From assembly GCA_963845085.1 (NCBI GenBank), contig CAWJQI010000001.1, positions 32,001 to 96,000 on the forward strand: 64,000 bases of DNA. The letters run 5' to 3'. Numbering within the stretch: the first letter of the stretch is position 1; every line of letters starts with the position of its first letter. The notes beneath the pieces were generated by a model that ran no database searches, was not told the DNA's origin, and saw only the letters and a list, made by a program, of their open reading frames with translations. The position numbers and the translations under genes are program-made. Origin of the DNA: Candidatus Fermentibacterota bacterium. Its GTDB lineage: Bacteria > Fermentibacterota > Fermentibacteria > Fermentibacterales > JCC-6. Shown piece after piece: positions 1 through 64,000 of this stretch.

Positions 1-2370
1 ATGCCCTGCCCAGAAAAGAAGCCGAGCGAACGGCAGTCCCAGACCTCTTTGCCGACTTCAACGGCCTGCCCGAGGAGTTCGACCAGAGGGTCGACTTCTA
101 CCAGCACGATGCACCACTGGTCCAACCGGATGATCCTGGGCGACTCCCTGCTGGTGATGACCAGCCTGGCCGAGAAGGGGGCTGAAGGGCAAGGTCCAGA
201 TGCATCTACATCGACCCGCCCTACGGCATCAAGTTCGGCTCCAACTGGCAGGTCAGCACCCGAAAGCGGGACGTGAAGGACGGCAAGGCCGAGGATGCCA
301 CCCGCCAGCCCGAGCAGGTGAGGGCTTTCCGGGACACCTGGAAGCTGGGCATTCACTCCTACCTGGCATATCTGCGGGACAGGCTGGTGGTGGCCAGAGA
401 ACTTCTGACTGAGACAGGGAGCATCTTTGTGCAGATCGGGGATGAGAACGTCATCTTGTCAGGATGCTTGATGGATGAGGTGTTTGGTAGTGAAAATTTT
501 ATTGCTGACATTATTTTCAGGAAAAAGAAGTATGCCGCTTGGCGCTCAGTTGCTCGAGACAATGCACGATCAGCTTCTTTGGTATGCGAAGGATGCTAAG
601 CACTTAAAGTTTCGACACTTTTCATGAGGAGAGTGACGTTCTCGAGTATCATCACATGGACCTTATGCATTCTACCCTGATGGACGAACAGAGAAGATCA
701 TGCTCGAAGATTTCAACAGCCCTGATCATCCGAAGCTGGAACTCGTTATTATCGTTTATTCACTTTGATAGCACCTTCATACTCGGATAAACACTACCTA
801 TCCATTTGAAGTTATGGAGAAGGTGTACGCTCCTCCAGTAAGGGACTTGGAAGATTGATTGATAAGGCAAGAACGCTCTATCCTGGCCGAATTGGACGCT
901 TCAGGAAGAGGGACAATCACTCAGTTATCGGCTTTCTTACGATGATTTCCCTGTAACAAATCGGACAAGTCTGGACTGATACACCCACATCTTCATCAGA
1001 AGATCTATGTCGTTCAAACTAACGAAAAAGGTAGTCGAACGCTGCCTCCTCATGACCACCGATCCCGGTGATCTCGTCCTTGATCCCACCTGTGGAGTGG
1101 TACCACCGCCTATGTCGCTGAGCAGTGGGGCCGTCGCTGGATAACCTGCGACACCAGCCGTGTCGCCCTCGCACTTGCCCGCACCCGTCTGATGGCAGGA
1201 AGGTATCCCTACTACCTTCTGGCCGATTCACTTGAAGGGCTACGGAAAGAAGCAGACCTGGCGAATACTATCCCGGCCCCCATCATCACAGAGGGAGACA
1301 TTCGAAAGGGCTTTGTCTATAAGCGTGTCCCGCACGTCACTCTCAAGAGCATTGCCAATAACCCTGAGATAAAAGAGGGTATGACCAGGGAAGAGATCGA
1401 TGCAGCCATTGCCCGACATGCGGACACTGAAACCCTCTACGACCAACCCTATGAGGACAAAAAGGTGGTCCGTGTCACGGGACCTTTCACTGTAGAAAGC
1501 CTCTCCCCTCATCGAGTTCTCTCTGTTGCGGACGATGATATGGACGGGTTGGTTTCGGAGGGCGAAGAGAAGTACCAGGTGGACTTCACTTCTATGATTC
1601 TCGAAAACCTTCGGAAGGCTGGAGTCCAGAACACGAAGATTCAGGAACGTCTGCGGTTCGATACCCTGAACCCCTATCCAGGAACGTGGCTTCAAGGAAC
1701 AGGTGAATACACTGATTCGGAAGGGAACCACAAGAGGGTAGCCATCTCAATCGGCCCCGAACATGGCACGGTAGGACCAAAACAGGTCAATGAAGCCGCA
1801 AAGGAAGCGGTACAGGGGATTGGTTATGACCTCCTCCTTGTTTGTGGCTTCGCCTTCGACCCTCATGTTGCAGAAGAGGTGAAGCGATACGGCAAGCTTA
1901 CGGTCCTTCCGGTCCGGATGAACCCCGACCTTGCCATGGGAGACGAACTTCTGAAGAAGACCGGAGCCGGCAACCTCTTCATGGTGTTCGGGGAGTTGTC
2001 ATTGGACATCAGGCACGTGCCCGACCGGAAGGTGATTGTTGAGATCAAGGCCCTGGATGTCTACGACCCAACGACCGGCCAGATCCGGTCATCTTCAACG
2101 GACGACATCGCCTGTTGGTTCCTGGACACAAACTACAACGGGGAAAGCTTCTTCGTTCGTCATGCCTATTTCACAGGGGCAGATGAACCCTATAAAAAGC
2201 TGCAAAGGGCCTTGAAGGCGGACATTGACGAGGGTGCTTGGTCCAGCCTCTACAGCACGATCAGTCGTCCCTTCGATCCTCCCGAGACCGGCAAGATCGC
2301 TCTGAAAGTGATTAATCACTATGGCGATGAAGTTCTTGAGGTGTTTTCAGTTTCTGATGTCGAGAGCTAA
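1..2370 (+). CDS. Adenine-specific DNA methyltransferase, type III R-M Mod-like (5' partial, several frameshifts)
   Basis: Stitched frames give NRMILGDSL...[15 protein letters not shown] (DPPY at ~212-225), [11 protein letters not shown], and [24 protein letters not shown] (SAM motif at ~1070-1140); the 392 aa ORF 1192-2370 ends in [11 protein letters not shown]. Confidence 0.88.
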
Positions 2371-3157
2371 GCAGGATACTCTTTTGACGCTGTTCTTTGA
2401 TAAGCTTAAAGAAGACAGGGGTTGGTACTTCGTTGAGTATTCTCCTCCAACGCCCAAAGGTCTGCTAGCAAACATTGTTCTCGTTGTCTATGACAAGAAC
2501 CATAGCGATGCTGAGGAAATTGCGAGAGGCATTGAAGCTGAGGCTGTAACATGGGTTTCAAGATACGATGTACCTGTGTTTGCTTCCGCCTGTGACTCAG
2601 CAGAACAAAGTATAGACCTAACAAGCGTGCGAGATAAAAACGCTTTAGTCGCTTTCAGAGACACTGAATCTGGTGAAATCAGGGTGTTCTGGGAGTTGAT
2701 CCCAAACGAGCGTATTCCAAACAAGTCGCTTAACCCTGAGTACTTGCTACATGTCTATAAAGATGTTCATTACAGGACAAAAGAAGATATTAATATGGAT
2801 ATGGCCAAAACTCGGAGAAGGAATAGTCATGCAATTTCGCTGATTGTTTTCTATGCAGCGGTTATCCCTGCCATCATCGCTATTCTGGGATGGGCTAGTC
2901 CATGGGTATCACTAGCAGTCATGCTGTATTCACTATGGAAAGCCTGGTGCAAGTTCTTGAAGCTCATTGGAAAAGGAAAGATATCAGTAAAAGAGAAGGA
3001 AAAAGCCAAGAAGCAAAGTTTCATGGAGCACTGTTACTATCACTGTAGTAGAAATCCAGAGGGATTCAGAAGACTTAAACTGGAGAACTTCGAAAAGGAT
3101 GCAAGAAACAAAGTACGTGCCGAAGTTGAAGAATTGAAATCAGGAAAGAGCATCTGA
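2357..3157 (+). CDS. Hypothetical membrane protein (two hydrophobic helices near the C-terminus)
   Basis: ORF overlapping the MTase stop; hydrophobic stretch AISLIVFYAAVIPAIIAILGWASPWVSLAVMLYSLW; more AT-rich than its flanks. Confidence 0.7.
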   Translation: MSRAKQDTLLTLFFDKLKEDRGWYFVEYSPPTPKGLLANIVLVVYDKNHSDAEEIARGIEAEAVTWVSRYDVPVFASACDSAEQSIDLTSVRDKNALVAFRDTESGEIRVFWELIPNERIPNKSLNPEYLLHVYKDVHYRTKEDINMDMAKTRRRNSHAISLIVFYAAVIPAIIAILGWASPWVSLAVMLYSLWKAWCKFLKLIGKGKISVKEKEKAKKQSFMEHCYYHCSRNPEGFRRLKLENFEKDARNKVRAEVEELKSGKSI

Positions 3158-3235
3158 ATGAAGGGGGATCAAGCCTTTCTCCCCCATCATTCATCTCACC
3201 CCTATTCCCCCCGCTCGCCGTCGCCGGATTCGTGA

Positions 3236-3913
3236 TTACTCCTTATGAATACTATTCCCGAGGATGTACCGTACGGTGGAAGCGTACCACCTTCCCCCGT
3301 TCTTGGCAGGGACACCTCCCCGGTTCAGGGTATCAGCGATCTTCCTGAGGCTGACCCCCTGTTCCCGCTTCAGCCGGATCTTCCGGAGAACAAGCTGCTC
3401 GGCCTCGTCGCTGACCAGGTTGTCTCCTTGGCGGCAATATCCGTAAGGTGTGGGCGAGTAAGCCTCCAGCCTGGCCTTCTTGTGTTGAAGAACCGCTGCC
3501 GTTCTCTCCGCCACCTGGTCACGCTCGAACTCGTTAAGGACGGCCATGAGCCGGAAGACCATCTTCCCTGAAGCGCTTGTGGTATCGATCTTCTCGGAAA
3601 GGCTCACGAGGTCGGCCCCTGCTTTGTCCAGTCTCTCCGCGACCGCCAGGGTGTCCTTGGTGCTCCTCGAAAGCCTCGAAAGGGAGTAGACCACCAAGAC
3701 AGCCCTTTCCCTGCATACAGCCTCCAGAGCTTCTGTCAGGCCTTCTCGGGCCTTGAGTTTGGTGCCGGAGATGCCAGCGTCCTCAGAAACGAAGAGAAGC
3801 TTCGCTTCATTCATTCTCGCCCAACCCTCTATCTTCTCCCGCTGGGCTTGAAGGCTGATACCTTCCCTGGCCTGCTCCTCCGTGCTGACCCGAACGTACC
3901 CAACTGCTTTCAT
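3236..3913 (-). CDS. Serine recombinase (resolvase family) with short C-terminal recombinase/HTH domain
   Basis: GYVRVSTEEQ catalytic Ser motif, DAGISG, SLSRLSRS, EKIDTTSASGKMVFRLMAVLNEFER. Confidence 0.93.
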   Translation of the reverse strand: MKAVGYVRVSTEEQAREGISLQAQREKIEGWARMNEAKLLFVSEDAGISGTKLKAREGLTEALEAVCRERAVLVVYSLSRLSRSTKDTLAVAERLDKAGADLVSLSEKIDTTSASGKMVFRLMAVLNEFERDQVAERTAAVLQHKKARLEAYSPTPYGYCRQGDNLVSDEAEQLVLRKIRLKREQGVSLRKIADTLNRGGVPAKNGGRWYASTVRYILGNSIHKE

Positions 3914-4415
3914 CAGATAAGCCCCTTGGCGCGGAGGGAAGTCCAGCGGGGGGGGATCCCGGTCTTCCAGCGCTGAAGATCAGGTGATCCAGCAGTCTAA
4001 CCTCCAGGGGCTTCATCACCTCGATGAGGTGCTTGGTCAGGGCGATGTCCTGAGGGCTGGCTTCCTCCCGCCCACCCGGGTGATTATGGGCAACTATGAC
4101 GGCAGTTGCGTTGGTTTCGTGAAGAAGGAAGCTGACCAGCTCACGGGGGTAGACTGTGGCCCTGTCCACGGTTCCATTGGAGAGCAGGATCAGTCCCAGA
4201 AAGTCGTTGCAGGAGTTCAGCGCGAGAGCATAGAGGGCTTCGGTGGGCCTCTGTTCAAAGAGCCCTGCAAGGAACTCCATTGCTCTTTCCTGAGAATCGA
4301 TGGTATGGGGTGATGCTTCCAGGGTTATTCGCCGGACAGTCTTGTACGTTACTGCCTTCTCGGTAAGAATCAGCTTTCGGTTCCGTTGAAAGGCATGGAT
4401 CATCTCCGGGGTCAT
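3913..4415 (-). CDS. RadC-like JAB domain protein
   Basis: GTVDRATVYPRE...AHNHPGG...SPQDIALT...LLDHLI. The true stop is probably TGA at 3913-3915 overlapping the recombinase ATG, with an indel in the G-run at ~3950. Confidence 0.88.
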
Positions 4416-4804
4416 GGTCGACCTCCTTCTGGTCTGGATTGGAATGAAAAGGTTATGCCGGAAGCCGGCTGGATCAGTCAGAACTCAGATGGGAAGGGCG
4501 TACAAAAAGGTCCCCTCGCGGCGGGGTGTACAAAACCGAACGGTTGTGTACGTAATCAGCGCTTCATGTTGTTGTTGTACTTGTGTATATGGAGAGATGA
4601 ATGCAACTCGGCGCGGTTAGCCAGTTCTCAGGCGGGTATCGGGGTGTATACAAGGGTTCCGGGAGATGCTACCGTCCCTTTGTATAAGGGAGAGATTGAC
4701 TTAAGAGAAGCAAACAAGAACTAAATGGAGGGATTCATGCCCCTTCTCAAGATCGACGATACCAATTTCTGGCTTCACATTCGCTTGTGAACTGTGACTT
4801 GCTT

Positions 4805-7288
4805 CTAACGCAAAACAAGCAATTCCTGTGCCCGTGGGTCTCCCTGCTCTGCAGCCAGGCCGTACCACCTGGCTGCCTCCCATTTATCCTTGGAAACGCC
4901 TGTGCCGGTTTGGTAACATAAACCAAGGTTAACCTGCCCATCCGGGTTTCCCTGCTCAGCAGCCAGGCGGTACCACTTCACGGCTTCATGTTCGTCCTTG
5001 AGAACGCCAATACCGTGTCTGTAGCATTCCCCGAGATTGAACTCTGCATTAGAGTTACCTTGTTCAGCAGCCAGGCGGTACCACTTCACGGCTTCACGTT
5101 CATCCTTTGGAACGCCTGTGCCGTTTTCGTAGCATGTACCAAGAACCCATTGTCCAAATTCATATCCCTGCTCGGCAGCCAAGCGGTACCACTTCACGGC
5201 TTCACGTTCGTCCTTGGAAACGCCGGTGCCGTTTTCGTAACACGAGCCAAGGATGTATTGCCCAAACAGGCTTCCCTGCTCAGCAGCCAGGCGGTACCAC
5301 TTCACGGCTTCACGTTCATCCTGAGGAACGCTTATACCCTTTGCGTAACACCAACCAAGGTTGTGTTGCCCATCCGGGTTTCCCTGTTCAGCAGCCAGGC
5401 GGTACCACTTCACGGCTTCATGTTCGTCCTTGGTAAGGCCTGTGCCGGTTTGGTAACATAAACCAAGGTTAACCTGCCCATTTGGGTTTCCCTGCTCAGC
5501 AGCCAGGCGGTACCATTTCACGGCTTCATGTTCGTCCTTGGGAACACATATGCCGTTTTGGTAACATAAACCAAGGTTAACCTGCCCATTTGGGTTTCCC
5601 TGCTCAGCAGACAGGCGGTACCATTTCACGGCTTCACGTTCGTCCTTGGGAACGCATATGCCGTATTGGTAACAGAAACCAAGGTTGTTTTGCCCGTATG
5701 GGTTTCCCTGCTCAGCAGCCAGGCGGTACCATTTCACGGCTTCACGTTCGTCCTTGGGAACGCATATGCCGTATTGGTAACAGAAACCAAGGTTGTTTTG
5801 CCCGTATGGGTTTCCATGCTCGGCAACCAGACGGTACCACTTCGCGGCTTCATGTTCGTCCTTGGAAACGCCTGTGCCGTTTTGGTAACACGCCCCAAGG
5901 CAGATCTGCCCTGTTGGGTTTCCCTGCTCTGCAGCCAGGCGGAACCACTTCACGGCTTCACGTTCGTCATTGGAAACGCCTGTGCCATTTTTGTAACACC
6001 AACCAAGACTGAACTGCCCGTCCGGATTTCCCTGCTCAGCAGCCAGGCGGAACCACTTCACGGCTTCCTCTTCATTCTTGTCCCTGTGAATACTGTGCAG
6101 CAAGAATGATCCAAAAAGCCACTGTGCGACTGCGTATCCCACCTTAGCTGCCCTTTCACACTCGGCAACCATATAAGGAGATATCTTCTTCTTGTCTAAC
6201 TCAGTACTTTGACCTATGCACTTCTCGAACTCCGCAGCGATCTCATCAATCCGTTTCTTATCGATGCTTCGGGATTCCTCCGGGGTTGCGAAGAGCTGTG
6301 CGGTTAATCCCATGCAGGCAAGCAGTTCAACTGCAAGATCTCGAAGAGGAATGGCAACGGTCGTATCGATGCCGTCTTCTTTCACAAATGTCATGAGGGT
6401 TTCCTTATGAGCTTCCTTGGGTGATATACTCAGCCTTTTCGCCAGCACTTTTATGGTGCGAAGACTGTCGCTGTAGTCTTCCTCAATGCGTGCAAGGGAT
6501 GAGTAGAAGGGAACGGCAATCTCATCCAAAACGAACTTCGAAGGAATAAAGTTTCCCGCTTCATCCGCAGGAAGGCAAACAAGTTCCCTAAAGGATTGAA
6601 TGGAACACTTGTCAATCTCGTCGATAACTCCTTCTATGAAGTCACCGATCGTGATCATCTTTCTCGCATCTAGTCCCACTTCCCGAACGGCTTTCTGAAG
6701 ATACTTGATCTCCTGAAGATTCCAGTTACTTGCCTTGAGCTGGTAGAAGTCTTTCACCACTCTGAGGAGCCTTATGTACGGGGAGAACTTCTGATCGTAG
6801 TCGTACATCTCCAGAGTGAGGAGCCAACTGTGAATGTTGGTAGCCACCTCAAGTCTTCCCACTCGGTCCTCCAGGGCGACGAACCTCAAGTCAATACGCT
6901 CAGCGAGCTCGATGATTGCTCTGCGGGTCTCTTCTTCTTTCACGGCCAATGTCAGCAGGTTGTTTTTTACCGCGATAATGGAATGGGCCAGCATCAGATC
7001 GCGCTCCTGAAGGATGTTCAGATAGCGCCATCCAATCCTCTGCATCTCAATCAGATCGTTTTGGTTCGCACGCTCCAATGCGCTGGTCTTGCCGCTGAGT
7101 TTACTCCAGCATCTCTTGAAGAAGCCTTTGTCCTTGTACTCATCAAGCCGATCCTCGGTGCATGAGAGCAAACGCGTGGCATCCAGGGCAAGTTGCTGTG
7201 TTTCAAGCCCCTGCTGTGAGGCTCTGGCGATGAGAGGCTCAAGTTGCTGATCAATGCAGGCCAGTTCTTTGGAAGAATAGTTAAACAT
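4805..7288 (-). CDS. Protein with helical N-terminal domain and 12 C-terminal Sel1-like repeats
   Basis: 827 aa ORF with repeated EAVKWYRLAAEQGNPxGQxNLGxCYxNGxGV units. Confidence 0.92.
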   Translation of the reverse strand: MFNYSSKELACIDQQLEPLIARASQQGLETQQLALDATRLLSCTEDRLDEYKDKGFFKRCWSKLSGKTSALERANQNDLIEMQRIGWRYLNILQERDLMLAHSIIAVKNNLLTLAVKEEETRRAIIELAERIDLRFVALEDRVGRLEVATNIHSWLLTLEMYDYDQKFSPYIRLLRVVKDFYQLKASNWNLQEIKYLQKAVREVGLDARKMITIGDFIEGVIDEIDKCSIQSFRELVCLPADEAGNFIPSKFVLDEIAVPFYSSLARIEEDYSDSLRTIKVLAKRLSISPKEAHKETLMTFVKEDGIDTTVAIPLRDLAVELLACMGLTAQLFATPEESRSIDKKRIDEIAAEFEKCIGQSTELDKKKISPYMVAECERAAKVGYAVAQWLFGSFLLHSIHRDKNEEEAVKWFRLAAEQGNPDGQFSLGWCYKNGTGVSNDEREAVKWFRLAAEQGNPTGQICLGACYQNGTGVSKDEHEAAKWYRLVAEHGNPYGQNNLGFCYQYGICVPKDEREAVKWYRLAAEQGNPYGQNNLGFCYQYGICVPKDEREAVKWYRLSAEQGNPNGQVNLGLCYQNGICVPKDEHEAVKWYRLAAEQGNPNGQVNLGLCYQTGTGLTKDEHEAVKWYRLAAEQGNPDGQHNLGWCYAKGISVPQDEREAVKWYRLAAEQGSLFGQYILGSCYENGTGVSKDEREAVKWYRLAAEQGYEFGQWVLGTCYENGTGVPKDEREAVKWYRLAAEQGNSNAEFNLGECYRHGIGVLKDEHEAVKWYRLAAEQGNPDGQVNLGLCYQTGTGVSKDKWEAARWYGLAAEQGDPRAQELLVLR
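4830..6075 (-). repeat. 108-bp tandem coding repeats (Sel1 units)
   Basis: Recurrent cagccaggcggtaccacttcacggcttca at a 108-bp period; the units at ~5621 and ~5729 are near-identical. Confidence 0.9.
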
Positions 7289-7300
7289 CGTTGTAGCCTC

Positions 7301-8770
7301 TCAGATTCTTTGAATGGCTTTTTTCATGTCGTCACCGAGTTGATCGAGCACACCTATCTGCACCGCTGTCCTCTGATCCAAATCGGCGTCAACCACAAGG
7401 AAACCTACAAATACCATCTGACCATAAGCCATGGCCTCAGCACAGTCACGCATGGCGTCTCCAGCGGCGACCAGTGCCGTTGTATTGGCAATGACCTCTC
7501 TGTAGGGCTTTTCGATCCCGTTTTCAATGGCGATGGTGACAGCCAATCCAGCAACAAGCGCTCCAGCCATTCCTGCAAGAATTGGAACCAACCCAGCAGT
7601 TGCTCCAAGTGCAGTTGCAACGCTTACTCCGATCGAGGAACCGAAAACTGCTCCGCCTGTTTGAAAGATATTCTTGCCGACACGCGTCTCCATCTGTGCA
7701 GGTGTCATCTTGCCGACGGCGACCAGAACCATGCACTCGATCGCATCAATGGCACATATAGCAGCACCGCCCACGCCACCTCGGACAAGCATTCCCTTCA
7801 TGGCCTGCTGGGCCACCAACTGAGGTGCAAGTCTTGTGACTACACTTACTGCACCTGCGGCAGCCGCAGCTTTAAGTGCACTGTCAGCAGAAGCGACCGC
7901 CGTGGTTTTGATGATACCTCTTACAGCTTCCGCCCGTGTGATCTTACCTTCCTTGACAAGTTTCAGATACTGTGCCGTAGAGAGAGTTCCGGCGATTATC
8001 GCTGAGATAGCTGCGGCCCCGGCTGCGGCCATTCCCATCTGCTGCAATGTTGAACGGTCCATGTACCCGTCATGATAATCTTGCCGAACCTCTTTGCCTT
8101 CAGGGGTGTCTTTGGCAACCTCGCGAGCTTCATCAAGAGTGGTTGGACGGGATTCAATTCCATCGTGCTGAATCTTATCATTGACACGGTCTTTCACGTA
8201 TTCGGCTGCATCCGCAACATGAGGTCTTGAATCCGATTCCCTCATTTGTGTATGACCAAGCTCATCTTGAATGCTTAGCGTCCCATCCGTGGGATGTACT
8301 TGATCCTTAGGACCAACAAACACATCTACTCCATCATAACGCTGAGTACGGTCTGGACGGACCTCACGCATGGCTTTCGCCGTAGCTTCTGAAGTTCCGT
8401 AGTTTTTATGCTGGATTGTGATGACGGTTTTACCGTTTTCCACCACAATAGAGTCGGTGGAGGGATGATTTGCACCTAAGGGCCAAGCCGGGTCTCGATC
8501 TGTCAATGCTCGTGCAGTCTTGTTCTGGAGTATGGCATCCAAGTTGAATGTTTCAGTGTGTATCTCCTCGGCAACAAATCCACCTTTGATAGGAATAGTT
8601 TGATTAGTACCCGTGATTTTCTGGATGTAGTCGTTCCGAGCAGCGATTTCATCGACCATCTTCAGCATCTGATCCTGCGCGAACTTCGGCCAAGCCGCAT
8701 TGGCTGCAGCAAGATTACCCATCAACCGAGCATCGATGGAAGAGCTATCCTTTTCTTCAACTGAGTTCAC
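7301..8770 (-). CDS. Hypothetical protein with possible nuclease-like N-terminal domain and Gly/Ala-rich hydrophobic C-terminal helices
   Basis: Long ORF; GTG at 8770 follows a GGAGGT RBS; motifs GFVAEEIH..TFN.DA and D..(x)n..QHK; several Gly/Ala-rich hydrophobic segments. Confidence 0.75.
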   Translation of the reverse strand: MNSVEEKDSSSIDARLMGNLAAANAAWPKFAQDQMLKMVDEIAARNDYIQKITGTNQTIPIKGGFVAEEIHTETFNLDAILQNKTARALTDRDPAWPLGANHPSTDSIVVENGKTVITIQHKNYGTSEATAKAMREVRPDRTQRYDGVDVFVGPKDQVHPTDGTLSIQDELGHTQMRESDSRPHVADAAEYVKDRVNDKIQHDGIESRPTTLDEAREVAKDTPEGKEVRQDYHDGYMDRSTLQQMGMAAAGAAAISAIIAGTLSTAQYLKLVKEGKITRAEAVRGIIKTTAVASADSALKAAAAAGAVSVVTRLAPQLVAQQAMKGMLVRGGVGGAAICAIDAIECMVLVAVGKMTPAQMETRVGKNIFQTGGAVFGSSIGVSVATALGATAGLVPILAGMAGALVAGLAVTIAIENGIEKPYREVIANTTALVAAGDAMRDCAEAMAYGQMVFVGFLVVDADLDQRTAVQIGVLDQLGDDMKKAIQRI

Positions 8771-8817
8771 GAAACACCTCCACAAATAGAGTGTGAAAGG
8801 TAGTTTGAAGATGGGAA

Positions 8818-8845
8818 AGATTAACAGCATTCCACAGGGCGTCAA
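8818..8845 (-). promoter_or_regulatory. Sigma70-like promoter for the 8770-4805 two-gene operon
   Basis: TTGACG-N16-TAATCT on the minus strand, ~50 bp upstream of the GTG. Confidence 0.45.
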
Positions 8846-9003
8846 GCAAAAGCTACAGAGCATTCCGCAGCCGCCCTCATCCCCTACCGCCGTGCAGCAC
8901 TCTTCCTCGTGATCCTCGGGCTGAAAGTCCTCCTGGGTCAAAGCAAGTCTTGGGCAAAGGCCACCGTTTTCACAGCAGCCCCCACCCTGCCAGGATGAGA
9001 AGG

Positions 9004-9357
9004 TTAGCTCGCTTCCTTCATCTCCACCCGGATGCAGTCCACGATCTCCCCGAAAGCCTCGCAGGTCGTGGGCTTCAGGACGATCCTCTCACCCGGCCAG
9101 TTGATGGCCTTGGGCTCGTGGAGAACCTTCGCAACGGCCTTGGCGTTGGTCTTGTTCAGGATCAGCTCCTTCTCGGTCTCCCTGAACCGGAGGATGTACT
9201 TCTCGGCCTTCTGGCCCGTGGCCATCTGAACCTTGTCCCTCAGGACCTCGGAGATGGTCAGGGACACGGGCTTCCCCTCGAAGTCCGCTGCCCGCAGGTA
9301 GCGGCTGGGGAACATCAGGTCAACGTGGAACTCAGGGTTGTCGTTCTTCTTCGGCAT
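9004..9357 (-). CDS. Phage-type hypothetical protein (FPSRYLRAAD motif), next to the exonuclease
   Basis: MPKKND...FPSRYLRAADFEGK...LILNKTNA...WPGERIVL...DCIRV. Confidence 0.7.
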   Translation of the reverse strand: MPKKNDNPEFHVDLMFPSRYLRAADFEGKPVSLTISEVLRDKVQMATGQKAEKYILRFRETEKELILNKTNAKAVAKVLHEPKAINWPGERIVLKPTTCEAFGEIVDCIRVEMKEAS

Positions 9358-9358
9358 C

Positions 9359-10218
9359 TCATTCCTCCACACCGTCGAAATCGACGGCTTCGTTGTCTGT
9401 TACAGCCCACGCCGGGGCTGCGAGTTCTGATTCCACAGGCCCGGGTCCCGGCCATTTCCCGGAAGCGGTGCACTCCTTCACCTGCCGGAGCCAGCCGATG
9501 TACTCCTCCCGCGCCCTGTCCAGGGAGTCCTCTTCCAGCCAGTAGAGTCGGCAGGCGTGGGGAGGATCCTTCTCCACGGCGATGATGCCGCAGCGCAGGA
9601 GAACACCCTTGCCGGAGGATGACGGCGTAGGCTTCCTGGTACATGGCTGGCCTGGTGGAAGTAGCCCAGGTTCCAGGCATGGGCGGAGAAGGTTCTGGGA
9701 TCGATGGAGCTGGTGGTCTTCAGATCAAGGATGGCTCCCTCTACTGAGATCCAGTCCAGCCTCCCCTTGCAGGCCAGCCCCGTCGGCGGGATTGTTCCAG
9801 AACAGGCTGACCTCTGGGAAGCCCTTCTCGAGCAGGGCGGCCACTTCGGGGGTTCCCCTGACGGAGTTCCTTATGGCCAGGGCGGTGTTGTACTCGGACT
9901 CCCTCAGGATGGAGCGCCCCTGCATCGTTGCCTCGTCTGCAAACTGCTGATAAGCGTTGCCCCTGCGGTCTCCCGGCCATAGGGCGTAAGTCGAGCTGGA
10001 ACCTCTCGGGCTCGAAGACTGCAGTGTGGGTCGCCCTTCCCAGAAGCATGGCCGGTGTCTCCGCCGGAGGGTGTCTGAAGGGCGTACTGGTAATGAAGCG
10101 GGCTCTTCGCCATGTGCTTCAGCGTGGAGAAGTTGATCCCCACGGCAGCGGCGTAGTCGGCGAACCGCATCTGCAGCCCGGGCCGCTTCGTTTTTGGGAC
10201 GAGTGTTCTGGTTGCCAC
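9359..10218 (-). CDS. RecE/exonuclease VIII-like PD-(D/E)XK nuclease (DUF3799-like), frameshifted
   Basis: Fragments INFSTLKHMAKSPLHY, AMLLGRATHTAVFEPERF, EVSLFW, LDLKTT and VEKDPPHAC across several frames. Confidence 0.82.
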
Positions 10219-10231
10219 GGCAACCTCCGTT

Positions 10232-10450
10232 CTATTCTGTGTCGGCGCCCAGCTCTTCCGCTGTGAAGGCTCCCACCTCGGGCCTCATGCCGTCCTGGAC
10301 AAGAAGCCAGAACACACCGTCGGCCCTGTGGATGACACCCTCTGCTGTGAGCCGGATGGCTTTGATCTGAACTGCTTCCCAGGAATCCAAGGGACCGCCG
10401 ATGATTTCCGGATCGACCCCTCCCCGGGCCAGGAGCAGATAGTAGTTCAT
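10232..10450 (-). CDS. Small hypothetical protein
   Basis: ORF coupled to both neighbours in the minus-strand run. Confidence 0.5.
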   Translation of the reverse strand: MNYYLLLARGGVDPEIIGGPLDSWEAVQIKAIRLTAEGVIHRADGVFWLLVQDGMRPEVGAFTAEELGADTE

Positions 10451-10818
10451 CTGGTTCGCCTTCCCTTCTTCCTCCACTTGGAGAACCTTTCCAGATCACG
10501 GGCACACATGCTGGCTGCCGTTGATATCACAGCGATGTCATCGAGGTAGCCGGCGACTGGAATGAAGTCGGGGATCAGGTCCATGACCCAGATCAGGTAG
10601 AGGATTGCCGCAACGATGGTCACTATCACTTCCACCGAGGCCTTGTACTCCCCATGAGAAGTGGCACTGATGTACTCCAGGAACTCGAGGATCTGATCGA
10701 ACACAGGGTCCAGTGAGGGGTTGCTGATGATCCCTTGTACCCGCTTCGTTTCCTCTCTGGTAAGGTATTGCCGGCCCTTGCAGAGAATCGTCTTGAACTT
10801 GTTCCATGCTTGTTTCAT
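10447..10818 (-). CDS. YkvA/DUF1232 family protein
   Basis: AAILYLIWVMDLIPDFIPVAGYLDDIAVI signature. Confidence 0.85.
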   Translation of the reverse strand: MKQAWNKFKTILCKGRQYLTREETKRVQGIISNPSLDPVFDQILEFLEYISATSHGEYKASVEVIVTIVAAILYLIWVMDLIPDFIPVAGYLDDIAVISTAASMCARDLERFSKWRKKGRRTR

Positions 10819-11023
10819 GGGCACCTCCGGGCAATTGCTTCGCCCGGGCTCACTGCCCGCACCCGCGTAAGGGTTCCCCCGGGCCTGAACGCAGGTACAA
10901 ACCCACATCAGGCCCCAAAGGGGTCTCTCAGGTCATGTGCGTGATTACTTTGGCCTTTGAGAAGCGGGCAGTATGGAATGAGCCCGGACGGGCGTGAAGA
11001 CTTCTGAGAGCCTTGAATGAGAC

Positions 11024-11827
11024 TCAGGCGGCGAGTTTGTCCACGAGGTTGCCCAGGAAGTAGTCGCCGACCTGCTTCGGAGGTGGTGATGAGGGCCCGG
11101 CCCCTGCCGTTGTAGGTGAGGCGGTGGGTCATCTCCTGCATGAGGTCCCAGAGGGTGTGGGCGTTGCCGAGGTTCTGGACGATGGGACCCCAGTCCCTGT
11201 TGGGCAGGGAAACGTTCTTCGCCACGGTGGCCAGGGTCTTGAGGTTCAGGCGGATTTTGGAGAGTGTGGCGATACGAGGAGCGATCTCTTCAAGGGAAGC
11301 AACGCCGTTCTGGATGACGGAGACAGCTTCCTTGAGATCGAAGCCTTGAGCAGCGGTGTGCTTCAAGGCATAGGTCGAGAAGTACCGAGGGCTCATCAGG
11401 CCATTGGTGCAGCTCAAAACGAAGGCCATCAACACGATCCTGAATTTGGCCGAGCCGTCGTAGGAATTCTCGACTCTCAGGCCGAGACGAGACGGCATCG
11501 CCAACTTCCGGGAGCTCGACGATCTGGTCGCTGCGGTAGAGGGTGGAGAGGAACCGACCTGTCCATATCGTCTTCTCCTCCACCCACCTCCACTTGGAAA
11601 GGGAAGTGATCTCCCGGGCTGTCTGCTGGGCCAGGCTGTTGGAGATGAGCTGATAGCCCTGGCTGTGGATGTTGATGCACTCCCAGGTGCCGTTGTCGTT
11701 GAGGATCTCGACACCCACCTGGGGGACGGCTTCCCCGTTCACGGAGACGGGGGCCAGCCTAACGGGGGCGAAGGGATCCGTCACGTTCAACTGTGCTCCG
11801 AATCGGAGCGAGCTTGTTACTGGTCAT
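11024..11827 (-). CDS. DUF932-family phage/plasmid protein, frameshifted
   Basis: HSQGYQLISN ... LGLRVENSYDGSAKF ... VLSCTNGLM ... KH motifs across two frames; ends approximate. Confidence 0.75.
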
Positions 11828-12046
11828 GAGAACTCCTTTCAGCGCCGGCTGAAACGCCGGGCAACATCACTGGCCGTGCGGGCCATGGTGATGATGGTTT
11901 TGAGGGCCAAAGCGATCCTGAGTATGGGAACGTGCATAGGAGACTCCTTTTGTAAGTGGTCATCTACATTATATTTATAACGTATAATGGGGGGTTTGCT
12001 GGTCGACAGCAAAGATGGGACTGAGGAAGCGAGTCCGATAAGGAAG

Positions 12047-12194
12047 ATGGACTGCGACTACCGAAGACCCATATGTGCCTTAGGCGGTCTAGCGCCGGAT
12101 GAGTATGCTGCAAGCCAATGTCTGGAAGCGGAATATGTATGTTGAAACAACGATTCCTAACCCTGCGGAGGGTCTACCTTTTGGCAAAGGCGCA
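12047..12194 (+). mobile_element. Degenerate IS3-family right-end remnant
   Basis: Translates as DYRRPICALGGLAPDEYAA, resembling the OrfB C-terminal RPHSALGGLTPxEYA; followed by an IR-like end in CA. Confidence 0.5.
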
Positions 12195-12460
12195 GAGAAA
12201 TATTATACTAATCAGTAATGTCTTTTAAAAATAGGGAAAACTAGAGATAGTGAAAAAGGCAAATGTTGATTTGCTACCTAATCTAAATCACTACTAATGT
12301 AAGTGCAGTGGCGAAAGAGATTACAGTGAGAATACTTAACGGAAGAATTACTTGGAAGCAATACTATAGCAACGAAATCCTAAACATCGATAATGTGTCT
12401 TTAGAACCATTAATATGACATTGTTCAATATCTGTTGTCCAAAAGAAATGGAGAATTAGT

Positions 12461-13267
12461 ATGCAACATGTATGTAGGTACCATAGCGGGTTACTTATAA
12501 TATGCATTATTCTTTTTATTTCAATATCAGCATCTGCATATAGATTTGCATATGATGAAGATAATGACATCATTATTGATACACTCAATGATCGGCAATG
12601 GAAAATCGCACCATACTCGAACAGCTGTACTCGCGTCGAAGCCAATGAATGGTGTCGTAACCTTGAGGGCAATTGGTATTTGCCTTCTGTAGCACTACTA
12701 AATGATCTTTATTGGTCGGGTATAACTGCGCGAGATTGGGGATATTTTGATATAAATCTTAACGGATCATCAATGTCATTTGTTTGGTCTTCTGATCGCG
12801 GTACATCTACCGATTTTTTGGTGAAGGCATATGACTTTGCTAGTGGCCAGGCCAGTGAAGTGTATTCTAATGTGGAATATGCTTGTAGAGTATTTGCAGT
12901 GAGACGAACCCCTGGCGATATCAACAGATTTGTTGAATATGATGATTCATTTCTTGACACTGTTACGGGATTTGAGTGGATGGTATACGAAATTAGCCCT
13001 TGTACATGGACAGAAGCTGAAATCTACATCAATAGTATTGGCAATGGGTGGAGAATGCCAACAAACAATCAATATATGGAATTATATGAAGCTACAATAG
13101 GGATAGAGTCTGAAGGACCTTTAGGGGAAGTTAAGAATACTTTTTGGTCTTGTACAACTGAAGGGTTGAGGGATCCATCAGTAGCCTTTGTGTTTTGCAT
13201 GTCTTTTGGCTCAAGCTTTGTTTTCCGGATAGATAGAGATGTAGCTAGTGTTTGTGTAATTCGATAG
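12461..13267 (+). CDS. Secreted protein with two DUF1566 (Lcl-type) domains
   Basis: Signal peptide; two units D..TG..W...TW.EA...C..L..W.(L/M)P...L..LY...WS...(C)V(I)R; AT-rich. Confidence 0.75.
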   Translation: MQHVCRYHSGLLIICIILFISISASAYRFAYDEDNDIIIDTLNDRQWKIAPYSNSCTRVEANEWCRNLEGNWYLPSVALLNDLYWSGITARDWGYFDINLNGSSMSFVWSSDRGTSTDFLVKAYDFASGQASEVYSNVEYACRVFAVRRTPGDINRFVEYDDSFLDTVTGFEWMVYEISPCTWTEAEIYINSIGNGWRMPTNNQYMELYEATIGIESEGPLGEVKNTFWSCTTEGLRDPSVAFVFCMSFGSSFVFRIDRDVASVCVIR

Positions 13268-13338
13268 TGATAAGTAAAATGAATAGCAATGAACAAAAAT
13301 GCATTTTTATAGTGTAAGGTCCATGAGATCTCATATGC

Positions 13339-13475
13339 TGTGGTCATCCCCTCTATAACTGGTCCAATCGGACTAACACAAAGTCTTAGATTAACATACG
13401 GGGGTGGACAGATCATGAAGCGGCATTCGAACGAGCAGATAGCCTTTGTGCTGAGGCAGGCAGAGAGCGGTGACC
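13339..13475 (+). mobile_element. IS3-family left end with truncated OrfA
   Basis: TG-initiated IR-like sequence, then MKRHSNEQIAFVLRQAESG from 13415. Confidence 0.65.
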
Positions 13476-13610
13476 AACCTTCACATTTCCCTACATTTTT
13501 CAATATTGCCCTGGTTGAGGTTCAGCATAGTATGTGGTATGCTTCCTTGCCTCGGCAGCAGGTGTCAACGCCGGTTATGAATGCTACAGATTGTCGACTT
13601 GGATGCGTCA

Positions 13611-13860
13611 CTACCTGTGTCTCCTCACCCCCCTCTCCGTCACCAGGCGTCGATCCCAGTGGTCACCCATCGCCAGAACCCTTTCGATCTCAATCCTGGG
13701 CAAGTCGAGTAGGGATAACCGTTGAGTAACCCTGGCCCTTGACAGCCCGTGCCTTCTGGCCAGTTCAGCCCTGGAGATACCGTCGCGCTTCAGTTCATCA
13801 GCGAGTTCGAGGGCGATTACCATGGGATTGCGGAATGTTTTCGTGATTTCAGCTCGGATT
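13611..13860 (-). CDS. Small HTH protein or remnant (ParB-like HTH)
   Basis: RNPMVIALEL...ISRAELARRHGLSRARVTQRLSLLDLP; start uncertain. Confidence 0.55.
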
Positions 13861-14054
13861 CGGTGGCCGGAATGATTCTGATGATGGTGAAACCCGGGCT
13901 GAGAATTTCGAGCGGGTACGATACGAGGCGCCAATTCGCTACCCACTCGAAGGGTTCATCACCATTAAGGGGGGCATCCCTTGCCTTAAATCACGATTTC
14001 AGTGCAGCAGAACACAAGTCTCTGTGTCCATCTCACCTCCCGAAACAACCCTGC

Positions 14055-14199
14055 ATTGGCCTTGGTGATGGCAACACGAGTATCCGCTTCCCGCACTATC
14101 GCCACGATCTGGGTTTCCGTGAATCTGGACTGCTTCATCCCGACCTCCTGGGTTGGCAGGAGGTCTCACTCTAACAAATGCCCCAAACCGGAAGCCTAC
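14055..14199 (-). mobile_element. IS3-family left end with truncated OrfA
   Basis: MKQSRFTETQIVAIVREAD from 14138; upstream 9-bp hairpin gacctcctg/caggaggtc covers the RBS. Confidence 0.7.
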
Positions 14200-14285
14200 G
14201 ACCCTAGTGAGGATGAATCCATTGCCCAACCCAAACATCCACTTAAGTATTGATTTTTGAATCCTATCCTTTTCATTTCATGCTT

Positions 14286-14345
14286 GCACAACGCTTAGTA
14301 TCAGTGGCGGTGCGAAGCGCCGTCCGTTGCATGCTATTGTTGGGC
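14286..14345 (-). other. Integron attC site (60 bp)
   Basis: Minus strand GCCCAAC AATAGC ATGCAACGGACGGCGCTTCGCACCGCCACTGAT ACTAAGC GTTGTGC: RYYYAAC inverse core, L boxes with an extra G, central hairpin, GTT core; overlaps the upstream gene's stop codon. Confidence 0.85.
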
Positions 14346-15326
14346 GACTGAAGCTTGGATGTTCCACTTTGGCGGATACCACTGAGGGACCGGCGACTGG
14401 CGCGGCGTGAACTTCTGCTTGATGCGGGTTCGTCCTGATTCTCCGTCGATCTCGGGATGCGCGACACGCGCGTACTTGCTGACCTCGCAGAACACGTTCT
14501 GACAATCGATGAGCTGCAGGCTACGTCCCCAAAGGCTCTGGAACTTCATACCCAGCCTCTTGAACTCGTCGTCCGCACGCTCGGCCATAACCTGGATGAT
14601 CTCCGCCTCCGTCAGGCCCGCCGTGTCTTTGAAGCACTTCCGGATTCCGTCCCGTGCGCCAGGCCCCGCGACGACAAAGTCCATCTCCGAGAAGTCAGTC
14701 AGCTCGCTGTAGTTGAGGTCGATCGCGAACTGGAACGCGAGAAAGTCCCCCAACGACGGATAGCCGCGCAGTAACTCGAACGCTGCTCGCAGCGAAGTCG
14801 TCTTCGGGAGCTTCCTTGGGGCTCCGTCAGCCATCATGTACTCGACGAGCCGCAGGTGGTTCCGGTGCTTCCGTGGGCTCCCGAACGCTGGCGAGGGCAT
14901 GATGTACGCGGCAGAGTAGACGCGCTGCCCGTCTTCAATCAGCCGATCCAGCACCTTCGCGTAAGTATCGAAGGCAAACTCTCGCCAGCACAGTGCACCG
15001 AGCTTCGTGCGGAGTGCTTCCCACGTCTCGATCTTGTTGAAGAGCTTGAACAGGATCGTTCGAAAGAAGACCTCCTCTGCCTTCTGCGAGCCTTCATAGA
15101 TCACGTGACGGATCAAGTACTGACTCACCCGGTCTGATGCACGATACGTGTTCGTGAACCGATGCACGCGGAGGATCGGGTCATCGGTCCACGGCGGCAT
15201 GCTGCCCAGCACGCGGCGCATGAACATCTCCTGACGCTCCGAAGCGAAGCGCCAGTACGTGTCGAATACGGGTGTCGTCTTGAGCACACGCCCGCCTTGA
15301 AGCCGGATCTCGTAGGGCGTTGGCAT
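14334..15326 (-). CDS. aGPT-PPlase1 / 5-hmdU DNA kinase helical-domain family protein (DNA base hypermodification)
   Basis: TYWRFASERQ...PWTDDPIL..HRFTNTYRASDRVSQY...LFKLFNKIETW...GDFLAFQFAIDLNYS...GPGARDG...DCQNVFCEVSKY. Confidence 0.85.
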   Translation of the reverse strand: MPTPYEIRLQGGRVLKTTPVFDTYWRFASERQEMFMRRVLGSMPPWTDDPILRVHRFTNTYRASDRVSQYLIRHVIYEGSQKAEEVFFRTILFKLFNKIETWEALRTKLGALCWREFAFDTYAKVLDRLIEDGQRVYSAAYIMPSPAFGSPRKHRNHLRLVEYMMADGAPRKLPKTTSLRAAFELLRGYPSLGDFLAFQFAIDLNYSELTDFSEMDFVVAGPGARDGIRKCFKDTAGLTEAEIIQVMAERADDEFKRLGMKFQSLWGRSLQLIDCQNVFCEVSKYARVAHPEIDGESGRTRIKQKFTPRQSPVPQWYPPKWNIQASVAQQ

Positions 15327-15328
15327 AC

Positions 15329-15886
15329 TTAATCGTTCCACTCGGTGCCCGTGCGGTTCTTGCCGAACGAGTCCCTTGAGTTGTCGGGCAACTCGCGGCT
15401 CTTCCGCAGATAAGCCTCATGAATCCACCCTTGCACGGATTCGGCGTCCTCCGACCAGTTGTGGATGCTCGCGAACCCGCACTTGATGTTGTCGTAGAGC
15501 CGCGGCGGGATCGTTCCGCGGTTGTACTTCAGCCGATCGACACGACCATAGTGCTTGTCGTAGGTCGGAAGCAGGATGCCGAGGAGCCCCGAGCGCGGGT
15601 TTGCCTTTGTGTCTCGGATCGACGAACCGATCTCCCAGTCGACATGCTTTCGCTGCCACGTAAGCGCGCCGATTAGTACGACAGTTACTGATGTGTCCCG
15701 AAGGTACTCGTCTCGAATCTTCTGCCGGATGGTCTCGGTAGGTAGGTTGGGATCGATGTCGCCGACATTCACTGACCCAGGAACGATGGCTCCAAAACTG
15801 TTCCCGAAGCGGAGCTCGAAGATGTTCTTGTATGACTCGTCAAGCTCGTGGTGATAGCTAACGAACACCTTGTGCGTGTTACTCAT
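15329..15886 (-). CDS. TIR domain protein (ThsB/DUF1863-like)
   Basis: HKVFVSYHH...IRQKIRDEYLRDTSVTVVLIG..TWQRKHVDWEI, with the catalytic Glu. Confidence 0.9.
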   Translation of the reverse strand: MSNTHKVFVSYHHELDESYKNIFELRFGNSFGAIVPGSVNVGDIDPNLPTETIRQKIRDEYLRDTSVTVVLIGALTWQRKHVDWEIGSSIRDTKANPRSGLLGILLPTYDKHYGRVDRLKYNRGTIPPRLYDNIKCGFASIHNWSEDAESVQGWIHEAYLRKSRELPDNSRDSFGKNRTGTEWND

Positions 15887-16930
15887 GTGATTCCTCTCGA
15901 AGATGAAGGCAGCCCTTGTCTGGCCTGAACGCCGTGCACTCGCTCAAGCCAGGCAGACCAAACTTGAACAAGCTGCGGATTTGTACAATCAGCCATGAGT
16001 GCTTGGGAGTGATCCAACCGGCCACGCCGACGAGCCGAATCGGCAGCAAGCACGCGGAGTAGGTTGCGATAACCGACCGGGGCATCATCAATCGCGGCGA
16101 TATGGGAGACCTGTGTCTCGTTGAGCTCCGGCGCCGTAAGCATGGTCATCCGCCGATACATCTCGCTGACGAGTTGCTCACCTCGGTCGATGGGCAAGGC
16201 AAGTGAATCGGTGTTCCTCTCCTCGGCCACCGGAGCGCCACAGGAGAACTCATCCAGGGCATCAGCGTAGATATGGAGGCTGTCACTCCACTGGTGATAC
16301 CCGCCAAGCTCGAGGCCAAGCCATCCAGCCATTACCTCCTGCAAGAGAGTGAATTGTGTAAGGTTATTTGGCAGACCCCGAAAGACGTCGTTACTTCGCA
16401 GCACCTGTGTCCACTCGAGGCGTCCGTCGCGAACCTTCAGCATCGACATCATGTTGCACGGCACATCCGCACTGCGGGGCGCCCCGTCGGCATGCGGTAG
16501 GTCGGTAAGGACATCCCAGAACTGGAGAGCGACCTGTCGGCTCTTCGGATCTGAGGACAAAGCAGCGCACGCTCGCTTGACCTGGTCGACACCGAAGTGC
16601 TTCCGCAGACGGTGGCCGTAGGCCCCCGTCATAGGTGGACCCATGGCCCGCGAACTTGGGCAAGCTCCGAAACCAGTAGTTCAGGACGGCGGCATCGTTG
16701 CTGCCAGCCAGAATCCAGAGTGCATCAGCGATGGCGAAGGCTGGGTTGACCCCAGGCCGACGGGAGAGGACCCAGCGCTGGCGAGGATCTTCAACCTCGA
16801 GGCCAACGTGCAGAAGCTCCAGCGTATCTCCCACGCGGCTTGGCTGCTTCGCCTGTGCTGCGGTCGCAATGACTGCTGCATGGGCTTGACGCCAAACCCC
16901 GTCAGCCGTTCGCGCGCGAAAGGTCTCCAT
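15883..16930 (-). CDS. Thymidylate synthase-family protein (frameshift near 16630)
   Basis: NPAFAIADALWILAG, GAYGHRLR, SRQVALQFWD, DVPCN (catalytic Cys), RSNDVFRGLPNN, SLHIY. Confidence 0.9.
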
Positions 16931-16932
16931 GA

Positions 16933-17595
16933 CTATTGTCTCGCCATCTTGCGTCCGCCGTTCTGGCAGCCCGGTTGTTGGCGAACGTGGCGCGCGAACT
17001 CCAGAGGATCGCCCTGGAAGCCCCACTTCCCCTGTTGCTCAAGCCAGCTCGCGAATGCAGTAGCGAGCTCGTCCTTGAAAACACGATAGCCTCGCGCCTT
17101 GCAGCAGATGTCCTGGTCTGTCTTGCGGAAGGGCCGAAAGTGCTCCGGGATCACCGGTGCGGCCTCTCCCCAGTAGACGAACTTCGTGCCGACGAGTACG
17201 CGATTCGTGCTTGTGTCCCAGGCGATGTTGGCCTTGTTGGGTCGGCCGTTCTCCAAGCTGTGGTGCGAGTCTGCCTGGACCCACCGCTTGCCTTCGCGGT
17301 GATAGATGTTGTCGCCGTAGATGACTTTGAGGCTGCCGTTCAGGTTTGGACGCTTTCGAAGGAATCGTGGATCGGTCCAATACTTCTCGAAGTCGAGGAC
17401 CTCGGCCACCTGCATCGCGTAGATGAGTCGGCCAGTGAAGTCATACCTCGACTTCGCGCCCGTCCCGATGATCCAGTCACCAACACTCGCACCGGCGCGG
17501 ATCCTTGGCTTACACGTCGCCAAAGTGCAGAACCCGTGGAACGGGTTCGGGGCGAATCCGAAGTCACGCGCGACGATGTACGAGTAAAGCCTCAT
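16933..17595 (-). CDS. Nucleotide modification-associated domain 2 (Nmad2) protein
   Basis: MRLYSYIVARDFGFAPNPFHGFCTLATCKPRIR...GDWIIG...YGDNIY...SHHS. Confidence 0.85.
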   Translation of the reverse strand: MRLYSYIVARDFGFAPNPFHGFCTLATCKPRIRAGASVGDWIIGTGAKSRYDFTGRLIYAMQVAEVLDFEKYWTDPRFLRKRPNLNGSLKVIYGDNIYHREGKRWVQADSHHSLENGRPNKANIAWDTSTNRVLVGTKFVYWGEAAPVIPEHFRPFRKTDQDICCKARGYRVFKDELATAFASWLEQQGKWGFQGDPLEFARHVRQQPGCQNGGRKMARQ

Positions 17596-18078
17596 CCGCA
17601 GGTATACCTCTTGCCTACCCAGACCGGTGTCGTGCGCGGGTTCCCCGTGGCGGGGTCGTCCCAACCGGTAATCTTGCCGTTGATCGCATCGACGACGCGA
17701 TCTCGCTTGCCAACCGACAACCGCAGCGTCGCCGTGCTTCCGAAGCTCGTCCGGGATGTCTGCGTCCGTCGCGCCCTGAGCGAACACGCCGACGACGTTC
17801 TTGCCCTGCTCGATGGCGTACTTGATCTCCCATTTCACCCAGTCGCTTTTCACCGTGTCGTGCGTGATTAGCACTGCTAGCGTGCTGGCCCACTGGATGC
17901 GGGGAGCGAGGATTTCGCGCTTGATGTATTCCTCGTTCGACGCCGCGTTGGGCTTATCGCTGTTGATCGACCCGTCGCGCACCTCCATCCCGGCCTTCGA
18001 GATGAGATCCTTCAGCTTCGGCAGAAGGTCGTCATCCTCGTGTACGTGAGAGATGAAGATGTTCTTCTTGTCCGCCAT
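17592..18078 (-). CDS. TIR domain protein (ThsB-like); frameshift near 17705
   Basis: KNIFISHVHEDD...ILAPRIQWASTLAVLI...SDWVKWEIKYA; the shifted frame ends DRVVDAINGK...RYTCG-TGA, overlapping the Nmad2 ATG. Confidence 0.88.
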
Positions 18079-18083
18079 GCTCT

Positions 18084-20144
18084 TCACTCCGCGCTACCAG
18101 CCATCGCTGGACGGTTGCATTCCTGCATGCCGTGAAGAATCAGTTCTACGATCCGCTCTGCTGATCGCGTCATGGCGAGCTCACGGTTCTCATCCTCGGT
18201 CAGCCCGTTCTTAATGCCGGCTATACCGCGCGACTTCAGCTCATCGGCGATCGCGTCGTACTCATCCCATGATTCACCCCTCCGCTGGTAAATCACTCGC
18301 AGCTCCTCGGAGTACGGTGCTGTCTTCTGGTGGTCCCACTGTAGCTCGGGCCTGGAACGGCCCTCCAACGCATCGAACACTAGCCGAGCGCAGCCACCGA
18401 ACGCGCCGACGAGATAGACAGGGCGCTCGGTACGGATGGTCAGGAGCGCTTCCTCAAGCACTCCCGGCATTCTGCCCCGATAGCCATCCCCGGCTGGCCC
18501 GAGACGGCCTCCGACGACGACGCGCGCCGCGACCTCATCGGCTTGCCGCTGCCGCATGATGGTAAGGCCGCGAGCCCATGCAAACCGTCGCATCGCGCGA
18601 GTCCACGGGGATGTCCGTTGCCGGCGCTGCAACGAATGCCGTGATCGACCGTCTCGTTGAGCCCTGCGGGCCTCGCGCAACGGCGCACCTCCACCAGCGC
18701 GCTCTGTCTATTAAGGCGAGCGACGACGGCTGGGGTAGTCGCGACAGGCCACGCCAAGTACGAGACCAGCTCTGCCGGGCGCGCGGCGCCAGACACAGCC
18801 TCGCCTCGAAGTTGCTCGATGGTCGGGTCGTACAAGAGGTCCGCGAGACGGACGGTATAGCCGACGGAGCCGAGGTGGCCGCCGTACGCAAGGCGAACTC
18901 CGGCTACCAACAGGTATCGCGAGATCTCGAGCAGCACCTCGTCGAGGTGCGGCTTGCGCAGACCGAATCGCGGGAGGTCTTCCGACTCCGAAATCGATAG
19001 CGCGACAAGGAGCTGCTGCGCCCGCAGGTCGTGGGCCTTGGCATGGCGCTCAAGAGGGGTCTCGACCGTGTACTCCCGCGAGGGATAGCACGGCGAGCTC
19101 CTCTGTTCCGAGCGGAGGATCGGGATACAGCAATGGCTTCGCCTTGTCCCGGTGCACCACCGTCACGAGCTCAGGACCCGAGGGGAGGATGTCGTCTCCA
19201 GGGCGTGCGCGCTGACGAAGCATCTCCTCCGCGTATGCGTGACGGAGGGTCTCTCGAAGAAGCGAGTCGACGACATCTCGCGGGTCGTCACGCCACCGGA
19301 GTACGGGCGCATTGCCTGCGTATGGGAAGCGCCGAATCTCGCGCTCCTGTAGCGCGTCGACGATCACGAACGGCCTCTGGTAGCGCTTCGCGAAGAGGAC
19401 CTCTCTGCGGCACCACGACCGTGACGAGTAGGCATCGGTCGCAACTGCGAGGAGCGCAGAGTCGGTCACTCCGTCCTCAATCGCCTTGGCGAAGCGAGAA
19501 CCGGACGCGATATCTCCGCAGTCGAACCAGGTCTTCTCCGGCTGGTTCGCCTTCAAGTACTCGAGCAGCGAGTTAACAACGCCGGGCTTCTTGCCCACAT
19601 CGATCTTCGCGTGGCTGAGGAAGATGGTCACCGCAGGGGCGTCGTCGTCGGTCGGGTGCGGGCGCAGACGGCGGATCAGAAGGTGCAGCATCCGACGCGC
19701 CACGAACTTCTTGCGCTCCTCATCATCGGGCTCATCGAACGCTCGAAGGAAGCTCAGGTCTTTGAGGCGCTCGTCGACTGGCCAAGCAAAGCTACTGAGG
19801 CTCACGGGGAGGAAGCGATGGTTGGGAGACTCGTCGCAAAGCTCGCGGAGCTTGACCGCGTAATCCCCCCACGTGATACCGCCGTCCTTGCCGGTCCTCG
19901 AATGCACGACAAGCTGGTCGTCAGCCAGCAGCACGACGAGCACGCGGTCTGCCTCGTCGCTGAGTCGCGGCTCGGGCGGCATGAACGAGTAGTCGTCAGG
20001 CGTGAAGCTGGTGGGGATGCGAAGGCCTGGAACCGCAGCGTCATCGTTGATGACCGCTCGGAGGTACTCTGCCATTGCGGAGGCATCGGTCGACGCAGGA
20101 TGAAACTCGAATTGAACAAGTACTGGAAAGCGAAGTCCGCTCAC
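18084..20144 (-). CDS. TIR + SLOG domain fusion protein (frameshifted)
   Basis: TIR: IFLSHAK...WFD..DIASG...AYSSRSWCRREVLFAK. SLOG: ALSISES...LAYGGHL...MR...ARVVVGG...GRMPGVLEEA...PVYLVGAFGGCA. GAGGAG RBS before the GTG at 20144. Confidence 0.85.
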
Positions 20145-20171
20145 GTATTAACGCTCCTCATGTTCTTAATC

Positions 20172-20256
20172 GCCCAACAATTCTTCTACAGCTGTCTGCT
20201 TGTAGGATCTTCTTTTTCAATGCCCCGAGAATGATGTTCCTTCTCTTCCATGTCAA
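20172..20256 (-). promoter_or_regulatory. Cassette core site GTTGGGC with candidate attI and Pc-like promoter
   Basis: GTTGGGC at 20178-20172 is complementary to the attC inverse core; TTGACA (20256-20251)-N17-CATTCT (20233-20228) points into the operon. Confidence 0.55.
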
Positions 20257-20348
20257 TACCTATAGCACGACATGAAACGTCGTGTACACGCCATTCTTTG
20301 TTCTCCGGTGTTTTTGAACGGTTGGAAAGGTATCCAGTTCGGAGGTGC

Positions 20349-20762
20349 TTACCTTACAATCCCTACCTGCCTGTAGAAACTCAGGAAGTCCTCCTCCCCC
20401 GTCTCCTCCAGGATGAGCCCGTCCACGATTCGGTACAGGGTCATTCCGGTCCAGGTTGTTTTGATTCCGGAGGCGGGGATGCCAAGAATGGGTGCGGAAT
20501 GGGTTCCGGTGAAGCTCCAGCGGAGCACCACCTTTTCTCCACCGTCCACCACATCAAGCACTGTTACCTCGGAGTCCGGAAAGGCTGCCCTGAAGCCCTC
20601 CATCACCCTCCTGTAAAGCCGTGGGCCGTGGATTACCATGGGTATCACGGGGTACTTCACTGTGATTTCGGGATGAGCCAGTTCCTTGATAAGGTCGAGG
20701 CTTCCCTGGCCCCAGATCTCAAGGAAGCGTTGGGCTATGTCTGCGTTTTTTGTTGCAGCCAT
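20349..20762 (-). CDS. SnoaL-like ester cyclase family protein
   Basis: FRAAFPD...GEKVVLRWSFTGTH...LGIPASG...YRIVDGLI. Confidence 0.88.
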   Translation of the reverse strand: MAATKNADIAQRFLEIWGQGSLDLIKELAHPEITVKYPVIPMVIHGPRLYRRVMEGFRAAFPDSEVTVLDVVDGGEKVVLRWSFTGTHSAPILGIPASGIKTTWTGMTLYRIVDGLILEETGEEDFLSFYRQVGIVR

Positions 20763-20822
20763 CTTCCCTCCCATCGTGTTTTCCTGCATCGGCAGAGAAG
20801 TCGGAGCGTGCTCCCCGCCCCC

Positions 20823-23186
20823 CTACCACCTCTCCGGCACACTTCTCCAGATCTGGTCGAAGGCTGCCTGCCAGCTCTTTGATTCACCGAGTTGCCTGGC
20901 CTTCTGGGCCATCGCTTTTCTTGCTGGTTCGTTGTCGGTGAGCTCAATGATCTTCTGGGCGAGGTCCGCGGCGTCCCTTCCGTGGTAGGTGAGGCCTGTT
21001 TCGTTTGGTCTGATGATCTCCTGGGGGCCGCCCATGTCGGTTACGATGGCGGGGAGGCCTGAGGCCTGTGCTTCGAGAACGCTGTTGCCGTAGGTGTCGG
21101 TGGTGGATGGGAAGACGAAGATGTCTGCGGAGGCGTATGCCTTTGAGAGGTCCTCGCCCGACATGCGGCCGGCGAGGTAGCCGCCGTTGCCGAGTATCCT
21201 GCTGCCCAGCTCTCCCATCCAGGGGCCGTCGCCGACTACGAAGAGCTCAATGTCCTGCCTGGTCTGCCTGACGATGTTGAATGCTTCGGCGAGGACGTCG
21301 AGGTCTTTTTCCCGGCTGACCCTGCCGGTGTAGAGGAGTTTTGTTGCCTCTTTGGTTCCGCCGAACTTGGTGAGGAATGCTTCGTCTCTCCACTTCGGTG
21401 AGAAGGTCTCGGGGTCGGTGCCCCTGGGGAAGGGTTCCATCTTCTTGCGGTCTACGCCGAGTGATGCGAGGTCGTCCATGTAGTAGGTGCTGGGGACCAT
21501 GACGCGGTCAACCATGCTGTAGAACCATGTCATGCCGCCCGCTGCGAACTCGCCCATCCAGGCGTCGGCCACTATCTCCCTGATGTGCCTGGGGAAGTCG
21601 GTGTGGTAGATGCCGACGGTGGGGATGCCGAGGATCTTCGCTGCCGCGATGACGGCAAAGCCCATGGGGCCGGGCGTGGAGATGTAGATCATCCCGAACT
21701 CGTTCTCCTCGAGGAACCTGAGGAGTTCGAGTATCGGGGGGATGGCGAGGGTTTTTGACGCGTAGTCGGGAACGGGGAACTCGGTCACGGGCTGGAAGTT
21801 CACAAGCCAGCCCGGGAAGGAGATCTGACGGCTCTGGCTTGTTACGAGGGCAAGCTCCTTGCCGTTGTCCATGGCGAGCCTTGCGAACCTTTGGAGGGTT
21901 CGGGAGACTCCGTTCAGGTCGTCTATGGTGTCGGTGACCCAGGCTCTTTTTTCCAAATTGTGGGCGGCGGGGGAAGCGATGTTGAGGTGCTTTGTGATGG
22001 TGTTGACCGATTCCCTGCCCCTCTTCCTGTCGAGGTAGGCTATGGGGAACGGGGCGTTGAGGAGGAATACCGGGAGCATGGCGTTGAGCGAGCCCACGGC
22101 GTCGAGCATGCGGCCCTCGCCGAACCTTGTCACCATGAGGCCGATGAACCTCTGGAGGAGGCGGTTGGTGAGGCGGTTGAGGATCTGGAAGGTGCGCTCC
22201 TCTATCCCCTCCTGGAGAAGCTCGGGGCTGCCCCTTCTGAGGTTCAGGTCACGTCCTATCTCTACGAGTTCGTCGCCGAGGAAGGTTTCGAAATCGGGTT
22301 CCCCCGACTTCTTCGCCTTCTTGAGAAGCTGGTGGAAAAGGAAGTCGGCCTTGTGCCAGAGTGTCGGTTCCTCTTCCTCAGTGTTGGTTTTCGGGCTGAA
22401 GAAGCTGTCGGCGGCCATGGTGGCGACCGAAGGGACCTTTTTGGCGTTGAGGGAGTGGCGGTAGAAGCTGTAGGCGATGGAGTAGACGGCGTATGCCGAC
22501 CTGGTGGCGGTTCCGTGTTCACCGCCGGGAACCCCCTCCCCGTTCCTTACTGCCTTCAGGAAGTCTTCTGTTGTTTTTGCCTTCGGAACCATGGTCCAGG
22601 TGAGGCCTATGAACCTTCCGCAGTGGTCGTCGCTTCCCGCGGTGCAGCCCGTGAAGCTCCGGCCCTTTATGGCTGCGGCCGTCTCGAGGGCTGCGCTGTT
22701 CTCCCACGAGGCGCGGGTGCCGTTCCTTACCTCGATGAGTTCCATCGCCTTCACAAGGTCGGTCCATTCACCGGGGGGAAGGTGCCCCCCCGGTGAGTAG
22801 AAGGGATGCGCCAGCGAGTGGGCGATTTGTTGGTCCCTGAGGTATTCGAGGAGTTCGAAGCCCCTTTCCCTCAGGGCTGATATCCTGTCGTGCTGTTGGT
22901 GGTCGATGCCGTAGACCAGGATGTGAACCATGCTCTTGCTCTCGGGCATTACCATGGCCACCTCTTCGCTCATGAACACCCCGGGAAGGCCATTTATCTT
23001 CATGACGCCGTCGATGGTGTTCATGTCGGTTATGGTGACGAAGTCCATGCCGCGCGAGCGGGCCTGCTCGTACACGAGTTCGGGGGGTGTGAAGCTCTCG
23101 GGAGCCTTGAGGGCCCGTAGTATCCAGCGCGCCGAAGTGGTTGAGGCGCTGGAATGAACGTGCATGTCACATTTCCGTGAAGTCAC
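20823..23186 (-). CDS. PHP domain + GT4 glycosyltransferase fusion
   Basis: DMHVHS, FVTITD, AHP, GSDDH at the N-terminus; GIYHTDFP, GRVSREK, DTYGNSVLEAQASGLP at the C-terminus. Confidence 0.9.
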   Translation of the reverse strand: MTSRKCDMHVHSSASTTSARWILRALKAPESFTPPELVYEQARSRGMDFVTITDMNTIDGVMKINGLPGVFMSEEVAMVMPESKSMVHILVYGIDHQQHDRISALRERGFELLEYLRDQQIAHSLAHPFYSPGGHLPPGEWTDLVKAMELIEVRNGTRASWENSAALETAAAIKGRSFTGCTAGSDDHCGRFIGLTWTMVPKAKTTEDFLKAVRNGEGVPGGEHGTATRSAYAVYSIAYSFYRHSLNAKKVPSVATMAADSFFSPKTNTEEEEPTLWHKADFLFHQLLKKAKKSGEPDFETFLGDELVEIGRDLNLRRGSPELLQEGIEERTFQILNRLTNRLLQRFIGLMVTRFGEGRMLDAVGSLNAMLPVFLLNAPFPIAYLDRKRGRESVNTITKHLNIASPAAHNLEKRAWVTDTIDDLNGVSRTLQRFARLAMDNGKELALVTSQSRQISFPGWLVNFQPVTEFPVPDYASKTLAIPPILELLRFLEENEFGMIYISTPGPMGFAVIAAAKILGIPTVGIYHTDFPRHIREIVADAWMGEFAAGGMTWFYSMVDRVMVPSTYYMDDLASLGVDRKKMEPFPRGTDPETFSPKWRDEAFLTKFGGTKEATKLLYTGRVSREKDLDVLAEAFNIVRQTRQDIELFVVGDGPWMGELGSRILGNGGYLAGRMSGEDLSKAYASADIFVFPSTTDTYGNSVLEAQASGLPAIVTDMGGPQEIIRPNETGLTYHGRDAADLAQKIIELTDNEPARKAMAQKARQLGESKSWQAAFDQIWRSVPERW

Positions 23187-23223
23187 TGCGCACCTTCCTG
23201 TTTATTCGTGAAGATACAACCCG

Positions 23224-24216
23224 TCAGCGATCCAGTGCAATGATACCCTGCGGGCCCTCTCCCCCTGCAGTCAGGGTGTCCTCCACGCTGAAGTCGGCCG
23301 GGCTGAGCACCCTCACGCAGTTGCCCCCGAAGTCGGTGGCGTAGATGCTGTTCTCGAGGTACGCGAGGCAGGTCGAACTGAAGCCCGTATCAACCCAGTT
23401 GAAATCCCCGCTCTCAGTGTAGACGAGGAGCTGGTTGCCGCTCCATCCGTTGGGGCTGATGAATCCGTCTGGTGTCCTGACCGGCTCGCCGGGGGTGCCG
23501 CCCGTGCTGATCTGCTGTGTTATCTGCATTGTCACGGGGTCGATGATGGAGATGGAACCGTCGTTGGCGTAGGTGGTGGCCCCCACGTGGACCATGCCAG
23601 TCTCCGGGATTGCCCTTGCCCACGTGGTGTTGATGCCTGTGTCCAGCCAGGCCAGGCTGTCACCAGTTGCCGCATCCAGCACCGTTACGCCGCCGGGGCT
23701 TGTGGTCTCGGGCCAGCTTCCGTGGGTGACGAAGATGCGTCCGTTGCTGTACGCGATGCCCGATGGGTTTGCAGGCACATCCCACTGGTTGGTGACGGTG
23801 AGGTCCGTAAGGCTTGCTTCGGCCACCTTGGAGGTAAGCAGAAGGGTTATGTAGACAACGTCGTCATTCCTGGCAACGCCGTAGGGGTTGCTGCCCACGG
23901 GAAAGTAGATGGTGGCGTCGACTGTGCCGCCCTGCTCCGAGTCGAAAAGCCTGAGATCGGCGTCCAGTGAGCTCAGGACAGCGAAGCGGCCGTCGCCGAT
24001 GTCGATGATGGCATTGGGCGTGTTGCCGGAGAGCCAGCAGGTCTGAACGAGGCTGTCGGACTTGGGGAACCATGCGTCCACGGTGTTGGACATGCCGTTG
24101 TACCAGACAACGATGTCGCCGGCGGGGTTCTCGTTCTGCGACGGCCCGGTGTTGTCACGGCAGCCCGTGGTGAGGGTTACTGCAAGGGTGGCAAGGATCA
24201 GCGCGATTCTTCTCAT
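23224..24216 (-). CDS. YncE/BtuG-like beta-propeller lipoprotein
   Basis: Lipobox LTTGC; repeated GxxPxxI blade motifs; downstream of the TonB receptor. Confidence 0.72.
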   Translation of the reverse strand: MRRIALILATLAVTLTTGCRDNTGPSQNENPAGDIVVWYNGMSNTVDAWFPKSDSLVQTCWLSGNTPNAIIDIGDGRFAVLSSLDADLRLFDSEQGGTVDATIYFPVGSNPYGVARNDDVVYITLLLTSKVAEASLTDLTVTNQWDVPANPSGIAYSNGRIFVTHGSWPETTSPGGVTVLDAATGDSLAWLDTGINTTWARAIPETGMVHVGATTYANDGSISIIDPVTMQITQQISTGGTPGEPVRTPDGFISPNGWSGNQLLVYTESGDFNWVDTGFSSTCLAYLENSIYATDFGGNCVRVLSPADFSVEDTLTAGGEGPQGIIALDR

Positions 24217-26072
24217 CTTCGTTCTCCGGTCCCGATGGTTATGCCGAACGTTCTCGGCCTGCCGCGGTACCCGCCGGATTCCTCGTAGTCGGTTCCGGCG
24301 GCGTTGGTGACCCACGCCGCAAGCCTGGTCACCCCGATGGGGAACGCGGCGCTGGCGTCGAGTATCAGATAGGGTTCGAGGCTTTCCGTCTCGGTCCTGT
24401 TGGTGAACCTCCTGCCCTGGCCGGAGAGCGAGAGCTCGAACTCCATGCTTCAGCGTTGCCAGGGTTAAATGGCCTCCTCCGGTGATTTGCGGCCTGTAGG
24501 GAATGAGCATGCCCTCCCTTGTCGTTCCGGGCGTCTCGTCGGTGGCCGTTGCGAAGGTCACGTTGCCCCCGATTCTGAACGGACCGGCGGTTGCCGCCGC
24601 TTCGAGCTCGACCCCCCTTGAAAGGCTGCTTGCGGTGTTTTCCGGAACCCAGATGCCGTCCCCGTCGGGAAGCCAGAGTATCAGCCGTTTTGTGTCGGTG
24701 ATGAAGCCGGTTGCGCAGAGGGCTGTATTGCCTGCGGTGATGTATCTGAGGCCTGCCTCGGCCCCGATGGACGTCTGGGGAAGGAGGTCGGGGTTGCCCC
24801 GGGCGAAGGCGTCGGAGGGCCAGTAAAGGTCGTTGAACGTGGGAACCGTTGCGTCACGGGAGACCGCTGCCCAGGGAATGATCGTTCCCGAGCCGCTGAA
24901 CCGCTGCCCTGGCGTTCCACCACGGTTCTCCGTCGGTTGCTCCGCCCCTGAGCCAGATTGAGGCTGTCCGGTTCTCCCACCCCACTGCGCTCCATGGTGT
25001 TATTCTGAAGTGGCTGCCGGAGGCGGAGCTTTCCAGGCCGCGCCACTGGATACCCGAGCGCGCTGCCAGTGGTCCCAGTGTGAAGGCGGCCTCCGCGTCG
25101 GCCCCGAAGTCGGTGTGTCTGTCGTCCTGAACCTGGGGAACGGTGCTCTTGAAGGCCATGCCCCCCGCTCCCGCCCTTAGCGTGACGGGGCCTGCGCCCC
25201 CCCAGAACTCAAGCTGGCCCTGGCGCCTTGTGGCGTCGGTTGCGAGGGTCCAGTCCGGCGATTCGGTCTCACCGTCGGCCCCGGTTGCCAGGATGCCCCA
25301 GTTGCCGTTCGAGAGAATTGATGTCAGTGCGTACGCCGTGCTGCCTTCGGCGCCCACCGACCTTTTGAGCGAGATGCCGAGGCGGCCCGGGCGTGATGTC
25401 TCCGTTGTAACCCACCCTCGCGCCCCCCCTGTGGTCGGCTTCGGCGAACAGCCGCCAGGGGCTGCCGGCGGCTTCCGTCCTGTAGTTGAAGAAGCCTGCC
25501 ATGCCCCCGCCCACGGCAGTTGAGCCCCCCCTTCCCACCTCAAGCGCGCCGAACACGGCCGGGTCGGAAAGCCCTGCGGGCAGGCCGTCACGCGCGGTCT
25601 CTACGGGATGGCCGTCTATCATCCATCTGGAATGCCCGGGGTCGGCCCCGCGTGACGACAGCGAGATGACGGGCATGGCGCCGCCGTACTCCCTTGCCGC
25701 AATGCCGGGGGTGAGTTTTGCAAGGGCCCTGGAGCCAGTTCTTGCAAGGTCCTGAAGCTCGTTTGAGCCAAGGGTTACAACGGATGGGACCGATGCCCTG
25801 AAGGATGAGCCCCGTGCAGCCACGAGGATCACGCCGCCCGACGAGACCGGGAAGGGTTGCAGGATTGCCGTGTTCTCTTCCGGGCTGCCCGTCCAGTCCC
25901 TGAAGCCGGTGGCGTGGACGGTTATGCGGCCGGGCTCGTCACCCGTCGGTTCGTACCGGCCGTAACTGTCGGTCTGCCCGTACCATGCGCCGTCCCAGCC
26001 GACCCATGCGCCGGGAACGGGTTCACCTGCGGGGTCGGTGACAAGCAGCGAGGCCATGAGGAAGAGAAGCAT
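24213..26072 (-). CDS. TonB-dependent receptor, BtuB-like (multiple frameshifts)
   Basis: Carboxypeptidase-regulatory-like N-terminus; plug PGI...SRG...IDGHPV...LEVGRGG; VPTFNDLYWP...GNPDLLPQ; C-terminal GYRGRPRTF; under a B12 riboswitch. Confidence 0.8.
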
Positions 26073-26157
26073 AAAAAAAACCGCCCTTCATTCGCTGCCG
26101 CGAATGCAGGACGGCCGGCGCGAACCCTGAAGCGGGGTTCAATACACCGTGCAGCCC

Positions 26158-26325
26158 GGGGGTGAGTATCCTGACTTCCGGATCGGCCCTTGCTCCGCCT
26201 TCCCAGCCCTTTGCGGCCAGTGGCATCTGGAGTTCGGTACCCGGTTACAGTGGCGCTACCGTGACGGAATTACACCGTCTTCCTGCACCCGCGGCAAACG
26301 AACATACCGGGGGGATCCGCCGGGG
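26158..26325 (-). ncRNA. Cobalamin riboswitch
   Basis: Minus strand AGGAAGACGGTGTAATTCCGTCACGG..CGCCACTGTAA...GCCACTG...GGGAAGGC...AAGTCAGGATACT, upstream of the TonB receptor. Confidence 0.9.
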
Positions 26326-26331
26326 TCAACT

Positions 26332-27237
26332 TCAGCCAGTGACCACCCTGTTCCGGCCTTCTTCCTTGCCCCGGTACATGAGGGCGTCGGCCCTCTTTAC
26401 AACCGACACCTCGTCGTCGCCGGGCAGAGCCAGGGTGGCGCCGATCGACACAGTCACCGGAATGGCCTCGTTATCGCATACGGCACGGGTTGCGGCCACG
26501 AGGTTCCTGAGCCTCTCCGCGATCTCGGTGAGGTTTTCCGATGCCAGGTGCGGGAAGACGCCGAGAAACTCCTCTCCCCCCCACCGGCCCACGGTGTCGA
26601 ACGGCCTCACCGAGCCAAGGAGCGTTCTTGCCACCGTGGTCAGAACCCTGTCGCCCGCATGGTGGCCGAAGCGGTCGTTCACGTCCTTGAAGCGGTCGAT
26701 GTCGATGAACAGGATGCCGAACGGTATCCCGTTCCGCTTCATGGCAGCCACTCTCGCAGACACCACGGCCTCGAGCTGCCTTCTGTTGGGCAGGCCCGTG
26801 AGGTTGTCGGCGAGGGAGAGCCTTTTCAACTCCCCGATCTCTTCAAGAAGGTTCTCCCGGGAGCCTGATTCGGTGAATATCTCTACCCCGAGGGTTGATC
26901 CGTCCCCGAGCACCAGGCTCATGGTCTGAACGTTCACGGCCACCCTGTGCCCCTCGCGGTGGTGAAGGAAGACCCTTGCCCTCCTCTGCTGCGAATCCGA
27001 CAGGGTGGCGGCCAGGGGGCAGCACCCCATGCAGAGCTCGCGGCCCGCATCGTCCACGTGCACAAGGATGTTGTCGGCGCACCTCTTGCCGAGAACCTCC
27101 GATTCGCTGTAGCCCGTTATCCGCTCGGCTGCGGCGTTCCAAAGCACGACGGTGCGGTTGCTGTCGACCATGTAAACCCCCTCGTTGATGGCTTCGAGGA
27201 GGGCTTTCATAACGTTGCCGGGCACGGGGTCAGACAT
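26332..27237 (-). CDS. PAS-GGDEF diguanylate cyclase
   Basis: PAS (WNAAAERITGY), DNLTGLPNRR, DIDRFKDVND, RWGGEEF. Confidence 0.93.
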   Translation of the reverse strand: MSDPVPGNVMKALLEAINEGVYMVDSNRTVVLWNAAAERITGYSESEVLGKRCADNILVHVDDAGRELCMGCCPLAATLSDSQQRRARVFLHHREGHRVAVNVQTMSLVLGDGSTLGVEIFTESGSRENLLEEIGELKRLSLADNLTGLPNRRQLEAVVSARVAAMKRNGIPFGILFIDIDRFKDVNDRFGHHAGDRVLTTVARTLLGSVRPFDTVGRWGGEEFLGVFPHLASENLTEIAERLRNLVAATRAVCDNEAIPVTVSIGATLALPGDDEVSVVKRADALMYRGKEEGRNRVVTG

Positions 27238-28192
27238 GGTTCCTCAGCATGAGTTCCGTTGGATGGGGGTTCAGGTAGTACTGCCCCTCGAGGTAGGCCG
27301 AACCGTGCATCATGATGTGGTGTTTGAGAAGCGTTATGGGAACGACAAGCGGGACAAGGCCCCTGTGATAGTCACCGAAAACGGCTGCAAGTTCGGCCTT
27401 TTCCCGCGGGTCAAGCACCTTCTTGAAGTAGCCGGCGATGTGCTCGAGAACGTTCGTGTTCTTCTTCACCGTGGCCTTCAGGGCGAGCGTCTGCATGAGC
27501 TTCCCGCGGTATGCAGCGGAAAGCGCGCCGATAGCGTCGTTCGAAGCCACGATGCGGCCGAGCTCGACAAGGCCCGAAGGGCTGTGGGCCATCAGGATGA
27601 GCTTGTGCCTGGTGTGGAACTCGACCAGGCTTCGGCGGGTCACACCACCGGCCTCCATGGAAAGCCACCTGTGGGTCACGAAGAGCCTCTCTATGAAATT
27701 CTCCCTGATGCCGTCGTCGTTTAGCCTGCCCTCTTCCTCTATCGGGAGAAGGGGAAATGCCTCGATGAAGGCGCGGGCGAAAACGCCCACACCGGTTTTC
27801 GTGACGCCGCCATTTTCTGTGTAGACCTTTACGCTCTTCATCCCCGAACTGGGCGACCTGCTCTTGAAAATGAACCCGCAGAGCGGGAGCTTTTCCAATT
27901 CGGCGATCTTCCGGCCGGCCCAGGATGACATTGCGGGCGTGATGTCCTTCATCGTTTTCTGCGTGAGCAGCCTGACGCTCCCCCCAACCTCCACAAGCCT
28001 CATGGCCTCGCGGGGAACCGGCAGGCCGCACTCTACCTCCGGGCAGACCGGCACGAAGGTGACGAACGAACCAAGCCTGTCGTGAAGAAAATGGTCGAGC
28101 TTGTGACCGCCGTCGTAACGGACCCTGTTGCCGAGAAGACAGGAGCTTATCCCGACAAGCGGGGTGTCACCGGGACCAGAAATCGCGTTCAA
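27230..28192 (-). CDS. DUF523/DUF1722 (YbgA-like) protein
   Basis: GISSCLLGNRVRYDGGHK, CPEVECGL, KSRSPS, FHTRHKLILMAH. Confidence 0.9.
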   Translation of the reverse strand: MNAISGPGDTPLVGISSCLLGNRVRYDGGHKLDHFLHDRLGSFVTFVPVCPEVECGLPVPREAMRLVEVGGSVRLLTQKTMKDITPAMSSWAGRKIAELEKLPLCGFIFKSRSPSSGMKSVKVYTENGGVTKTGVGVFARAFIEAFPLLPIEEEGRLNDDGIRENFIERLFVTHRWLSMEAGGVTRRSLVEFHTRHKLILMAHSPSGLVELGRIVASNDAIGALSAAYRGKLMQTLALKATVKKNTNVLEHIAGYFKKVLDPREKAELAAVFGDYHRGLVPLVVPITLLKHHIMMHGSAYLEGQYYLNPHPTELMLRNHV

Positions 28193-29478
28193 AGCGTTTC
28201 CCTTCCGCGAATGCGAGAGCCTGGCTTATTGAATGGTCCATGTTGTTGTACCAGAACGAACCGCACCGGCCGAGAAGGATCAGGTTTCCGGGCAGCGCAA
28301 TCGAGGAAAGCCTTTCCCGGTAGCTTCTGTCATAGATGGGATAGGTTTCCCTGACCAGCCGCCAGTCCACGAATTCCACCTGGCTCTCCCTCAGGGCGCC
28401 GACGCTCGCGAGCTGGCCGAGCAGCCCGGCCTGTATGCCTTCAAGCCCCCCGGCGAGCCTCCCGTCGTCTACCGTTATCTCGACGCAGATGGAGTCGGCC
28501 CCCGCAGGCACGGTGTTCGAGCGGAAGTGCCTCGGTATCGTGGTCCTGCTGAAGGAGAGGTCTTCCTGGCCGAAGTAGCACCACTGGTAATCGTTCGATT
28601 CGTTCACTTCGCGGAGGCCGATGTTGGCCACGAGGGTGTGGATGAACGAGAAGCCGGCCCCGGGAAAAAGAAGGCTGAGCGGTGCGCTCCAGAAGACGCG
28701 GTCGGCCTCGAGAACGGCCCCTCCGCCCATTGTCACTCCCCGGACTTCGCCCCCGTCCTGAACGATACCCTCTGCGGGTATCCCGGTCATGAGAGCTCCT
28801 CCGGCCCTCTGCACAAGGCTGGACTGAATGTCACAAAAACTCTGTATCCCGCCTTCCGAAGGGTAGTAGAATATCGTGTGCACAGGCCTTGGCGCCAGCA
28901 TTCCGATGAACAGCGAGTAGAGCGTGTCGGCCTTCACACGCTTGTCGATCACGGCCCTGTTCACCCCTGCTTCGGCCCAGTCCGGGTGCATGAGCTCGGG
29001 GTCCATGCCGGCGAATTTCCGGGTGTACCCCTCGAAGAAGAAACGGTAGAGGTTGTCGCCGTAGCGGGAGCGGATGAAGTCGGCGAAGGAGTTCACCTCG
29101 CCCGCCGTCTTTCTCGAAAGCATGTCGCGCATGCTTCTGAGGAGGACGGACGGGGGCAGCCCGGCAAGCGAGGCCAGGGAAAGGGGCCAGTCCGCGGTAG
29201 CGTCCCGCCATGAAAACGCTGCTCTTCCTTGGAATGGTGATGTACCTTGTTCCAAGGATGTGCTTGAGATACGTGTCGACCTGTCCGTCGGCCGTGTGGA
29301 ACCTGTGGGGGCCTATGTCGAAATGAAAGCCTTCGATGGAAAAGGTTCGCGCGAGCCCGCCGGGGCTCTCCTCCCTCTCCACGATGACTATCTCGTCGGT
29401 GCACCCCTGCGAGAGAAGCCTTTCGGCAAGGGTGAGCCCCGCGACCCCGGCGCCCACTATCACGGTCCTACCGGTCAT
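28167..29478 (-). CDS. FAD-dependent oxidoreductase (protoporphyrinogen oxidase/UDP-galactopyranose mutase-like), frameshift near 29200
   Basis: IVGAGVAGL, GGLART, FDIGPHRF; C-terminal GRCGSFWYNNMDHSI. Confidence 0.85.
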
Positions 29479-30451
29479 TCGATCCCCCTCTGAAGCAGAG
29501 AAGATACAAACCGCCGAGGATCATGAGAAGAACCGCGAAAAGCATCCAGAGAAGGTGCATCGTGAAACCGGCCTGGATCACCCCGAGGCCGGGGGAAAGC
29601 TCGCCTGTGACACCCACGGCTGCAAAGCCGGCGGTCCAGCCGGCTTCCAGCGTCCCGAGGCCGAAGAGCCCGTGCACCGGCATGGCCAGTGTTGCGTCGG
29701 TTACGGCGCCGGCCACAAGGACCTTCCAGACCGGTTTGAAATCAACGCCCATCGACCTGAGAATGAAGACGAACATCACGAGCTTGAAACTCCAGGCGAG
29801 AAGGCTGAGGGCAAAGGATGCCGCCAGGCGGGAGCGCCTGCCTGCGCCGACCCTCACGGCCCTTGTCATGTTGTCGTATCCCGCCCTGAAGCGGCCGCCG
29901 AACAGAAGCTCGAAGGGCTTCCGCATGATTATGAAAAGCCTCGGGAGCAACAGGATGGAAAGCATTGATCCGATGCCGATCAGGGCCGCGGCAAGCGCGG
30001 TCGACCCGCTCAGCCCGCCCGCAACCGCGCAGCTGACCAGGGTGCCCATGGCGGCCATGTCAAGAAGCTTTGAGAGAACGACCGTTGCGGCGCCCCTTCC
30101 GATGGGAAGGCTGCCGTACAGCCGGAACAGCCCCACAAGCGCGGGGTCGGCAAGGCGAAGCGGAAGAAGGTGCCCCAGCCCCACATGCACGGCGTTCAGG
30201 GGGATGGTGTCGCTCATCGAAATGGGCTGCTCCCAGCTGAGCAGTTTCCAGCGCCACGCCCTGACGATCTGGCTTGCAATGAAAAGCGAAAGGGCCACGC
30301 CAAGAAGTGCCTTGTCCGCACTGGCTGCCGCCTGGACGATCCGGCGCACGGCCTCGCCCGGGTCACCTCCCCTGTTCAGGAGAAAAAAGGTCAGAACGCC
30401 CCCGGTGGCGACGGCAAGCATGATCCGAAGTGTTCTGCCTTCGATGCGCAA
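29468..30451 (-). CDS. Lysylphosphatidylglycerol synthase TM-domain (UPF0104) membrane protein
   Basis: RAWRWKLL, LLPLRLAD, GLGTLEAGW; multiple TM helices. Confidence 0.8.
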   Translation of the reverse strand: MRIEGRTLRIMLAVATGGVLTFFLLNRGGDPGEAVRRIVQAAASADKALLGVALSLFIASQIVRAWRWKLLSWEQPISMSDTIPLNAVHVGLGHLLPLRLADPALVGLFRLYGSLPIGRGAATVVLSKLLDMAAMGTLVSCAVAGGLSGSTALAAALIGIGSMLSILLLPRLFIIMRKPFELLFGGRFRAGYDNMTRAVRVGAGRRSRLAASFALSLLAWSFKLVMFVFILRSMGVDFKPVWKVLVAGAVTDATLAMPVHGLFGLGTLEAGWTAGFAAVGVTGELSPGLGVIQAGFTMHLLWMLFAVLLMILGGLYLLCFRGGSNDR

Positions 30452-30518
30452 GATGCCTCCCGGGGTTGTGAAGCGGTAATATAGGCGTGGAAAGACCCCA
30501 CGCCTTCGTGATTCCGCG

Positions 30519-31364
30519 TCAGACGGCCTCGAGATCCCCAATGAGCTCGAAGAGGTACTCCCGGGACCAGTCCTTGAAAGCGGCCGGATTCGAAACAAAC
30601 GGGGCCGCCTCCTGCTTCGCCTTCACAATGTCAAGCGCCTTGACCTTGTTCAGAAGGCCGGTCTGGACCCTGTCGAGAGTGAGCTGAGCGGTCTCGTCAC
30701 AGAAATCCCCCGAGCTTCTGAGCCTTGCCTCGAGATTATCGAGGCGCACCTCGGGACAGGAGATGACGAACCACTCGAAATCGAACCAGTCCACGCCATT
30801 GGCTGTGGCCCTGTCCGAGAGGAGGGTGTGGATCTTCATCGCGAACGCATCGGGCAGCGAGACGGCGGGAACCGGGAAGGGAACGGGCCTCTGCAGGAAC
30901 TTCTCATCGGTGAGGAAGGCTGCCGCCGGGGCGGTGTCGACGTTGATCGGTATCCTGATGACCTTTCTGTAGTGGAAGCCTTCCACCACGGCATCGGGAG
31001 CGCCGATGTCCTGCATCAGCTTCCTGATGACACCCTTCACCATCACGCCTGCCGAGCCCTCCCTGCACATCTCGGCGCTGAGGCCGAAACGGGAGAGCTG
31101 CGCGGCAACTGAGTCAGCGTATTTCATCACCTGGAACGAGGGATCAGGCTTCCGGAGGCAGAAATCGAGGCTGTCGCAGGACCTCTGAAGCCCGTGAAGG
31201 ACCCTCAGGGCCGTTCCACCGAAGAATGCGGCCCTGTCGAAAAAGCCGCCTTCCCGAAGGCCAAGCAGGACGACCTCCTGCAGTATCTCCCTCAAAGCCT
31301 TCAGATAGTCGTCACCGCTTTCGCAGGCGTAATCCGCGAGCATACCCTTCACTGCATTGTGCAT
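30519..31364 (-). CDS. AbiEii-family nucleotidyltransferase, degenerate and orphan
   Basis: ALREILQEVVL...AAFFGGTALRVLHGL.R...LDF; AMKIH...DWFDFEW. Confidence 0.75.
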   Translation of the reverse strand: MHNAVKGMLADYACESGDDYLKALREILQEVVLLGLREGGFFDRAAFFGGTALRVLHGLQRSCDSLDFCLRKPDPSFQVMKYADSVAAQLSRFGLSAEMCREGSAGVMVKGVIRKLMQDIGAPDAVVEGFHYRKVIRIPINVDTAPAAAFLTDEKFLQRPVPFPVPAVSLPDAFAMKIHTLLSDRATANGVDWFDFEWFVISCPEVRLDNLEARLRSSGDFCDETAQLTLDRVQTGLLNKVKALDIVKAKQEAAPFVSNPAAFKDWSREYLFELIGDLEAV

Positions 31365-31490
31365 GGCGGCTCCTAACGTTACGGGTGTCAGTGTCACCGG
31401 TTGGAATGCAGATAATGCAGCAGTCTTGCCGCTTGTGCAATACCGGAAGGCCCCGGGCGCGTTCGCCCGGGGCCGTAAACGGTCCGCCCT

Positions 31491-32207
31491 CTACTTGGGC
31501 AGCTTCTTCAGGCAGAGGAACCAGTCGAGGCACTCGTAGTCGGCTCCCGCGCCCTTCACCCTCTCGTTGGCCGCATCGGTGGTGGGAGGCGGCGGAATGA
31601 TCACCTTGTCGCCGGGACGCCAGTCCGCGGGGGTTGCGACCTTGTACTTGTCCGAGGTCTGCATGGCCTGGAGCAGACGCTTCAGTTCGTCGAAATTGCG
31701 ACCGTTGGCGAGGGGGTAGTAGATCAATGCCCTGACCTTCGCATCGGGATCGATGAAGAAGACGGCCCTCACTGCCTGGGTGTCGCTCGCCCCGGGCTGC
31801 ACCATTCCGTACCTGTAGGCAACATCCATGGTGAGGTCGGCTATCACGGGGAAGTCGACCTTCATGCCCTTCATGCCGTTCCAGGCGATCTTCTCCTCGA
31901 TGGTGCGCAGCCAGGCAATGTGGCTGAAGTGGCTGTCGATGGAGAGCCCGATGAGTTCGCAGTTGAGTTCCCTGAACTCCTCCTGCATGCGGGCAAAGGT
32001 CATGAACTCCGTGGTGCACACCGGCGTGAAATCCGCGGGGTGGCTGAAGAGGATCACCCATTTCCCCTCGTAATCATCGGGAAAGTTGATGGTGCCCTTC
32101 GTGGTTACGGCGGTGAAGGCAGGCGCCGGGTCCCCGATGAGAGGGATGGAGGGGTAGGCATCCTCCTCGCAGCAGCACTCCGAGTCGTGCTCATGATTGT
32201 CGCACAT
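31491..32207 (-). CDS. Peroxiredoxin (Prx6/archaeal-type)
   Basis: FSHPADFTPVCTTEF, GRNFDE, TPADW. Confidence 0.95.
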   Translation of the reverse strand: MCDNHEHDSECCCEEDAYPSIPLIGDPAPAFTAVTTKGTINFPDDYEGKWVILFSHPADFTPVCTTEFMTFARMQEEFRELNCELIGLSIDSHFSHIAWLRTIEEKIAWNGMKGMKVDFPVIADLTMDVAYRYGMVQPGASDTQAVRAVFFIDPDAKVRALIYYPLANGRNFDELKRLLQAMQTSDKYKVATPADWRPGDKVIIPPPPTTDAANERVKGAGADYECLDWFLCLKKLPK

Positions 32208-32210
32208 ATG

Positions 32211-33724
32211 TCACTCCTTTCGCGGTGAGGTGGCCCTCACCCTTTCTTCCTGGCTCATTGCTGCCAGTTCACTGATTTCCTTCGGATTCAGTCCGAGAGC
32301 TTCCGCCACGCTGGAGCCAAAGTCGGCGTCGGCCTTTGCGAAGAGCGCTGTCTGCCTCTTCTGGATGTGTTTGGCAGCGTTGCCGAGGTGTCCCTTCAGG
32401 TTGCTTACGAGGTGCTCCCGATCGAGGTCGGTCATGACCCTTCTGTACAGCTCGCCGGCCTGGATGAAGTCAAGATCGGTGAGCGCGACAGGGTGACGGT
32501 CGGCCATGCCGAAAACGTCTATCGGGGGAAGGGCCGCCCCCGCGTCGGGTGCCGGGGTTCCGTGGCTGTTCGGCCAGTAGTTGGGAGCCGCGCCGCCGTT
32601 GCCGTCAACCCGCATCGCCCCGTCCCGCTGGTAGTTCACGGACCCCGCGGCTTTGGGGGCGTTCACGGGGATCAGGTGGTAATTGGGACCGAGCCTGTGC
32701 CTGTGAGCGTCGTGGTAGCCGAATATCCTGGCCTGCATCATCCGGTCGGGCGACGGACCTATTCCCGGAACCAGGTTGCCGGGCGAAAATGCCGCCTGCT
32801 CAACATCGGCGAAGTAGTTACCGGGGTTCCGGTTGAGCACCAGCCTTCCCACCGGGATCGGCGGAAACTCCCCGTGCGGCCAGACCTTCGTCACGTCGAA
32901 GGGATCGTAGCGGAAGGTGGCTGCCTGCTCGGGCGTCATCACCTGGACCTCGAGAAGCCAGGAGGGGAACACCTCCTCCGAGATGGCATCGAAGAGGTCA
33001 CGCGTTGCTGTGTCGGGATCCGCAGCCCTCATCCTGTCGGCCTCTTCGCCCGTGAAGTTCCTGATGCCGCTCTCGGTCTTGAAGTGAAGCTTGACCCAGT
33101 TGTACTCCCCGCTCCTGTTGTACCACATGAAGGCGTGACCGCCGTAACCGTTCATCGAACGGTAGTTTTTCGGCGTGCCGCGGTCGGAGAAGAGGATGGT
33201 CACCTGGTGGACGGATTCGGGAGTGAGGCTGAGAAAGTCCCAGAAGGCGTCGGGGTCTTTCAGGTTGGTCTCCGGGTTCCTCTTCTGGGTGTGGATGAAA
33301 TCAGGGAACTTGATGGCGTCGCGTATGAAGAAGACCGGGGTGTTGTTCCCCACCATGTCGAAATTGCCCTCTTCGGTGTAGAACTTGACCGCGAAGCCGC
33401 GGGGGTCCCTCTCCGAATCGGCCGATCCCTTCTCCCCCCCACTGTCGAGAACCGTGCAAAGACATCCGTCTTCTTCCCCACCCCGGACAGGAAGGAGGCA
33501 CAGGTGAGTTTCGAGACGTCATGAGTCACCTCGAAGAAACCGAAGGCTCCGGCTCCCTTGGCATGAACGACGCGTTCGGGGATCCTCTCCCTGTTGAAGT
33601 GGGCAAGCTTTTCGACGAGATGAACATCCTCGATGAGAACGGGCCCCCTGGGACCGGTCGTCATCGAGGTGAGATCGCTGTCGACAGGCTTTCCGAAGTT
33701 GGTCGTCAGTGCTTTTTTGTTCAC
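32211..33724 (-). CDS. katA: Monofunctional heme catalase (frameshift near 33435)
   Basis: [48 protein letters not shown]. Confidence 0.93.
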
Positions 33725-34176
33725 TTCGCTCCTCCCTTCTCCTCCTTCTCAAGACAGCTCCTGCAAACTCCCCTTACCTCGATTCGGGAACCCCTCACAA
33801 GACCGATGGCCGCTGCCTGCTCGGGCACCGGGACAGCGTCAAGCTCGGGGCAGACAAAATCGTACGCCCTGCCGCACAAAACGCACAGGAAGTGGTGATG
33901 CGGGCTGGGATCGGCATCGAAACGCACCCTCTCGCTGGATGATCCGACGGGGTGGATCACTCCAAGGCCGGAGAGGGTCCTCATGGTCCTGTAGACTGTG
34001 TCGAGCGATATCGAGGGCACCCTGGTCCGAACCGCATCGTAAACTTCGCCCACGCTGGGATGCCCCTTCGCATAGACTATCTCACGGATTATCTCAAGGC
34101 GCTGCCGTGTGATCTTGATTCCGGCCTGCCTGAGGGTGTTTCGAAGGCACTGCACCATGTCCGCCCGATCGCTCAC
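33721..34176 (-). CDS. Fur-family regulator, PerR-like
   Basis: [30 protein letters not shown]; first gene of the catalase-peroxiredoxin operon. Confidence 0.9.
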
Positions 34177-34199
34177 GACCCTCGTTTCTTCAGAGTTAT

Positions 34200-34236
34200 C
34201 GTAATAAGAATAATTATTGTTTAACCGGATTGTCAA
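34200..34236 (-). promoter_or_regulatory. Promoter with AT-rich Fur/Per-box-like palindrome
   Basis: TTGACA at 34236-34231; palindrome AATAATTATT at 34209-34218 overlapping the -10 region, in otherwise GC-rich DNA. Confidence 0.6.
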
Positions 34237-34280
34237 TCCTCGCCGGGAAGTGCCGTGCGATGACCCTTCGGGCCCGCCTT

Positions 34281-35534
34281 TTACCGGCCGGCCCCGATGA
34301 TCCGGCCCCAGAAAGCGGAAAGCTCTCCTGCGTATCTTGATATGTTAAAGTCGGACCGGACTTTCCGCCTGCCGTTCTCCCCGAGGCGGCCCGCCAGATC
34401 CCGGTCTGTGATAAGCTTTTCAAGCGCCCCGGCGAGCGCTGCGGCGTCACCGGGTTCAACGAGCAGCCCTGACACGCCGTCCTCGATCAGTTCGGGGATG
34501 CCGGAAAGCCTTGTCGACACGGATGGCGCCCCCATTCCCATGGCTTCCATCAGTGCGACGGGAATACCGTCCATGTCGCCGTTCGGAGCGGTGACACAGG
34601 GAAGCGCGAAAACAGAACAGCCCGCCACCCTGCCGAGTGCCTCGGTGACGGGCAGCACTCCGGCAAAGCTCACCCTGTCCGAAAGCCCCCGCTCCCCCGC
34701 GATCCTCCTGAAACGGTCGAGCTCCGTTCCTTCGGGGTCCGAGCCGATGACCTCGCATGAGAAGTCGACACCACTGTCGGCCAGAATGCGGCAGGCCTCC
34801 AGCAGGACCGGTACGCCTTTTTTCGGCACGAGGCCGCTTGCGATGCAGACCACCCTCGGAACCCCGGGGCAGGGCTTCCATTCGGGGAGTGCGCCGGGAT
34901 CCAGGCCGAGCCTTGAGACCATGATGCCCCCGCGCAGGGAGTCTCCCCATCTGTCCGCCATGAAATCCCTGTTGAAGGACGATATGGTATGAATGCCGGA
35001 AGCGGCGCCAAGGAGCATTGCGACCCTGCCGGGGTCCTTCGGACAGAAGATGTCGGTCGCGTGGGTTGTCACCGTGAAGGGCAGACCGATCAGCCTGGAA
35101 ACGTAGTGGGCAACGTGGGCGGTGTCCTTTGCGAAGTGCGTGTGAAGAAGCGCTGAACCCCGAACCCCTCCCCCTGCTGCCAGACGGACGGCAACAAGAA
35201 AATAGCGGAACGTGCCGGAACGGATCGACTGCAGCGCAAGCGCGGCCGTTCTGAAGGGTCTGCGCAGAAAGCTCACCACAAGCCAGGGCAATGCCTTCGG
35301 AAGAAGGCTGTGAGCGGGCAGCGCGCACCAGTCGAGGCGGATGTCACATATGCAGCCCCTGGAACCGCCTTCGAGTATCCTTTCCCAGAGGCCGGTGAAG
35401 GGGGTGCCCACCGGCAGATGGACCTCAAGCGGCACGGACAGTTTTGAAAGCTCCTCCAGTTCACGTGCAACATAGGTCGGAAGAAAGCTCAGCAGGTAGC
35501 AGATGCGCCCCGGGGCGGCTTCATCGGTCCGCAT
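34281..35534 (-). CDS. GT4 glycosyltransferase
   Basis: HTHFA, LVPKKG, DMDGIPVALMEAM. Confidence 0.9.
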   Translation of the reverse strand: MRTDEAAPGRICYLLSFLPTYVARELEELSKLSVPLEVHLPVGTPFTGLWERILEGGSRGCICDIRLDWCALPAHSLLPKALPWLVVSFLRRPFRTAALALQSIRSGTFRYFLVAVRLAAGGGVRGSALLHTHFAKDTAHVAHYVSRLIGLPFTVTTHATDIFCPKDPGRVAMLLGAASGIHTISSFNRDFMADRWGDSLRGGIMVSRLGLDPGALPEWKPCPGVPRVVCIASGLVPKKGVPVLLEACRILADSGVDFSCEVIGSDPEGTELDRFRRIAGERGLSDRVSFAGVLPVTEALGRVAGCSVFALPCVTAPNGDMDGIPVALMEAMGMGAPSVSTRLSGIPELIEDGVSGLLVEPGDAAALAGALEKLITDRDLAGRLGENGRRKVRSDFNISRYAGELSAFWGRIIGAGR

Positions 35535-36849
35535 CCCGCCCCCCGTCTTTCGCCCTGTGCGCCTTTCGCTTCCCCCTGCAGGCCGATACCTCGTCCAGAA
35601 AGGCTGCGAACCGCTTCGTGATGTTCCTTGCGTCAAACGTGCCGGCCACATCGGCAAGGTCGACCGCACGCGCGAGGCTTCCGCTCTTCCAGGCTTCGAG
35701 CGCCGTGGAAAGAGCCGCTGCAAAGCCTTCGGCCGTTGGGGGATGGACCCATCCGGCATTGAATCTCCTGATGTGCGCGGTCAGGTCCCCTTCGGGCGCC
35801 AGCGCAATTATCGGCTTCCCGGTCCTCAGGTATTCCGCCAGTTTGGAGGGAGTTTTAAGCTCTGAACCCGGAAGGTCCGAAAGAACAGCAAGCAGAACAT
35901 CAGAGGCCATCTGCACTTCCGGCACTTTCTGGAACGGCACCGTGCCCGTCAGCTCCAGATGCCCGCTCAGCCCTTCCGCGAAACCGCCCCGAAGTGAGGG
36001 ACACTGCGAGTTCCCGACGAAACGCACCAGCAGCGGCGCTTCAGGGTTCGATTCGAGAAACATCCTGAGACCCCTGACAAGGAATTCAGGGCTGTTCGTT
36101 CCGAAAAAATTCCCCGTATATGTGACGATCATGCGGGAACCCCTGCCCACGGGCGGTGCAGGGAGTTCAATCGCCGGGTCGTACCCGTTCTCAACAACCT
36201 GTGCGGCGGGGCAGCCTTTTCCGTAGGTTTTCCTGAAGTACTCAACGGATCCGACGGTGGTCGCCGCGATCCCATCGGCCCGGGTGACGATGAAACGCTC
36301 GAGCACCGATGCGGCAGCCCTGTGAAAGGCTGAGGGCCAGCTCACATACGAATCCTTCACCCACAGGTCGCCGAAAAAGGGCACATGGGGGATTCCTGCG
36401 AACCGCGCAATGAGCCTCCCGTGAAGGTGAAGCGAGTGATGCGGCCCGAACGACACCACTGCCGAAGCGCCTTCCCGGTGCGCTTTCCTGATCCCGGCCG
36501 GAACTACGAACGGCATCCATGCGACAAGCCTGTCCGGGATGAAAAGGGTGTTCATCAGCCCTGAGGGACTGGACGACTGTGCCTCGGAATCCGCCCTCCG
36601 TGCTCCGTCCAGCCTGGTGCGTCGAAACAGCGCCGCAGGATCGGGGTTCGTAACCCTTGTTACGGAAAGGCCCGCCGGAAGGCTTTTCTCCAGGGTGGAA
36701 TCGGCGGGCAGGCCGCGCGGTCGCTTCAGCGTGAGGGGCAACATCTCCCAGCCCGACAGGGGCATGTACGTCGAAAGGTTCAGGATGACGGGGGTTGCCC
36801 CGCTTGTGAGGGGGGGGAAATTGCTGCAGATGAAGATGAACCTTTTCAT
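35521..36849 (-). CDS. GT4 glycosyltransferase
   Basis: NFPPL, IPDRL..W, ENGYD, YTGNF, PSKLAEYL. Confidence 0.88.
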   Translation of the reverse strand: MKRFIFICSNFPPLTSGATPVILNLSTYMPLSGWEMLPLTLKRPRGLPADSTLEKSLPAGLSVTRVTNPDPAALFRRTRLDGARRADSEAQSSSPSGLMNTLFIPDRLVAWMPFVVPAGIRKAHREGASAVVSFGPHHSLHLHGRLIARFAGIPHVPFFGDLWVKDSYVSWPSAFHRAAASVLERFIVTRADGIAATTVGSVEYFRKTYGKGCPAAQVVENGYDPAIELPAPPVGRGSRMIVTYTGNFFGTNSPEFLVRGLRMFLESNPEAPLLVRFVGNSQCPSLRGGFAEGLSGHLELTGTVPFQKVPEVQMASDVLLAVLSDLPGSELKTPSKLAEYLRTGKPIIALAPEGDLTAHIRRFNAGWVHPPTAEGFAAALSTALEAWKSGSLARAVDLADVAGTFDARNITKRFAAFLDEVSACRGKRKAHRAKDGGRDADR

Positions 36850-38108
36850 GGCCTCAGGCTTTCATATAGCTTCTGCAGCCTGCCGGCCTGGACGGGCCAG
36901 TTGTAACGTTCGAGCGCCGCGGCCCTTCCCCTCTCGCCCATTTTCTTCATCTCGAGCGGAGAGCCTGTCATTTCCGTTATGGCATCAGCGATCGACCGGG
37001 GGTCCTGGTCCTGAAGAAGGATTCCGCACCTGCTTTCCTCGATCACCCTCCTCATCTCGGGAAAGCCGCTGGCTATGACGGGCACCCCGGCCATCATGTA
37101 CTCGTAGAGCTTGTTGGGAAGCGAGTAATAGTGATTGAGGCAGGTGTTCCTGAAAAGGATCAAGCCTGCATCCGCCGAGACGGTGACCTCGGGCAGCCTT
37201 TCGGAGGGAACGGGCGGCAGAAGGAATACTTTTCCCTCAAGACCCATCTCGCGGTGCAGCTCATGAAGATGCCCCCCCCAGGCATCGTGGCCCACTATCA
37301 CGATGGCCGCCGAACCGGGAGCGAGAAGGGCGGCCGCCTGCAGCAGCTCCTCGAGCCCCCTTTCCGGGCAGATGATCCCCTGGTACAGCACAACTGGAGT
37401 CCCTGCGGGAATGCCGAGCTTCCCGTGAAGCGATTCCCGAACCGGGAAAAGGTCGAAAGGTTCAGCGCTGTTCTCAACGATGGTCACCCTGCCCCTCAGC
37501 GAGGGGTACATCTCCTCCATGGCGGCCCCCCTTGAAGGAGTGACCGCAATAACGGCATCGGCACGGCCGATGAGACGGCGCTCGGTCAGCCTGTACCTAA
37601 GCCTGTTGAGCGCCCCCGTCTCGCGCAGATACCGGGCCGACTCCAGCCACAGCTCGTGCGAATCGTACACAAGCCTGGCCTTGAGGCGACGGGCTGCCGC
37701 TGCGGAAACGAAAAGCGTGTCGAGATCGTTCGCATGAACGATGTCCGCCCCCGTCGACAGCACGGCGCGGTACAGCCTGTACTCCCAGGGAAGGTCCCTT
37801 TTCAGGTTCGTGAGCATTATTCGAATGGGGTTCCGCCTGATGAAGCGAAGAACCGCCGCCGCGAACGAGCGCTTTCCGGGCTCGGTGGCCTCGAGAACCC
37901 GCTTTCTGAGGCTGATCCTCGCGTCAGAGTCCATCCGGGGCCGGAGCACCCTGACACCGTTCCACTGCTCTTCGGAAGGGTGCCCCTCCTCCGGCTTGGA
38001 AACGATGGTCACGGCGAATCCGCAGTTTGAAAGACACAGCGCTTCCTTCTTCACCCTCGCATCGTTCCAGAGCTGGTTCTTGACCAGCATGCAGACTTTG
38101 ACTTTCAC
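36846..38108 (-). CDS. GT4 glycosyltransferase
   Basis: NDARVKKEA, HANDL, YDSHEL, SLPNKLYEYMMAG. Confidence 0.92.
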   Translation of the reverse strand: MKVKVCMLVKNQLWNDARVKKEALCLSNCGFAVTIVSKPEEGHPSEEQWNGVRVLRPRMDSDARISLRKRVLEATEPGKRSFAAAVLRFIRRNPIRIMLTNLKRDLPWEYRLYRAVLSTGADIVHANDLDTLFVSAAAARRLKARLVYDSHELWLESARYLRETGALNRLRYRLTERRLIGRADAVIAVTPSRGAAMEEMYPSLRGRVTIVENSAEPFDLFPVRESLHGKLGIPAGTPVVLYQGIICPERGLEELLQAAALLAPGSAAIVIVGHDAWGGHLHELHREMGLEGKVFLLPPVPSERLPEVTVSADAGLILFRNTCLNHYYSLPNKLYEYMMAGVPVIASGFPEMRRVIEESRCGILLQDQDPRSIADAITEMTGSPLEMKKMGERGRAAALERYNWPVQAGRLQKLYESLRP

Positions 38109-39400
38109 GGCGTGGTCACCGCCTGCCCGCTTTCGACACGGCCCACGTATCTGCATGTGATCCTGATCACCCATACCGTGCCCAACACCACTGCCACCGC
38201 GGTTGCGACAGCCGCGCCGAAGCCGCCGTAATCGCGGATGAGAAGAAGATTGAGAACCACGTTGAGAAGGGAGGATACGAGAACGGAGTAAAGCGAGTAG
38301 AGGGGCTTTCCTATGGCCAGGGCCGCCGTGGAGAAGAAACTTCCGAGAGGCCGGACGAGCATGAGGGCGCCAAGCACGACGGTGATGGGCCAGCCGTCGA
38401 CATACTTGCCGCTGAAGACGATCCCCAGTATCTGTGACGGGAACAGGACGAGTGCAACGACCGCCGGAAAGAGGATGAGTTCCGCGACCAGCACGCTGCT
38501 CCAGGTCCTGCTCACTATCATGTCACGGCGGCCCTGCTTCCACATTTGGGACAGAAGAGGCAGCAGTACCATGTTTCCTGCGGCGTTCACCATGGCGAAA
38601 ACGCCTGTCAGCGACCTGACCGCACCGTATGCGCCCACATCCTGCGGGGCTATTTTGCCGAGCATCATGATGTCGGTGCTCGTGTAGATGTAATTCGCCG
38701 CCGCGGTTCCGAGGCACACCACGGAAAACGAAAGGACCTTCCTGAAAGCCGCCGCGGATACAGCGGTTCCGACGAAGAAAAACCTTCCCGCAAGCAAAAA
38801 GCTGAGGACGAGCGACAGCATGTTCGCCGCAATGGTGGCGGCGAAGATCTGATGCCCCGTCCGCAGGCTTCCGTTCAGTATGAGGAAGCCGATTATCACG
38901 CCCCTGATCATGAACTGCAGGAGGTCGACATACATCACGTCCCTTATCCTGCGAACCGAAAGCAGGAGCGCGCGCGGTATGCCGGCCAGCGCCGCGGAAA
39001 CCACCACTCCGGCCAGAAGGGGGGCAAGCCCGGCAAGGTCCACGCCGCTGTAGAAACCCCGGGCAAGCCCTCCGGTTGCCAGCAGGGCACCGGCGGATAG
39101 AACCGCGAACACCAGCGTTAGAAGAATGCCGGCGTTCGCAAGCTCATGCTCCCGGCGTGTGTCGCCTTCGGAGACCATTTTCAGAATGGCCTGCTGGATG
39201 AATCCGCCGCCCAGAAGAAGCCCGAATGTCTCCATGGTTCGCGCCAGTGCATAGGCCGAGAATGCGTCCTCGGGTATCGCCCTGATGATGAAGATATGAA
39301 CGATACCCCAGACCGCCATCGTTCCGCGGCTTACCAGGGCGGGGGTGCCGAATCTCACGATCTTGTGCCGAAGGCTGTAAAGGTTCCTGAAGAAGTGCAT
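38105..39400 (-). CDS. Oligosaccharide flippase (Wzx/MurJ-like)
   Basis: Multi-TM protein; TDIMMLG...VGAY, LNLLLI..YGGFGAAVAT. Confidence 0.85.
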   Translation of the reverse strand: MHFFRNLYSLRHKIVRFGTPALVSRGTMAVWGIVHIFIIRAIPEDAFSAYALARTMETFGLLLGGGFIQQAILKMVSEGDTRREHELANAGILLTLVFAVLSAGALLATGGLARGFYSGVDLAGLAPLLAGVVVSAALAGIPRALLLSVRRIRDVMYVDLLQFMIRGVIIGFLILNGSLRTGHQIFAATIAANMLSLVLSFLLAGRFFFVGTAVSAAAFRKVLSFSVVCLGTAAANYIYTSTDIMMLGKIAPQDVGAYGAVRSLTGVFAMVNAAGNMVLLPLLSQMWKQGRRDMIVSRTWSSVLVAELILFPAVVALVLFPSQILGIVFSGKYVDGWPITVVLGALMLVRPLGSFFSTAALAIGKPLYSLYSVLVSSLLNVVLNLLLIRDYGGFGAAVATAVAVVLGTVWVIRITCRYVGRVESGQAVTTP

Positions 39401-39570
39401 GGTTCCTTCCGTAACAGTTCGACGGCGGTCCGGACCGGAAAGGCAGGCTGGAAAATACCCCAATCGCCGTGACGGAGCCAGAGAGTCTTTCTTTATTGAC
39501 CTCACTGCACTCCTCTATTCTATTATTCGCATTGTCAGGCAGGATCATCTCACCATCGAAGGGGTCGTCC

Positions 39571-42207
39571 ATGAACAGCACCCGGCTCGGCTTCAACCTT
39601 GCAATCGCTTTGGTCCTTTTGGCTTCCGCGTCAGCCACCGCCGGCATCACCGGAACTCTCGCAGGCAGGGTGACTGACACCGGCGGTACGCCGGTGGTCG
39701 GGGCAACGGTTATCGTCGAGGGCACTCCGTTTGGTGCGATGACCGACAACAACGGCGAATACGCTGTCATTGCCCTCGACCCGGGCACCTACACGGTCAC
39801 GGCCAGGATGGTCGGCATGGAGACCCGCATCACCGACGGGGTTATCGTGGTCGCCGACCAGGTATCGAGGGTCGACTTCAGGATGGGAATAGATCCGGCC
39901 GGAAACACCGTCATCCGGGTAACACAGAGCCGGAGCAACGTGCTTCACGACCTGCCTGCAACCCTGCACATCATCGACCCCGATGAACTGCGCACCACCC
40001 CCACCGGGCGGATCATAGACATCCTCGCCTCGAAGCCGGGCGTTGTTGCGGGCAGCGGCGGGATCCATGTACGCGGTGGCAGGACGGGCGAGGTTGACTA
40101 CCTGCTCGATGGCATCTCGATGCGCTCCCCGATGAGCAACACCTTCAGCGCCGGCATTCCACTGGGCTCCATCTCGGGCGCCTCCATCATGACGGGCGGG
40201 CTCAGCGCGGAATACGGCAACGCGATGTCGGGCATCGTGAACCTGGTGGGCGACGAGGGCTCGGATGAATACCATGCCTCGGTTACCGGGGCTTACGGCG
40301 GAATGATGGGCCAGTCATCCGACGACGGTCAAAGGGTCTACATGGAGCAGAGCGACCTGGACCTCAGCCGCATCGGATGCAGGATCGCCGAAGTAAAGCT
40401 CTCCGGCCCCGAACCCTTTTCGAACACCGTGCTGCCGGCTCTCGGGCTTTCGCTCCCCGGCTCCACCACCTTCAGTTTCTCGGGAAGGGCGAACATCAGC
40501 GGGCGCGACACGCTCGACAGCAGGGGCTGGTGGGAGAACAACTGGCAGTCCGATGCATCAGGGATAATGAAGGTGACGTACAGGCCAACGCCCCGCACGA
40601 GTGTTTCAGTCTCCGGGCTATATTCATACGCGGAGAGGGGCTGGAACGAGTGGTCATGGTCGCGCTTCCATCGTCCCGGCTTCATCGAAGGCGTTCCCTA
40701 CCTCGGCAGAAGCCAGGATTATGCACTGCCCGTGCGTTTCTCGGAGAACTACGGTTTGAACGGCACTGTCAACCGTCTGATCAGCGATGAGACCAGCATC
40801 CGGCTGACATTGAGCTCACGGCGCTTCATGGACTGGCAGCGCATCCGCGCCATCGACGGCGGTTACATCGGCGAAGGGCTTCCGCCGGCCTACTGGCTGA
40901 CCCAGTTCGTGCCCGAAGCCAGACTCGCCGACTCCCTTGGCTTCTATCACACCGGAATCCATCCGAACGTCTGGCTTGACAGCAGGGCCGACGTGAACAC
41001 AGTAAAACTCGATTTCGACAGCCATCCCACGAACAGGTTCTGGTACAAATCCGGGCTTTCGGCAAGCCTTTACGACCTGTACGAGTTCAACGTCTACGCC
41101 CTCAATTACGGAGGCGTCTACGTCGCCCAGTGGGATGCCGAACCGTACTCCATGTCCGGCTTCTTCCAGGGGAATTTCAGGCTTTCCGGGGGAGTTGTGG
41201 CAACAGCCGGCTTGAGGCTCGACGGTTTCGATGCCAACAGGTCAGCATTCTCGCAGGAGGAGGGCACCGTTCGGGATGTCGAACCGAAGTGGCAGCTCAG
41301 CCCGAGGGTGGCACTGTCAGTCCCCTTCGGGGAAAGATCGGTGTTCTTCAGCACCTACGGCCACTACTTCCAGATGCCGCCCATGAGCTACCTGTTCCTT
41401 GAAAGCTCCTACAATTTCTCACAGGGAAGGGCCATCACAGGCAATCCCGATCTCGACGCCGAACGAACGAAGGCATTCGAGGTGGGCACGCGCTACATGC
41501 TCGCCGACCGGACAGAACTTTCGATGGCGGTCTACTACAAGGACATCACCGGCCTTGTCAGCACCGAGCAGCATCTCGAGGGCGCCTACTATTACTTCGA
41601 GAACGACGACAGCCATGGCATGGCCCGCGGGTTCGAGATCACTCTGGCCCGCGAGACCGGCGGGACACTCTCGGGCTACGTGTCCTACAGCATGGGAATT
41701 GCCAAGGGCAGGTTCTCGACTGCGTTCGATCCGTACAACTACGGCATCAGCGGGGTGGCGCTCTTTTCGCGGGAGGACAACTACCTCGACTGGGACCAGC
41801 TTCATACCGCAAGCGCCTCACTGGAACTTACGGGATTTGAGGGCGACGGCCCTTCCCTGGGCGGTTTCCGTCCGTTCGAGAACTCCTCGGCTGCCATCGG
41901 CTGGAATTACGGAAGCGGTCTTCCCTACACTCTCCCGCCGGACGGAGAAGAGCTTATCGACCTCAACACAGAGAGATACCCCTACACCATGCAGACCGAC
42001 ATCAGGTGCTCAAGAAGGGTTCCGCTGGGGGGATTGACCGCCGAGATCCAGCTTGCGGTGCAGAACCTTTTCAACAGGCGGGACGTTTTCAGGATCTACG
42101 ACAGCGCGCTTTTCAGAAGCACGGGTGACCCGACGGGAGAAATGGGCAACCCACGGGCATGGTCTCCCTCCCGGCTCATCATGCTCAGCGCATCGGTGGC
42201 GTTTTAG
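39571..42207 (+). CDS. TonB-dependent receptor with carboxypeptidase-regulatory-like N-terminus
   Basis: GTLAGRVTD, IHVRGGR..EVDYLLDG, GGLSAEYGNAMSG, GNPDLDAERT; C-terminal F. Confidence 0.92.
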   Translation: MNSTRLGFNLAIALVLLASASATAGITGTLAGRVTDTGGTPVVGATVIVEGTPFGAMTDNNGEYAVIALDPGTYTVTARMVGMETRITDGVIVVADQVSRVDFRMGIDPAGNTVIRVTQSRSNVLHDLPATLHIIDPDELRTTPTGRIIDILASKPGVVAGSGGIHVRGGRTGEVDYLLDGISMRSPMSNTFSAGIPLGSISGASIMTGGLSAEYGNAMSGIVNLVGDEGSDEYHASVTGAYGGMMGQSSDDGQRVYMEQSDLDLSRIGCRIAEVKLSGPEPFSNTVLPALGLSLPGSTTFSFSGRANISGRDTLDSRGWWENNWQSDASGIMKVTYRPTPRTSVSVSGLYSYAERGWNEWSWSRFHRPGFIEGVPYLGRSQDYALPVRFSENYGLNGTVNRLISDETSIRLTLSSRRFMDWQRIRAIDGGYIGEGLPPAYWLTQFVPEARLADSLGFYHTGIHPNVWLDSRADVNTVKLDFDSHPTNRFWYKSGLSASLYDLYEFNVYALNYGGVYVAQWDAEPYSMSGFFQGNFRLSGGVVATAGLRLDGFDANRSAFSQEEGTVRDVEPKWQLSPRVALSVPFGERSVFFSTYGHYFQMPPMSYLFLESSYNFSQGRAITGNPDLDAERTKAFEVGTRYMLADRTELSMAVYYKDITGLVSTEQHLEGAYYYFENDDSHGMARGFEITLARETGGTLSGYVSYSMGIAKGRFSTAFDPYNYGISGVALFSREDNYLDWDQLHTASASLELTGFEGDGPSLGGFRPFENSSAAIGWNYGSGLPYTLPPDGEELIDLNTERYPYTMQTDIRCSRRVPLGGLTAEIQLAVQNLFNRRDVFRIYDSALFRSTGDPTGEMGNPRAWSPSRLIMLSASVAF

Positions 42208-43264
42208 AAAGCAGTTCCACTGCAGCTTCAAGAACGGGGTCGATCCCTGCCGCAAAGTCTTCGGGGGTCACTGTGACAGGGATGTCGGGAGTCACCCCCA
42301 CCCCCGCGACAGCATTCATGGATGTATCGTAGATCACCACCCCGGACAGGTAGAGCAGCGTTCGGTCATTGGGGTCAACCGGGTTGTTGAGGGGAAAGGG
42401 CCTTGAAATGTCGGGCGCACCTGCAGTAATGTCGCCAACAAGGTTCACATAAGACGGAGTGGAGATCAGAAGGGCCAGCACTTCAGCGAAACCCGCCGTT
42501 CCCCTGCCCGTCAGCACGAGCACCGGCCCTGTGAACTGCCAGCCGCCCTGCCTGAAGGTATAAACCGGGTATGGTTCGTCCAGGTCGAGCCTTCCCGGCC
42601 CGTTCCTGTACTGCCTGTAGAGGCCGAGATAAGCCTGGTCCATGAACCTGCCGGAGATCTGGAGCGCATCGTAGAAACCCGAAGTGCCTGTGCAGTTTCG
42701 CAGGTCGATGATGATGCCGGAGCAGGCCTGCATCGATGAAGTGACATCGTAGAACACGGGATACAACTGGTCCTCGTCCAGCGCGTTGGTGGAAATGCAG
42801 ACGTATCCGATAGCGCTGTCGGGTGTTGCGAACCCGTAGGTGAGGCCGGAGAACGAAAGCTGGTTGCAGTTCCATTCCTGCATGTAGGCGTTCCAGACAT
42901 CACTGTCGAAATTGATGAAGTGATCCGGCCGGTATGCAGGGATCATCGTGTTGTCATGGAAAATGAATATCTGTCCGTCCGACAGGGTTGAGAAGAGGTC
43001 TGCAAGCAGGTCATTCAGCTGATCCCTGTCTGTAAGGGCCATCGCCTGGGCTCTTCTCTCCAGAAACTCCGCGTCCCAGTCGACATCCTGATGGACAACG
43101 AAGGAGGAGTAGTACTGGTCCGCCAGATTCCAGGCCAGAGTGTATTCGGAGAAAAGGGAGTCGGGCAGACCCACAGAATAGGGCTGGTGAAAGCAGGCCG
43201 TCGAAGAGAGCGACAGGACGGCCACAAGAAGAAGCACCGCAACCGGCACCCATTTTTTTGCCAT
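42185..43264 (-). CDS. S41 peptidase-like lipoprotein (paralogue 1)
   Basis: IGY, IIIDLR, VLVLTGRGTAGFAE, GVTPDI, DPVLEAA. Confidence 0.8.
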   Translation of the reverse strand: MAKKWVPVAVLLLVAVLSLSSTACFHQPYSVGLPDSLFSEYTLAWNLADQYYSSFVVHQDVDWDAEFLERRAQAMALTDRDQLNDLLADLFSTLSDGQIFIFHDNTMIPAYRPDHFINFDSDVWNAYMQEWNCNQLSFSGLTYGFATPDSAIGYVCISTNALDEDQLYPVFYDVTSSMQACSGIIIDLRNCTGTSGFYDALQISGRFMDQAYLGLYRQYRNGPGRLDLDEPYPVYTFRQGGWQFTGPVLVLTGRGTAGFAEVLALLISTPSYVNLVGDITAGAPDISRPFPLNNPVDPNDRTLLYLSGVVIYDTSMNAVAGVGVTPDIPVTVTPEDFAAGIDPVLEAAVELLSKTPPMR

Positions 43265-43366
43265 TAGTTCCTCCCTGCTGTCATCAGCCTTTCCTTTACG
43301 GTGCCGAATATGTATTATCCTGAAGTTGAAGCCAATCAGCCATTCAACAGGGAGGTCATCTTGTCC

Positions 43367-44347
43367 ATGCGTCCCGTTGCAGCCGTTTCCGCCGCCCTTC
43401 TTCTTGCTGCCTGCAACAACTTCAGCGAGTACTCATCCGCTCCGCAGGCCGGCCTGATCTTTCTCGACCCGATCACGCTTGCAGTCGAGGGAACGCTGGA
43501 CGGCGTCGAGGGCGGAACCTCCATCTGCGCAACGGGTCCGACAACGTTCTGCGTCGCGAGCAACACCGGGCGCATGTTCCTCTACGACGCGGATACAATG
43601 ACGCCCGACACCTCATTCGTCATCGGCCTTGAGCAGAGCGCGGGGTACGGTGACATGCTCTACGTCCCCTGGAAGTCAAGCATCTACATCATCGGAGCGA
43701 TGGGCAGCATACTCGAGATAGGCATTCCCGGCGGAGAGGAGAAGGCTGAACTTACGTTCGCCTCGAACCCCTCCCATCTCTCGATGAACCAGACCGCCAC
43801 ATTCCTTTACGTAACCGACCCGTCCAACCGCAGCGTATACAGGATGAGCATCTCGAGCAATGTCTTGTACAAGACTTTCGTTCTGGAAAGAACTCCTGTC
43901 GGCACAGCATGCTGCACGCGCGGTCTTGACACGCTTCTCATTGCCACCAGCGACCCGGCTGGGGTGGGGTACGTTCAACCCGTCGAGTCGGTATTCCGCA
44001 GGGAGGTGGCGTATCGGCCGACGGTCGATATCGAGGCCACGACCCCCTTTCACGGGCTGATATGCGGGCTTCACGCGAATCCCAGCGGGAGCGGTACGCT
44101 GAGCCTCGTGGATTCGCTCCAACCTTTCAGCATCGCACGGAATGTTGTTTTTCCGGGAACACCGCGGGTGCTTTACAACCACACCGACGAGCAGCGCCTG
44201 TACATCATCTCGGTCGAAGAGGTCGGAACCTTCCGCGTGATGTGCTACAACAAGGACTTCGAGCAGTTCGAGAACAGCGTGGAACTCCCGGGATACCCGG
44301 TCGACATGACCTCGGCGGGAAACCGCCTCGTGATCCTCACATACTAG
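43367..44347 (+). CDS. Beta-propeller-like lipoprotein (paralogue 1)
   Basis: Lipobox LAAC; ends PVDMTSAGNRLVILTY. Confidence 0.75.
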   Translation: MRPVAAVSAALLLAACNNFSEYSSAPQAGLIFLDPITLAVEGTLDGVEGGTSICATGPTTFCVASNTGRMFLYDADTMTPDTSFVIGLEQSAGYGDMLYVPWKSSIYIIGAMGSILEIGIPGGEEKAELTFASNPSHLSMNQTATFLYVTDPSNRSVYRMSISSNVLYKTFVLERTPVGTACCTRGLDTLLIATSDPAGVGYVQPVESVFRREVAYRPTVDIEATTPFHGLICGLHANPSGSGTLSLVDSLQPFSIARNVVFPGTPRVLYNHTDEQRLYIISVEEVGTFRVMCYNKDFEQFENSVELPGYPVDMTSAGNRLVILTY

Positions 44348-45395
44348 CGAACTGCGAAAGCGCTGCTTCCAGAACGGGGTCGATGCCTGACGCGAAGTCT
44401 TCCGGTGTCACTGTGACAGGAATGTCCGGTACGATGCCGGTTCCGGAAATCGGGTTCATCTCCGTGTCGAGCACAACGAAACCCGGAAGGTAGAGCCACA
44501 ACTCATCCGAAGGAGTATCGTTCAAGAGGTACCCGACTCCCACGTTGGGAGCGCCGAACGTGGTGTCACCCATAAGCGTGACATGATCCTGTGTCGCGAG
44601 GAACAGGGTCATCAACTCCCCGGCGCCGTCGGTACCCCTTCCAGTGAGCACAATGACGGGCACGCTGAACTGCCAGCTCCCCTGCTTTGTAACGAGTGCG
44701 GGCTGGGGTTCAGCCATGTCGAGTCGGCCGGGTCCCGAACGGAACTGCCTGTAGAAGGCCGTCTGCAAGGCTTCCTGCACGAAGCGGCCCGACGTGTAAT
44801 AGGCGCTGAGGTAATCCCCCACCCCGCCGCAGGTTCTCAGATCGAGAATAATGCCCCGGCATGTACTCACTTCGACGGTCATATAAAGAAAACTGATCCA
44901 GTCGTAACCCGATCCCATGTCCCTGATGCACAGGTAACCTATGCTTTCTTCGGGAACGATCGCATAGCCGTAGACACCTCCCGGGGCTGCCTCGTAATCC
45001 CAGTCTTCCATGTAGCCCTGCCAGACCGTCTGGTCGAAATTCTCGAAGTATCCCGGCTCATACGGCCTTGTCACCTCGCCTGTCGACCGGACAAGCATGA
45101 CCTGGCCGTCTTCGAGCACGGCGAGCATTTCCGTGATGAGGGAGTAAAGCTCCCACCTGTCCGCGAGCGAGCCCGCCTGCCCGCACCATGCCTCGAATTC
45201 CCGGTCCCAGTCGACTTCGGGAGACAGAACGAACGATGCATGATTTGCATTTGCCAGGTCCCAGGCCAGAGCGAATTCGGAATAAAGCGGGTCGGGAGTT
45301 CCCACCGAGTAGGGCGACGGAAAACAACCGGAAAACGAGGCCGCCATGAATACTGAGACCCCGGCGGAAACAATCACGGCAACGAACTTCCTCAT
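44337..45395 (-). CDS. S41 peptidase-like lipoprotein (paralogue 2)
   Basis: IGYL, IILDLR, VIVLTGRGTDGAGE, GIVPDI, DPVLEAA. Confidence 0.8.
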   Translation of the reverse strand: MRKFVAVIVSAGVSVFMAASFSGCFPSPYSVGTPDPLYSEFALAWDLANANHASFVLSPEVDWDREFEAWCGQAGSLADRWELYSLITEMLAVLEDGQVMLVRSTGEVTRPYEPGYFENFDQTVWQGYMEDWDYEAAPGGVYGYAIVPEESIGYLCIRDMGSGYDWISFLYMTVEVSTCRGIILDLRTCGGVGDYLSAYYTSGRFVQEALQTAFYRQFRSGPGRLDMAEPQPALVTKQGSWQFSVPVIVLTGRGTDGAGELMTLFLATQDHVTLMGDTTFGAPNVGVGYLLNDTPSDELWLYLPGFVVLDTEMNPISGTGIVPDIPVTVTPEDFASGIDPVLEAALSQFASM

Positions 45396-45496
45396 GGGCT
45401 TCCCCTCTGATGGTGCAGTAAGGACACATGGTGTCTTTCGTATTATACTCCGCCAATGTTGTGAGACAAAACACCCTCACTGCAATGGAGGTTCCC

Positions 45497-46486
45497 TTGA
45501 CTCGCGTGATCCCGTTCGCAGTTCTTGCAGCGGTCCTTCTTTCGGGATGCAGCAATTTCACGGAATACTCCGGAACGCCTTCCGCAGGGCTCCTTTTCGT
45601 GGATCCCGACAACCTCGAGCTTCTGGGGGCCATCGACGGCATTGAGGGGGGCAGGGCACTCTGCGCGGGCGGCGGAACTTCATTCTTCGTGACCGCCACG
45701 AGCGGCGAGTTCCATATCTGCGACTCCGGCACGATGTCCATCGACACATCATTCGTGATCGGGCCGGGAGCGAGCGCCGGATACGGGTCAATGGCCTGGA
45801 TACCCGGAAAAAACACGGTCTACGTGATAGGTGCGCTCGGAAACATACTCGAGGTGCAGCCGTCAACCGGTCTTGTGATAGACGAGATAACTGCAGGGTC
45901 ATCACCCACCTGCATGGTTCCGTCAAGAAATGTCGACTTCGTCTATGTCACCGACCCCCTGAACAACAAGGTTCATGCGATAAGAACCTCGACAAACGCT
46001 GTCCTGAAAACCTGGCTTCTCCAGGGAACCCCTACCGTGATGTGCACCAGCGCCTTTGGAAGCGATACCCTGCTCATCTCCACCAACGATTCGAAGAATG
46101 TGGCCTACATCCAGCCCGCCGATTTCGGTTCCCTGGCCAGGAAGGTCAACCTTCCCCCGGCATCCGACCTGAACGCATCTGACTCGCTCGAGCTGCTTTT
46201 CGCAGCCCACCCGGGATACGGTTATTCCTCGGGATCGGTTTCCGTTATAGATTCGCTCTTCCCGTTCAGTATAAGGAATACCATATCCGTCCCGGGAAAC
46301 CCGACATACCTTGAGGTCAACGACAACCAGATGAACCTCTTCATTCTGTCCTCCACCGAATCCGGCGATTGCACCCTGTACTGCTACGGCCTGTCCCAGT
46401 CGATACTTCTCGACAGCATCGACCTTCCCGGCACACCCGTCGACATGGTGATGGCCGGCAACCGTCTGGTCATCCTCACGTACTGA
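45497..46486 (+). CDS. Beta-propeller-like lipoprotein (paralogue 2)
   Basis: Lipobox LSGC; ends PVDMVMAGNRLVILTY. Confidence 0.75.
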   Translation: MTRVIPFAVLAAVLLSGCSNFTEYSGTPSAGLLFVDPDNLELLGAIDGIEGGRALCAGGGTSFFVTATSGEFHICDSGTMSIDTSFVIGPGASAGYGSMAWIPGKNTVYVIGALGNILEVQPSTGLVIDEITAGSSPTCMVPSRNVDFVYVTDPLNNKVHAIRTSTNAVLKTWLLQGTPTVMCTSAFGSDTLLISTNDSKNVAYIQPADFGSLARKVNLPPASDLNASDSLELLFAAHPGYGYSSGSVSVIDSLFPFSIRNTISVPGNPTYLEVNDNQMNLFILSSTESGDCTLYCYGLSQSILLDSIDLPGTPVDMVMAGNRLVILTY

Positions 46487-46487
46487 C

Positions 46488-47396
46488 ATGAGCGACGCGA
46501 TCACGCTCAACCGCCTGTCAAAGAGATACGGAAGCGTGAAGGCCCTTTCCGATGTCAGCCTGTCGATTCCCGAGGGATCGGCGATGGCTGTTCTTGGAGA
46601 GAATGGCGCCGGCAAGACCACAATGATACGCATAATCCTCGGCCTGGCTTCGCTCGACAGCGGGACGGCAAGCATCCGCGGCACTTCCGTCAGCGACCAC
46701 CTGGCCCGCAGCAATGTTCGCTACCTTCCCGAACGGGTCCAGTTTCCTGAGTGGGCCACTCCAACCGATGTATTCCGCCACATGGAGCGCATCAGAAGGG
46801 AATCCACGACCGCGGAGTTCATCGAAAGGGCCAACGAACTGGAGTGCGGCGACCTCATGAACCGGAAGTTCGGCAAGATGTCCAAGGGACAGCGCCAGCG
46901 GCTCGCCCTTGCGCTTGCAACCGCCGGCGTTCCCCAGATGGCCATTCTTGACGAACCATCCTCGGGTCTCGATCCGATGGGTCGCATCCTCGTGAGAAAG
47001 ACCGTTGCGAAGCTTGCCGGCCAGGGGGCGACGATCCTCCTCTGCTCCCATCTTCTTGGAGAGGTCGAGCAGGTCTGCAGCCACGCCGCCTTCCTGAACA
47101 GGGGGCGCCTCGTGGCCAACGACAGCCTTGAGAAGCTGTCCCGGTTCACAGGCGTGGCCGAAATAGAGACAGGTGAACCTGAAAAAATGGTCGCAGGGCT
47201 TTCTGAAAGGGGTTTCGTCTGCAGAACTGAACAGGGTGTGGCAATCGCCGCCCTCGACGATGACAAGGCCATAAACGGGCTTGCAGCGGCAGCCGCGGAA
47301 ACGGGTATTCCATTCACGGCCATCCGGATGAAGCGAGAGACTCTCGAGGACGTGTTCATGCGGGTGACGGATCGGAGCGGCGACAGTGTTTCTTAA
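46488..47396 (+). CDS. ABC transporter ATP-binding protein
   Basis: GENGAGKT, MSKGQ, ILDEP, SH. Confidence 0.93.
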   Translation: MSDAITLNRLSKRYGSVKALSDVSLSIPEGSAMAVLGENGAGKTTMIRIILGLASLDSGTASIRGTSVSDHLARSNVRYLPERVQFPEWATPTDVFRHMERIRRESTTAEFIERANELECGDLMNRKFGKMSKGQRQRLALALATAGVPQMAILDEPSSGLDPMGRILVRKTVAKLAGQGATILLCSHLLGEVEQVCSHAAFLNRGRLVANDSLEKLSRFTGVAEIETGEPEKMVAGLSERGFVCRTEQGVAIAALDDDKAINGLAAAAAETGIPFTAIRMKRETLEDVFMRVTDRSGDSVS

Positions 47397-48237
47397 CGCA
47401 CTTGAACACCTTCTCAGAAGAAAGCTGCTCACCGTGGCCCTTGTCGTATTCGCTGTGTTCATGCTGCTTTTCTGGTGGGGGCTGTCGAGTTCCGCAAAGG
47501 AAGTCAACGACTTCCAGGCTGTTGAAGGCGATGCGGTTCATAACCTGATGACATCGGAAGACAAGGCATGGATGGCCATGGCGACCTCGGGTCCCATGCT
47601 CGCCACGATCCTTATCGGCCTCACCATAATCATGGGCGCAAGCGTCCTGCCCGACGAGATCGCCTCGGGAAGGCTCTCGCTCTGGGCCAGTCTGCCACTG
47701 TCGCGGCGAAGGCTCTTTGCTGGAACCACGCTGGCCCCGCTTGCCCTTTCAACCGCGCTCGGATACGTGTTTTTCCTTTCGGCGGCCCTGCTGATACGGG
47801 CGTACTTTCCCTACGCGCCCGCCAACATCCTCGTGGCCCTGGTGGCCATGCCGATCTGGATCGCGGTCACCTGGGCGGCCGTGACAACTCTGTCGCTTGT
47901 CATGGGAAAGATCCCCGCAATGCTCGTGACATTCATACTCGGCGGTTTCAGCGCCACTATGGGGAGCATTGTCGAGCTGGGAAAGACAATCCCCGAGGTG
48001 AACGAGTCGGGCATCTACGTCGTCGCCAACACCGTTACGATGATCTTCCCGATCGACAGGGGCTATCGTGCAATACTTTCGGGCCTTCTTCCGACCCGCA
48101 GCACCATAGATGAGTTCCTGGCCCTCATGGGCTACTCGGGTGAATTCTCGACAATCGAGCTTTTGTATCCGCTCATCTGGTCAGCGCTGCTCTGCTTCCT
48201 CGGTTTCGTGATCTTCAGGAAGATGGAGATACAGTAG
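47386..48237 (+). CDS. ABC-2 type permease
   Basis: Multi-TM protein; EIASG.L...PLSR; coupled to the ATPase gene. Confidence 0.85.
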   Translation: MFLNALEHLLRRKLLTVALVVFAVFMLLFWWGLSSSAKEVNDFQAVEGDAVHNLMTSEDKAWMAMATSGPMLATILIGLTIIMGASVLPDEIASGRLSLWASLPLSRRRLFAGTTLAPLALSTALGYVFFLSAALLIRAYFPYAPANILVALVAMPIWIAVTWAAVTTLSLVMGKIPAMLVTFILGGFSATMGSIVELGKTIPEVNESGIYVVANTVTMIFPIDRGYRAILSGLLPTRSTIDEFLALMGYSGEFSTIELLYPLIWSALLCFLGFVIFRKMEIQ

Positions 48238-48286
48238 AGAGGTTGCCGGCACCCCTTTTACAGTGCTGGTGCCAGCGATCCGTTCC

Positions 48287-49825
48287 TCAGGCTGGTGTCT
48301 CCGGTTGAGGCGGGCGGTGGGTTACGGAGGGCAGTTTCGGTTCCCTGCCGGCTCCCACGGCATCGATCGCAGCGGCCAGAGTGATCATGTCTTCAAGCAG
48401 CGGCTCGATGTCCGCGGGATCAAGGTACCTGCCCCCGGTGTCCATGACATCCACGTGCCCCGGCAGAAGATGTGCCTGAACGCTTGACCAGTCCACCATA
48501 AGCCTTCCGATCTTCGGTTCCCATCTGTCGAGGAACCACCTGAACGGGGCGAGCACCTTCTTCTCCTCCTCCCGGGACTTTCTCATCCGTTCAACCGTTT
48601 CCGCAGAGGCGTAGCGGATCGGAAACAGGCCGTTGAACCCCGGATCGCCCGAAGTGAACCGCTGCATCGACTCGGGAGGGTAGCCGGGCGGATCTGTCCT
48701 GAGATAGAAAACTGATTCATCGATCCCGACCTCGACAGCGTACTCGTCGGACGGATCTATCTCGATGTCGCGGCCCCTGTATTTCTCCATAACGCTTCCG
48801 ATGCAGCCCTTGATCCCGGCACCCTCATGCTTCCAGCCGTGCCTGAGCGACAGCTCCGCTAGTGCCGTTTTGCATGCCCCGCCCATTCCAGTTCGTCCCG
48901 CGAACAGGGTGCGGACAACCATCATCACGGGGATCATGATGATGATTGCCGTGATGAAAACCGGCCCGAAGTTCGACATGAAACCCCCGCCATCGCCGCC
49001 CAGAGTGCTTATCAGGGCGATTAAGAGCGCAATAGCGGCGGCAATGCCCAAACTGGGAAGGAGAGGCCTCACCCCCCTTGTGATCATGCGCGGAGCGCTC
49101 CTTGCCTTCCATGCGGCAAGCTCCCTCTTCTCCTCCTCTTCATCCTGCAGCCTGCGCTCAGCCTGCAGCTGCTTCCTGCTCTTTCCGGAGAGGATGACGA
49201 ACCATTCCACGGCAGTCCTGACGGGGTGCATTTTTTTCCAGAGGTCGTCGGGAACGTACACTTCGGAGCTGCAGTACCCGCATTTGGTAACCCTTTCGCT
49301 CTTCGTGGAGATCGACAGTGCTCCGCTGCACTGCGGACAGCCCATTACGACGGGCGTCCGTGAGTTCTCGTCCACCGTGAGCGGTTCGCCCCCGTCCTTC
49401 TCCGGTCCCGCCTGCGTCGTCACGCAGAAGACCGCCGGGGGAACCTCCCTTGAAAGCCATTCCGGTGCGGGATAGCAGTGAACAGGGCTGCCGCACTTTT
49501 CACAGGTTGAAGCGGCGGGTTCCATGAGGTCAGGGGCAGGAAGGGGGGTTTTGCATGCGGGACATCGCGGGGAAAGCCTCCACAGGCTGTAATTGTAGGT
49601 GCCGCTGCCGCTCATGAGCGTGCCGCCCGTGCCCTCCCCTTCTGCAAGGCCTTCGTATTCCTCCTCGAAGTCGTTCAGAAGGTCACCGATGATGTCGCCG
49701 GGCACGGCCGTCTCCCTGAAACAGGCCGAACAATTGAAGCTCCGGTACGGGCCGTTCATGGGGATCGGCTGTCCGCAGCCGGCACACACGGTTCGGAGCT
49801 CAAGGCAGACTGATCTTTGCTGCAT
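48287..49825 (-). CDS. Hypothetical membrane protein with six CxxC (zinc-ribbon) motifs
   Basis: CAGC, CSAC, CPAC, CEKC, CPQC, CGYC followed by two TM helices. Confidence 0.75.
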   Translation of the reverse strand: MQQRSVCLELRTVCAGCGQPIPMNGPYRSFNCSACFRETAVPGDIIGDLLNDFEEEYEGLAEGEGTGGTLMSGSGTYNYSLWRLSPRCPACKTPLPAPDLMEPAASTCEKCGSPVHCYPAPEWLSREVPPAVFCVTTQAGPEKDGGEPLTVDENSRTPVVMGCPQCSGALSISTKSERVTKCGYCSSEVYVPDDLWKKMHPVRTAVEWFVILSGKSRKQLQAERRLQDEEEEKRELAAWKARSAPRMITRGVRPLLPSLGIAAAIALLIALISTLGGDGGGFMSNFGPVFITAIIIMIPVMMVVRTLFAGRTGMGGACKTALAELSLRHGWKHEGAGIKGCIGSVMEKYRGRDIEIDPSDEYAVEVGIDESVFYLRTDPPGYPPESMQRFTSGDPGFNGLFPIRYASAETVERMRKSREEEKKVLAPFRWFLDRWEPKIGRLMVDWSSVQAHLLPGHVDVMDTGGRYLDPADIEPLLEDMITLAAAIDAVGAGREPKLPSVTHRPPQPETPA

Positions 49826-49904
49826 CGGCCCCCCTTAGTGCTTCCTGTTCGCAGACTAAGGCCGCCGGTCACCGCGGAACACAAGGCCGGAACAGCCAGC
49901 GTGC

Positions 49905-50297
49905 TCAGGTGACCGAGACAACCGCCGTGTTGACAATGAAAACCCTGATGGTGTTGCTTTCCGAGTCCGCCGGTGTGAGGAAGAAGCCGCCGTGCGCCGG
50001 GTTGAAAACGAGGGAATAGCCCGCCATCCGCTCGCCGTCCTCGAACTCAACCATCAGCTTTTTTCCGATGGCCGGGACATCGGGATCGAAATCGTTCCTG
50101 TCCACCCTGCCGGGGTCGCCGTGAAAATCCTTCACGAAGAACACCGCTTTCAGGTCTGCGATGGCGACTTCCGTGATGTCTCTCGGGTTGTTCATGGAGA
50201 TGAGATGGAATGTTTTCTTACCGGGGGCGAAATCGTTCGCGCTCCCTTTCAGCAAACGACCGTCACGGTACCTTGCGATCAGTTTGTTTACTCCCAT
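49905..50297 (-). CDS. Conserved hypothetical protein (DUF6982-like)
   Basis: KLIARYRDGRLLKG..NDF, LKAVFFVKDF, VEFEDGE, GFFLTPAD. Confidence 0.75.
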   Translation of the reverse strand: MGVNKLIARYRDGRLLKGSANDFAPGKKTFHLISMNNPRDITEVAIADLKAVFFVKDFHGDPGRVDRNDFDPDVPAIGKKLMVEFEDGERMAGYSLVFNPAHGGFFLTPADSESNTIRVFIVNTAVVSVT

Positions 50298-50445
50298 TTT
50301 ACCCTCCGGCTGAACCAGGACAGAACAATTCAGGGCAATGATTCCCAACCATGTAAACAAAATGCCATTGAACGGCCCGGCGGTCAATGGCGGGGCCGTG
50401 GGCGGGCACACGACGACCGCCGGAACAACCCCTTGGGAAAAACGC

Positions 50446-50916
50446 CTACAGCTGCTTCTCTTCGGATACAGCGCTCTCGAGCGCGGCACCGCACGCCGAA
50501 CACGTTTCCTCGTACCAGCTGAAACGCCTTCCACACGACGGGCACGACCAGCGCCCCGCTTCATGTTTGAGCCAGGCGTCAATGCCGGTCTCCCTGATCC
50601 GCTCAAGGTTCCTGAAAACCGCTGAATGGTGGGGAGCTGCATCGTTTTTGAAAGCCGACAACGCCTCGCATGGATAATCAGTGCACTGGAAGCAGAACTC
50701 GTGCCCCTTCGAAACGGCGCAGACCCTCATCGCGCACCTTGCGCAGAATGGCACCGTAATGTCGCCCTTGCAGCCGCCGCAGCGCAGCTCGGACGGTTTG
50801 AGCTCCCACTCGATGGCCATCTTCTGCAAGCCCTCGGAATCGTCCAGTTCGTTGGCCAGCCCGACCGGACATGCGCCGCAATCGAGCCCGCAGTATGAAT
50901 CACGCCTGACGTTCAT
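50446..50916 (-). CDS. DUF3795 Cys-rich protein
   Basis: CGLDCGAC, CGGC, C..RVC, FCFQC.DYPC. Confidence 0.82.
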   Translation of the reverse strand: MNVRRDSYCGLDCGACPVGLANELDDSEGLQKMAIEWELKPSELRCGGCKGDITVPFCARCAMRVCAVSKGHEFCFQCTDYPCEALSAFKNDAAPHHSAVFRNLERIRETGIDAWLKHEAGRWSCPSCGRRFSWYEETCSACGAALESAVSEEKQL

Positions 50917-50934
50917 CCCAGCCTCCGGTCTGTT

Positions 50935-53085
50935 TCATCCCTCCAGCACTTCCCTGACCCTTGCAGCCAGCTCCGCCATCTTGTAGGGCTTTCCAATGAA
51001 ACCGGCCGCCATCGAGGCCATATCCTCACCGTTCCGACCGAACGCGGAGTGGCCGCTCACGATCAGAATGCGCGTTCCCGGTTTCATCCTCTGAAGCTCG
51101 CGCATGCAGTGGTATCCCCCCATGCCCGGCATGTTCAGGTCGAGGATCACAAGATCGATCCCGCCTGTTTTGAAGAACACATCCAGGGCCATTTCGCCAG
51201 TATCCGCGGTGATCACCCGGTAGCCGCACGCCGACAGCAGTTCGACGGTCTGCCTCAGTATGTCCGGCTCGTCGTCCACAACGAGTATCGTCTCGCTGCC
51301 TCGCGGGAGCACGCCACTCCGGGGTTCCTCAGCTGCCGCAGGCGCTTTTTCACCGGTGACGACGGGAAGGAAGACTTTGAATGTCGTACCTTCGCCGACC
51401 GTGCTCCGGCAAAGCACTCCGCCTCCGTGGTTCTTGACTATGCCGTAGACCGAGGCGAGCCCGAGACCGGTCCCCCGCCCGGGTTCCTTCGTTGTGAAGA
51501 AGGGGTTGAACACCTTGTCAATCATTTCCGGAGGGATGCCGCACCCCGTGTCGGTCACGGAGAGCATCACGAACGGTCCGGGTTTCAGGTCTTCGAGCTC
51601 ATGGCAGGCGCTTTCGTCAAGAATGGTGTTCGCGGTGCGGAAGAAGAGCTTTCCGCCCGAGGGCATCGCATCCACGGAGTTGCCCGCAAGATTCAGTATC
51701 AGCTGCTCCATGTGAACGGGATCGGCCTGCACCAGGCGGAGTTCCGGATCGAGCTCGAGCGAGATCTCGATCATCCGGGGAATGGTCTGCTGCAATATCT
51801 GGGCCGCATTCGTGACCTCGTGGTTAAGGTTGAGGCTGGTCTTCCTGCTCTCCATGTTCCTGCTGAAGGCAAGCAGCTGGCTTATCAGGGCGGCCGCCCT
51901 TCTGCTCGCTCCGAGGATCTGCGCGAGCTCCCTGTGATCGGGATCGTCCTCTGATCTCCTTGCGAGGAGCAGCTGGGCGTATCCGCCGATCACCTGCAGG
52001 ATGTTGTTGAAATCATGGGCGATACCCCCGGACAGGGTTCCCAGTGCCTCCATCTTCTCGGCATGCTGCAGACGCTGCGATTGATCGAGGAGTTCCTGCT
52101 GAGCGAGTTCCAGGCTCGCGACCTTCTCCATCAGCCTGCGTTTGAGCAGCAGGCTGACTGCAGTCAGGCAGACCAGCAGCACCGCGGTGAAAAGCGCCAC
52201 AAGTTTGAGCGTCTGCATCGCCTCGGGGCTGAGCCCCTCATGCATCTCCATGGAGATCCATCGCTTCTGAAGGGCTTCGAGCTCCCTGTCGGAGATGTCC
52301 GAAAGCGCCTTCTGCACGGAACTGAAGAGCAGCGGGTACTCCCTGCTGATCCCGATGCTCCACTCGAAGAAATAATCGGTCGTACCCGCGACCCGCAGGT
52401 TTGAAAGCCCCTCCTGATCAGCGTAGTAGGCGGCGACCGCAAGGTTCTCAACGAAGGCGTCCGCCTCTCCGAAGGCCACCGCTCTGAGCCCCTCCGGTAC
52501 GTTCCAGAGGGCTCTGACCTCGAAAAGCCCCCGGCTGTGGCTTCGCACGTACTCCTCTGATGCAAAACCCGACACAACCGCAACGCGATTGCCGGCCAGG
52601 TCGTCGAGGGTCAGCCTTCCCTGCCTCGCGCGCGAGGTTATGATAACGACGGGAACCCTCGCGTAGGGTTCGGTGAAGTAGGCGAAACGCTCGCGCTCGA
52701 CGGTTCGAACGATGGTCGGGGCCACGGCGCATTCGCCATCGGCCAGAGCCTGCAGATGCCTGTTCCAGTCGTCGCAGGGCTGCTTCACGAACGTGATGCC
52801 GAGCCTCTGCTCGACTGCGGCGATCACATCCGCTCCAAGCCCCGTGAAACTCCCTTCGGGAGAAGCGAACTCGACCGGCGGGAAATCCGTGTTGTAGTAC
52901 AGGACAAGACTGTCGCCGTGCTCATCCAGCCAGGCCAGCTCCTCCTGGGATAGAAGGGTTCCCCGTTCTCCCTGAAAGAGCTTCGGCAGGAAAAGAAGGG
53001 CAACGGTCAGGATGGAGGCTGCGGTCACGAAGTACAGCGCGATGAGCAGTCTGCCTCCCGGCCTTCCGGTCATCGGTTGTTCCAT
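50935..53085 (-). CDS. Hybrid sensor histidine kinase (SBP family 3 + HisKA/HATPase + REC)
   Basis: GGIAHDFNN, FFTTK..GTGLGL, LVVDDE, DLNMP. Confidence 0.93.
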   Translation of the reverse strand: MEQPMTGRPGGRLLIALYFVTAASILTVALLFLPKLFQGERGTLLSQEELAWLDEHGDSLVLYYNTDFPPVEFASPEGSFTGLGADVIAAVEQRLGITFVKQPCDDWNRHLQALADGECAVAPTIVRTVERERFAYFTEPYARVPVVIITSRARQGRLTLDDLAGNRVAVVSGFASEEYVRSHSRGLFEVRALWNVPEGLRAVAFGEADAFVENLAVAAYYADQEGLSNLRVAGTTDYFFEWSIGISREYPLLFSSVQKALSDISDRELEALQKRWISMEMHEGLSPEAMQTLKLVALFTAVLLVCLTAVSLLLKRRLMEKVASLELAQQELLDQSQRLQHAEKMEALGTLSGGIAHDFNNILQVIGGYAQLLLARRSEDDPDHRELAQILGASRRAAALISQLLAFSRNMESRKTSLNLNHEVTNAAQILQQTIPRMIEISLELDPELRLVQADPVHMEQLILNLAGNSVDAMPSGGKLFFRTANTILDESACHELEDLKPGPFVMLSVTDTGCGIPPEMIDKVFNPFFTTKEPGRGTGLGLASVYGIVKNHGGGVLCRSTVGEGTTFKVFLPVVTGEKAPAAAEEPRSGVLPRGSETILVVDDEPDILRQTVELLSACGYRVITADTGEMALDVFFKTGGIDLVILDLNMPGMGGYHCMRELQRMKPGTRILIVSGHSAFGRNGEDMASMAAGFIGKPYKMAELAARVREVLEG

Positions 53086-53206
53086 TGTTCGAACAAGCAG
53101 CCTCCAGCATCGAAGTCAGGACCGGCTGATCGGTCATGCACAGGATCGAAGCAGACCAGCCGCCATGATACAAGACGCCACCCTGTCAGTCAAACCCCGC
53201 AAAACG

Positions 53207-53242
53207 AAAAAAGGACCCCGAAAGCCGATACTTTCGGGGTCC
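53207..53242 (-). terminator. Rho-independent terminator
   Basis: 12-bp stem ggaccccgaaag/ctttcggggtcc followed by T6 on the minus strand. Confidence 0.85.
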
Positions 53243-53256
53243 CTGCGTGCTGTTGA

Positions 53257-53541
53257 CTAGTAGCGGGGTCTTCTGGGTCCGGCGTTCCTGGGGCGCTCTT
53301 CGCGAGGACGGGCCTCGTTGACCCTGATGTCGCGGCCGCCGACTTCCCTGCCGTCGAGGGCGCTGATGGCGGATTCCGCGGCTGCCTTGTCGGCCATCTC
53401 AACAAAACCGAAGCCCTTGGGCCTACCGGTGTCCCTGTCGGTGATGATTCTTGCGCTTGTCACCTCTCCGAATTCGGCGAAAAGGTCTTCAAGCTGCTTC
53501 TCGGTCATGTCATACGACAGGTTTCCAACGTAGATGTTCAT
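53257..53541 (-). CDS. RRM RNA-binding protein
   Basis: IYVGNL (RNP2), KGFGFVEM (RNP1). Confidence 0.95.
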   Translation of the reverse strand: MNIYVGNLSYDMTEKQLEDLFAEFGEVTSARIITDRDTGRPKGFGFVEMADKAAAESAISALDGREVGGRDIRVNEARPREERPRNAGPRRPRY

Positions 53542-53667
53542 TTCTCTCCTAAGTGCAAAAAAGCACCCTCATTGAGGGCCAGACCATACTGAACATCGTT
53601 GTTCAGCACGCGAAACTAATCAACGAAAAAAAGTGCGTCAAGTATTCCGCACATGGCCCTGTAACAG

Positions 53668-53702
53668 GAAAAGGCCCCGAAGGTTTGAGCCTTCGGGGCC
53701 TT
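53668..53702 (-). terminator. Rho-independent terminator
   Basis: 13-bp stem aaggccccgaagg/ccttcggggcctt after the RRM gene. Confidence 0.75.
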
Positions 53703-53715
53703 CCGGAACCGTTCT

Positions 53716-54012
53716 TTAGAAACGGGGCCTTCTGGGGCCGTTGCTGCTGCTGCTGCTCCGGGGACGATCTTCCCTGGGGGTAGCTTCGTTGACCCTGAGG
53801 TCACGACCGCCGACTTCCCTGCCGTCGAGCGAGCTGATGGCGGACTCGGCGGCTGCCTTGTCGGCCATTTCCACGAACCCGAAGCCCTTAGGTCTTCCGG
53901 TGTCCCTGTCGGTTATAAGACGGGCGCTTGTAACCTCTCCGAATTCGGCAAAGAGGGCTTCAAGCTGCTTCTCAGTGATGTCGTACGACAGGTTTCCCAC
54001 GTAAATGTTCAT
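53716..54012 (-). CDS. RRM RNA-binding protein (tandem paralogue)
   Basis: Near-identical protein to 53257-53541. Confidence 0.95.
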   Translation of the reverse strand: MNIYVGNLSYDITEKQLEALFAEFGEVTSARLITDRDTGRPKGFGFVEMADKAAAESAISSLDGREVGGRDLRVNEATPREDRPRSSSSSNGPRRPRF

Positions 54013-54219
54013 TTCACTCCTAAAAAAGACGCCCGTTATGGGCTGATTCAACTGAACATAGTTGTTCAGCCCCCAATGATAGTGATTTCATAACCTCGGT
54101 GTCAAGTGTAAAATGCAGGGGCACCTCCGGGAAGAAAACCGTGGCCGCCTGCCGGCCGGAATCCGGGACGGACCGGTCATCCATCTGCATATTCGCGTGT
54201 CGCACACGGGAGGAAGGCA

Positions 54220-54876
54220 TTGCTCGAACTGAGGGGTCTCGCGGTTTCGGCGGGTGGAATCATGTTGTTGTCGGGCATCGACCTCACCCTCTCGAAGGGT
54301 GAGATGATCGCCGTGTGCGGACCGTCGGGGTGCGGCAAAACCAGCCTTCTCCGAGCGGTGGCGGGGCTCGACGACCCTGCGGCGGGAACGGTCCTGCTGG
54401 ATGGCTCCTCCCCTTTCGCAACGGGCTGGCCGCGTTTCAGACGCAGAGTGGTTCTGGTTGACCAGAGGCCGGTTCTGATCCCCGGGACCGTGCGCGACAA
54501 CCTGATGCTGCCCTTCCGGTACTCCATATCCGGGGGCCTCGGCTTTCCCGCCGGGGAGGCCCTCTCCCTTCTTGAAACGTTCGGCGTGTCGGGGGACCGG
54601 TTCTCACAGGAGGCCCGAACCCTCTCCCAGGGTCAGCAGCAGCGGGTCTGTCTTGTCAGGTCATTTTTGTTGAAACCGGACGTCCTTCTTCTCGACGAAC
54701 CGACCAGCGCTCTCGACCCCGGTGCGGTGTCATCCGTCGAGAAAACGCTGGCGGACGAAACACGCCGGAGGGGGCTCTCCGCACTCGTCGTCACCCACGA
54801 CAGGGAGCAGGCCGGAAGGCTCTGCGACAGGGTGCTGGACCTGTCCGCGTACGGGGCGGTGGAACATGTCTCCTGA
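54220..54876 (+). CDS. ABC ATP-binding protein, FetA/YbbL-like
   Basis: GPSGCGKT, LSQGQ, LLDEPTSALD. Confidence 0.88.
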   Translation: MLELRGLAVSAGGIMLLSGIDLTLSKGEMIAVCGPSGCGKTSLLRAVAGLDDPAAGTVLLDGSSPFATGWPRFRRRVVLVDQRPVLIPGTVRDNLMLPFRYSISGGLGFPAGEALSLLETFGVSGDRFSQEARTLSQGQQQRVCLVRSFLLKPDVLLLDEPTSALDPGAVSSVEKTLADETRRRGLSALVVTHDREQAGRLCDRVLDLSAYGAVEHVS

Positions 54877-55675
54877 AAACGCTGTGATCGACCTTTCCGC
54901 AGGTGACGTTGCGATCTCCGCCGCACTCGTTCTCGTGTCGGGAGGGATCAGCATCGCCCTGAAACTCGGCATGGAGAAAAAACTTGCGCTCGCCTCGATC
55001 AGAACGGTGACCCAGTTGCTGCTGATCGGTTTCGTTCTGCAGAGGGTGTTCGAGATCAGCACCCTTCCCGCACTGCTGCCGGTGCTGCTGCTGATGCTTG
55101 TCGCCGCTGCACACACAGCGGTTGGAAGACCGGCCCGCACCTTCTCCGGCCTGGGGCCGCTGGCTTTCGGCACAATGGCCGTAACAAGCCTTGCGGTGAC
55201 CATTACGGCCACGGGCCTGATCGTCGGGGTTGAGCCCTGGTACAAGCCATCCTATCTGATCCCCCTGATGGGCATGGTGCTGGGAAACACGATGAACGGT
55301 GTCTCGCTCGCAACGGATCACTTCCTTGAAACCCTTTCGGAGCGAAGGCACGAGGTGGAGATGGAACTTGCCATGGGGGCCACCCGATGGGAGGCCGCCC
55401 GAAGACCTGTGGCCGAGTCGGTGCGCCGCGGGATGATACCCATAATCAACAGCATGATGGTCGTGGGGGTCGTTTCACTGCCTGGGATGATGACGGGACA
55501 GATTCTCGCAGGCACCGATCCGGCGGTTGCGGTAAGGTATCAGATAATGATAATGTTCATGATAGCGTCAGGCGCCTCGATGGGTTCGATGGGAATGGTT
55601 CTGCTTGCGTACAGGCGGCTTTTCAACTCCAGGCACCAGCTGCTTTTCGGGCGCATCAGGGGGAGAAGGAAATGA
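54866..55675 (+). CDS. fetB: Iron export ABC permease FetB/YbbM
   Basis: RTVTQL..IG, IPLMGMVLGN, GVVSLPGMMTGQILAG, AVRYQI. Confidence 0.88.
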   Translation: MSPENAVIDLSAGDVAISAALVLVSGGISIALKLGMEKKLALASIRTVTQLLLIGFVLQRVFEISTLPALLPVLLLMLVAAAHTAVGRPARTFSGLGPLAFGTMAVTSLAVTITATGLIVGVEPWYKPSYLIPLMGMVLGNTMNGVSLATDHFLETLSERRHEVEMELAMGATRWEAARRPVAESVRRGMIPIINSMMVVGVVSLPGMMTGQILAGTDPAVAVRYQIMIMFMIASGASMGSMGMVLLAYRRLFNSRHQLLFGRIRGRRK

Positions 55676-55708
55676 CCCTTGCCGGCTGGAACACCTGAGG
55701 AGGTTCTT

Positions 55709-57130
55709 GTGCTGATAAAACATTTTATTACACCGAAGATCGCGCACAGTTCGTACATCCTCGCGGGAAGCGGCTCGTGCGCCGTGGTGGATCCCTCGAG
55801 GGACAGCCATGCCTACATCAGGGCCGCGGACGAGCTTGGCGTCCGGATCACCCATGTTCTCGAAACGCACCTCCACGCGGACTTCGTTTCGGGCCACCGC
55901 GATCTGGCTGCCCTTACCGGCGCAGAGATCATCGCCCCCAGTGCCGCCCTGTGCGCGTTCCCCCATCGTGGCGTCAGGGAGGGCGACAGCTTTCATCTTG
56001 GCAGCGTTCTGGTTGAAGTTCTGGAAACACCCGGTCACACCCCGGAGCATGTAAGCTACGTGGTGACCGATACCGCAAGGGGAGCCTCACCGGCTGGTGT
56101 CTTCCCGGGAGACACCCTCTTTGTGGGAGATGTGGGCAGACCCGACCTTTTCCCCGGAATGGCCTCGAGCCTCGCGGCCCGTCTTTTTCAAAGCCTTGAA
56201 AAACTCATGGAGCTTCCGGATTTCTGTGAGGTGTACCCCGCTCACGCCGCCGGTTCGCTGTGCGGACGCTCCATGTCATCCAAGTACACAACTACCATTG
56301 GTTACGAAAGGATGTTCAACCCGGCACTGCTTCTCAAGGATGAGGAGAGTTTCGTCGAGTCGCTCACGACGGGGATGCCTCCCGCCCCCGATCACTTCTC
56401 CCGCTGCAGCGGGATCAACCGTCAGGGCCCCGAACTTCTTTCGACCCTGCCCCCCCCTGCACCGCTTGAGCCGGCCGCTTTCCTGCGGGCCTTATCCGAT
56501 GAAAACCACTTCGTCCTCGACGTGAGAAGGTATGACGCCTTTGCCGCCCAGCACGTTCCCGGAGCCTGGAGCATTGATTTCACGGGCAACCTTCCCACCT
56601 TTGCGGGCTGGGTCACACCACCCGACCGCGACATCCTCCTGGTGGCCACCGGTCCCGAAGAGGCCCGGGAGGCAGCGCTCTGGCTCCGCAGGGTCGGGCT
56701 GGACAGGGTATCCGGATACCTCGAGGGCGGAATGTTCTCCTGGGCGGTAAACGGTCTGCCGACGGCGCACATGGGGCTTGTGTCAGTTCAGGAGGCCAGC
56801 GCCGCGGCATCCGGAGGTACCAGGCTCATACTCGACGTTCGTGCGCCCTCGGAGTTCGAAGACTTCCACTTCCCCGGTTCCCTGAACATCCCCGCTCCCG
56901 ACCTCCGGAGCCGCTACGGCGAGCTCGACCCCCGGGGGGATTACCTCGTCCTGTGCAGCACGGGCCAGAGATCTGCCCTCGCAGGCAGCATTCTTCTGTC
57001 AAAGGGGTTTTCGGAAGTATCATGCGTGGCGGGGGGCATGAGGGGATTTCAGGCTGCTTCACTGGCCCCGGCATGCCCATTGTGTTCACTCCCCCACGGC
57101 CCCAGGGAGAAGCGTTCAGGCGACAGGTGA
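55709..57130 (+). CDS. MBL-fold hydrolase with two rhodanese domains (persulfide dioxygenase-sulfurtransferase-like)
   Basis: ETHLHADFVSG, TPGHTPEH, GDVGRPDL, CSTGQRS. Confidence 0.9.
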   Translation: MLIKHFITPKIAHSSYILAGSGSCAVVDPSRDSHAYIRAADELGVRITHVLETHLHADFVSGHRDLAALTGAEIIAPSAALCAFPHRGVREGDSFHLGSVLVEVLETPGHTPEHVSYVVTDTARGASPAGVFPGDTLFVGDVGRPDLFPGMASSLAARLFQSLEKLMELPDFCEVYPAHAAGSLCGRSMSSKYTTTIGYERMFNPALLLKDEESFVESLTTGMPPAPDHFSRCSGINRQGPELLSTLPPPAPLEPAAFLRALSDENHFVLDVRRYDAFAAQHVPGAWSIDFTGNLPTFAGWVTPPDRDILLVATGPEEAREAALWLRRVGLDRVSGYLEGGMFSWAVNGLPTAHMGLVSVQEASAAASGGTRLILDVRAPSEFEDFHFPGSLNIPAPDLRSRYGELDPRGDYLVLCSTGQRSALAGSILLSKGFSEVSCVAGGMRGFQAASLAPACPLCSLPHGPREKRSGDR

Positions 57131-57150
57131 ATGGCGCGCGGGACCCTGCG

Positions 57151-60100
57151 TCAGGAACGGGGCCGTTCCAGGCCTGCTTCACTTTCCATGCGCTGCGCCT
57201 CACGGCTGAAGGAATCGTTCCAGGCGGCTCCGATGAGAAGGTTTTCATGGCGTTGACGGCGCAGCTCGAACCAGTCCTCCCTGCTGCCGGCTTCAGTGAG
57301 GACAGCGTCAGCCTCATGAGTCCGCCCCGTTCCGTGAAGATGAAGGGCGAGCAGCCCGGCTGCCCTGAAAGAGGCTCTGGGCGTTCCGGCAAGCATCCTT
57401 TCCCGCAGGGCCTCCGCCGGGCCGGGCGGGTTCGTGAGCCTGATCTCCATCCAAATCCGCTGCAGGTCCAGCTCATCCCTGGTGATGCTTATGCTGTTGA
57501 TGCTTATCGGGGCAAGACACCTGTCCCCCACCATCCGCAGAGCCCGCTCGACGGACTCCAGTGAAGCGCTAAGGTCCCCGGTCCGCTCCAGGATAAGTGA
57601 GTTGGTGTACAGGGCGGCAGGACAATCCGGCCGAATCTGAAGGGGTTCTTTCAGTGCTTCCGCCGCCAGCTCCACGTGACCGCCTTCCAGCAGCATCCTG
57701 CACCTGATCAGGTCCATCTCCCTCATGAACTCTGAGTCATCGAGCCGTTCGGCGCTCTTTGCCACTTCCATTGTTCCCGTTTCCACCCTGCGGTTCTGAA
57801 ATGCATGGTACGCAGCATCCACCCCCAGGGCCCGGGAGCATGTCATTCCGTAGAACGATGCCTGTTCTGTGGCAAGACGTTCGGCTTCCCCGAGGTGCTT
57901 AAGGGCAGTTACCGGCTGACCCGCAAGAAGGTAGAATTCTCCGATGTCATGGACGAAGTACCAGTGGAACGTGAAGTCGCCCTCCCTGTGCCTCAGCATG
58001 TCGCGGCATGCCTGGTAGCCCATGCCGGGCGTGTTCATTGCAATCGCGCAGAAGAGCTTCTTGTGTGCGATCTGCACAAGCAACCCACCGTGGCGGGGCA
58101 TTGACCCGTCAAGAAGCGATTCGGCCTCGGTCAGACGGTCCAGAGCCTCGGGTGCCCTGCACGCCCTGCTGAGGGAATCCGACAGTTTTATCAGCGTGTC
58201 CACCCTGTCATTCCCGGTGGTCGAGGAAAGCATCCCCTCAAGCTCATGAACCGCCTCGGGGCTTCTTCCCTGTACACGAAGGCTGTCGGCGGCAAGCAGT
58301 CTGTGCGCGGAAGCCCTCTCCGGAGCGCCGTTGGCGATGGCGTAGTCGGCTGCTTCAAGGGCTGTCTCACGCACTTTCTCCCAGTAGCCGCAGTTCACCT
58401 GGGCACGGATCAGTTCGTCATCGAGATCGAACACGTCTTCCGGAGCAACCTGTCCAGTGGCCACCAGCCCGTCGGCCTGAGCTCTGGCCCTCTCCAGGCA
58501 GGCAACACCAACTCCTGGAAGCCAGGTATTGCGGCTGGCATCGGAGCCTTCCCTGTAGTTCATGTAGGCATTGAAGGTGTTGCCGATCTTCTCGAGGTGA
58601 TACCCGGCCTCGAGAAAATCGCCGTTCTGCCTGAGTGTCCCGGCCAGCGCCGAGTGGGCTGCGATCAGAACGCTTCTGGGCGCTGAGGAATAAACAGCAA
58701 GCCTCACGGCTTCGTTCGGGTAGCGATAGCTCAGAAGAGCCTCGCGGCCGGGCGCCAGCACACCCGCCTTCACAGCGTCGTCGAGAAAACCCAGGACCTC
58801 TCCCTCGGTGAGGCCCGTACTTTCGACAAGGAAAGCAGGGTCGGGGTTCCCCCTCCGGTCTGCCGAAGCGTGCTGAAGTACGAGAAGGCACTCACGGGAG
58901 AGGGCCAGAAGCCTGCTTCCAACAATGCCTTCCACCCTCTCGGGGATCGATGAGAAAGAACCTTCGCCAGGAAGACCCTCGCCCGAAAACTCACCATCCC
59001 GGGAACAGCCCGCCCTCAGGAACTCACAGGCGAAAAGCGGGTTGCCCCCGGAGAACCTGAACACCCTGGCGGAGATATCCTGCAACGGCTTGGATGAACC
59101 GAGCCTGGCCCTCACCAGCTCGCCCACCTGATCACGGTCGAAGGGTTTCAGGTGAAGCTTTCCGAACTGTCCGGATCCGGGGAGAACGGCTGACAACTCC
59201 CCGAGGGAATCGGAGCGGGTGGCAACCACAAGCGAGAAACCCGACGGTATCCCGGCCCGAAGGGCGTAGCCGAGGAAGGATGCCGTCCCGGGATCGAGCC
59301 AGTGTGCGTTGTCAACAAGGAAAACAGTGGGAAGCCGGGTTGAAAAAAGAGACGAGAGGGCTTCGAGCACGGCCAGCGAATCGGGACGTACCAGCGGAGA
59401 TTGCGACCCGTGAAATATTCCCGGAAAGATGCCGCAAAGCACCCGGGACCATGGGGCATCAGTGTGCGAACCGGAGGCCGATACGAGACCCCTGACCCAG
59501 GGCAGCAGGGAAGCCCAGGAGATGCCTGACAACTCGGGTCTCGCCTCGATGCGGCACACCGTACCGGATGGGAAACGCGCAGCTGCCTTTTCCAGAAGAA
59601 GGGTCTTGCCTGAACCAGCGTCGCCGGTCAGAAGCAGCCCCGTGTTCACGGGTGAGGCCTGCGCCTTCAGGATAAAGGCCAGTTCGTCGTCGCGGCCCAC
59701 AAAGACGTCATCGTGCCAGAAAAGGGTCTCACCGGTCTGGTGCGCCCTCCTTATGCAGTTCCCCCCGGCACTTTTGGCCCTGTACATGGCGCGGTCGGCC
59801 GCCCTGAGAACATCACCCGCCAGAGGTCCGTGCAGGGGAAAGAGCGCCTCCCCTATGCTCACGGTGACCCCCCACCGCGGTTTCAGGGTGTTGTTGACAG
59901 CTTCGAGAAGCCGTTCGCCAACCCTGTTCCCCGAATCGGCGCCCGGAACCAGAACGACGAACTCATCCCCTCCGAACCTCACGGGACGGTCTTCGAACCG
60001 GACCCTGTTCACAAGAATCTCCCCCACCCGCTCAAGGACTGCGTCGCCCTCGGCGTGCCCCAGAGTGTCGTTCACCCGCTTGAAGCCGTCCATGTCAAGA

Positions 60101-60258
60101 AACAGGACGGAGAACTCATGATCGAGCGCAATGAGGGAATCAAGTGTGTGCAGAAGGTACCGGCGGTTGGGCAACCCCGTGAGATCGTCCATCCATGACG
60201 ATGAGCTGTGCGCCGGTATCCCGAACCTGGTCAGCAGACCGGGGCTGATGCTCACCAA
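57151..60258 (-). CDS. GGDEF + STAND-like AAA ATPase + helical-repeat protein
   Basis: DDLTGLPNRR, RFGGDEF, FVGRDDEL, GDAGSGKT, LVDNAHW, SGGNPLF. Confidence 0.85.
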   Translation of the reverse strand: MVSISPGLLTRFGIPAHSSSSWMDDLTGLPNRRYLLHTLDSLIALDHEFSVLFLDMDGFKRVNDTLGHAEGDAVLERVGEILVNRVRFEDRPVRFGGDEFVVLVPGADSGNRVGERLLEAVNNTLKPRWGVTVSIGEALFPLHGPLAGDVLRAADRAMYRAKSAGGNCIRRAHQTGETLFWHDDVFVGRDDELAFILKAQASPVNTGLLLTGDAGSGKTLLLEKAAARFPSGTVCRIEARPELSGISWASLLPWVRGLVSASGSHTDAPWSRVLCGIFPGIFHGSQSPLVRPDSLAVLEALSSLFSTRLPTVFLVDNAHWLDPGTASFLGYALRAGIPSGFSLVVATRSDSLGELSAVLPGSGQFGKLHLKPFDRDQVGELVRARLGSSKPLQDISARVFRFSGGNPLFACEFLRAGCSRDGEFSGEGLPGEGSFSSIPERVEGIVGSRLLALSRECLLVLQHASADRRGNPDPAFLVESTGLTEGEVLGFLDDAVKAGVLAPGREALLSYRYPNEAVRLAVYSSAPRSVLIAAHSALAGTLRQNGDFLEAGYHLEKIGNTFNAYMNYREGSDASRNTWLPGVGVACLERARAQADGLVATGQVAPEDVFDLDDELIRAQVNCGYWEKVRETALEAADYAIANGAPERASAHRLLAADSLRVQGRSPEAVHELEGMLSSTTGNDRVDTLIKLSDSLSRACRAPEALDRLTEAESLLDGSMPRHGGLLVQIAHKKLFCAIAMNTPGMGYQACRDMLRHREGDFTFHWYFVHDIGEFYLLAGQPVTALKHLGEAERLATEQASFYGMTCSRALGVDAAYHAFQNRRVETGTMEVAKSAERLDDSEFMREMDLIRCRMLLEGGHVELAAEALKEPLQIRPDCPAALYTNSLILERTGDLSASLESVERALRMVGDRCLAPISINSISITRDELDLQRIWMEIRLTNPPGPAEALRERMLAGTPRASFRAAGLLALHLHGTGRTHEADAVLTEAGSREDWFELRRQRHENLLIGAAWNDSFSREAQRMESEAGLERPRS

Positions 60259-60374
60259 AACCTCCCTTGCTGGAGTGTTTTCTGCGAAGAAAGGCCTGGC
60301 AAGTCAAGGCTTAAAGAATGGGTTCGACGCTCCGCCCCTCCCCGGACTGGAGAGGCGGAGCGCCTTGAAGAGTG

Positions 60375-61535
60375 TTACAGCTTCACGATCCTGAGCGTGG
60401 ATGACCCTGAAGCGTCGGACACCCTCACCAGGTAGGCTCCCTGGGGAGCGGCGGACGCATCCCAGACGAGGCTTCCGTTGAACGGCCCGCAGAGAAGGGC
60501 TCGACCGGAGAGGTCGAACACCTGCAACGTGGCCCCGGAAAAGCCTGTGCCAGTGATCATGACAGAGCCCATGAACGGGTTCTCACCCGCAGCGAGGGTT
60601 CTCTCCTGGACAGGAGCGACTCCGCCCCCGATCCCGGTCAAGTTCTGGATCCACACCCAGACGAAACCGTTGTAGTCGCTCGTGAGCATGTCGGGAAGGC
60701 CGTCTTCGTTCCAGTCATCTATCCAGAGCCTCATGCCGGAGTACTTGGTGGCTATGGAAACGCCGCCGTTGAACAGAGGCGCATCGTTCGTTCCGGTGTT
60801 TTCGTAGTAGTAGACGTTGCTGTTGTCGGCACCGCAGAGCAGGTCCTTCATCCCGTCGCCGTTCATGTCGTATACCTGCGGGCAGTTCCTGTAGTGGGCG
60901 ATCGCGGTTGAACCGCTCTGCACGAGGCTGTAGCTGCTGAACACGGGTGCGGAATCGCTTCCGTCGTTGATGTAGAGCCTGACGTTCCCGGGGCTCTCGT
61001 TCCCCAGGAGCATGTCGAGTTCGCCGTCCTCGTTCCAGTCAACAACCACCGGGGCGGAGTTCGAACCGACATTGATCAATCACACCGGCGCAGTTGATCT
61101 TGGGCATCTGGGTCAGAGTGATTGGGCTGTCGGAGGTTCTGCGGAAATAGTTGACGTAGCCGTTCCGGTCGCCAACGATGATGTCGAGCATGCCGTCGTT
61201 GTTCCAATCCACGACCTGTGGATTCGTCGAGCCGGTGCATCAACCGTAGGGCAGCGTTATGGGGCTGCCGTCGGCGTAAAGAGCGAAGAGGTGTAGAAGA
61301 CGGGGTTCTCGTTGGTTCCCTCGTTCCTGTAGAAATTTATGTTGCCGTTCGTGAACTGCCCCAGCACGAGGTCCTTAAGGCCGTCGCCGTCCCAGTCGAC
61401 CACACATGGTGCGCCGTAGTAGCCCACATCGATGAAGGTCCCGGCGCATGTGAGCTGATAGGATGGCTGCCAGTCCGGCATCCAGGCCATTGCGACAGCT
61501 GCTGCAAGGAGCGTCAGAGTGATCGTTGCCTTCAT
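60375..61535 (-). CDS. Secreted FG-GAP/VCBS-repeat protein with T9SS-like C-terminal domain; in-frame TGA at 61240-61242 plus two indels
   Basis: Signal peptide; repeats VVDWDGDG..DL, VVDWNNDG.LDI, VVDWNEDG.LDM, DMNGDG.KDL, DWNEDG.PDM; tail NPF...VFDLSGR...WD...GAYLVRV. Confidence 0.82.
61206..61224 (-). promoter_or_regulatory. Candidate bacterial SECIS hairpin
   Basis: AAUCCAC-AGGUC-GUGGAUU, with the loop starting 22 nt after the in-frame UGA. Confidence 0.6.
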
Positions 61536-61664
61536 CTGCCCTTCCCTTCCAATGGCGGTTGAGGCTGTAAATGAGTTGCCCGGTTGTGTTTCCGGAAACC
61601 TTGCTGATATATCCGGACTTGCGCTTCCCAAGTCAACGGCAGGAACGAAGGCGGCCGGCGGTTC

Positions 61665-62936
61665 TCACGCCTTGAACGGTATCTCCGCGCTCATGTGCAC
61701 CTTCATGCACTCCATCATCTTCCTGTGGTCAAGCGCCCCGCTGGTTTCCCGTATGGAATGCATGGCCAGCATGGGGTTGCCCACGTCGACGGTCGGAATG
61801 CCCGTTCGTGTAGCCGTGATGGGTCCTATTGTGCTTCCGGCCTGGGAATCGGTTCTGCCCGTGAACTCCTGAAGGGTGACACCCGCCGCCTTTGCGCACC
61901 TGAAGAAGTAGGCCCCCGTCTCCACCCCTGTCGCGTAGTTCTGCATCGCGCTGCGCTTGACAGCGGGTCCGCCGTTCAGCTTCGGCTTCGACTGGGCGCT
62001 GTGCCTGTTCGCCCAGTCGGGATGGACGGCGTGGGCGCAGTCGGCGCTCACCATGACGCTCCGCGAGACAGCCCTGAAGTACTCATCACGGCTCCCGCTC
62101 AGCCGCTCGAGCAGGGTTTCGAGGAAAGGGCCGGCGGCGCCGGCGGTTGTCCTGCTGCCGACCTCCTCGTTGTCGAAGATGATCGCGATGGCCGTCGCTT
62201 CGGGGCTCCCTGCCTGAACCAGCGCGTTGAGCGAGGCATGACAGCTCGCCAGATCGTCGATCCTCGAAGAAACCAGGAAATCCCGGTTGATCCCCGCGAG
62301 CACCGCTGCCTCGAGGCTGACAAGCTCGGCGGAGAAGAACGAAAGTTCGTCCGTTCCAAGCCCGGCGGCGTCGGCAACGGCCTTCCTGAGCGCCGGGTAG
62401 TCGTCGGCCGACGAGAAAATGGGGTGCATTTCGCTTTCGGGATTGGCGCTGAACCCCTTTTTGTTCACCTCGCGGTTCAGATGGATGGCCGGCGAGACTA
62501 TCCTGAGAAATGGCTCGCGGATGTGGTACAGGACCACTCTGCCGTCCCCGGTCACCGCCCTACCGGCAAGCCCCAGGTCCCTGTCGAACCATGTGCTGAA
62601 CAGGGGACCGCCGTAGACCTCGATGCCCAGGGTTGCGAGCCCCTCTCGGTAGGAGAAGGGATCGCTCTTCAGGTGGAGCCCCGGAGCGTCGGTGTGCGCG
62701 CCGGTGATTCGGAAACCCGACTCAGAAGGCTTTTTTCGGCCCGTCACGAAGGCGGCGAGGGTGGACGGCGAGTACATGGTGAAATAGCCCTTTCCGGGGA
62801 CGGTTTTCCATTGATCCCCGGGGTTGAGCCTCTGAAAGCCGTTCTGCTCGAGAAATCCGGCGCTCACCGCTCCCGCGTGGGCGGCTGTGGGACTTTGGTC
62901 GAGGTATGGCAGCAACGATTCCAGAATGGGCTCCAT
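61665..62936 (-). CDS. M18 family aminopeptidase
   Basis: SPT..H, GAHTD, EVYGGPL..WFDRDL, RIDD, DNEEVGS, SADCAHAVHP, AMHSIRE. Confidence 0.93.
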   Translation of the reverse strand: MEPILESLLPYLDQSPTAAHAGAVSAGFLEQNGFQRLNPGDQWKTVPGKGYFTMYSPSTLAAFVTGRKKPSESGFRITGAHTDAPGLHLKSDPFSYREGLATLGIEVYGGPLFSTWFDRDLGLAGRAVTGDGRVVLYHIREPFLRIVSPAIHLNREVNKKGFSANPESEMHPIFSSADDYPALRKAVADAAGLGTDELSFFSAELVSLEAAVLAGINRDFLVSSRIDDLASCHASLNALVQAGSPEATAIAIIFDNEEVGSRTTAGAAGPFLETLLERLSGSRDEYFRAVSRSVMVSADCAHAVHPDWANRHSAQSKPKLNGGPAVKRSAMQNYATGVETGAYFFRCAKAAGVTLQEFTGRTDSQAGSTIGPITATRTGIPTVDVGNPMLAMHSIRETSGALDHRKMMECMKVHMSAEIPFKA

Positions 62937-62937
62937 G

Positions 62938-64000
62938 TCAGTCTCCGTTCTTCTCTGCGTATTTCTTGACCTGAAAGATGAAGGCCTCGAGCCTCGATGA
63001 GTTGTCGGTGTCTTCCTGGCCGTCAAAAGCCAGGTTGAGCCACGGAAGGTCGGGCCTGTCCCTTCTTATCCTTCGTGACACCGCTGTAACAACTGTTCCC
63101 GGCAGACAGCCGAAGGGAAGCACGTTGACCGCCCCCTGAATGCCACCGTGGGTCATCAGGGCGAGCGGCGCGCCGATGCACAGTATTGCCTCGCCGCCGA
63201 TGTTCTCCGGCATGTAGGGCTCGGCAGCCCTGAGCACGGCTTCGGCACCGGCGTGGGGAGTGTCGGCGAAAAGCCTTTCAAAGGGCTTGTCGACGGGGCG
63301 CTTCATCATCGCCATGACTCCGGCCTTGAGTTTTCCGGCAACCACGTTGCCGTTGCGTCCCAGTCTTTTCGACTTCTCGATGAAGCTGAGATTAACGAAT
63401 TCCAGCCACTCGGCAACCGGGCTGTACACAACCTCGGCGCCAAGCGCCTCGATGCGGTCGAGGGTGAAGTCGTTCGCGTAGGGGTCGTTCCTGATGTAGA
63501 TCTCACCGAAAACCGCCACTCTGGGTTTTCTTCGGGTGTCATCCATCGGAATGGCCGAAAAAGCCTTTGCGGCTTCGGCTGCCGCCTTTCCGAGGCTTCC
63601 CCCCTTCTCCGCCCTTTCGCAGACCCTTTCGAGGTGTTCGCCGTAGACCCTGTCCGTCTCGCCCGGGTTCTTCTCGTACGGGCGGATCCTGAGCCTGGCC
63701 CTGTAGAGGTTGTCTACAAGGCTGATCCCCTGATACAGCGTTTTCTGCCTGTTGAACGTTGAGAAACCCTCGACGCTCGAATAGCTGTCGCTGCTGCTGG
63801 ACGTGACAATGGGCACGTTCGGGTACCCCAGCCGTTCAAGGATCATCCCGTGATAGTGGCAGTACTGCCCGAACCGGCATGGTCCGCTTGCCGTTCCCAT
63901 GAAAAACGCGGTTTTCTCCGGAGGGTTGTTCTCAAGTATTTCCATCATGCTGCCCGAGGTGATGATGGCGGGGTAGCACTCCCGGCCGCTGGTGACGCTT
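62938..64000 (-). CDS. CoA-substrate activase / acyl-CoA dehydratase activator-related protein, C-terminal part (5' partial)
   Basis: ECYPA, GPCRFGQY, GEIYIR, PFGCLPG. Confidence 0.8.
   Translation of the reverse strand, partial: SVTSGRECYPAIITSGSMMEILENNPPEKTAFFMGTASGPCRFGQYCHYHGMILERLGYPNVPIVTSSSSDSYSSVEGFSTFNRQKTLYQGISLVDNLYRARLRIRPYEKNPGETDRVYGEHLERVCERAEKGGSLGKAAAEAAKAFSAIPMDDTRRKPRVAVFGEIYIRNDPYANDFTLDRIEALGAEVVYSPVAEWLEFVNLSFIEKSKRLGRNGNVVAGKLKAGVMAMMKRPVDKPFERLFADTPHAGAEAVLRAAEPYMPENIGGEAILCIGAPLALMTHGGIQGAVNVLPFGCLPGTVVTAVSRRIRRDRPDLPWLNLAFDGQEDTDNSSRLEAFIFQVKKYAEKNGD

Follow-up and report, generated by a model that had tools for sequence, protein, structure and literature searches.

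What does a bacterium gain from an operon that combines TIR and SLOG domains with homologues of phage thymine-hypermodification enzymes, and does such an operon represent an anti-phage system? This question is raised by a locus in the stretch of 64,000 nucleotides from a Candidatus Fermentibacterota contig that was analyzed here (the window). The list of open reading frames, a three-frame view and Pfam searches revealed six co-directional genes at 14334-20144 on the minus strand, in the order TIR-SLOG (cluster 2), ThsB-like TIR, Nmad2, thymidylate synthase (TS)-like, ThsB-like TIR, and HMUDK_hel (Table 1). The tight packing claimed in the original prediction was borne out: the gene 1 stop codon (18084-18086) abuts the gene 2 start at 18087, ATGA stop/start overlaps occur at 17592-17595 (TIR2 and Nmad2) and 15883-15886, genes 3 and 4 are separated by 2 nt (16931-16932), and genes 5 and 6 overlap by 13 nt (15329-15341). 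The glutamates of all three TIR motifs are present, as had been claimed, and are retained in every tblastn match covering the respective position (44/44 for WCRRE, 78/78 for WVKWE, and 40/40 for HVDWE); the reported absence of a SIR2- or Macro-type ThsA also holds within the operon. The surrounding island encodes a resolvase, RadC, and DUF932, and IS-like remnants adjoin the operon. Nmad2 is absent from all 40 relatives, suggesting that the island was horizontally acquired.

Table 1. Genes of the TIR-Nmad2 operon in the window, with the sites of frame-breaking insertions.
Gene	Product	Coordinates	Strand	Domains and state
1	TIR-SLOG	18084..20144	-	TIR_2 (WCRRE) and SLOG cluster 2; broken at ~19071, ~18644, and ~18598
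2	TIR2, ThsB-like TIR (WVKWE)	17592..18087	-	Pfam ThsB_TIR; broken at ~17705
3	Nmad2	16933..17595	-	Intact; Pfam 5e-70
4	TS-like, hydroxymethylase type	15883..16930	-	Pfam Thymidylat_synt 1e-17; broken at ~16629
5	TIR3, second ThsB-like TIR (HVDWE)	15329..15886	-	Intact; Pfam ThsB_TIR 8e-16
6	Stand-alone HMUDK_hel	14334..15341	-	Intact; PF18723 4.6e-116

Comparison with intact homologues by tblastn and DNA alignments identified five single-base insertions that break three of the six genes, namely those for TIR-SLOG, TIR2, and the TS-like protein (Table 1); only because of the insertion in TIR2 do TIR2 and Nmad2 appear as one 384-aa frame in the raw list of open reading frames. With three of six genes out of frame in this assembly, the window copy may be dead. 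A decaying pseudogene cluster, in which the frameshifts are real and the function has been lost in this organism, would fit the occurrence of five frame-breaking insertions within 5.8 kb, a density above that of the backbone (four events in 2 of 13 genes, by comparison with same-genus genomes), as well as the neighboring IS-like remnants. However, each of the five events is a +1 insertion and lies outside homopolymers, nonsense substitutions and deletions are absent, and tblastn homology is unbroken across every break. Moreover, two other genes of this assembly that are intact in two same-genus genomes are broken as well: a TonB receptor by three +1 shifts in 1.9 kb, and catalase by a single break in the opposite direction. 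The assembly, in 5 contigs, is only 88% complete compared to 92-98% for the genus, and an independent metagenomic protein shares 94% identity with the window Nmad2. Given the breaks in the catalase and TonB-receptor genes, assembly errors are more likely than decay, and we consider a pseudogene cluster rather improbable.

The TIR-SLOG protein begins with approximately 170 aa that match no family and no named Atlas cluster, followed by TIR_2 (Pfam, 2.7e-10) and by SLOG cluster 2 (PF18163), which is split over two reading frames (1.3e-12 and 7.2e-37). An intact homologue in another locus (L007), encoded by a 733-aa ORF, matches TIR_2 at 1.8e-10 and LD_cluster2 at 2.3e-63. Sequence searches found no solved relative of SLOG cluster 2, thus signal binding by this domain is assumed by analogy. 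TIR2 matches Pfam ThsB_TIR (3.5e-21) and the PADLOC ThsB1 model PDLC00418 (2.1e-45), and its profile matches solved ThsB/TIR chains, with MilB not among the matches at E ≤ 0.01. Its Glu is invariant in all 28 alignment rows, and its C-terminal tail contains a conserved R-Y-x-C motif. TIR3 also matches PADLOC ThsB models and, marginally, solved ThsB1/BcThsB (E 0.011).

Nmad2 homologues share the invariant motifs C-T-L-x-T-C-K-P, G-D-x-I-Y, and S-H-H-S. The fold of Nmad2 is predicted to be PUA-like (YTH/EVE/ASCH), with structural matches of middling strength (Z < 8): for the predicted structure (pLDDT 76.7), the top 17 rows of the VIA-align comparison are all PUA-like proteins (Z 5.7-7.8), Foldseek assigns ASCH a probability of up to 0.96 (E 5.5e-3), and the structural neighbors include the 5mC/5hmC readers VcaM4I, McrB-N, and THYN1. 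The PUA-like fold otherwise serves the reading of modified bases. A search of 50,697 phage records yielded no Nmad2 match, hence phages offer no direct precedent for what the protein reads. Complex modeling supports binding of TIR2 to Nmad2: the pair scored 0.82 versus 0.00 for the best of three controls. The mark applied is attained by 116 of the 157 solved complexes, compared with 2 of the 215 mismatched pairs, counts that apply only approximately here, since our own alignments were used. At least 80% of contacts agreed between runs, and the pLDDT of the partners was at least 89. In the modeled interface, the conserved C-terminal tail of TIR2 lies against the invariant S-H-H-S / C-T-L-x-T-C-K region of Nmad2. 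Fusions of Nmad2 to TIR, MazG_C, or SLOG cluster 2 are rare (13 long proteins in all).

The TS-like protein keeps the catalytic Cys (VPCN), which is also kept in 13 of 13 homologue matches by tblastn. The best solved relative of its intact form from L007 is the CMP 5-hydroxymethylase MilA (2.4e-24), with thymidylate synthases at ~1e-11; in the window protein, the aligned site that we take to be the base-specificity residue is Asn, compared with Asp in MilA. In mildiomycin biosynthesis, MilA and MilB are the CMP hydroxymethylase and the hydroxymethyl-CMP N-glycosidase, respectively; their context is an antibiotic gene cluster, whereas that of the window operon is a defence island. The TS-like protein also matches PHROG 5131 (2.7e-57). 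Gene 6 was originally described as aGPT-PPlase1-like; instead, Pfam assigns it to HMUDK_hel, which in phages forms the helical domain of 5-hmdU DNA kinases, with no aGPT-Pplase/ADDT or other Pfam match even at E ≤ 10 and no Walker A motif or P-loop. Its fold is predicted to be HhH-GPD glycosylase-like: all 23 VIA-align rows with Z ≥ 5 for the model (pLDDT 92.2) are HhH-GPD-type proteins, led by the queuosine-5'-monophosphate glycosylase QNG1/DUF2419 and PaMx11 gp46 (Z 10.2 each), where Z ~10 is middling for a helical protein. Gene 6 matches 492 phage records, most often from phages of Salmonella (164), Pseudomonas (68), and Vibrio (62), and the listed matches include PaMx11, a maker of hypermodified thymidine. 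Two adjacent genes of the PaMx11 thymidine-hypermodification cluster (gp46-gp51) are homologous to genes 4 (gp51; 36% identity, 5e-43) and 6 (gp50; 27% identity, 2e-21). This cluster additionally encodes the P-loop kinase gp49, the amino-acid:DNA transferase gp46 (PF18724), an oxidase, and an acetyltransferase, none of which is present in the window operon, whereas the latter, unlike the phage cluster, contains three TIR domains, SLOG, and Nmad2.

Both Nmad2 and HMUDK_hel are widespread, with more than 6,000 and at least 8,000 homologues, respectively (E ≤ 0.001); among the 120 best listed for each of the two queries, which come from several phyla, identities are 64-94% and 73-91%. At least 557 Nmad2 loci were confirmed in species genomes, and gene content was counted over the best 80 of these. 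In 78 of the best 80 loci, Nmad2 is immediately preceded by a ThsB-like TIR gene, and TS or MazG occurs in 64, the slot being occupied by MazG-MazG_C more commonly than by TS (51 vs. 13). HMUDK_hel, TIR-SLOG, and TIR3 are present in 50, 47, and 36 of these 80 loci, respectively, and all six families together in 23. Thus, TIR and modification genes co-occur elsewhere, and the unit proposed in the original prediction is conserved across many phyla, in defence islands. For instance, one locus (L011) lies inside a type I restriction-modification (R-M) operon beside a Schlafen/AlbA_2 gene, L007 adjoins a type III R-M system, and in a third (L053) SLATT and TIR-WD40 accompany the same TIR-Nmad2 core as alternative effectors. 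Some variants have UDG genes, and some have a full kinase-HMUDK_hel fusion or radical SAM enzymes.

The original prediction of a candidate undescribed system was not borne out, since a five-gene relative, DefensePredictor-discovered system 4 (DS-4; TS, dNMP kinase, HMUDK_hel, TIR, and Nmad2), has already been cloned in E. coli and classed there as defensive (Science 2026; PMC13092281, Tables S6-S8). As recorded in that source, DS-4 works from a plasmid in E. coli MG1655 and reduces lambda plaque size (-log EOP 0.93), a weak effect on one phage only; its authors leave the mechanism open, call the TIR MilB-like (CMP N-glycosidase 4JEM_B, HHpred probability 0.99), and list MazG, MazG-C, NMAD, and UDG operons as predicted (PMC13092281). 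Judging by shared Pfam families and motifs rather than by protein alignment, the window operon is a TIR-SLOG-bearing, kinase-less variant of this DS-4-like family. Both operons encode a TS-like protein, HMUDK_hel, and a ThsB-like TIR followed directly by Nmad2; a C-terminal Cys is likewise found at the end of the DS-4 TIR, and the DS-4 Nmad2 has the same invariant motifs. However, DS-4 has a separate dNMP-kinase gene and lacks both TIR-SLOG and the second ThsB-like TIR. Since DS-4 is defensive without TIR-SLOG, the latter cannot be a universal effector.

The window operon resembles type I Thoeris in its ThsB-type TIRs with a conserved Glu and in the SLOG domain of its presumed effector, and type III Thoeris in having several TIR genes per operon (10.64898/2025.12.03.692087, PMC13276650). 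It differs in having no SIR2 or Macro effector, in its SLOG domain, which belongs to Pfam cluster 2 and is fused to TIR and an unassigned N-terminal domain, and in three additional genes of nucleotide/DNA-modification families. The likeness to the PUA-Cal-HAD defence module, described in a preprint, is one of logic only: there, infection is signaled by a modified deoxynucleotide that a PUA-type domain binds, but the effector chemistry differs, with dNTPs depleted by a filament, and TIR, SLOG, TS, and HMUDK_hel are lacking (10.64898/2026.01.15.699771).

From the observed gene content, conservation, catalytic residues, and island context, together with the predicted folds and the modeled TIR2-Nmad2 interface, we tentatively interpret the locus as a horizontally acquired anti-phage operon of the TIR-Nmad2 family, in which Thoeris-like signaling would be gated by a modified-pyrimidine module and of which DS-4 would be a shorter validated member. 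Alternatively, though we judge this unlikely, the operon could be a catabolic cascade that attacks the nucleotide pool rather than a signaling system: the TS-like enzyme would make 5-hydroxymethyl-(d)UMP, or MazG would convert dNTPs to dNMPs, and the TIR-like, SLOG, and HMUDK_hel proteins, acting as nucleotide N-glycosidases like MilB, DNPH1, LOG, and QNG1, would cleave pyrimidine nucleotides to release the base from the sugar phosphate, starving or poisoning phage DNA synthesis, with Nmad2 controlling the first glycosidase. The kinship of the TS-like enzyme with MilA, the partner of N-glycosidase MilB, points in this direction, as do the top structural match of HMUDK_hel to QNG1, the alternation of two nucleotide enzymes, TS and MazG, in one slot, the MilB-like annotation of the DS-4 TIR (PMC13092281), and the CMP-hydrolase effector proposed for type VIII Thoeris in a preprint (10.64898/2025.12.03.692087). 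On the other hand, TIR2 matches the PADLOC and Pfam ThsB models, and its profile matches at E ≤ 0.01 include solved ThsB/TIR chains and exclude MilB; effectors of a kind typical for signaling systems (SLATT and TIR-WD40) occur next to the same core; and four or five glycosidase-like proteins would be redundant for one pathway.

Less probable again is modification-dependent recognition, in which Nmad2 as a PUA-like reader and HMUDK_hel would detect 5-hydroxymethyl-pyrimidine or hypermodified bases in the DNA of incoming phages and trigger the TIRs, while TS or MazG would counter phage replacement of thymine. The homology of genes 4 and 6 to the adjacent PaMx11 genes, the phage matches of gene 6, the 5mC/5hmC readers among the structural neighbors of Nmad2, and the UDG genes of some variants are consistent with such sensing; however, Nmad2 itself has no counterpart in the phage records searched, the TS-like enzyme would produce hydroxymethyl-pyrimidine in the host, and sensing of hypermodified phages alone is weakened by the only effect recorded for DS-4 (PMC13092281), which is against lambda, whose DNA is without such bases. 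The signal may also be a modified nucleotide itself. Marking of host DNA with a thymine derivative in an R-M-like manner, with the TIRs guarding the pathway, is suggested by the family names, by the NCBI name of homologues ('putative DNA base hypermodification protein'), and by the kinase fusions and radical SAM enzymes of some variants, but it is very improbable because the window form has neither a kinase nor an ADDT/aGPT-Pplase transferase, because transfer of the element has been patchy (it is absent from all 40 relatives and crosses phyla at 80-90% identity), a pattern that sits poorly with replacement of bases throughout the genome, and because DS-4 functions on a plasmid in E. coli MG1655 (PMC13092281).

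Several observations run against the favored Thoeris-like reading; among them, a TS-like protein whose catalytic residues are kept is more readily understood as an enzyme than as a passive sensor, and TIR-SLOG is absent from 33 of the best 80 loci. In addition, given the MilB-like annotation of the DS-4 TIR (PMC13092281), the substrates of the TIRs may be pyrimidine nucleotides instead of NAD+. Under the Thoeris-like reading, we infer a core formed by a ThsB-type TIR bound to the PUA-like Nmad2, around which are arranged homologues of the phage 5-hydroxymethyl-uracil pathway (a putative hydroxymethylase-type TS, mostly MazG-MazG_C in relatives, and HMUDK_hel with its predicted base-flipping glycosylase-like fold), a second ThsB-like TIR, and the TIR-SLOG protein. 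During infection, the nucleotide module would make, remove, or recognize a 5-substituted pyrimidine nucleotide or base, and this would free the TIR that Nmad2 holds via the TIR C-terminal tail. The ThsB-like TIRs would then convert NAD+ to an ADP-ribose-derived signal, and binding of this signal by the SLOG domain of gene 1 would switch on its own TIR as an NAD+-consuming effector, so that the infection would be aborted.

The six minus-strand genes at 14334-20144 of the window (TIR-SLOG, TIR2, Nmad2, TS-like, TIR3 and HMUDK_hel, numbered 1 to 6 in this order) form an operon that is a real, non-random and widely conserved feature, and that constitutes a kinase-less, TIR-SLOG-bearing form of a family of which one member has been validated. 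ORF prediction, Pfam, a three-frame view and tblastn agreed with the original prediction on the gene order, the tight packing and the three Glu motifs. Neighboring genes abut, share an ATGA overlap (as TIR2 and Nmad2 do) or a 13-nt overlap, or are separated by a 2-nt gap. The Pfam search identified TIR_2 (2.7e-10) in ORF 19050-20144, SLOG cluster 2 (PF18163) divided between ORFs 18440-18937 (profile positions 30-117) and 18084-18680 (118-264), and both ThsB_TIR (3.5e-21) and Nmad2 (5e-70) in a single 384-aa ORF (16933-18087). The Thymidylat_synt domain (PF00303, 1e-17) is found in ORF 15883-16644, with the N-terminal part of the TS-like gene located in the overlapping ORF 16391-17026; ThsB_TIR (8e-16) and HMUDK_hel (PF18723, 4.6e-116) are encoded by ORFs 15329-15886 and 14334-15341, respectively. 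These Pfam families presumably come from the surveys by the group of Burroughs et al. Among the operon proteins, the only NCBIfam matches were to TS models, below the cut-offs of those models, and the TIRs were the only proteins recognized by PADLOC. No sigma-70-like promoter was seen around the operon, and terminator-like sites occurred there at chance level.

Features of the operon and of the stretch to its left (window positions)
Feature	Position	Strand	Basis
TIR-SLOG (gene 1)	18084-20144	-	three-frame view and tblastn of intact L007 proteins against the window
TIR2 (gene 2)	17592-18087	-	three-frame view and tblastn of intact L007 proteins
Nmad2 (gene 3)	16933-17595	-	three-frame view and tblastn of intact L007 proteins
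TS-like (gene 4)	15883-16930	-	three-frame view and tblastn of intact L007 proteins
TIR3 (gene 5)	15329-15886	-	three-frame view and tblastn of intact L007 proteins
HMUDK_hel (gene 6)	14334-15341	-	three-frame view and tblastn of intact L007 proteins
N6_N4 methylase fragment	186-596		
Resolvase	3239-3979		
RadC	3810-4484		
Sel1-repeat protein, 831 aa	4808-7300		
DUF3799 PDDEXK fragment	9481-9870		
DUF932, apparently frameshifted	10911-11823		
Lcl_C-domain gene in a low-GC (40% GC) segment	12419-13264		
Short ORFs that look like IS3-type transposase remnants	13313-14253		by eye; without Pfam match

In DNA alignments with intact homologs, the window copy has five additional bases, each a single insertion: three in TIR-SLOG (+A at ~19071, +T at ~18644 and +G at ~18598), one in TIR2 (+C at ~17705) and one in the TS-like gene (+A at ~16629). 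None of the five falls in a homopolymer, and in tblastn the homology runs unbroken and free of nonsense codons across all five breaks. We also checked 13 backbone genes (window 21.5-43.2 kb) against two genomes of the same genus. A TonB-dependent receptor (24225-26087) is broken by three +1 shifts (~25400, ~24900 and ~24446), and a catalase (32214-33739) by one shift at ~33440 in the direction opposite to +1 (one lost base or two extra); both genes are intact in the two genomes compared. This assembly seems to contain scattered single-base insertion errors. It comprises 5 contigs, and none of the public sequencing runs contains the stretch (top word shares 0.07, 0.06 and 0.05). Since backbone genes are also broken, and since the completeness of the assembly is 88% vs 92-98% in its genus mates, the five insertions are probably assembly errors; that the window copy of the operon is dead appears unlikely.

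The operon sits at the margin of an element acquired by horizontal transfer. A search of 40 relatives (7 from the same genus, 17 more from the same family, and others) gave no Nmad2 match, and the synteny with same-genus genomes ends at ~20800 and is not regained within 16.7 kb upstream of the corresponding position in one of them, G005. The stretch to the left of the operon (window 1-14300) resembles a mobile element. On the other side, conserved synteny begins at a 792-aa protein (20826-23201) with a C-terminal GT4 glycosyltransferase; this protein also weakly matches (2.4e-9) the family 'GT4 in conflict systems', and it shows 96% identity to its counterpart in G004 over the 566 residues present in that locus. 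The conserved backbone also includes an AbiEii-type nucleotidyltransferase toxin gene (30522-31490; PF08843, 6.8e-12), for which same-genus genomes have a syntenic counterpart of 61% identity, and the window further encodes two small adjacent RRM_1-domain proteins (53260-53568 and 53719-54087; 2.8e-27 and 4.4e-26).

At E <= 0.001, we identified 6,473 homologs of Nmad2 and at least 8,000 of HMUDK_hel, the best of which are 80-94% identical and belong to Myxococcus, Sorangium, Dehalococcoidia, Bacteroidetes, Spirochaetes, Shewanella and others. With one genome per species, at least 599 pattern matches yielded at least 557 confirmed Nmad2 loci. We searched the 80 loci with the highest similarity to the query by tblastn (E <= 1e-5, within 8 kb of Nmad2), using the intact proteins of two of them, L007, which has TS, and L011, of the MazG–MazG_C type; the resulting counts are lower bounds, because several loci end at contig edges. 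TIR2 lies immediately upstream of Nmad2 in 78 of the 80 loci; in the remaining two, 76 bases separate the Nmad2 start from the end of the locus (L078), or Nmad2 contains a stop (L037). HMUDK_hel was found in 50 loci, TIR-SLOG in 47 and TIR3 in 36, while MazG (51 loci) or TS (13 loci) is present in 64. All six families occur together in 23 of the 80 best loci, which bears out the expected co-occurrence of TIR and modification-type genes in other genomes. The exact gene order of the window is kept in loci L003-L021 except L008 and L018, with TS replaced in most of these loci by a MazG plus MazG_C protein (PF18722, 6.1e-78). TS occupies the slot between Nmad2 and TIR3, as in the window, in L002 and L007 only; the TS-like gene of L008 lies at another position within the operon. 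In L011 (3804-16286), insertion of the whole operon separates hsdM/RhuM from hsdS within a type I restriction-modification system, and a Schlafen/AlbA_2 gene follows; in L007 (11947-17569) it adjoins a type III Res/Mod restriction-modification pair and a resolvase.

The more distant loci retain the TIR2–Nmad2 pair and exchange its partners. In L052 and L025, the pair is accompanied by a Thymidylate_kin-like kinase fused to HMUDK_hel; in L026 (10639-12331) and L029 (10566-12309), by radical SAM/SPASM and UDG-superfamily glycosylase genes; and in L038 (7496-8632), by radical SAM, while L072 (11785-12435) contains MazG_C and UDG. The replacement of TS and HMUDK_hel by radical SAM/SPASM and UDG represents a different nucleotide or DNA module attached to the same core. 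Downstream of Nmad2, L053 (10700-14447) encodes a two-TM SLATT_3/SLATT_1 protein together with a TIR-WD40 protein; these genes may provide an alternative effector and sensor. Thirteen longer Nmad2 proteins include fusions to TIR (1), MazG_C (1), SLOG cluster 2 (1) and PF18754 (7). The TIR2–Nmad2 pair was also found with MazG or HMUDK_hel on five viral or proviral contigs; a search of phage records with Nmad2 gave no matches.

The system had been proposed as undescribed; a relative, the five-gene E. coli system DS-4, is already listed as validated in the DefensePredictor study (PMC13092281), whose summary of validated systems with new domains includes 'a 5-hydroxymethyluracil kinase' and 'a thymidylate synthase'. 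According to its Table S8, DS-4 combines TS, a dNMP kinase, HMUDK_hel, a protein with an NDT/MilB-like fold (also matching ThsB_Global) and Nmad2, and its Table S7 records smaller lambda plaques (-log EOP 0.93). The main text of the same study discusses no mechanism for DS-4, and the study presents MazG, MazG-C, NMAD, UDG and aGPT-Pplase operons as predictions without validation. The window operon and DS-4 share a ThsB-like TIR immediately upstream of Nmad2 as well as HMUDK_hel and TS-like genes; however, a dNMP-kinase gene is present in DS-4 only. Our literature searches on Nmad2, HMUDK and SLOG/TIR/thymidylate synthase returned no account of the bacterial operon: the 5-HMUDK papers retrieved deal with phage DNA modification or its chemical use and contain no description of it, Lee et al. 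(2018) mention neither TIR, Nmad, MazG nor SLOG, and PMC9503650 and PMC13069673 do not describe the operon.

Another known system with shared components is Thoeris. The ThsB TIR of type I Thoeris has a counterpart in the window, where TIR2 and TIR3 both match ThsB_TIR and TIR2 matches the PADLOC ThsB model at 2.1e-45. For ThsA (SIR2-SLOG), neither genes 1-6 nor the scanned flanking ORFs gave a SIR2 match, and the window SLOG domain (PF18163) is fused to TIR_2, whereas that of type I Thoeris is fused to SIR2. The window operon, with three TIR domains and one SLOG domain, can also be compared with 'type III Thoeris', briefly described as several TIR proteins plus a SLOG effector (10.64898/2025.12.03.692087; PMC13276650). 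The SLOG-domain effector of type III is ThsD.

The best solved relative of the TS-like protein is MilA, a CMP 5-hydroxymethylase (2.4e-24), with thymidylate synthases following at ~1e-11. Its VPCN and RSND align with PC(H) and RS(G)D of the solved enzymes, so that the catalytic Cys and the R-S-x-D motif are present, and the Cys is kept in all 13 matches. In place of an Asp of MilA, it has Asn at the position aligned with a thymidylate synthase residue that presumably determines base specificity. Gene 4 shows 36% identity to gp51 of Pseudomonas phage PaMx11, and gene 6 shows 27% identity to the adjacent gp50; in PaMx11, gp49 (P-loop kinase), gp50 (HMUDK_hel) and gp51 (TS-like) are clustered with gp46-gp48, and the cluster makes hypermodified thymidine. 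Gene 6 was matched in 492 phage records. The phage pathway includes a P-loop 5-hmdU DNA kinase and an amino-acid:DNA transferase (aGPT-Pplase/ADDT), whereas the window operon has only the helical domain of the former and lacks the latter; none of its six proteins has a Walker A motif or matches a kinase family in Pfam. The original assignment of gene 6 as aGPT-PPlase1-like did not hold: HMUDK_hel is its sole Pfam family even at E <= 10, with no aGPT-Pplase/ADDT transferase match at that threshold, and it is PaMx11 gp46 that matches PF18724, 'amino acid:DNA transferase' (1.6e-27).

A sequence search of solved structures with gene 6 found nothing beyond weak matches to annexin repeats (best E 0.0014). 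Its structural model (pLDDT 92.2) aligned with QNG1/DUF2419 (Z 10.2, rmsd 5.7 over 239 residues) and with PaMx11 gp46 (Z 10.2, rmsd 3.9 over 221 residues), followed by Mag1, AlkA, OGG, endonuclease III and MutY. Each of the 23 rows at Z >= 5 is an HhH-GPD-type protein, and this uniform match list persuades us that the predicted fold is of that type, the Z values being middling for a helical protein. The likeness to gp46 is one of common fold only, as the HMUDK_hel profile gave it a probability of 0.2% and no sequence-level relation. The Nmad2 model (pLDDT 76.7) aligned with PUA-like domains in all top 17 VIA-align rows (Z 5.7-7.8; YTH, EVE, ASCH, McrB-N, VcaM4I and THYN1), and Foldseek gave ASCH with a probability of up to 0.96 (best E 5.5e-3). 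Both folds are assigned from the VIA-align matches and their uniform lists, as Foldseek against the PDB returned no matches at E <= 0.001 for either model. On moderate support, Nmad2 is tentatively predicted to have a PUA-like (YTH/EVE/ASCH) fold, used elsewhere to read modified bases; its alignment contains many invariant polar residues.

The TIR2 profile retrieves solved ThsB/TIR chains, and the TIR2 Glu aligns with a Glu of 6LHY that we take to be catalytic. The paper on that structure names no catalytic Glu. An Atlas search with the N-terminal part of TIR-SLOG found no named cluster. TIR2 ends in a conserved R-Y-x-C tail, and in nearly all loci the Nmad2 start either overlaps the TIR2 stop or directly follows it. 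The modeled TIR2–Nmad2 complex supports binding between the two proteins: its score is 0.82, compared with 0.00 for the best of three controls, contacts agree by at least 80% between runs, and pLDDT of the partner does not fall below 89; these values express the confidence of a model and are not measurements. Of 157 solved complexes, 116 attained the mark applied to such models, as did 2 of 215 mismatched pairs, rates that are only approximate here because our own alignments served as input. The predicted interface involves residues 115-120 and 150-163 of TIR2 and 10-29, 84-92 and 110-115 of Nmad2, including invariant Nmad2 motifs, and places the Cys tail of the TIR in a conserved Nmad2 pocket.

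We tentatively read the operon as a Thoeris-like signaling system, an interpretation with a little under an even chance of being right. The ThsB-like TIRs would produce an NAD+-derived signal, with TIR2 held and gated by Nmad2, while the nucleotide module (TS or MazG, together with HMUDK_hel) would supply, remove or recognize a 5-substituted pyrimidine controlling the TIR2–Nmad2 gate. TIR-SLOG would act in the six-gene form as an NADase effector binding the signal, and SLATT or other proteins would take this role elsewhere. The main rival is a cascade that degrades nucleotides, with the TIR-like, SLOG and HMUDK_hel proteins serving as N-glycosidases; it draws on the resemblance of the TS-like protein to MilA, the MilB-like annotation of the DS-4 TIR and the match of the HMUDK_hel model to QNG1, and we regard it as unlikely. 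Modification-dependent sensing of phage DNA is consistent with the Nmad2 and HMUDK_hel folds; however, DS-4 acts on lambda, and this explanation seems improbable. Modification of self DNA is very improbable for an element that is kinase-less and freely transferred.

We also consider an improbable further reading, in which the nucleotide enzymes would build an activated 5-substituted pyrimidine, its hydroxymethyl converted to a leaving group as happens in phage thymidine hypermodification, for joining to the TIR C-terminal Cys tail or to ADP-ribose. A base or nucleotide conjugated to the invariant tail of the ThsB-like TIR would prime or gate this protein; the deazaguanylation reported for type IV CBASS offers a comparison for such nucleobase–protein conjugation. 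With ADP-ribose as the partner, pyrimidine and ADPR would form a hybrid signal for recognition by SLOG cluster 2.

The present analysis contributes the census, recognizes TIR–Nmad2 as the minimal core and TS and MazG as alternating genes, and adds the fold assignments and the predicted tail-in-pocket interface. The TIR–Nmad2 family joins two usually separate fields, namely TIR/Thoeris immune signaling and phage thymine-hypermodification chemistry. The census gives a minimal unit of a ThsB-like TIR plus Nmad2, and the natural swaps (TS for MazG, TIR-SLOG for SLATT) tell core parts from exchangeable ones. If these TIRs act on pyrimidine nucleotides, or if their signal includes a modified base, the known repertoire of bacterial TIRs would be widened.

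Follow-up and report, generated by a model that had tools for sequence, protein, structure and literature searches.

The window studied here, a stretch of 64,000 nucleotides, carries between 14292 and 20177 what we hold with high confidence to be one genuine integron gene cassette, containing a six-gene operon, that arrived as a circle and was inserted at an attI site. In reading order the genes code for a TIR-SLOG protein, a TIR protein, an Nmad2 protein, a thymidylate-synthase-like protein, a second TIR protein and an HMUDK_hel protein. The anatomy of the cassette can be read directly, and the integration reaction we infer from established integron biochemistry. Its size is about three times the usually stated upper limit, and it is predicted to be mobile as one unit.

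14292..20177 (-), integron gene cassette, 5,886 bp, six genes, from TT of the 5' core to G of R'
20170..20178 (-), cassette 5' core GTTGGGCGA, at the attI crossover, complementary to TCGCCCAAC at 14347-14339
14286..14345 (-), attC, 60 bp, R'' GCCCAAC, R' GTTGTGC, the bottom strand being the plus strand

Borders of the cassette

The first-pass annotation of this DNA had already proposed one large cassette with these ends and six genes. The same ends are found in two other genomes (L036, L041), and the number of genes is borne out by the homologs, A, B and D being frameshifted in the present assembly. Read on the minus strand from 14345 to 14286, the attC runs from R'' GCCCAAC to R' GTTGTGC, of which TTGTGC derives from the next element. 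R'' is the exact complement of GTTGGGC at 20178-20172 and, as read from the sequence, pairs better with it (7/7) than with the current R' (6/7), as had been claimed. GTTGGGC lies 28 bp upstream of the gene A start codon, GTG at 20144, close to the 30 bp first estimated. The extended complementarity of GTTGGGCGA and TCGCCCAAC is 9/9 and is kept in both other genomes. Of the 12-bp inverted repeat that had been described these 9 bp are cassette-derived; the outer 3 bp are coincidental, since ATT belongs to the conserved attI (AGAAGAATT|GTT) and AAT to the attC spacer, which reads AAC or ATC in other copies. The GTT of the 5' core is placed at the att crossover and the core is complementary to the cassette's own R'', as befits a cassette. 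GTTGGGC lies exactly at the crossover of an attI-type element and is no chance match.

Genes of the cassette

18084..20144 (-), gene A, N-terminal domain, TIR with catalytic Glu, SLOG cluster 2
17592..18087 (-), gene B, ThsB-like TIR with catalytic Glu
16933..17595 (-), gene C, Nmad2 (PF18753)
15883..16930 (-), gene D, thymidylate-synthase fold, +1 near 16631
15329..15886 (-), gene E, second ThsB-like TIR
14334..15341 (-), gene F, HMUDK_hel (PF18723, aGPT-Pplase type), 3' end entering the attC

Gene A, a single 680-aa frame in homologs, is broken by +1 shifts near 19072, 18645 and 18599, and gene B is fused to gene C by another near 17707; with that in gene D this gives five +1 frameshifts, all gene-breaking. 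Glu247 of the gene A TIR is invariant, and a language-model lead hints that the N-terminal domain may be TIR-like. The gene A model (low confidence, pLDDT 61) has weak fold similarity to ThsA and to the TRPM SLOG domain, and a PDB sequence search with gene A gave nothing below E 0.03. Gene D retains the Cys and the thymidylate-synthase-type Asn; its ortholog in L031 has a CMP 5-hydroxymethylase (5b6d) as closest solved relative.

The five frameshifts are probably assembly errors. That the cassette is real and its cargo dead in this strain, the frameshifts being genuine decay after capture, is the less likely but still a serious possibility; it bears on the cargo alone and is no rival to the reading as a cassette. 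Five gene-breaking +1 shifts in 5.9 kb, against three in about 14 kb of core DNA (binomial p 0.054), point that way, as does the decay of the integrase. However, all eight events are +1 insertions, nonsense codons are absent from the aligned coding parts, and the core genes have the same type of error when compared with two relatives, all of which fits long-read consensus error. Contigs from two DNA sequencing runs (5-6% of words shared; listed ones 158-355 bp) are from relatives, and neither junction is spanned by them; the runs listed included none of RNA.

Judging by its domains, its similarity to DS-4 and its neighbours, the operon is probably anti-phage. A mechanism in which Thoeris-like TIR/SLOG signalling is coupled to a DS-4-like pyrimidine module has, in our view, a slight edge. 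The TIRs of genes B and E would sense infection and make an ADPR-type signal, which would bind the SLOG domain of the gene A protein and switch on its TIR NADase, and the pyrimidine module (Nmad2 and the products of D and F) would alter or sense modified thymidine nucleotides.

The attI platform

20173..20274 (-), attI-type site and promoter region, by homology to the head of the C5 array and to 7 sites in 4 genus relatives
20227..20256 (-), candidate Pc, TTGACA (20256-20251), 17-bp spacer, weak -10 CATTCT
20349..20789 (-), SnoaL-family gene in the flank, outside the cassette, between the PHP-glycosyltransferase gene and the attI platform
14202..14291 (-), AT-rich stub, about 90 bp, 39% GC, cut by repeated IS-like sequence from near 14201

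What the first-pass annotation did not recognise is the nature of the upstream flank: it is an attI-type element from the host's own integron family and lacks an adjacent integrase gene. Positions 20173-20274 match the head of the C5 cassette array at 75% over 103-104 bp (E 7e-12), and the similarity terminates at AGAAGAATT|GTT. The element also stands at the head of the host's chromosomal integron on C5, now decayed, and matches the attI that relatives have in front of their intact intI genes. Of 12 loci from relatives, 9 show the architecture AATCA(T/G)T|GTT upstream of a full-length IntI match, and two of the remaining three are truncated at a contig end. The site is assigned as attI by homology and position only. 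No intI lies beside it in the window, so that the locus is not a complete integron; the intI on C5 is a 109-codon remnant with a stop, and no intact intI was found in the assembly, which is 88% complete.

Sequence comparison makes this attI a second, integrase-less platform, here called locus B, which follows a conserved PHP-glycosyltransferase gene (20823-23186) in four genomes of the genus and is paralogous to the native integron on C5, locus A. Decayed homology to the 5' part of intI was detected at locus B of G004 (score 61, shuffle maximum 36), and the putative remnant in G002 did not exceed shuffles (36 against 37). The rule that the 5' core pairs with R'' is followed by the C5 cassettes to 7/7 in six of nine, to 6/7 in one and to 4/7 in two; the first cassette at locus A of G005 and that at locus B of G002 follow it as well.

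The TTGACA of the candidate Pc is invariant in 9/9 aligned copies; a consensus promoter scan returned 0 sites, leaving it uncalled. It is overlapped by an imperfect palindrome, GAGAA-N9-TTCTC, for which a Fur or LexA regulon was considered. Either regulon was rejected, as scores of 29-30 were reached only at the two platforms and the next was 21.9, indicating no global regulon. A motif near intI, GTRWAC-N4-GTWYAC, was likewise rejected as a global regulon (3 occurrences, 2 in shuffles). At the other end, the AT-rich stub is probably the start of the previous first cassette. The IS-like repeat that cuts it is presumably IS3-like by motif similarity, and Pfam gave no match on this sequence.

It is improbable that IS activity or a rearrangement carried attI and cassette together from locus A, locus B never having been used independently. 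The IS-like repeats do start 90 bp past the attC, and locus B has no intI sequence in the window, but the platform sits at the same position in G002, G004 and G005, and the promoter part of the window is 93% identical to locus B of G005 over 59 bp against 75% to its own locus A. An ancient duplication of the platform would not conflict with insertion of the cassette at locus B.

The attC site and the unity of the operon

Homologous attC sites were searched for with a covariance model made from 11 attC sites, all outside the window. The 60-bp attC that had been seen to overlap the last stop codon was recovered at 14286-14345 with 46.3 bits (E 2.6e-9), the next match in the 64 kb having 9.4 bits, and the gene F stop codon (14336-14334) does lie inside it. 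A sequencing error as cause of this overlap was considered and dropped, since L104 and L105 have the same spacing as the window. The bottom (plus) strand folds into a single hairpin with AAC:GTT paired at P 0.97-0.98; the folding energy by itself is ordinary (z -0.79). The modelled circle form of the attC folds at -17.9 kcal/mol, against -12.4 kcal/mol for the integrated form. The model picks up unrelated class 1 sites with no more than moderate sensitivity: aadA2 scored 25.6, dfrA14 16.6 and the DUF1010 cassette 11-12 bits, and there was no match at blaIMP-10, aac(6')-Il or dfrA12. Its genome-wide search, with 150 of 894 candidates scored, missed the TA-cassette attC at C5:858088. It was used in place of a home-made fold heuristic, which was too unspecific (211 genome-wide candidates). 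Rfam had no match in the 10-24 kb part of the window, blastn of the attC against plasmids only gave matches with E 6, and the junction pattern had 0 matches in viral contigs.

Inspection by eye had found no internal attC, and the model agrees: within the operon it gives at most 6.9 bits, on the wrong strand, and no more than 6.1 on the correct strand. At each of the five gene junctions the neighbouring genes overlap or touch, in the window as in the intact copies L036 and L041, and this is a stronger argument against an internal attC than the model scores.

It is very unlikely, and already largely refuted, that the attC comes from a small cassette (gene F, or E and F only), the other genes being separate and the GTTGGGC match due to chance. 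In favour of it, the window has 10 occurrences of GTTGGGC or its complement, some true sites escape the model, and most close homologs have the operon without an attC. Against it, the core falls precisely on the attI crossover, the 11-mer of which is found just twice genome-wide; L036 and L041 have this core in front of gene A too; and no junction leaves intergenic room. Least credible is a lone cassette at a random genome site (the attG/SALIN route, 10.1101/2022.09.11.507474), which the single attC in 64 kb without intI nearby would suit and for which IntegronFinder would call the locus SALIN, but whose left flank would hardly be the conserved attI/promoter element common to the C5 array and the relatives' intact integrons, with other cassettes at the same locus-B attI in G002. 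Against the reading as one large cassette stands the published drop of recombination with cassette length (PMC5371416).

Other copies of the operon

DNA similarity with 80 homologous loci (the best 80 of 556 confirmed) stops by 20165 and 14290 and never extends beyond, so that the proposed boundaries hold. The attC model was run on the 21 close loci of these 80, the 59 that share only distant genes being left out. Two copies in Planctomycetota genomes, L036 (5,991 bp) and L041 (5,997 bp), contain this same cassette complete at both ends, with GTTGGGCGA ahead of gene A and the TCGCCCAAC-attC behind gene F, and their outer flanks differ; in L036 the cassette is moreover preceded by a tyrosine-recombinase fragment and followed by a second attC. 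The attC end is further seen in Azotobacter and two metagenome contigs (L038, L105 and L106), each time with a different R'. The same unit is found, then, at different arrays or sites. Azotobacter chroococcum DSM 2286, a cultured strain, carries one of the copies.

Cassettes are a minority among the homologs, a point that had been overlooked. The attC is present in 3 of the 21 close homologs, only 2 of which show the 5' end, and absent in 18; several of those without it adjoin restriction-modification or BREX genes. The suggestion that the six genes act as one unit stands in part: their order is conserved in 13 of the 21, but gene D is swappable, its slot being taken by MazG-MazG_C in 16, and two copies are without gene A or E. 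In trees of genes A, C and F the cassette copies form no clade and are mixed with non-cassette copies, so that as far as these trees go a single origin of the cassette copies is unsupported. The junction of gene F and attC looks homologous in all cassette copies, which, together with the mixing in the trees, suggests one capture followed by internal recombination with island copies.

Proposed history and implications

In its circle form the cassette would have carried an attC with GCCCAAC paired to GTTGGGC. An integron integrase would have recombined this circle into attI, cutting between G and TT, which would leave GTTGGGCGA at the front and the core of the previous first cassette, GTTGTGC, at the back, and place the operon in first position behind the platform promoter. 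Insertion probably took place while an intI was still intact, either at locus A acting in trans or formerly at locus B. As the assembly contains no intact intI, the cassette is probably frozen at present.

The prevailing view is that integrons carry streamlined defence systems of one or two genes, long cassettes recombining poorly. The present cassette is a well-delimited counter-example, with both ends in three genomes. It also marks a blind spot of detection: a first-position cassette of more than 4 kb puts its attC beyond the default distance from attI/intI, so that it is called SALIN and the upstream genes remain uncounted. In front of some "lone attC" sites there is a real attI that lacks an integrase gene. 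Its 5.9 kb make it a natural substrate for tests of the cassette size limit, and its borders delimit a putative TIR-SLOG/Nmad2/HMUDK system related to DS-4. Taking these points together, we tentatively suggest, at somewhat less than even chances, that integrons carry entire immune operons of several genes, about 6 kb long, from one phylum to another in the form of single cassettes, hidden by 4-kb clustering; that the cassette form swaps modules (thymidylate synthase for MazG, gene A alleles) with defence-island copies, integrons thus being a shuttle between islands; and that hosts keep integrase-less attI and promoter satellites served in trans by one IntI.

Comparison with known systems

Anti-phage cassettes of sedentary chromosomal integrons (Darracq et al., 10.1101/2024.07.02.601686) and of mobile integrons (BRiCs, 10.1101/2024.07.02.601719) likewise have defence-type genes between attI and attC, placed as the first cassette after the platform promoter. 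The survey of cassette-borne defence in these papers, made with default IntegronFinder and 4-kb clustering, lists 783 systems that "never exceed 2 components", and the "largest known cassettes" are given as about 2 kb where IntegronFinder's 4-kb clustering threshold is described (PMC4889954). The present cassette, with six genes and 5.9 kb, is beyond both sizes. With CALIN and SALIN elements (PMC4889954; 10.1101/2022.09.11.507474) it shares one attC, no intI nearby and no intact intI in the assembly; its left border, in contrast, is a conserved attI with promoter region and not an attG or another attC, and its platform is a second copy at one chromosomal locus across the genus.

DS-4 (working id NTTI) was validated in E. 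coli by DefensePredictor (PMC13092281, Table S8). The cassette has in common with it the thymidylate-synthase-fold protein, HMUDK_hel and the ThsB-like TIR directly followed by Nmad2; for the dNMP kinase of DS-4 there is no ORF or Pfam match within the cassette. It differs in order and in the additional TIR-SLOG protein and second TIR, and most homologs of the cassette operon have MazG-MazG_C in place of the thymidylate synthase gene. With Thoeris types I and III, the latter of which combines several TIRs with a SLOG effector (10.64898/2025.12.03.692087), it shares ThsB-like TIRs and a SLOG-containing partner. The SIR2 domain of the type I effector ThsA was not found, gene A being TIR plus SLOG cluster 2; among type III models ThcB4 (NCBIfam) reached 14.9-15.2 bits against a cut-off of 220 with no other Thc match, and ThsB was the only match of PADLOC on the cassette. 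Unlike Thoeris, the cassette embeds three nucleotide-modification genes.

Cassette borders

The window covers positions 32001-96000 of contig C1 of the genome (G000:C1). The first-pass annotation had taken the operon (genes A-F) for one unusually large cassette. It is a real integron cassette of unusual size, 5,886 bp long, with a coherent six-gene cargo, and both its ends were seen in each of three genomes. Its borders are:

14345-14286, minus strand: attC, 60 bp, R'' GCCCAAC, R' GTTGTGC
20178-20172, minus strand: 5' core, sequence GTTGGGC

Eleven attC sites, eight of the array on contig C5 of the same genome (G000) and three of relatives, none of them in the window, were used to build a covariance model. 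With filters off it recovered the attC proposed for the operon's 3' end at 46.3 bits (E 2.6e-9), the runner-up in the 64 kb scoring 9.4. Upon folding, the + strand of this site forms a single hairpin of ordinary energy compared with shuffles (z -0.79), and the circle form reaches -17.9 kcal/mol versus -12.4 for the alternative, integrated form. Internal attC sites were sought in 14346-20400 with the same model, giving top scores of only 6.9 and 6.1 bits. On unrelated class 1 sites the model performs imperfectly: of six cassette ends expected on three plasmids, it scored three at 11-26 bits and missed the other three. That the operon holds no internal sites, as claimed earlier, therefore rests also on the gene junctions: at all five the neighbouring genes overlap or abut, both in the window and in two intact copies.

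The left border and its platform

The ~100 bp upstream of 20178 are no attC and match (75%, E 7e-12) G000:C5:159130-159232, the head of an array with nine attC sites:

G000:C5:146690-159232 (L001): decayed chromosomal integron, nine attC, truncated intI

The array head faces an intI remnant of 109 codons with a stop. The attI-type element is present in five of 41 genomes searched, all of one genus (4/7 relatives). Its attI half is kept in 7/9 aligned copies, where similarity reaches AGAAGAATT|GTT (with one variant) and breaks beyond. Among relatives with full-length IntI matches, 9/12 loci have the same layout upstream, ending AATCA(T/G)T|GTT, and contig ends truncate two of the three exceptions; an identical CATGTCAAGCTATAACCCTTGACA precedes the intact intI of relative G003 (TIGR02249, 323 bits, cut-off 265). 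Of the nine cassettes in the C5 array, six have a 5' core that fits their own R'' at 7/7 positions, one at 6/7 and two at 4/7; the rule holds too for the first cassette of G005 locus A and for that of G002 locus B. Given the attI homology and these core-rule controls, the GTTGGGC match marks a genuine crossover, as had been supposed of the 5' boundary, and the left border is, judged from sequence, an attI. The 12-bp inverted repeat described before holds in part: nine bases are cassette-derived, the other three are not the cassette's.

An invariant TTGACA suggests a platform promoter (Pc), at which a consensus promoter scan called no site. The candidate -10 is spanned by an imperfect palindrome, GAGAA-N9-TTCTC (window 20227-20245; G000:C5:159185), nearly invariant within the genus, confined in G000 to the two platforms and similar to a Fur box. 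In several genera (L107-L118) a GTRTAC-N4-GTWYAC motif is conserved immediately ahead of the start of intI, at the place expected of an SOS box; G000 has three matches versus two expected by chance, and the motif is degenerate in the window.

Locus A, adjoining an M42 peptidase gene on C5, is the native integron; G003 retains an intact intI there, G000 and G001 have a broken one, and in G004 and G005 almost nothing of it is left. Locus B, in the window after a PHP-glycosyltransferase gene, is a hotspot (L016, L020, L022). It carries promoter, attI and other cassettes (HNH-like) in G002; the promoter part, decayed intI 5' homology (61 vs shuffle maximum 36) and no cargo behind the promoter in G004; and in G005 the promoter part and, behind it, a block without attI, a long ORF run (ATPase, cytosine methylase, helicase, adenine methylase; L016, G005:C1) that reads as a putative defence island. 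At locus B no intI trace was detected in the window or G005, that of G002 did not exceed shuffles, and the G000 assembly (2.45 Mb, five contigs, 88% complete) holds no IntI above cut-off. The window cassette is docked at an integrase-less second attI.

Other attC sites

The C5 array starts with a two-gene RES + TIR cassette of 1,093 bp. It also holds toxin-antitoxin pairs, an IS insertion and a cassette of 3,259 bp that reads as a PHP-ATPase gene spread over three frames. Further sites are:

G000:C1:888-965 and 7819-7896: near-identical attC pair, 38.5 bits, 6.9 kb apart, in a 1.6-kb direct repeat
G000:C5:858088-858750 (L121): lone toxin-antitoxin cassette, core GTTGTGC, R'' GCACAAC, 16.8 bits
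G004:C13:72000-81219 (L122): another attC array, six sites, in a genus relative

The C1 pair flanks a 1,230-aa ORF, and after each site come GTTGTGC and a putative addiction-module gene; the repeat partly recurs on C4. L121, which we take to be DinJ/YafQ-like, was apparently inserted at a non-att site directly after a gene. Neither intI nor attI motif was detected on the L122 stretch.

Other copies of the operon

The gene F search gave 556 confirmed stretches, of which the best 80 were taken and the closest 21 examined in detail. As anticipated, similarity is confined to the cassette: among the best 80 of 556 loci, DNA similarity to the window stops by 20165 and 14290. The order A-B-C-D-E-F occurs in 13 of the closest 21, all with MazG-MazG_C as D; MazG is present in 16, and the window's thymidylate-synthase-like gene fills the D slot just in L024 and L031. 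A is missing from L031 and E from L040, L042 is rearranged, and the other exceptions are incomplete or truncated at contig ends.

An attC directly follows F in three: L036 (47.6 bits) and L041 (20.7), from Planctomycetota, and L038 (56.9), from Azotobacter chroococcum, whose contig begins within the operon. In L036 and L041 GTTGGGCGA precedes gene A as well, so that the same cassette, sought in other arrays, was found there with both ends (5,991 and 5,997 bp), genes intact and outer flanks unrelated; L036 is further flanked by a tyrosine-recombinase fragment on its upstream side and by another attC downstream. A junction-pattern search added three metagenome contigs, none reaching the 5' end: L105 (51.7 bits), L106 (45.4 bits, followed after 1.7 kb by the next attC) and L104, a half attC site without covariance match. 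The attC lies within the gene F reading frame (L036, L038, L041, L105, L106; window 14334-14360), and in L036 and L041 this frame stays open across the site and extends into the adjacent DNA, which makes the protein tail beyond PPKW (9 to 74 residues) dependent on where the cassette inserted. For the 18 homologs without attC, seven tested neighbours were hsdR, hsdM/hsdS, brxL or mrr genes, in eight loci.

Cassette copies form no clade in the A, C and F trees (3, 3 and 5 changes, respectively), window gene A resembles an island copy (without attC) at 83% and the cassette copies at 66-67%, and the F-attC junction is alike across all cassette copies and differs from island tails. We read this as one capture as a cassette, then recombination, the alternative being an ancestral cassette whose attC was repeatedly lost. 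PF18723 is found in only 2/61 related genomes, hence the cargo is not native to this lineage. Downstream, window 1-13500 looks like a mobile island, with a serine recombinase, RadC, Sel1 repeat protein, DUF932, an AT-rich Lcl_C gene and several repeated IS-like fragments.

Frameshifts

Five +1 insertions interrupt genes A (three), B and D, and nonsense codons are absent from the aligned coding parts. In ~14 kb of core DNA, compared with two relatives, three like insertions were found (excess in the cassette p 0.054), uncompensated in core genes at window 24897 and 25395 and at G000:C5:165763. These core insertions and the lack of nonsense codons favour assembly error, which we consider a fairly likely cause of the cassette frameshifts; insertion errors probably occur throughout the assembly.

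Size, cargo and comparison with known systems

Older reports contain occasional multi-ORF cassettes of several kb, and a size record is therefore not claimed. A literature search in which subscription journals were thinly covered returned no description of the six-gene operon or of a cassette this large. In PMC4889954 the largest known cassettes are ~2 kb and sites are clustered at 4 kb. By our reading, such a threshold would hide cassettes of this size. The text of 10.1101/2024.07.02.601686 lists 783 cassette-borne systems, never with more than two components, under default IntegronFinder options, and PMC5371416 reports less excision for longer cassettes, tested to about 3 kb.

Pfam assigns TIR_2 and SLOG cluster 2 to A, ThsB_TIR to B and E, Nmad2 to C, thymidylate synthase to D and HMUDK_hel to F. 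The TIR Glu of gene A is invariant in 10 copies, and a low-confidence model of A (pLDDT 61) gave weak matches to ThsA and TRPM SLOG folds. The nearest solved relative of D is CMP hydroxymethylase (E 4e-25), at whose Asp position D has Asn; presumably this replacement goes with a uracil-base substrate in the fold, which suggests such a substrate for D. The cargo appears to be of the defence type, with predicted anti-phage activity, and would act through a signalling mechanism. Membership tests did not place it in Thoeris I or Thoeris III, and it contains four of the five gene types of DS-4, a validated defence system (PMC13092281).
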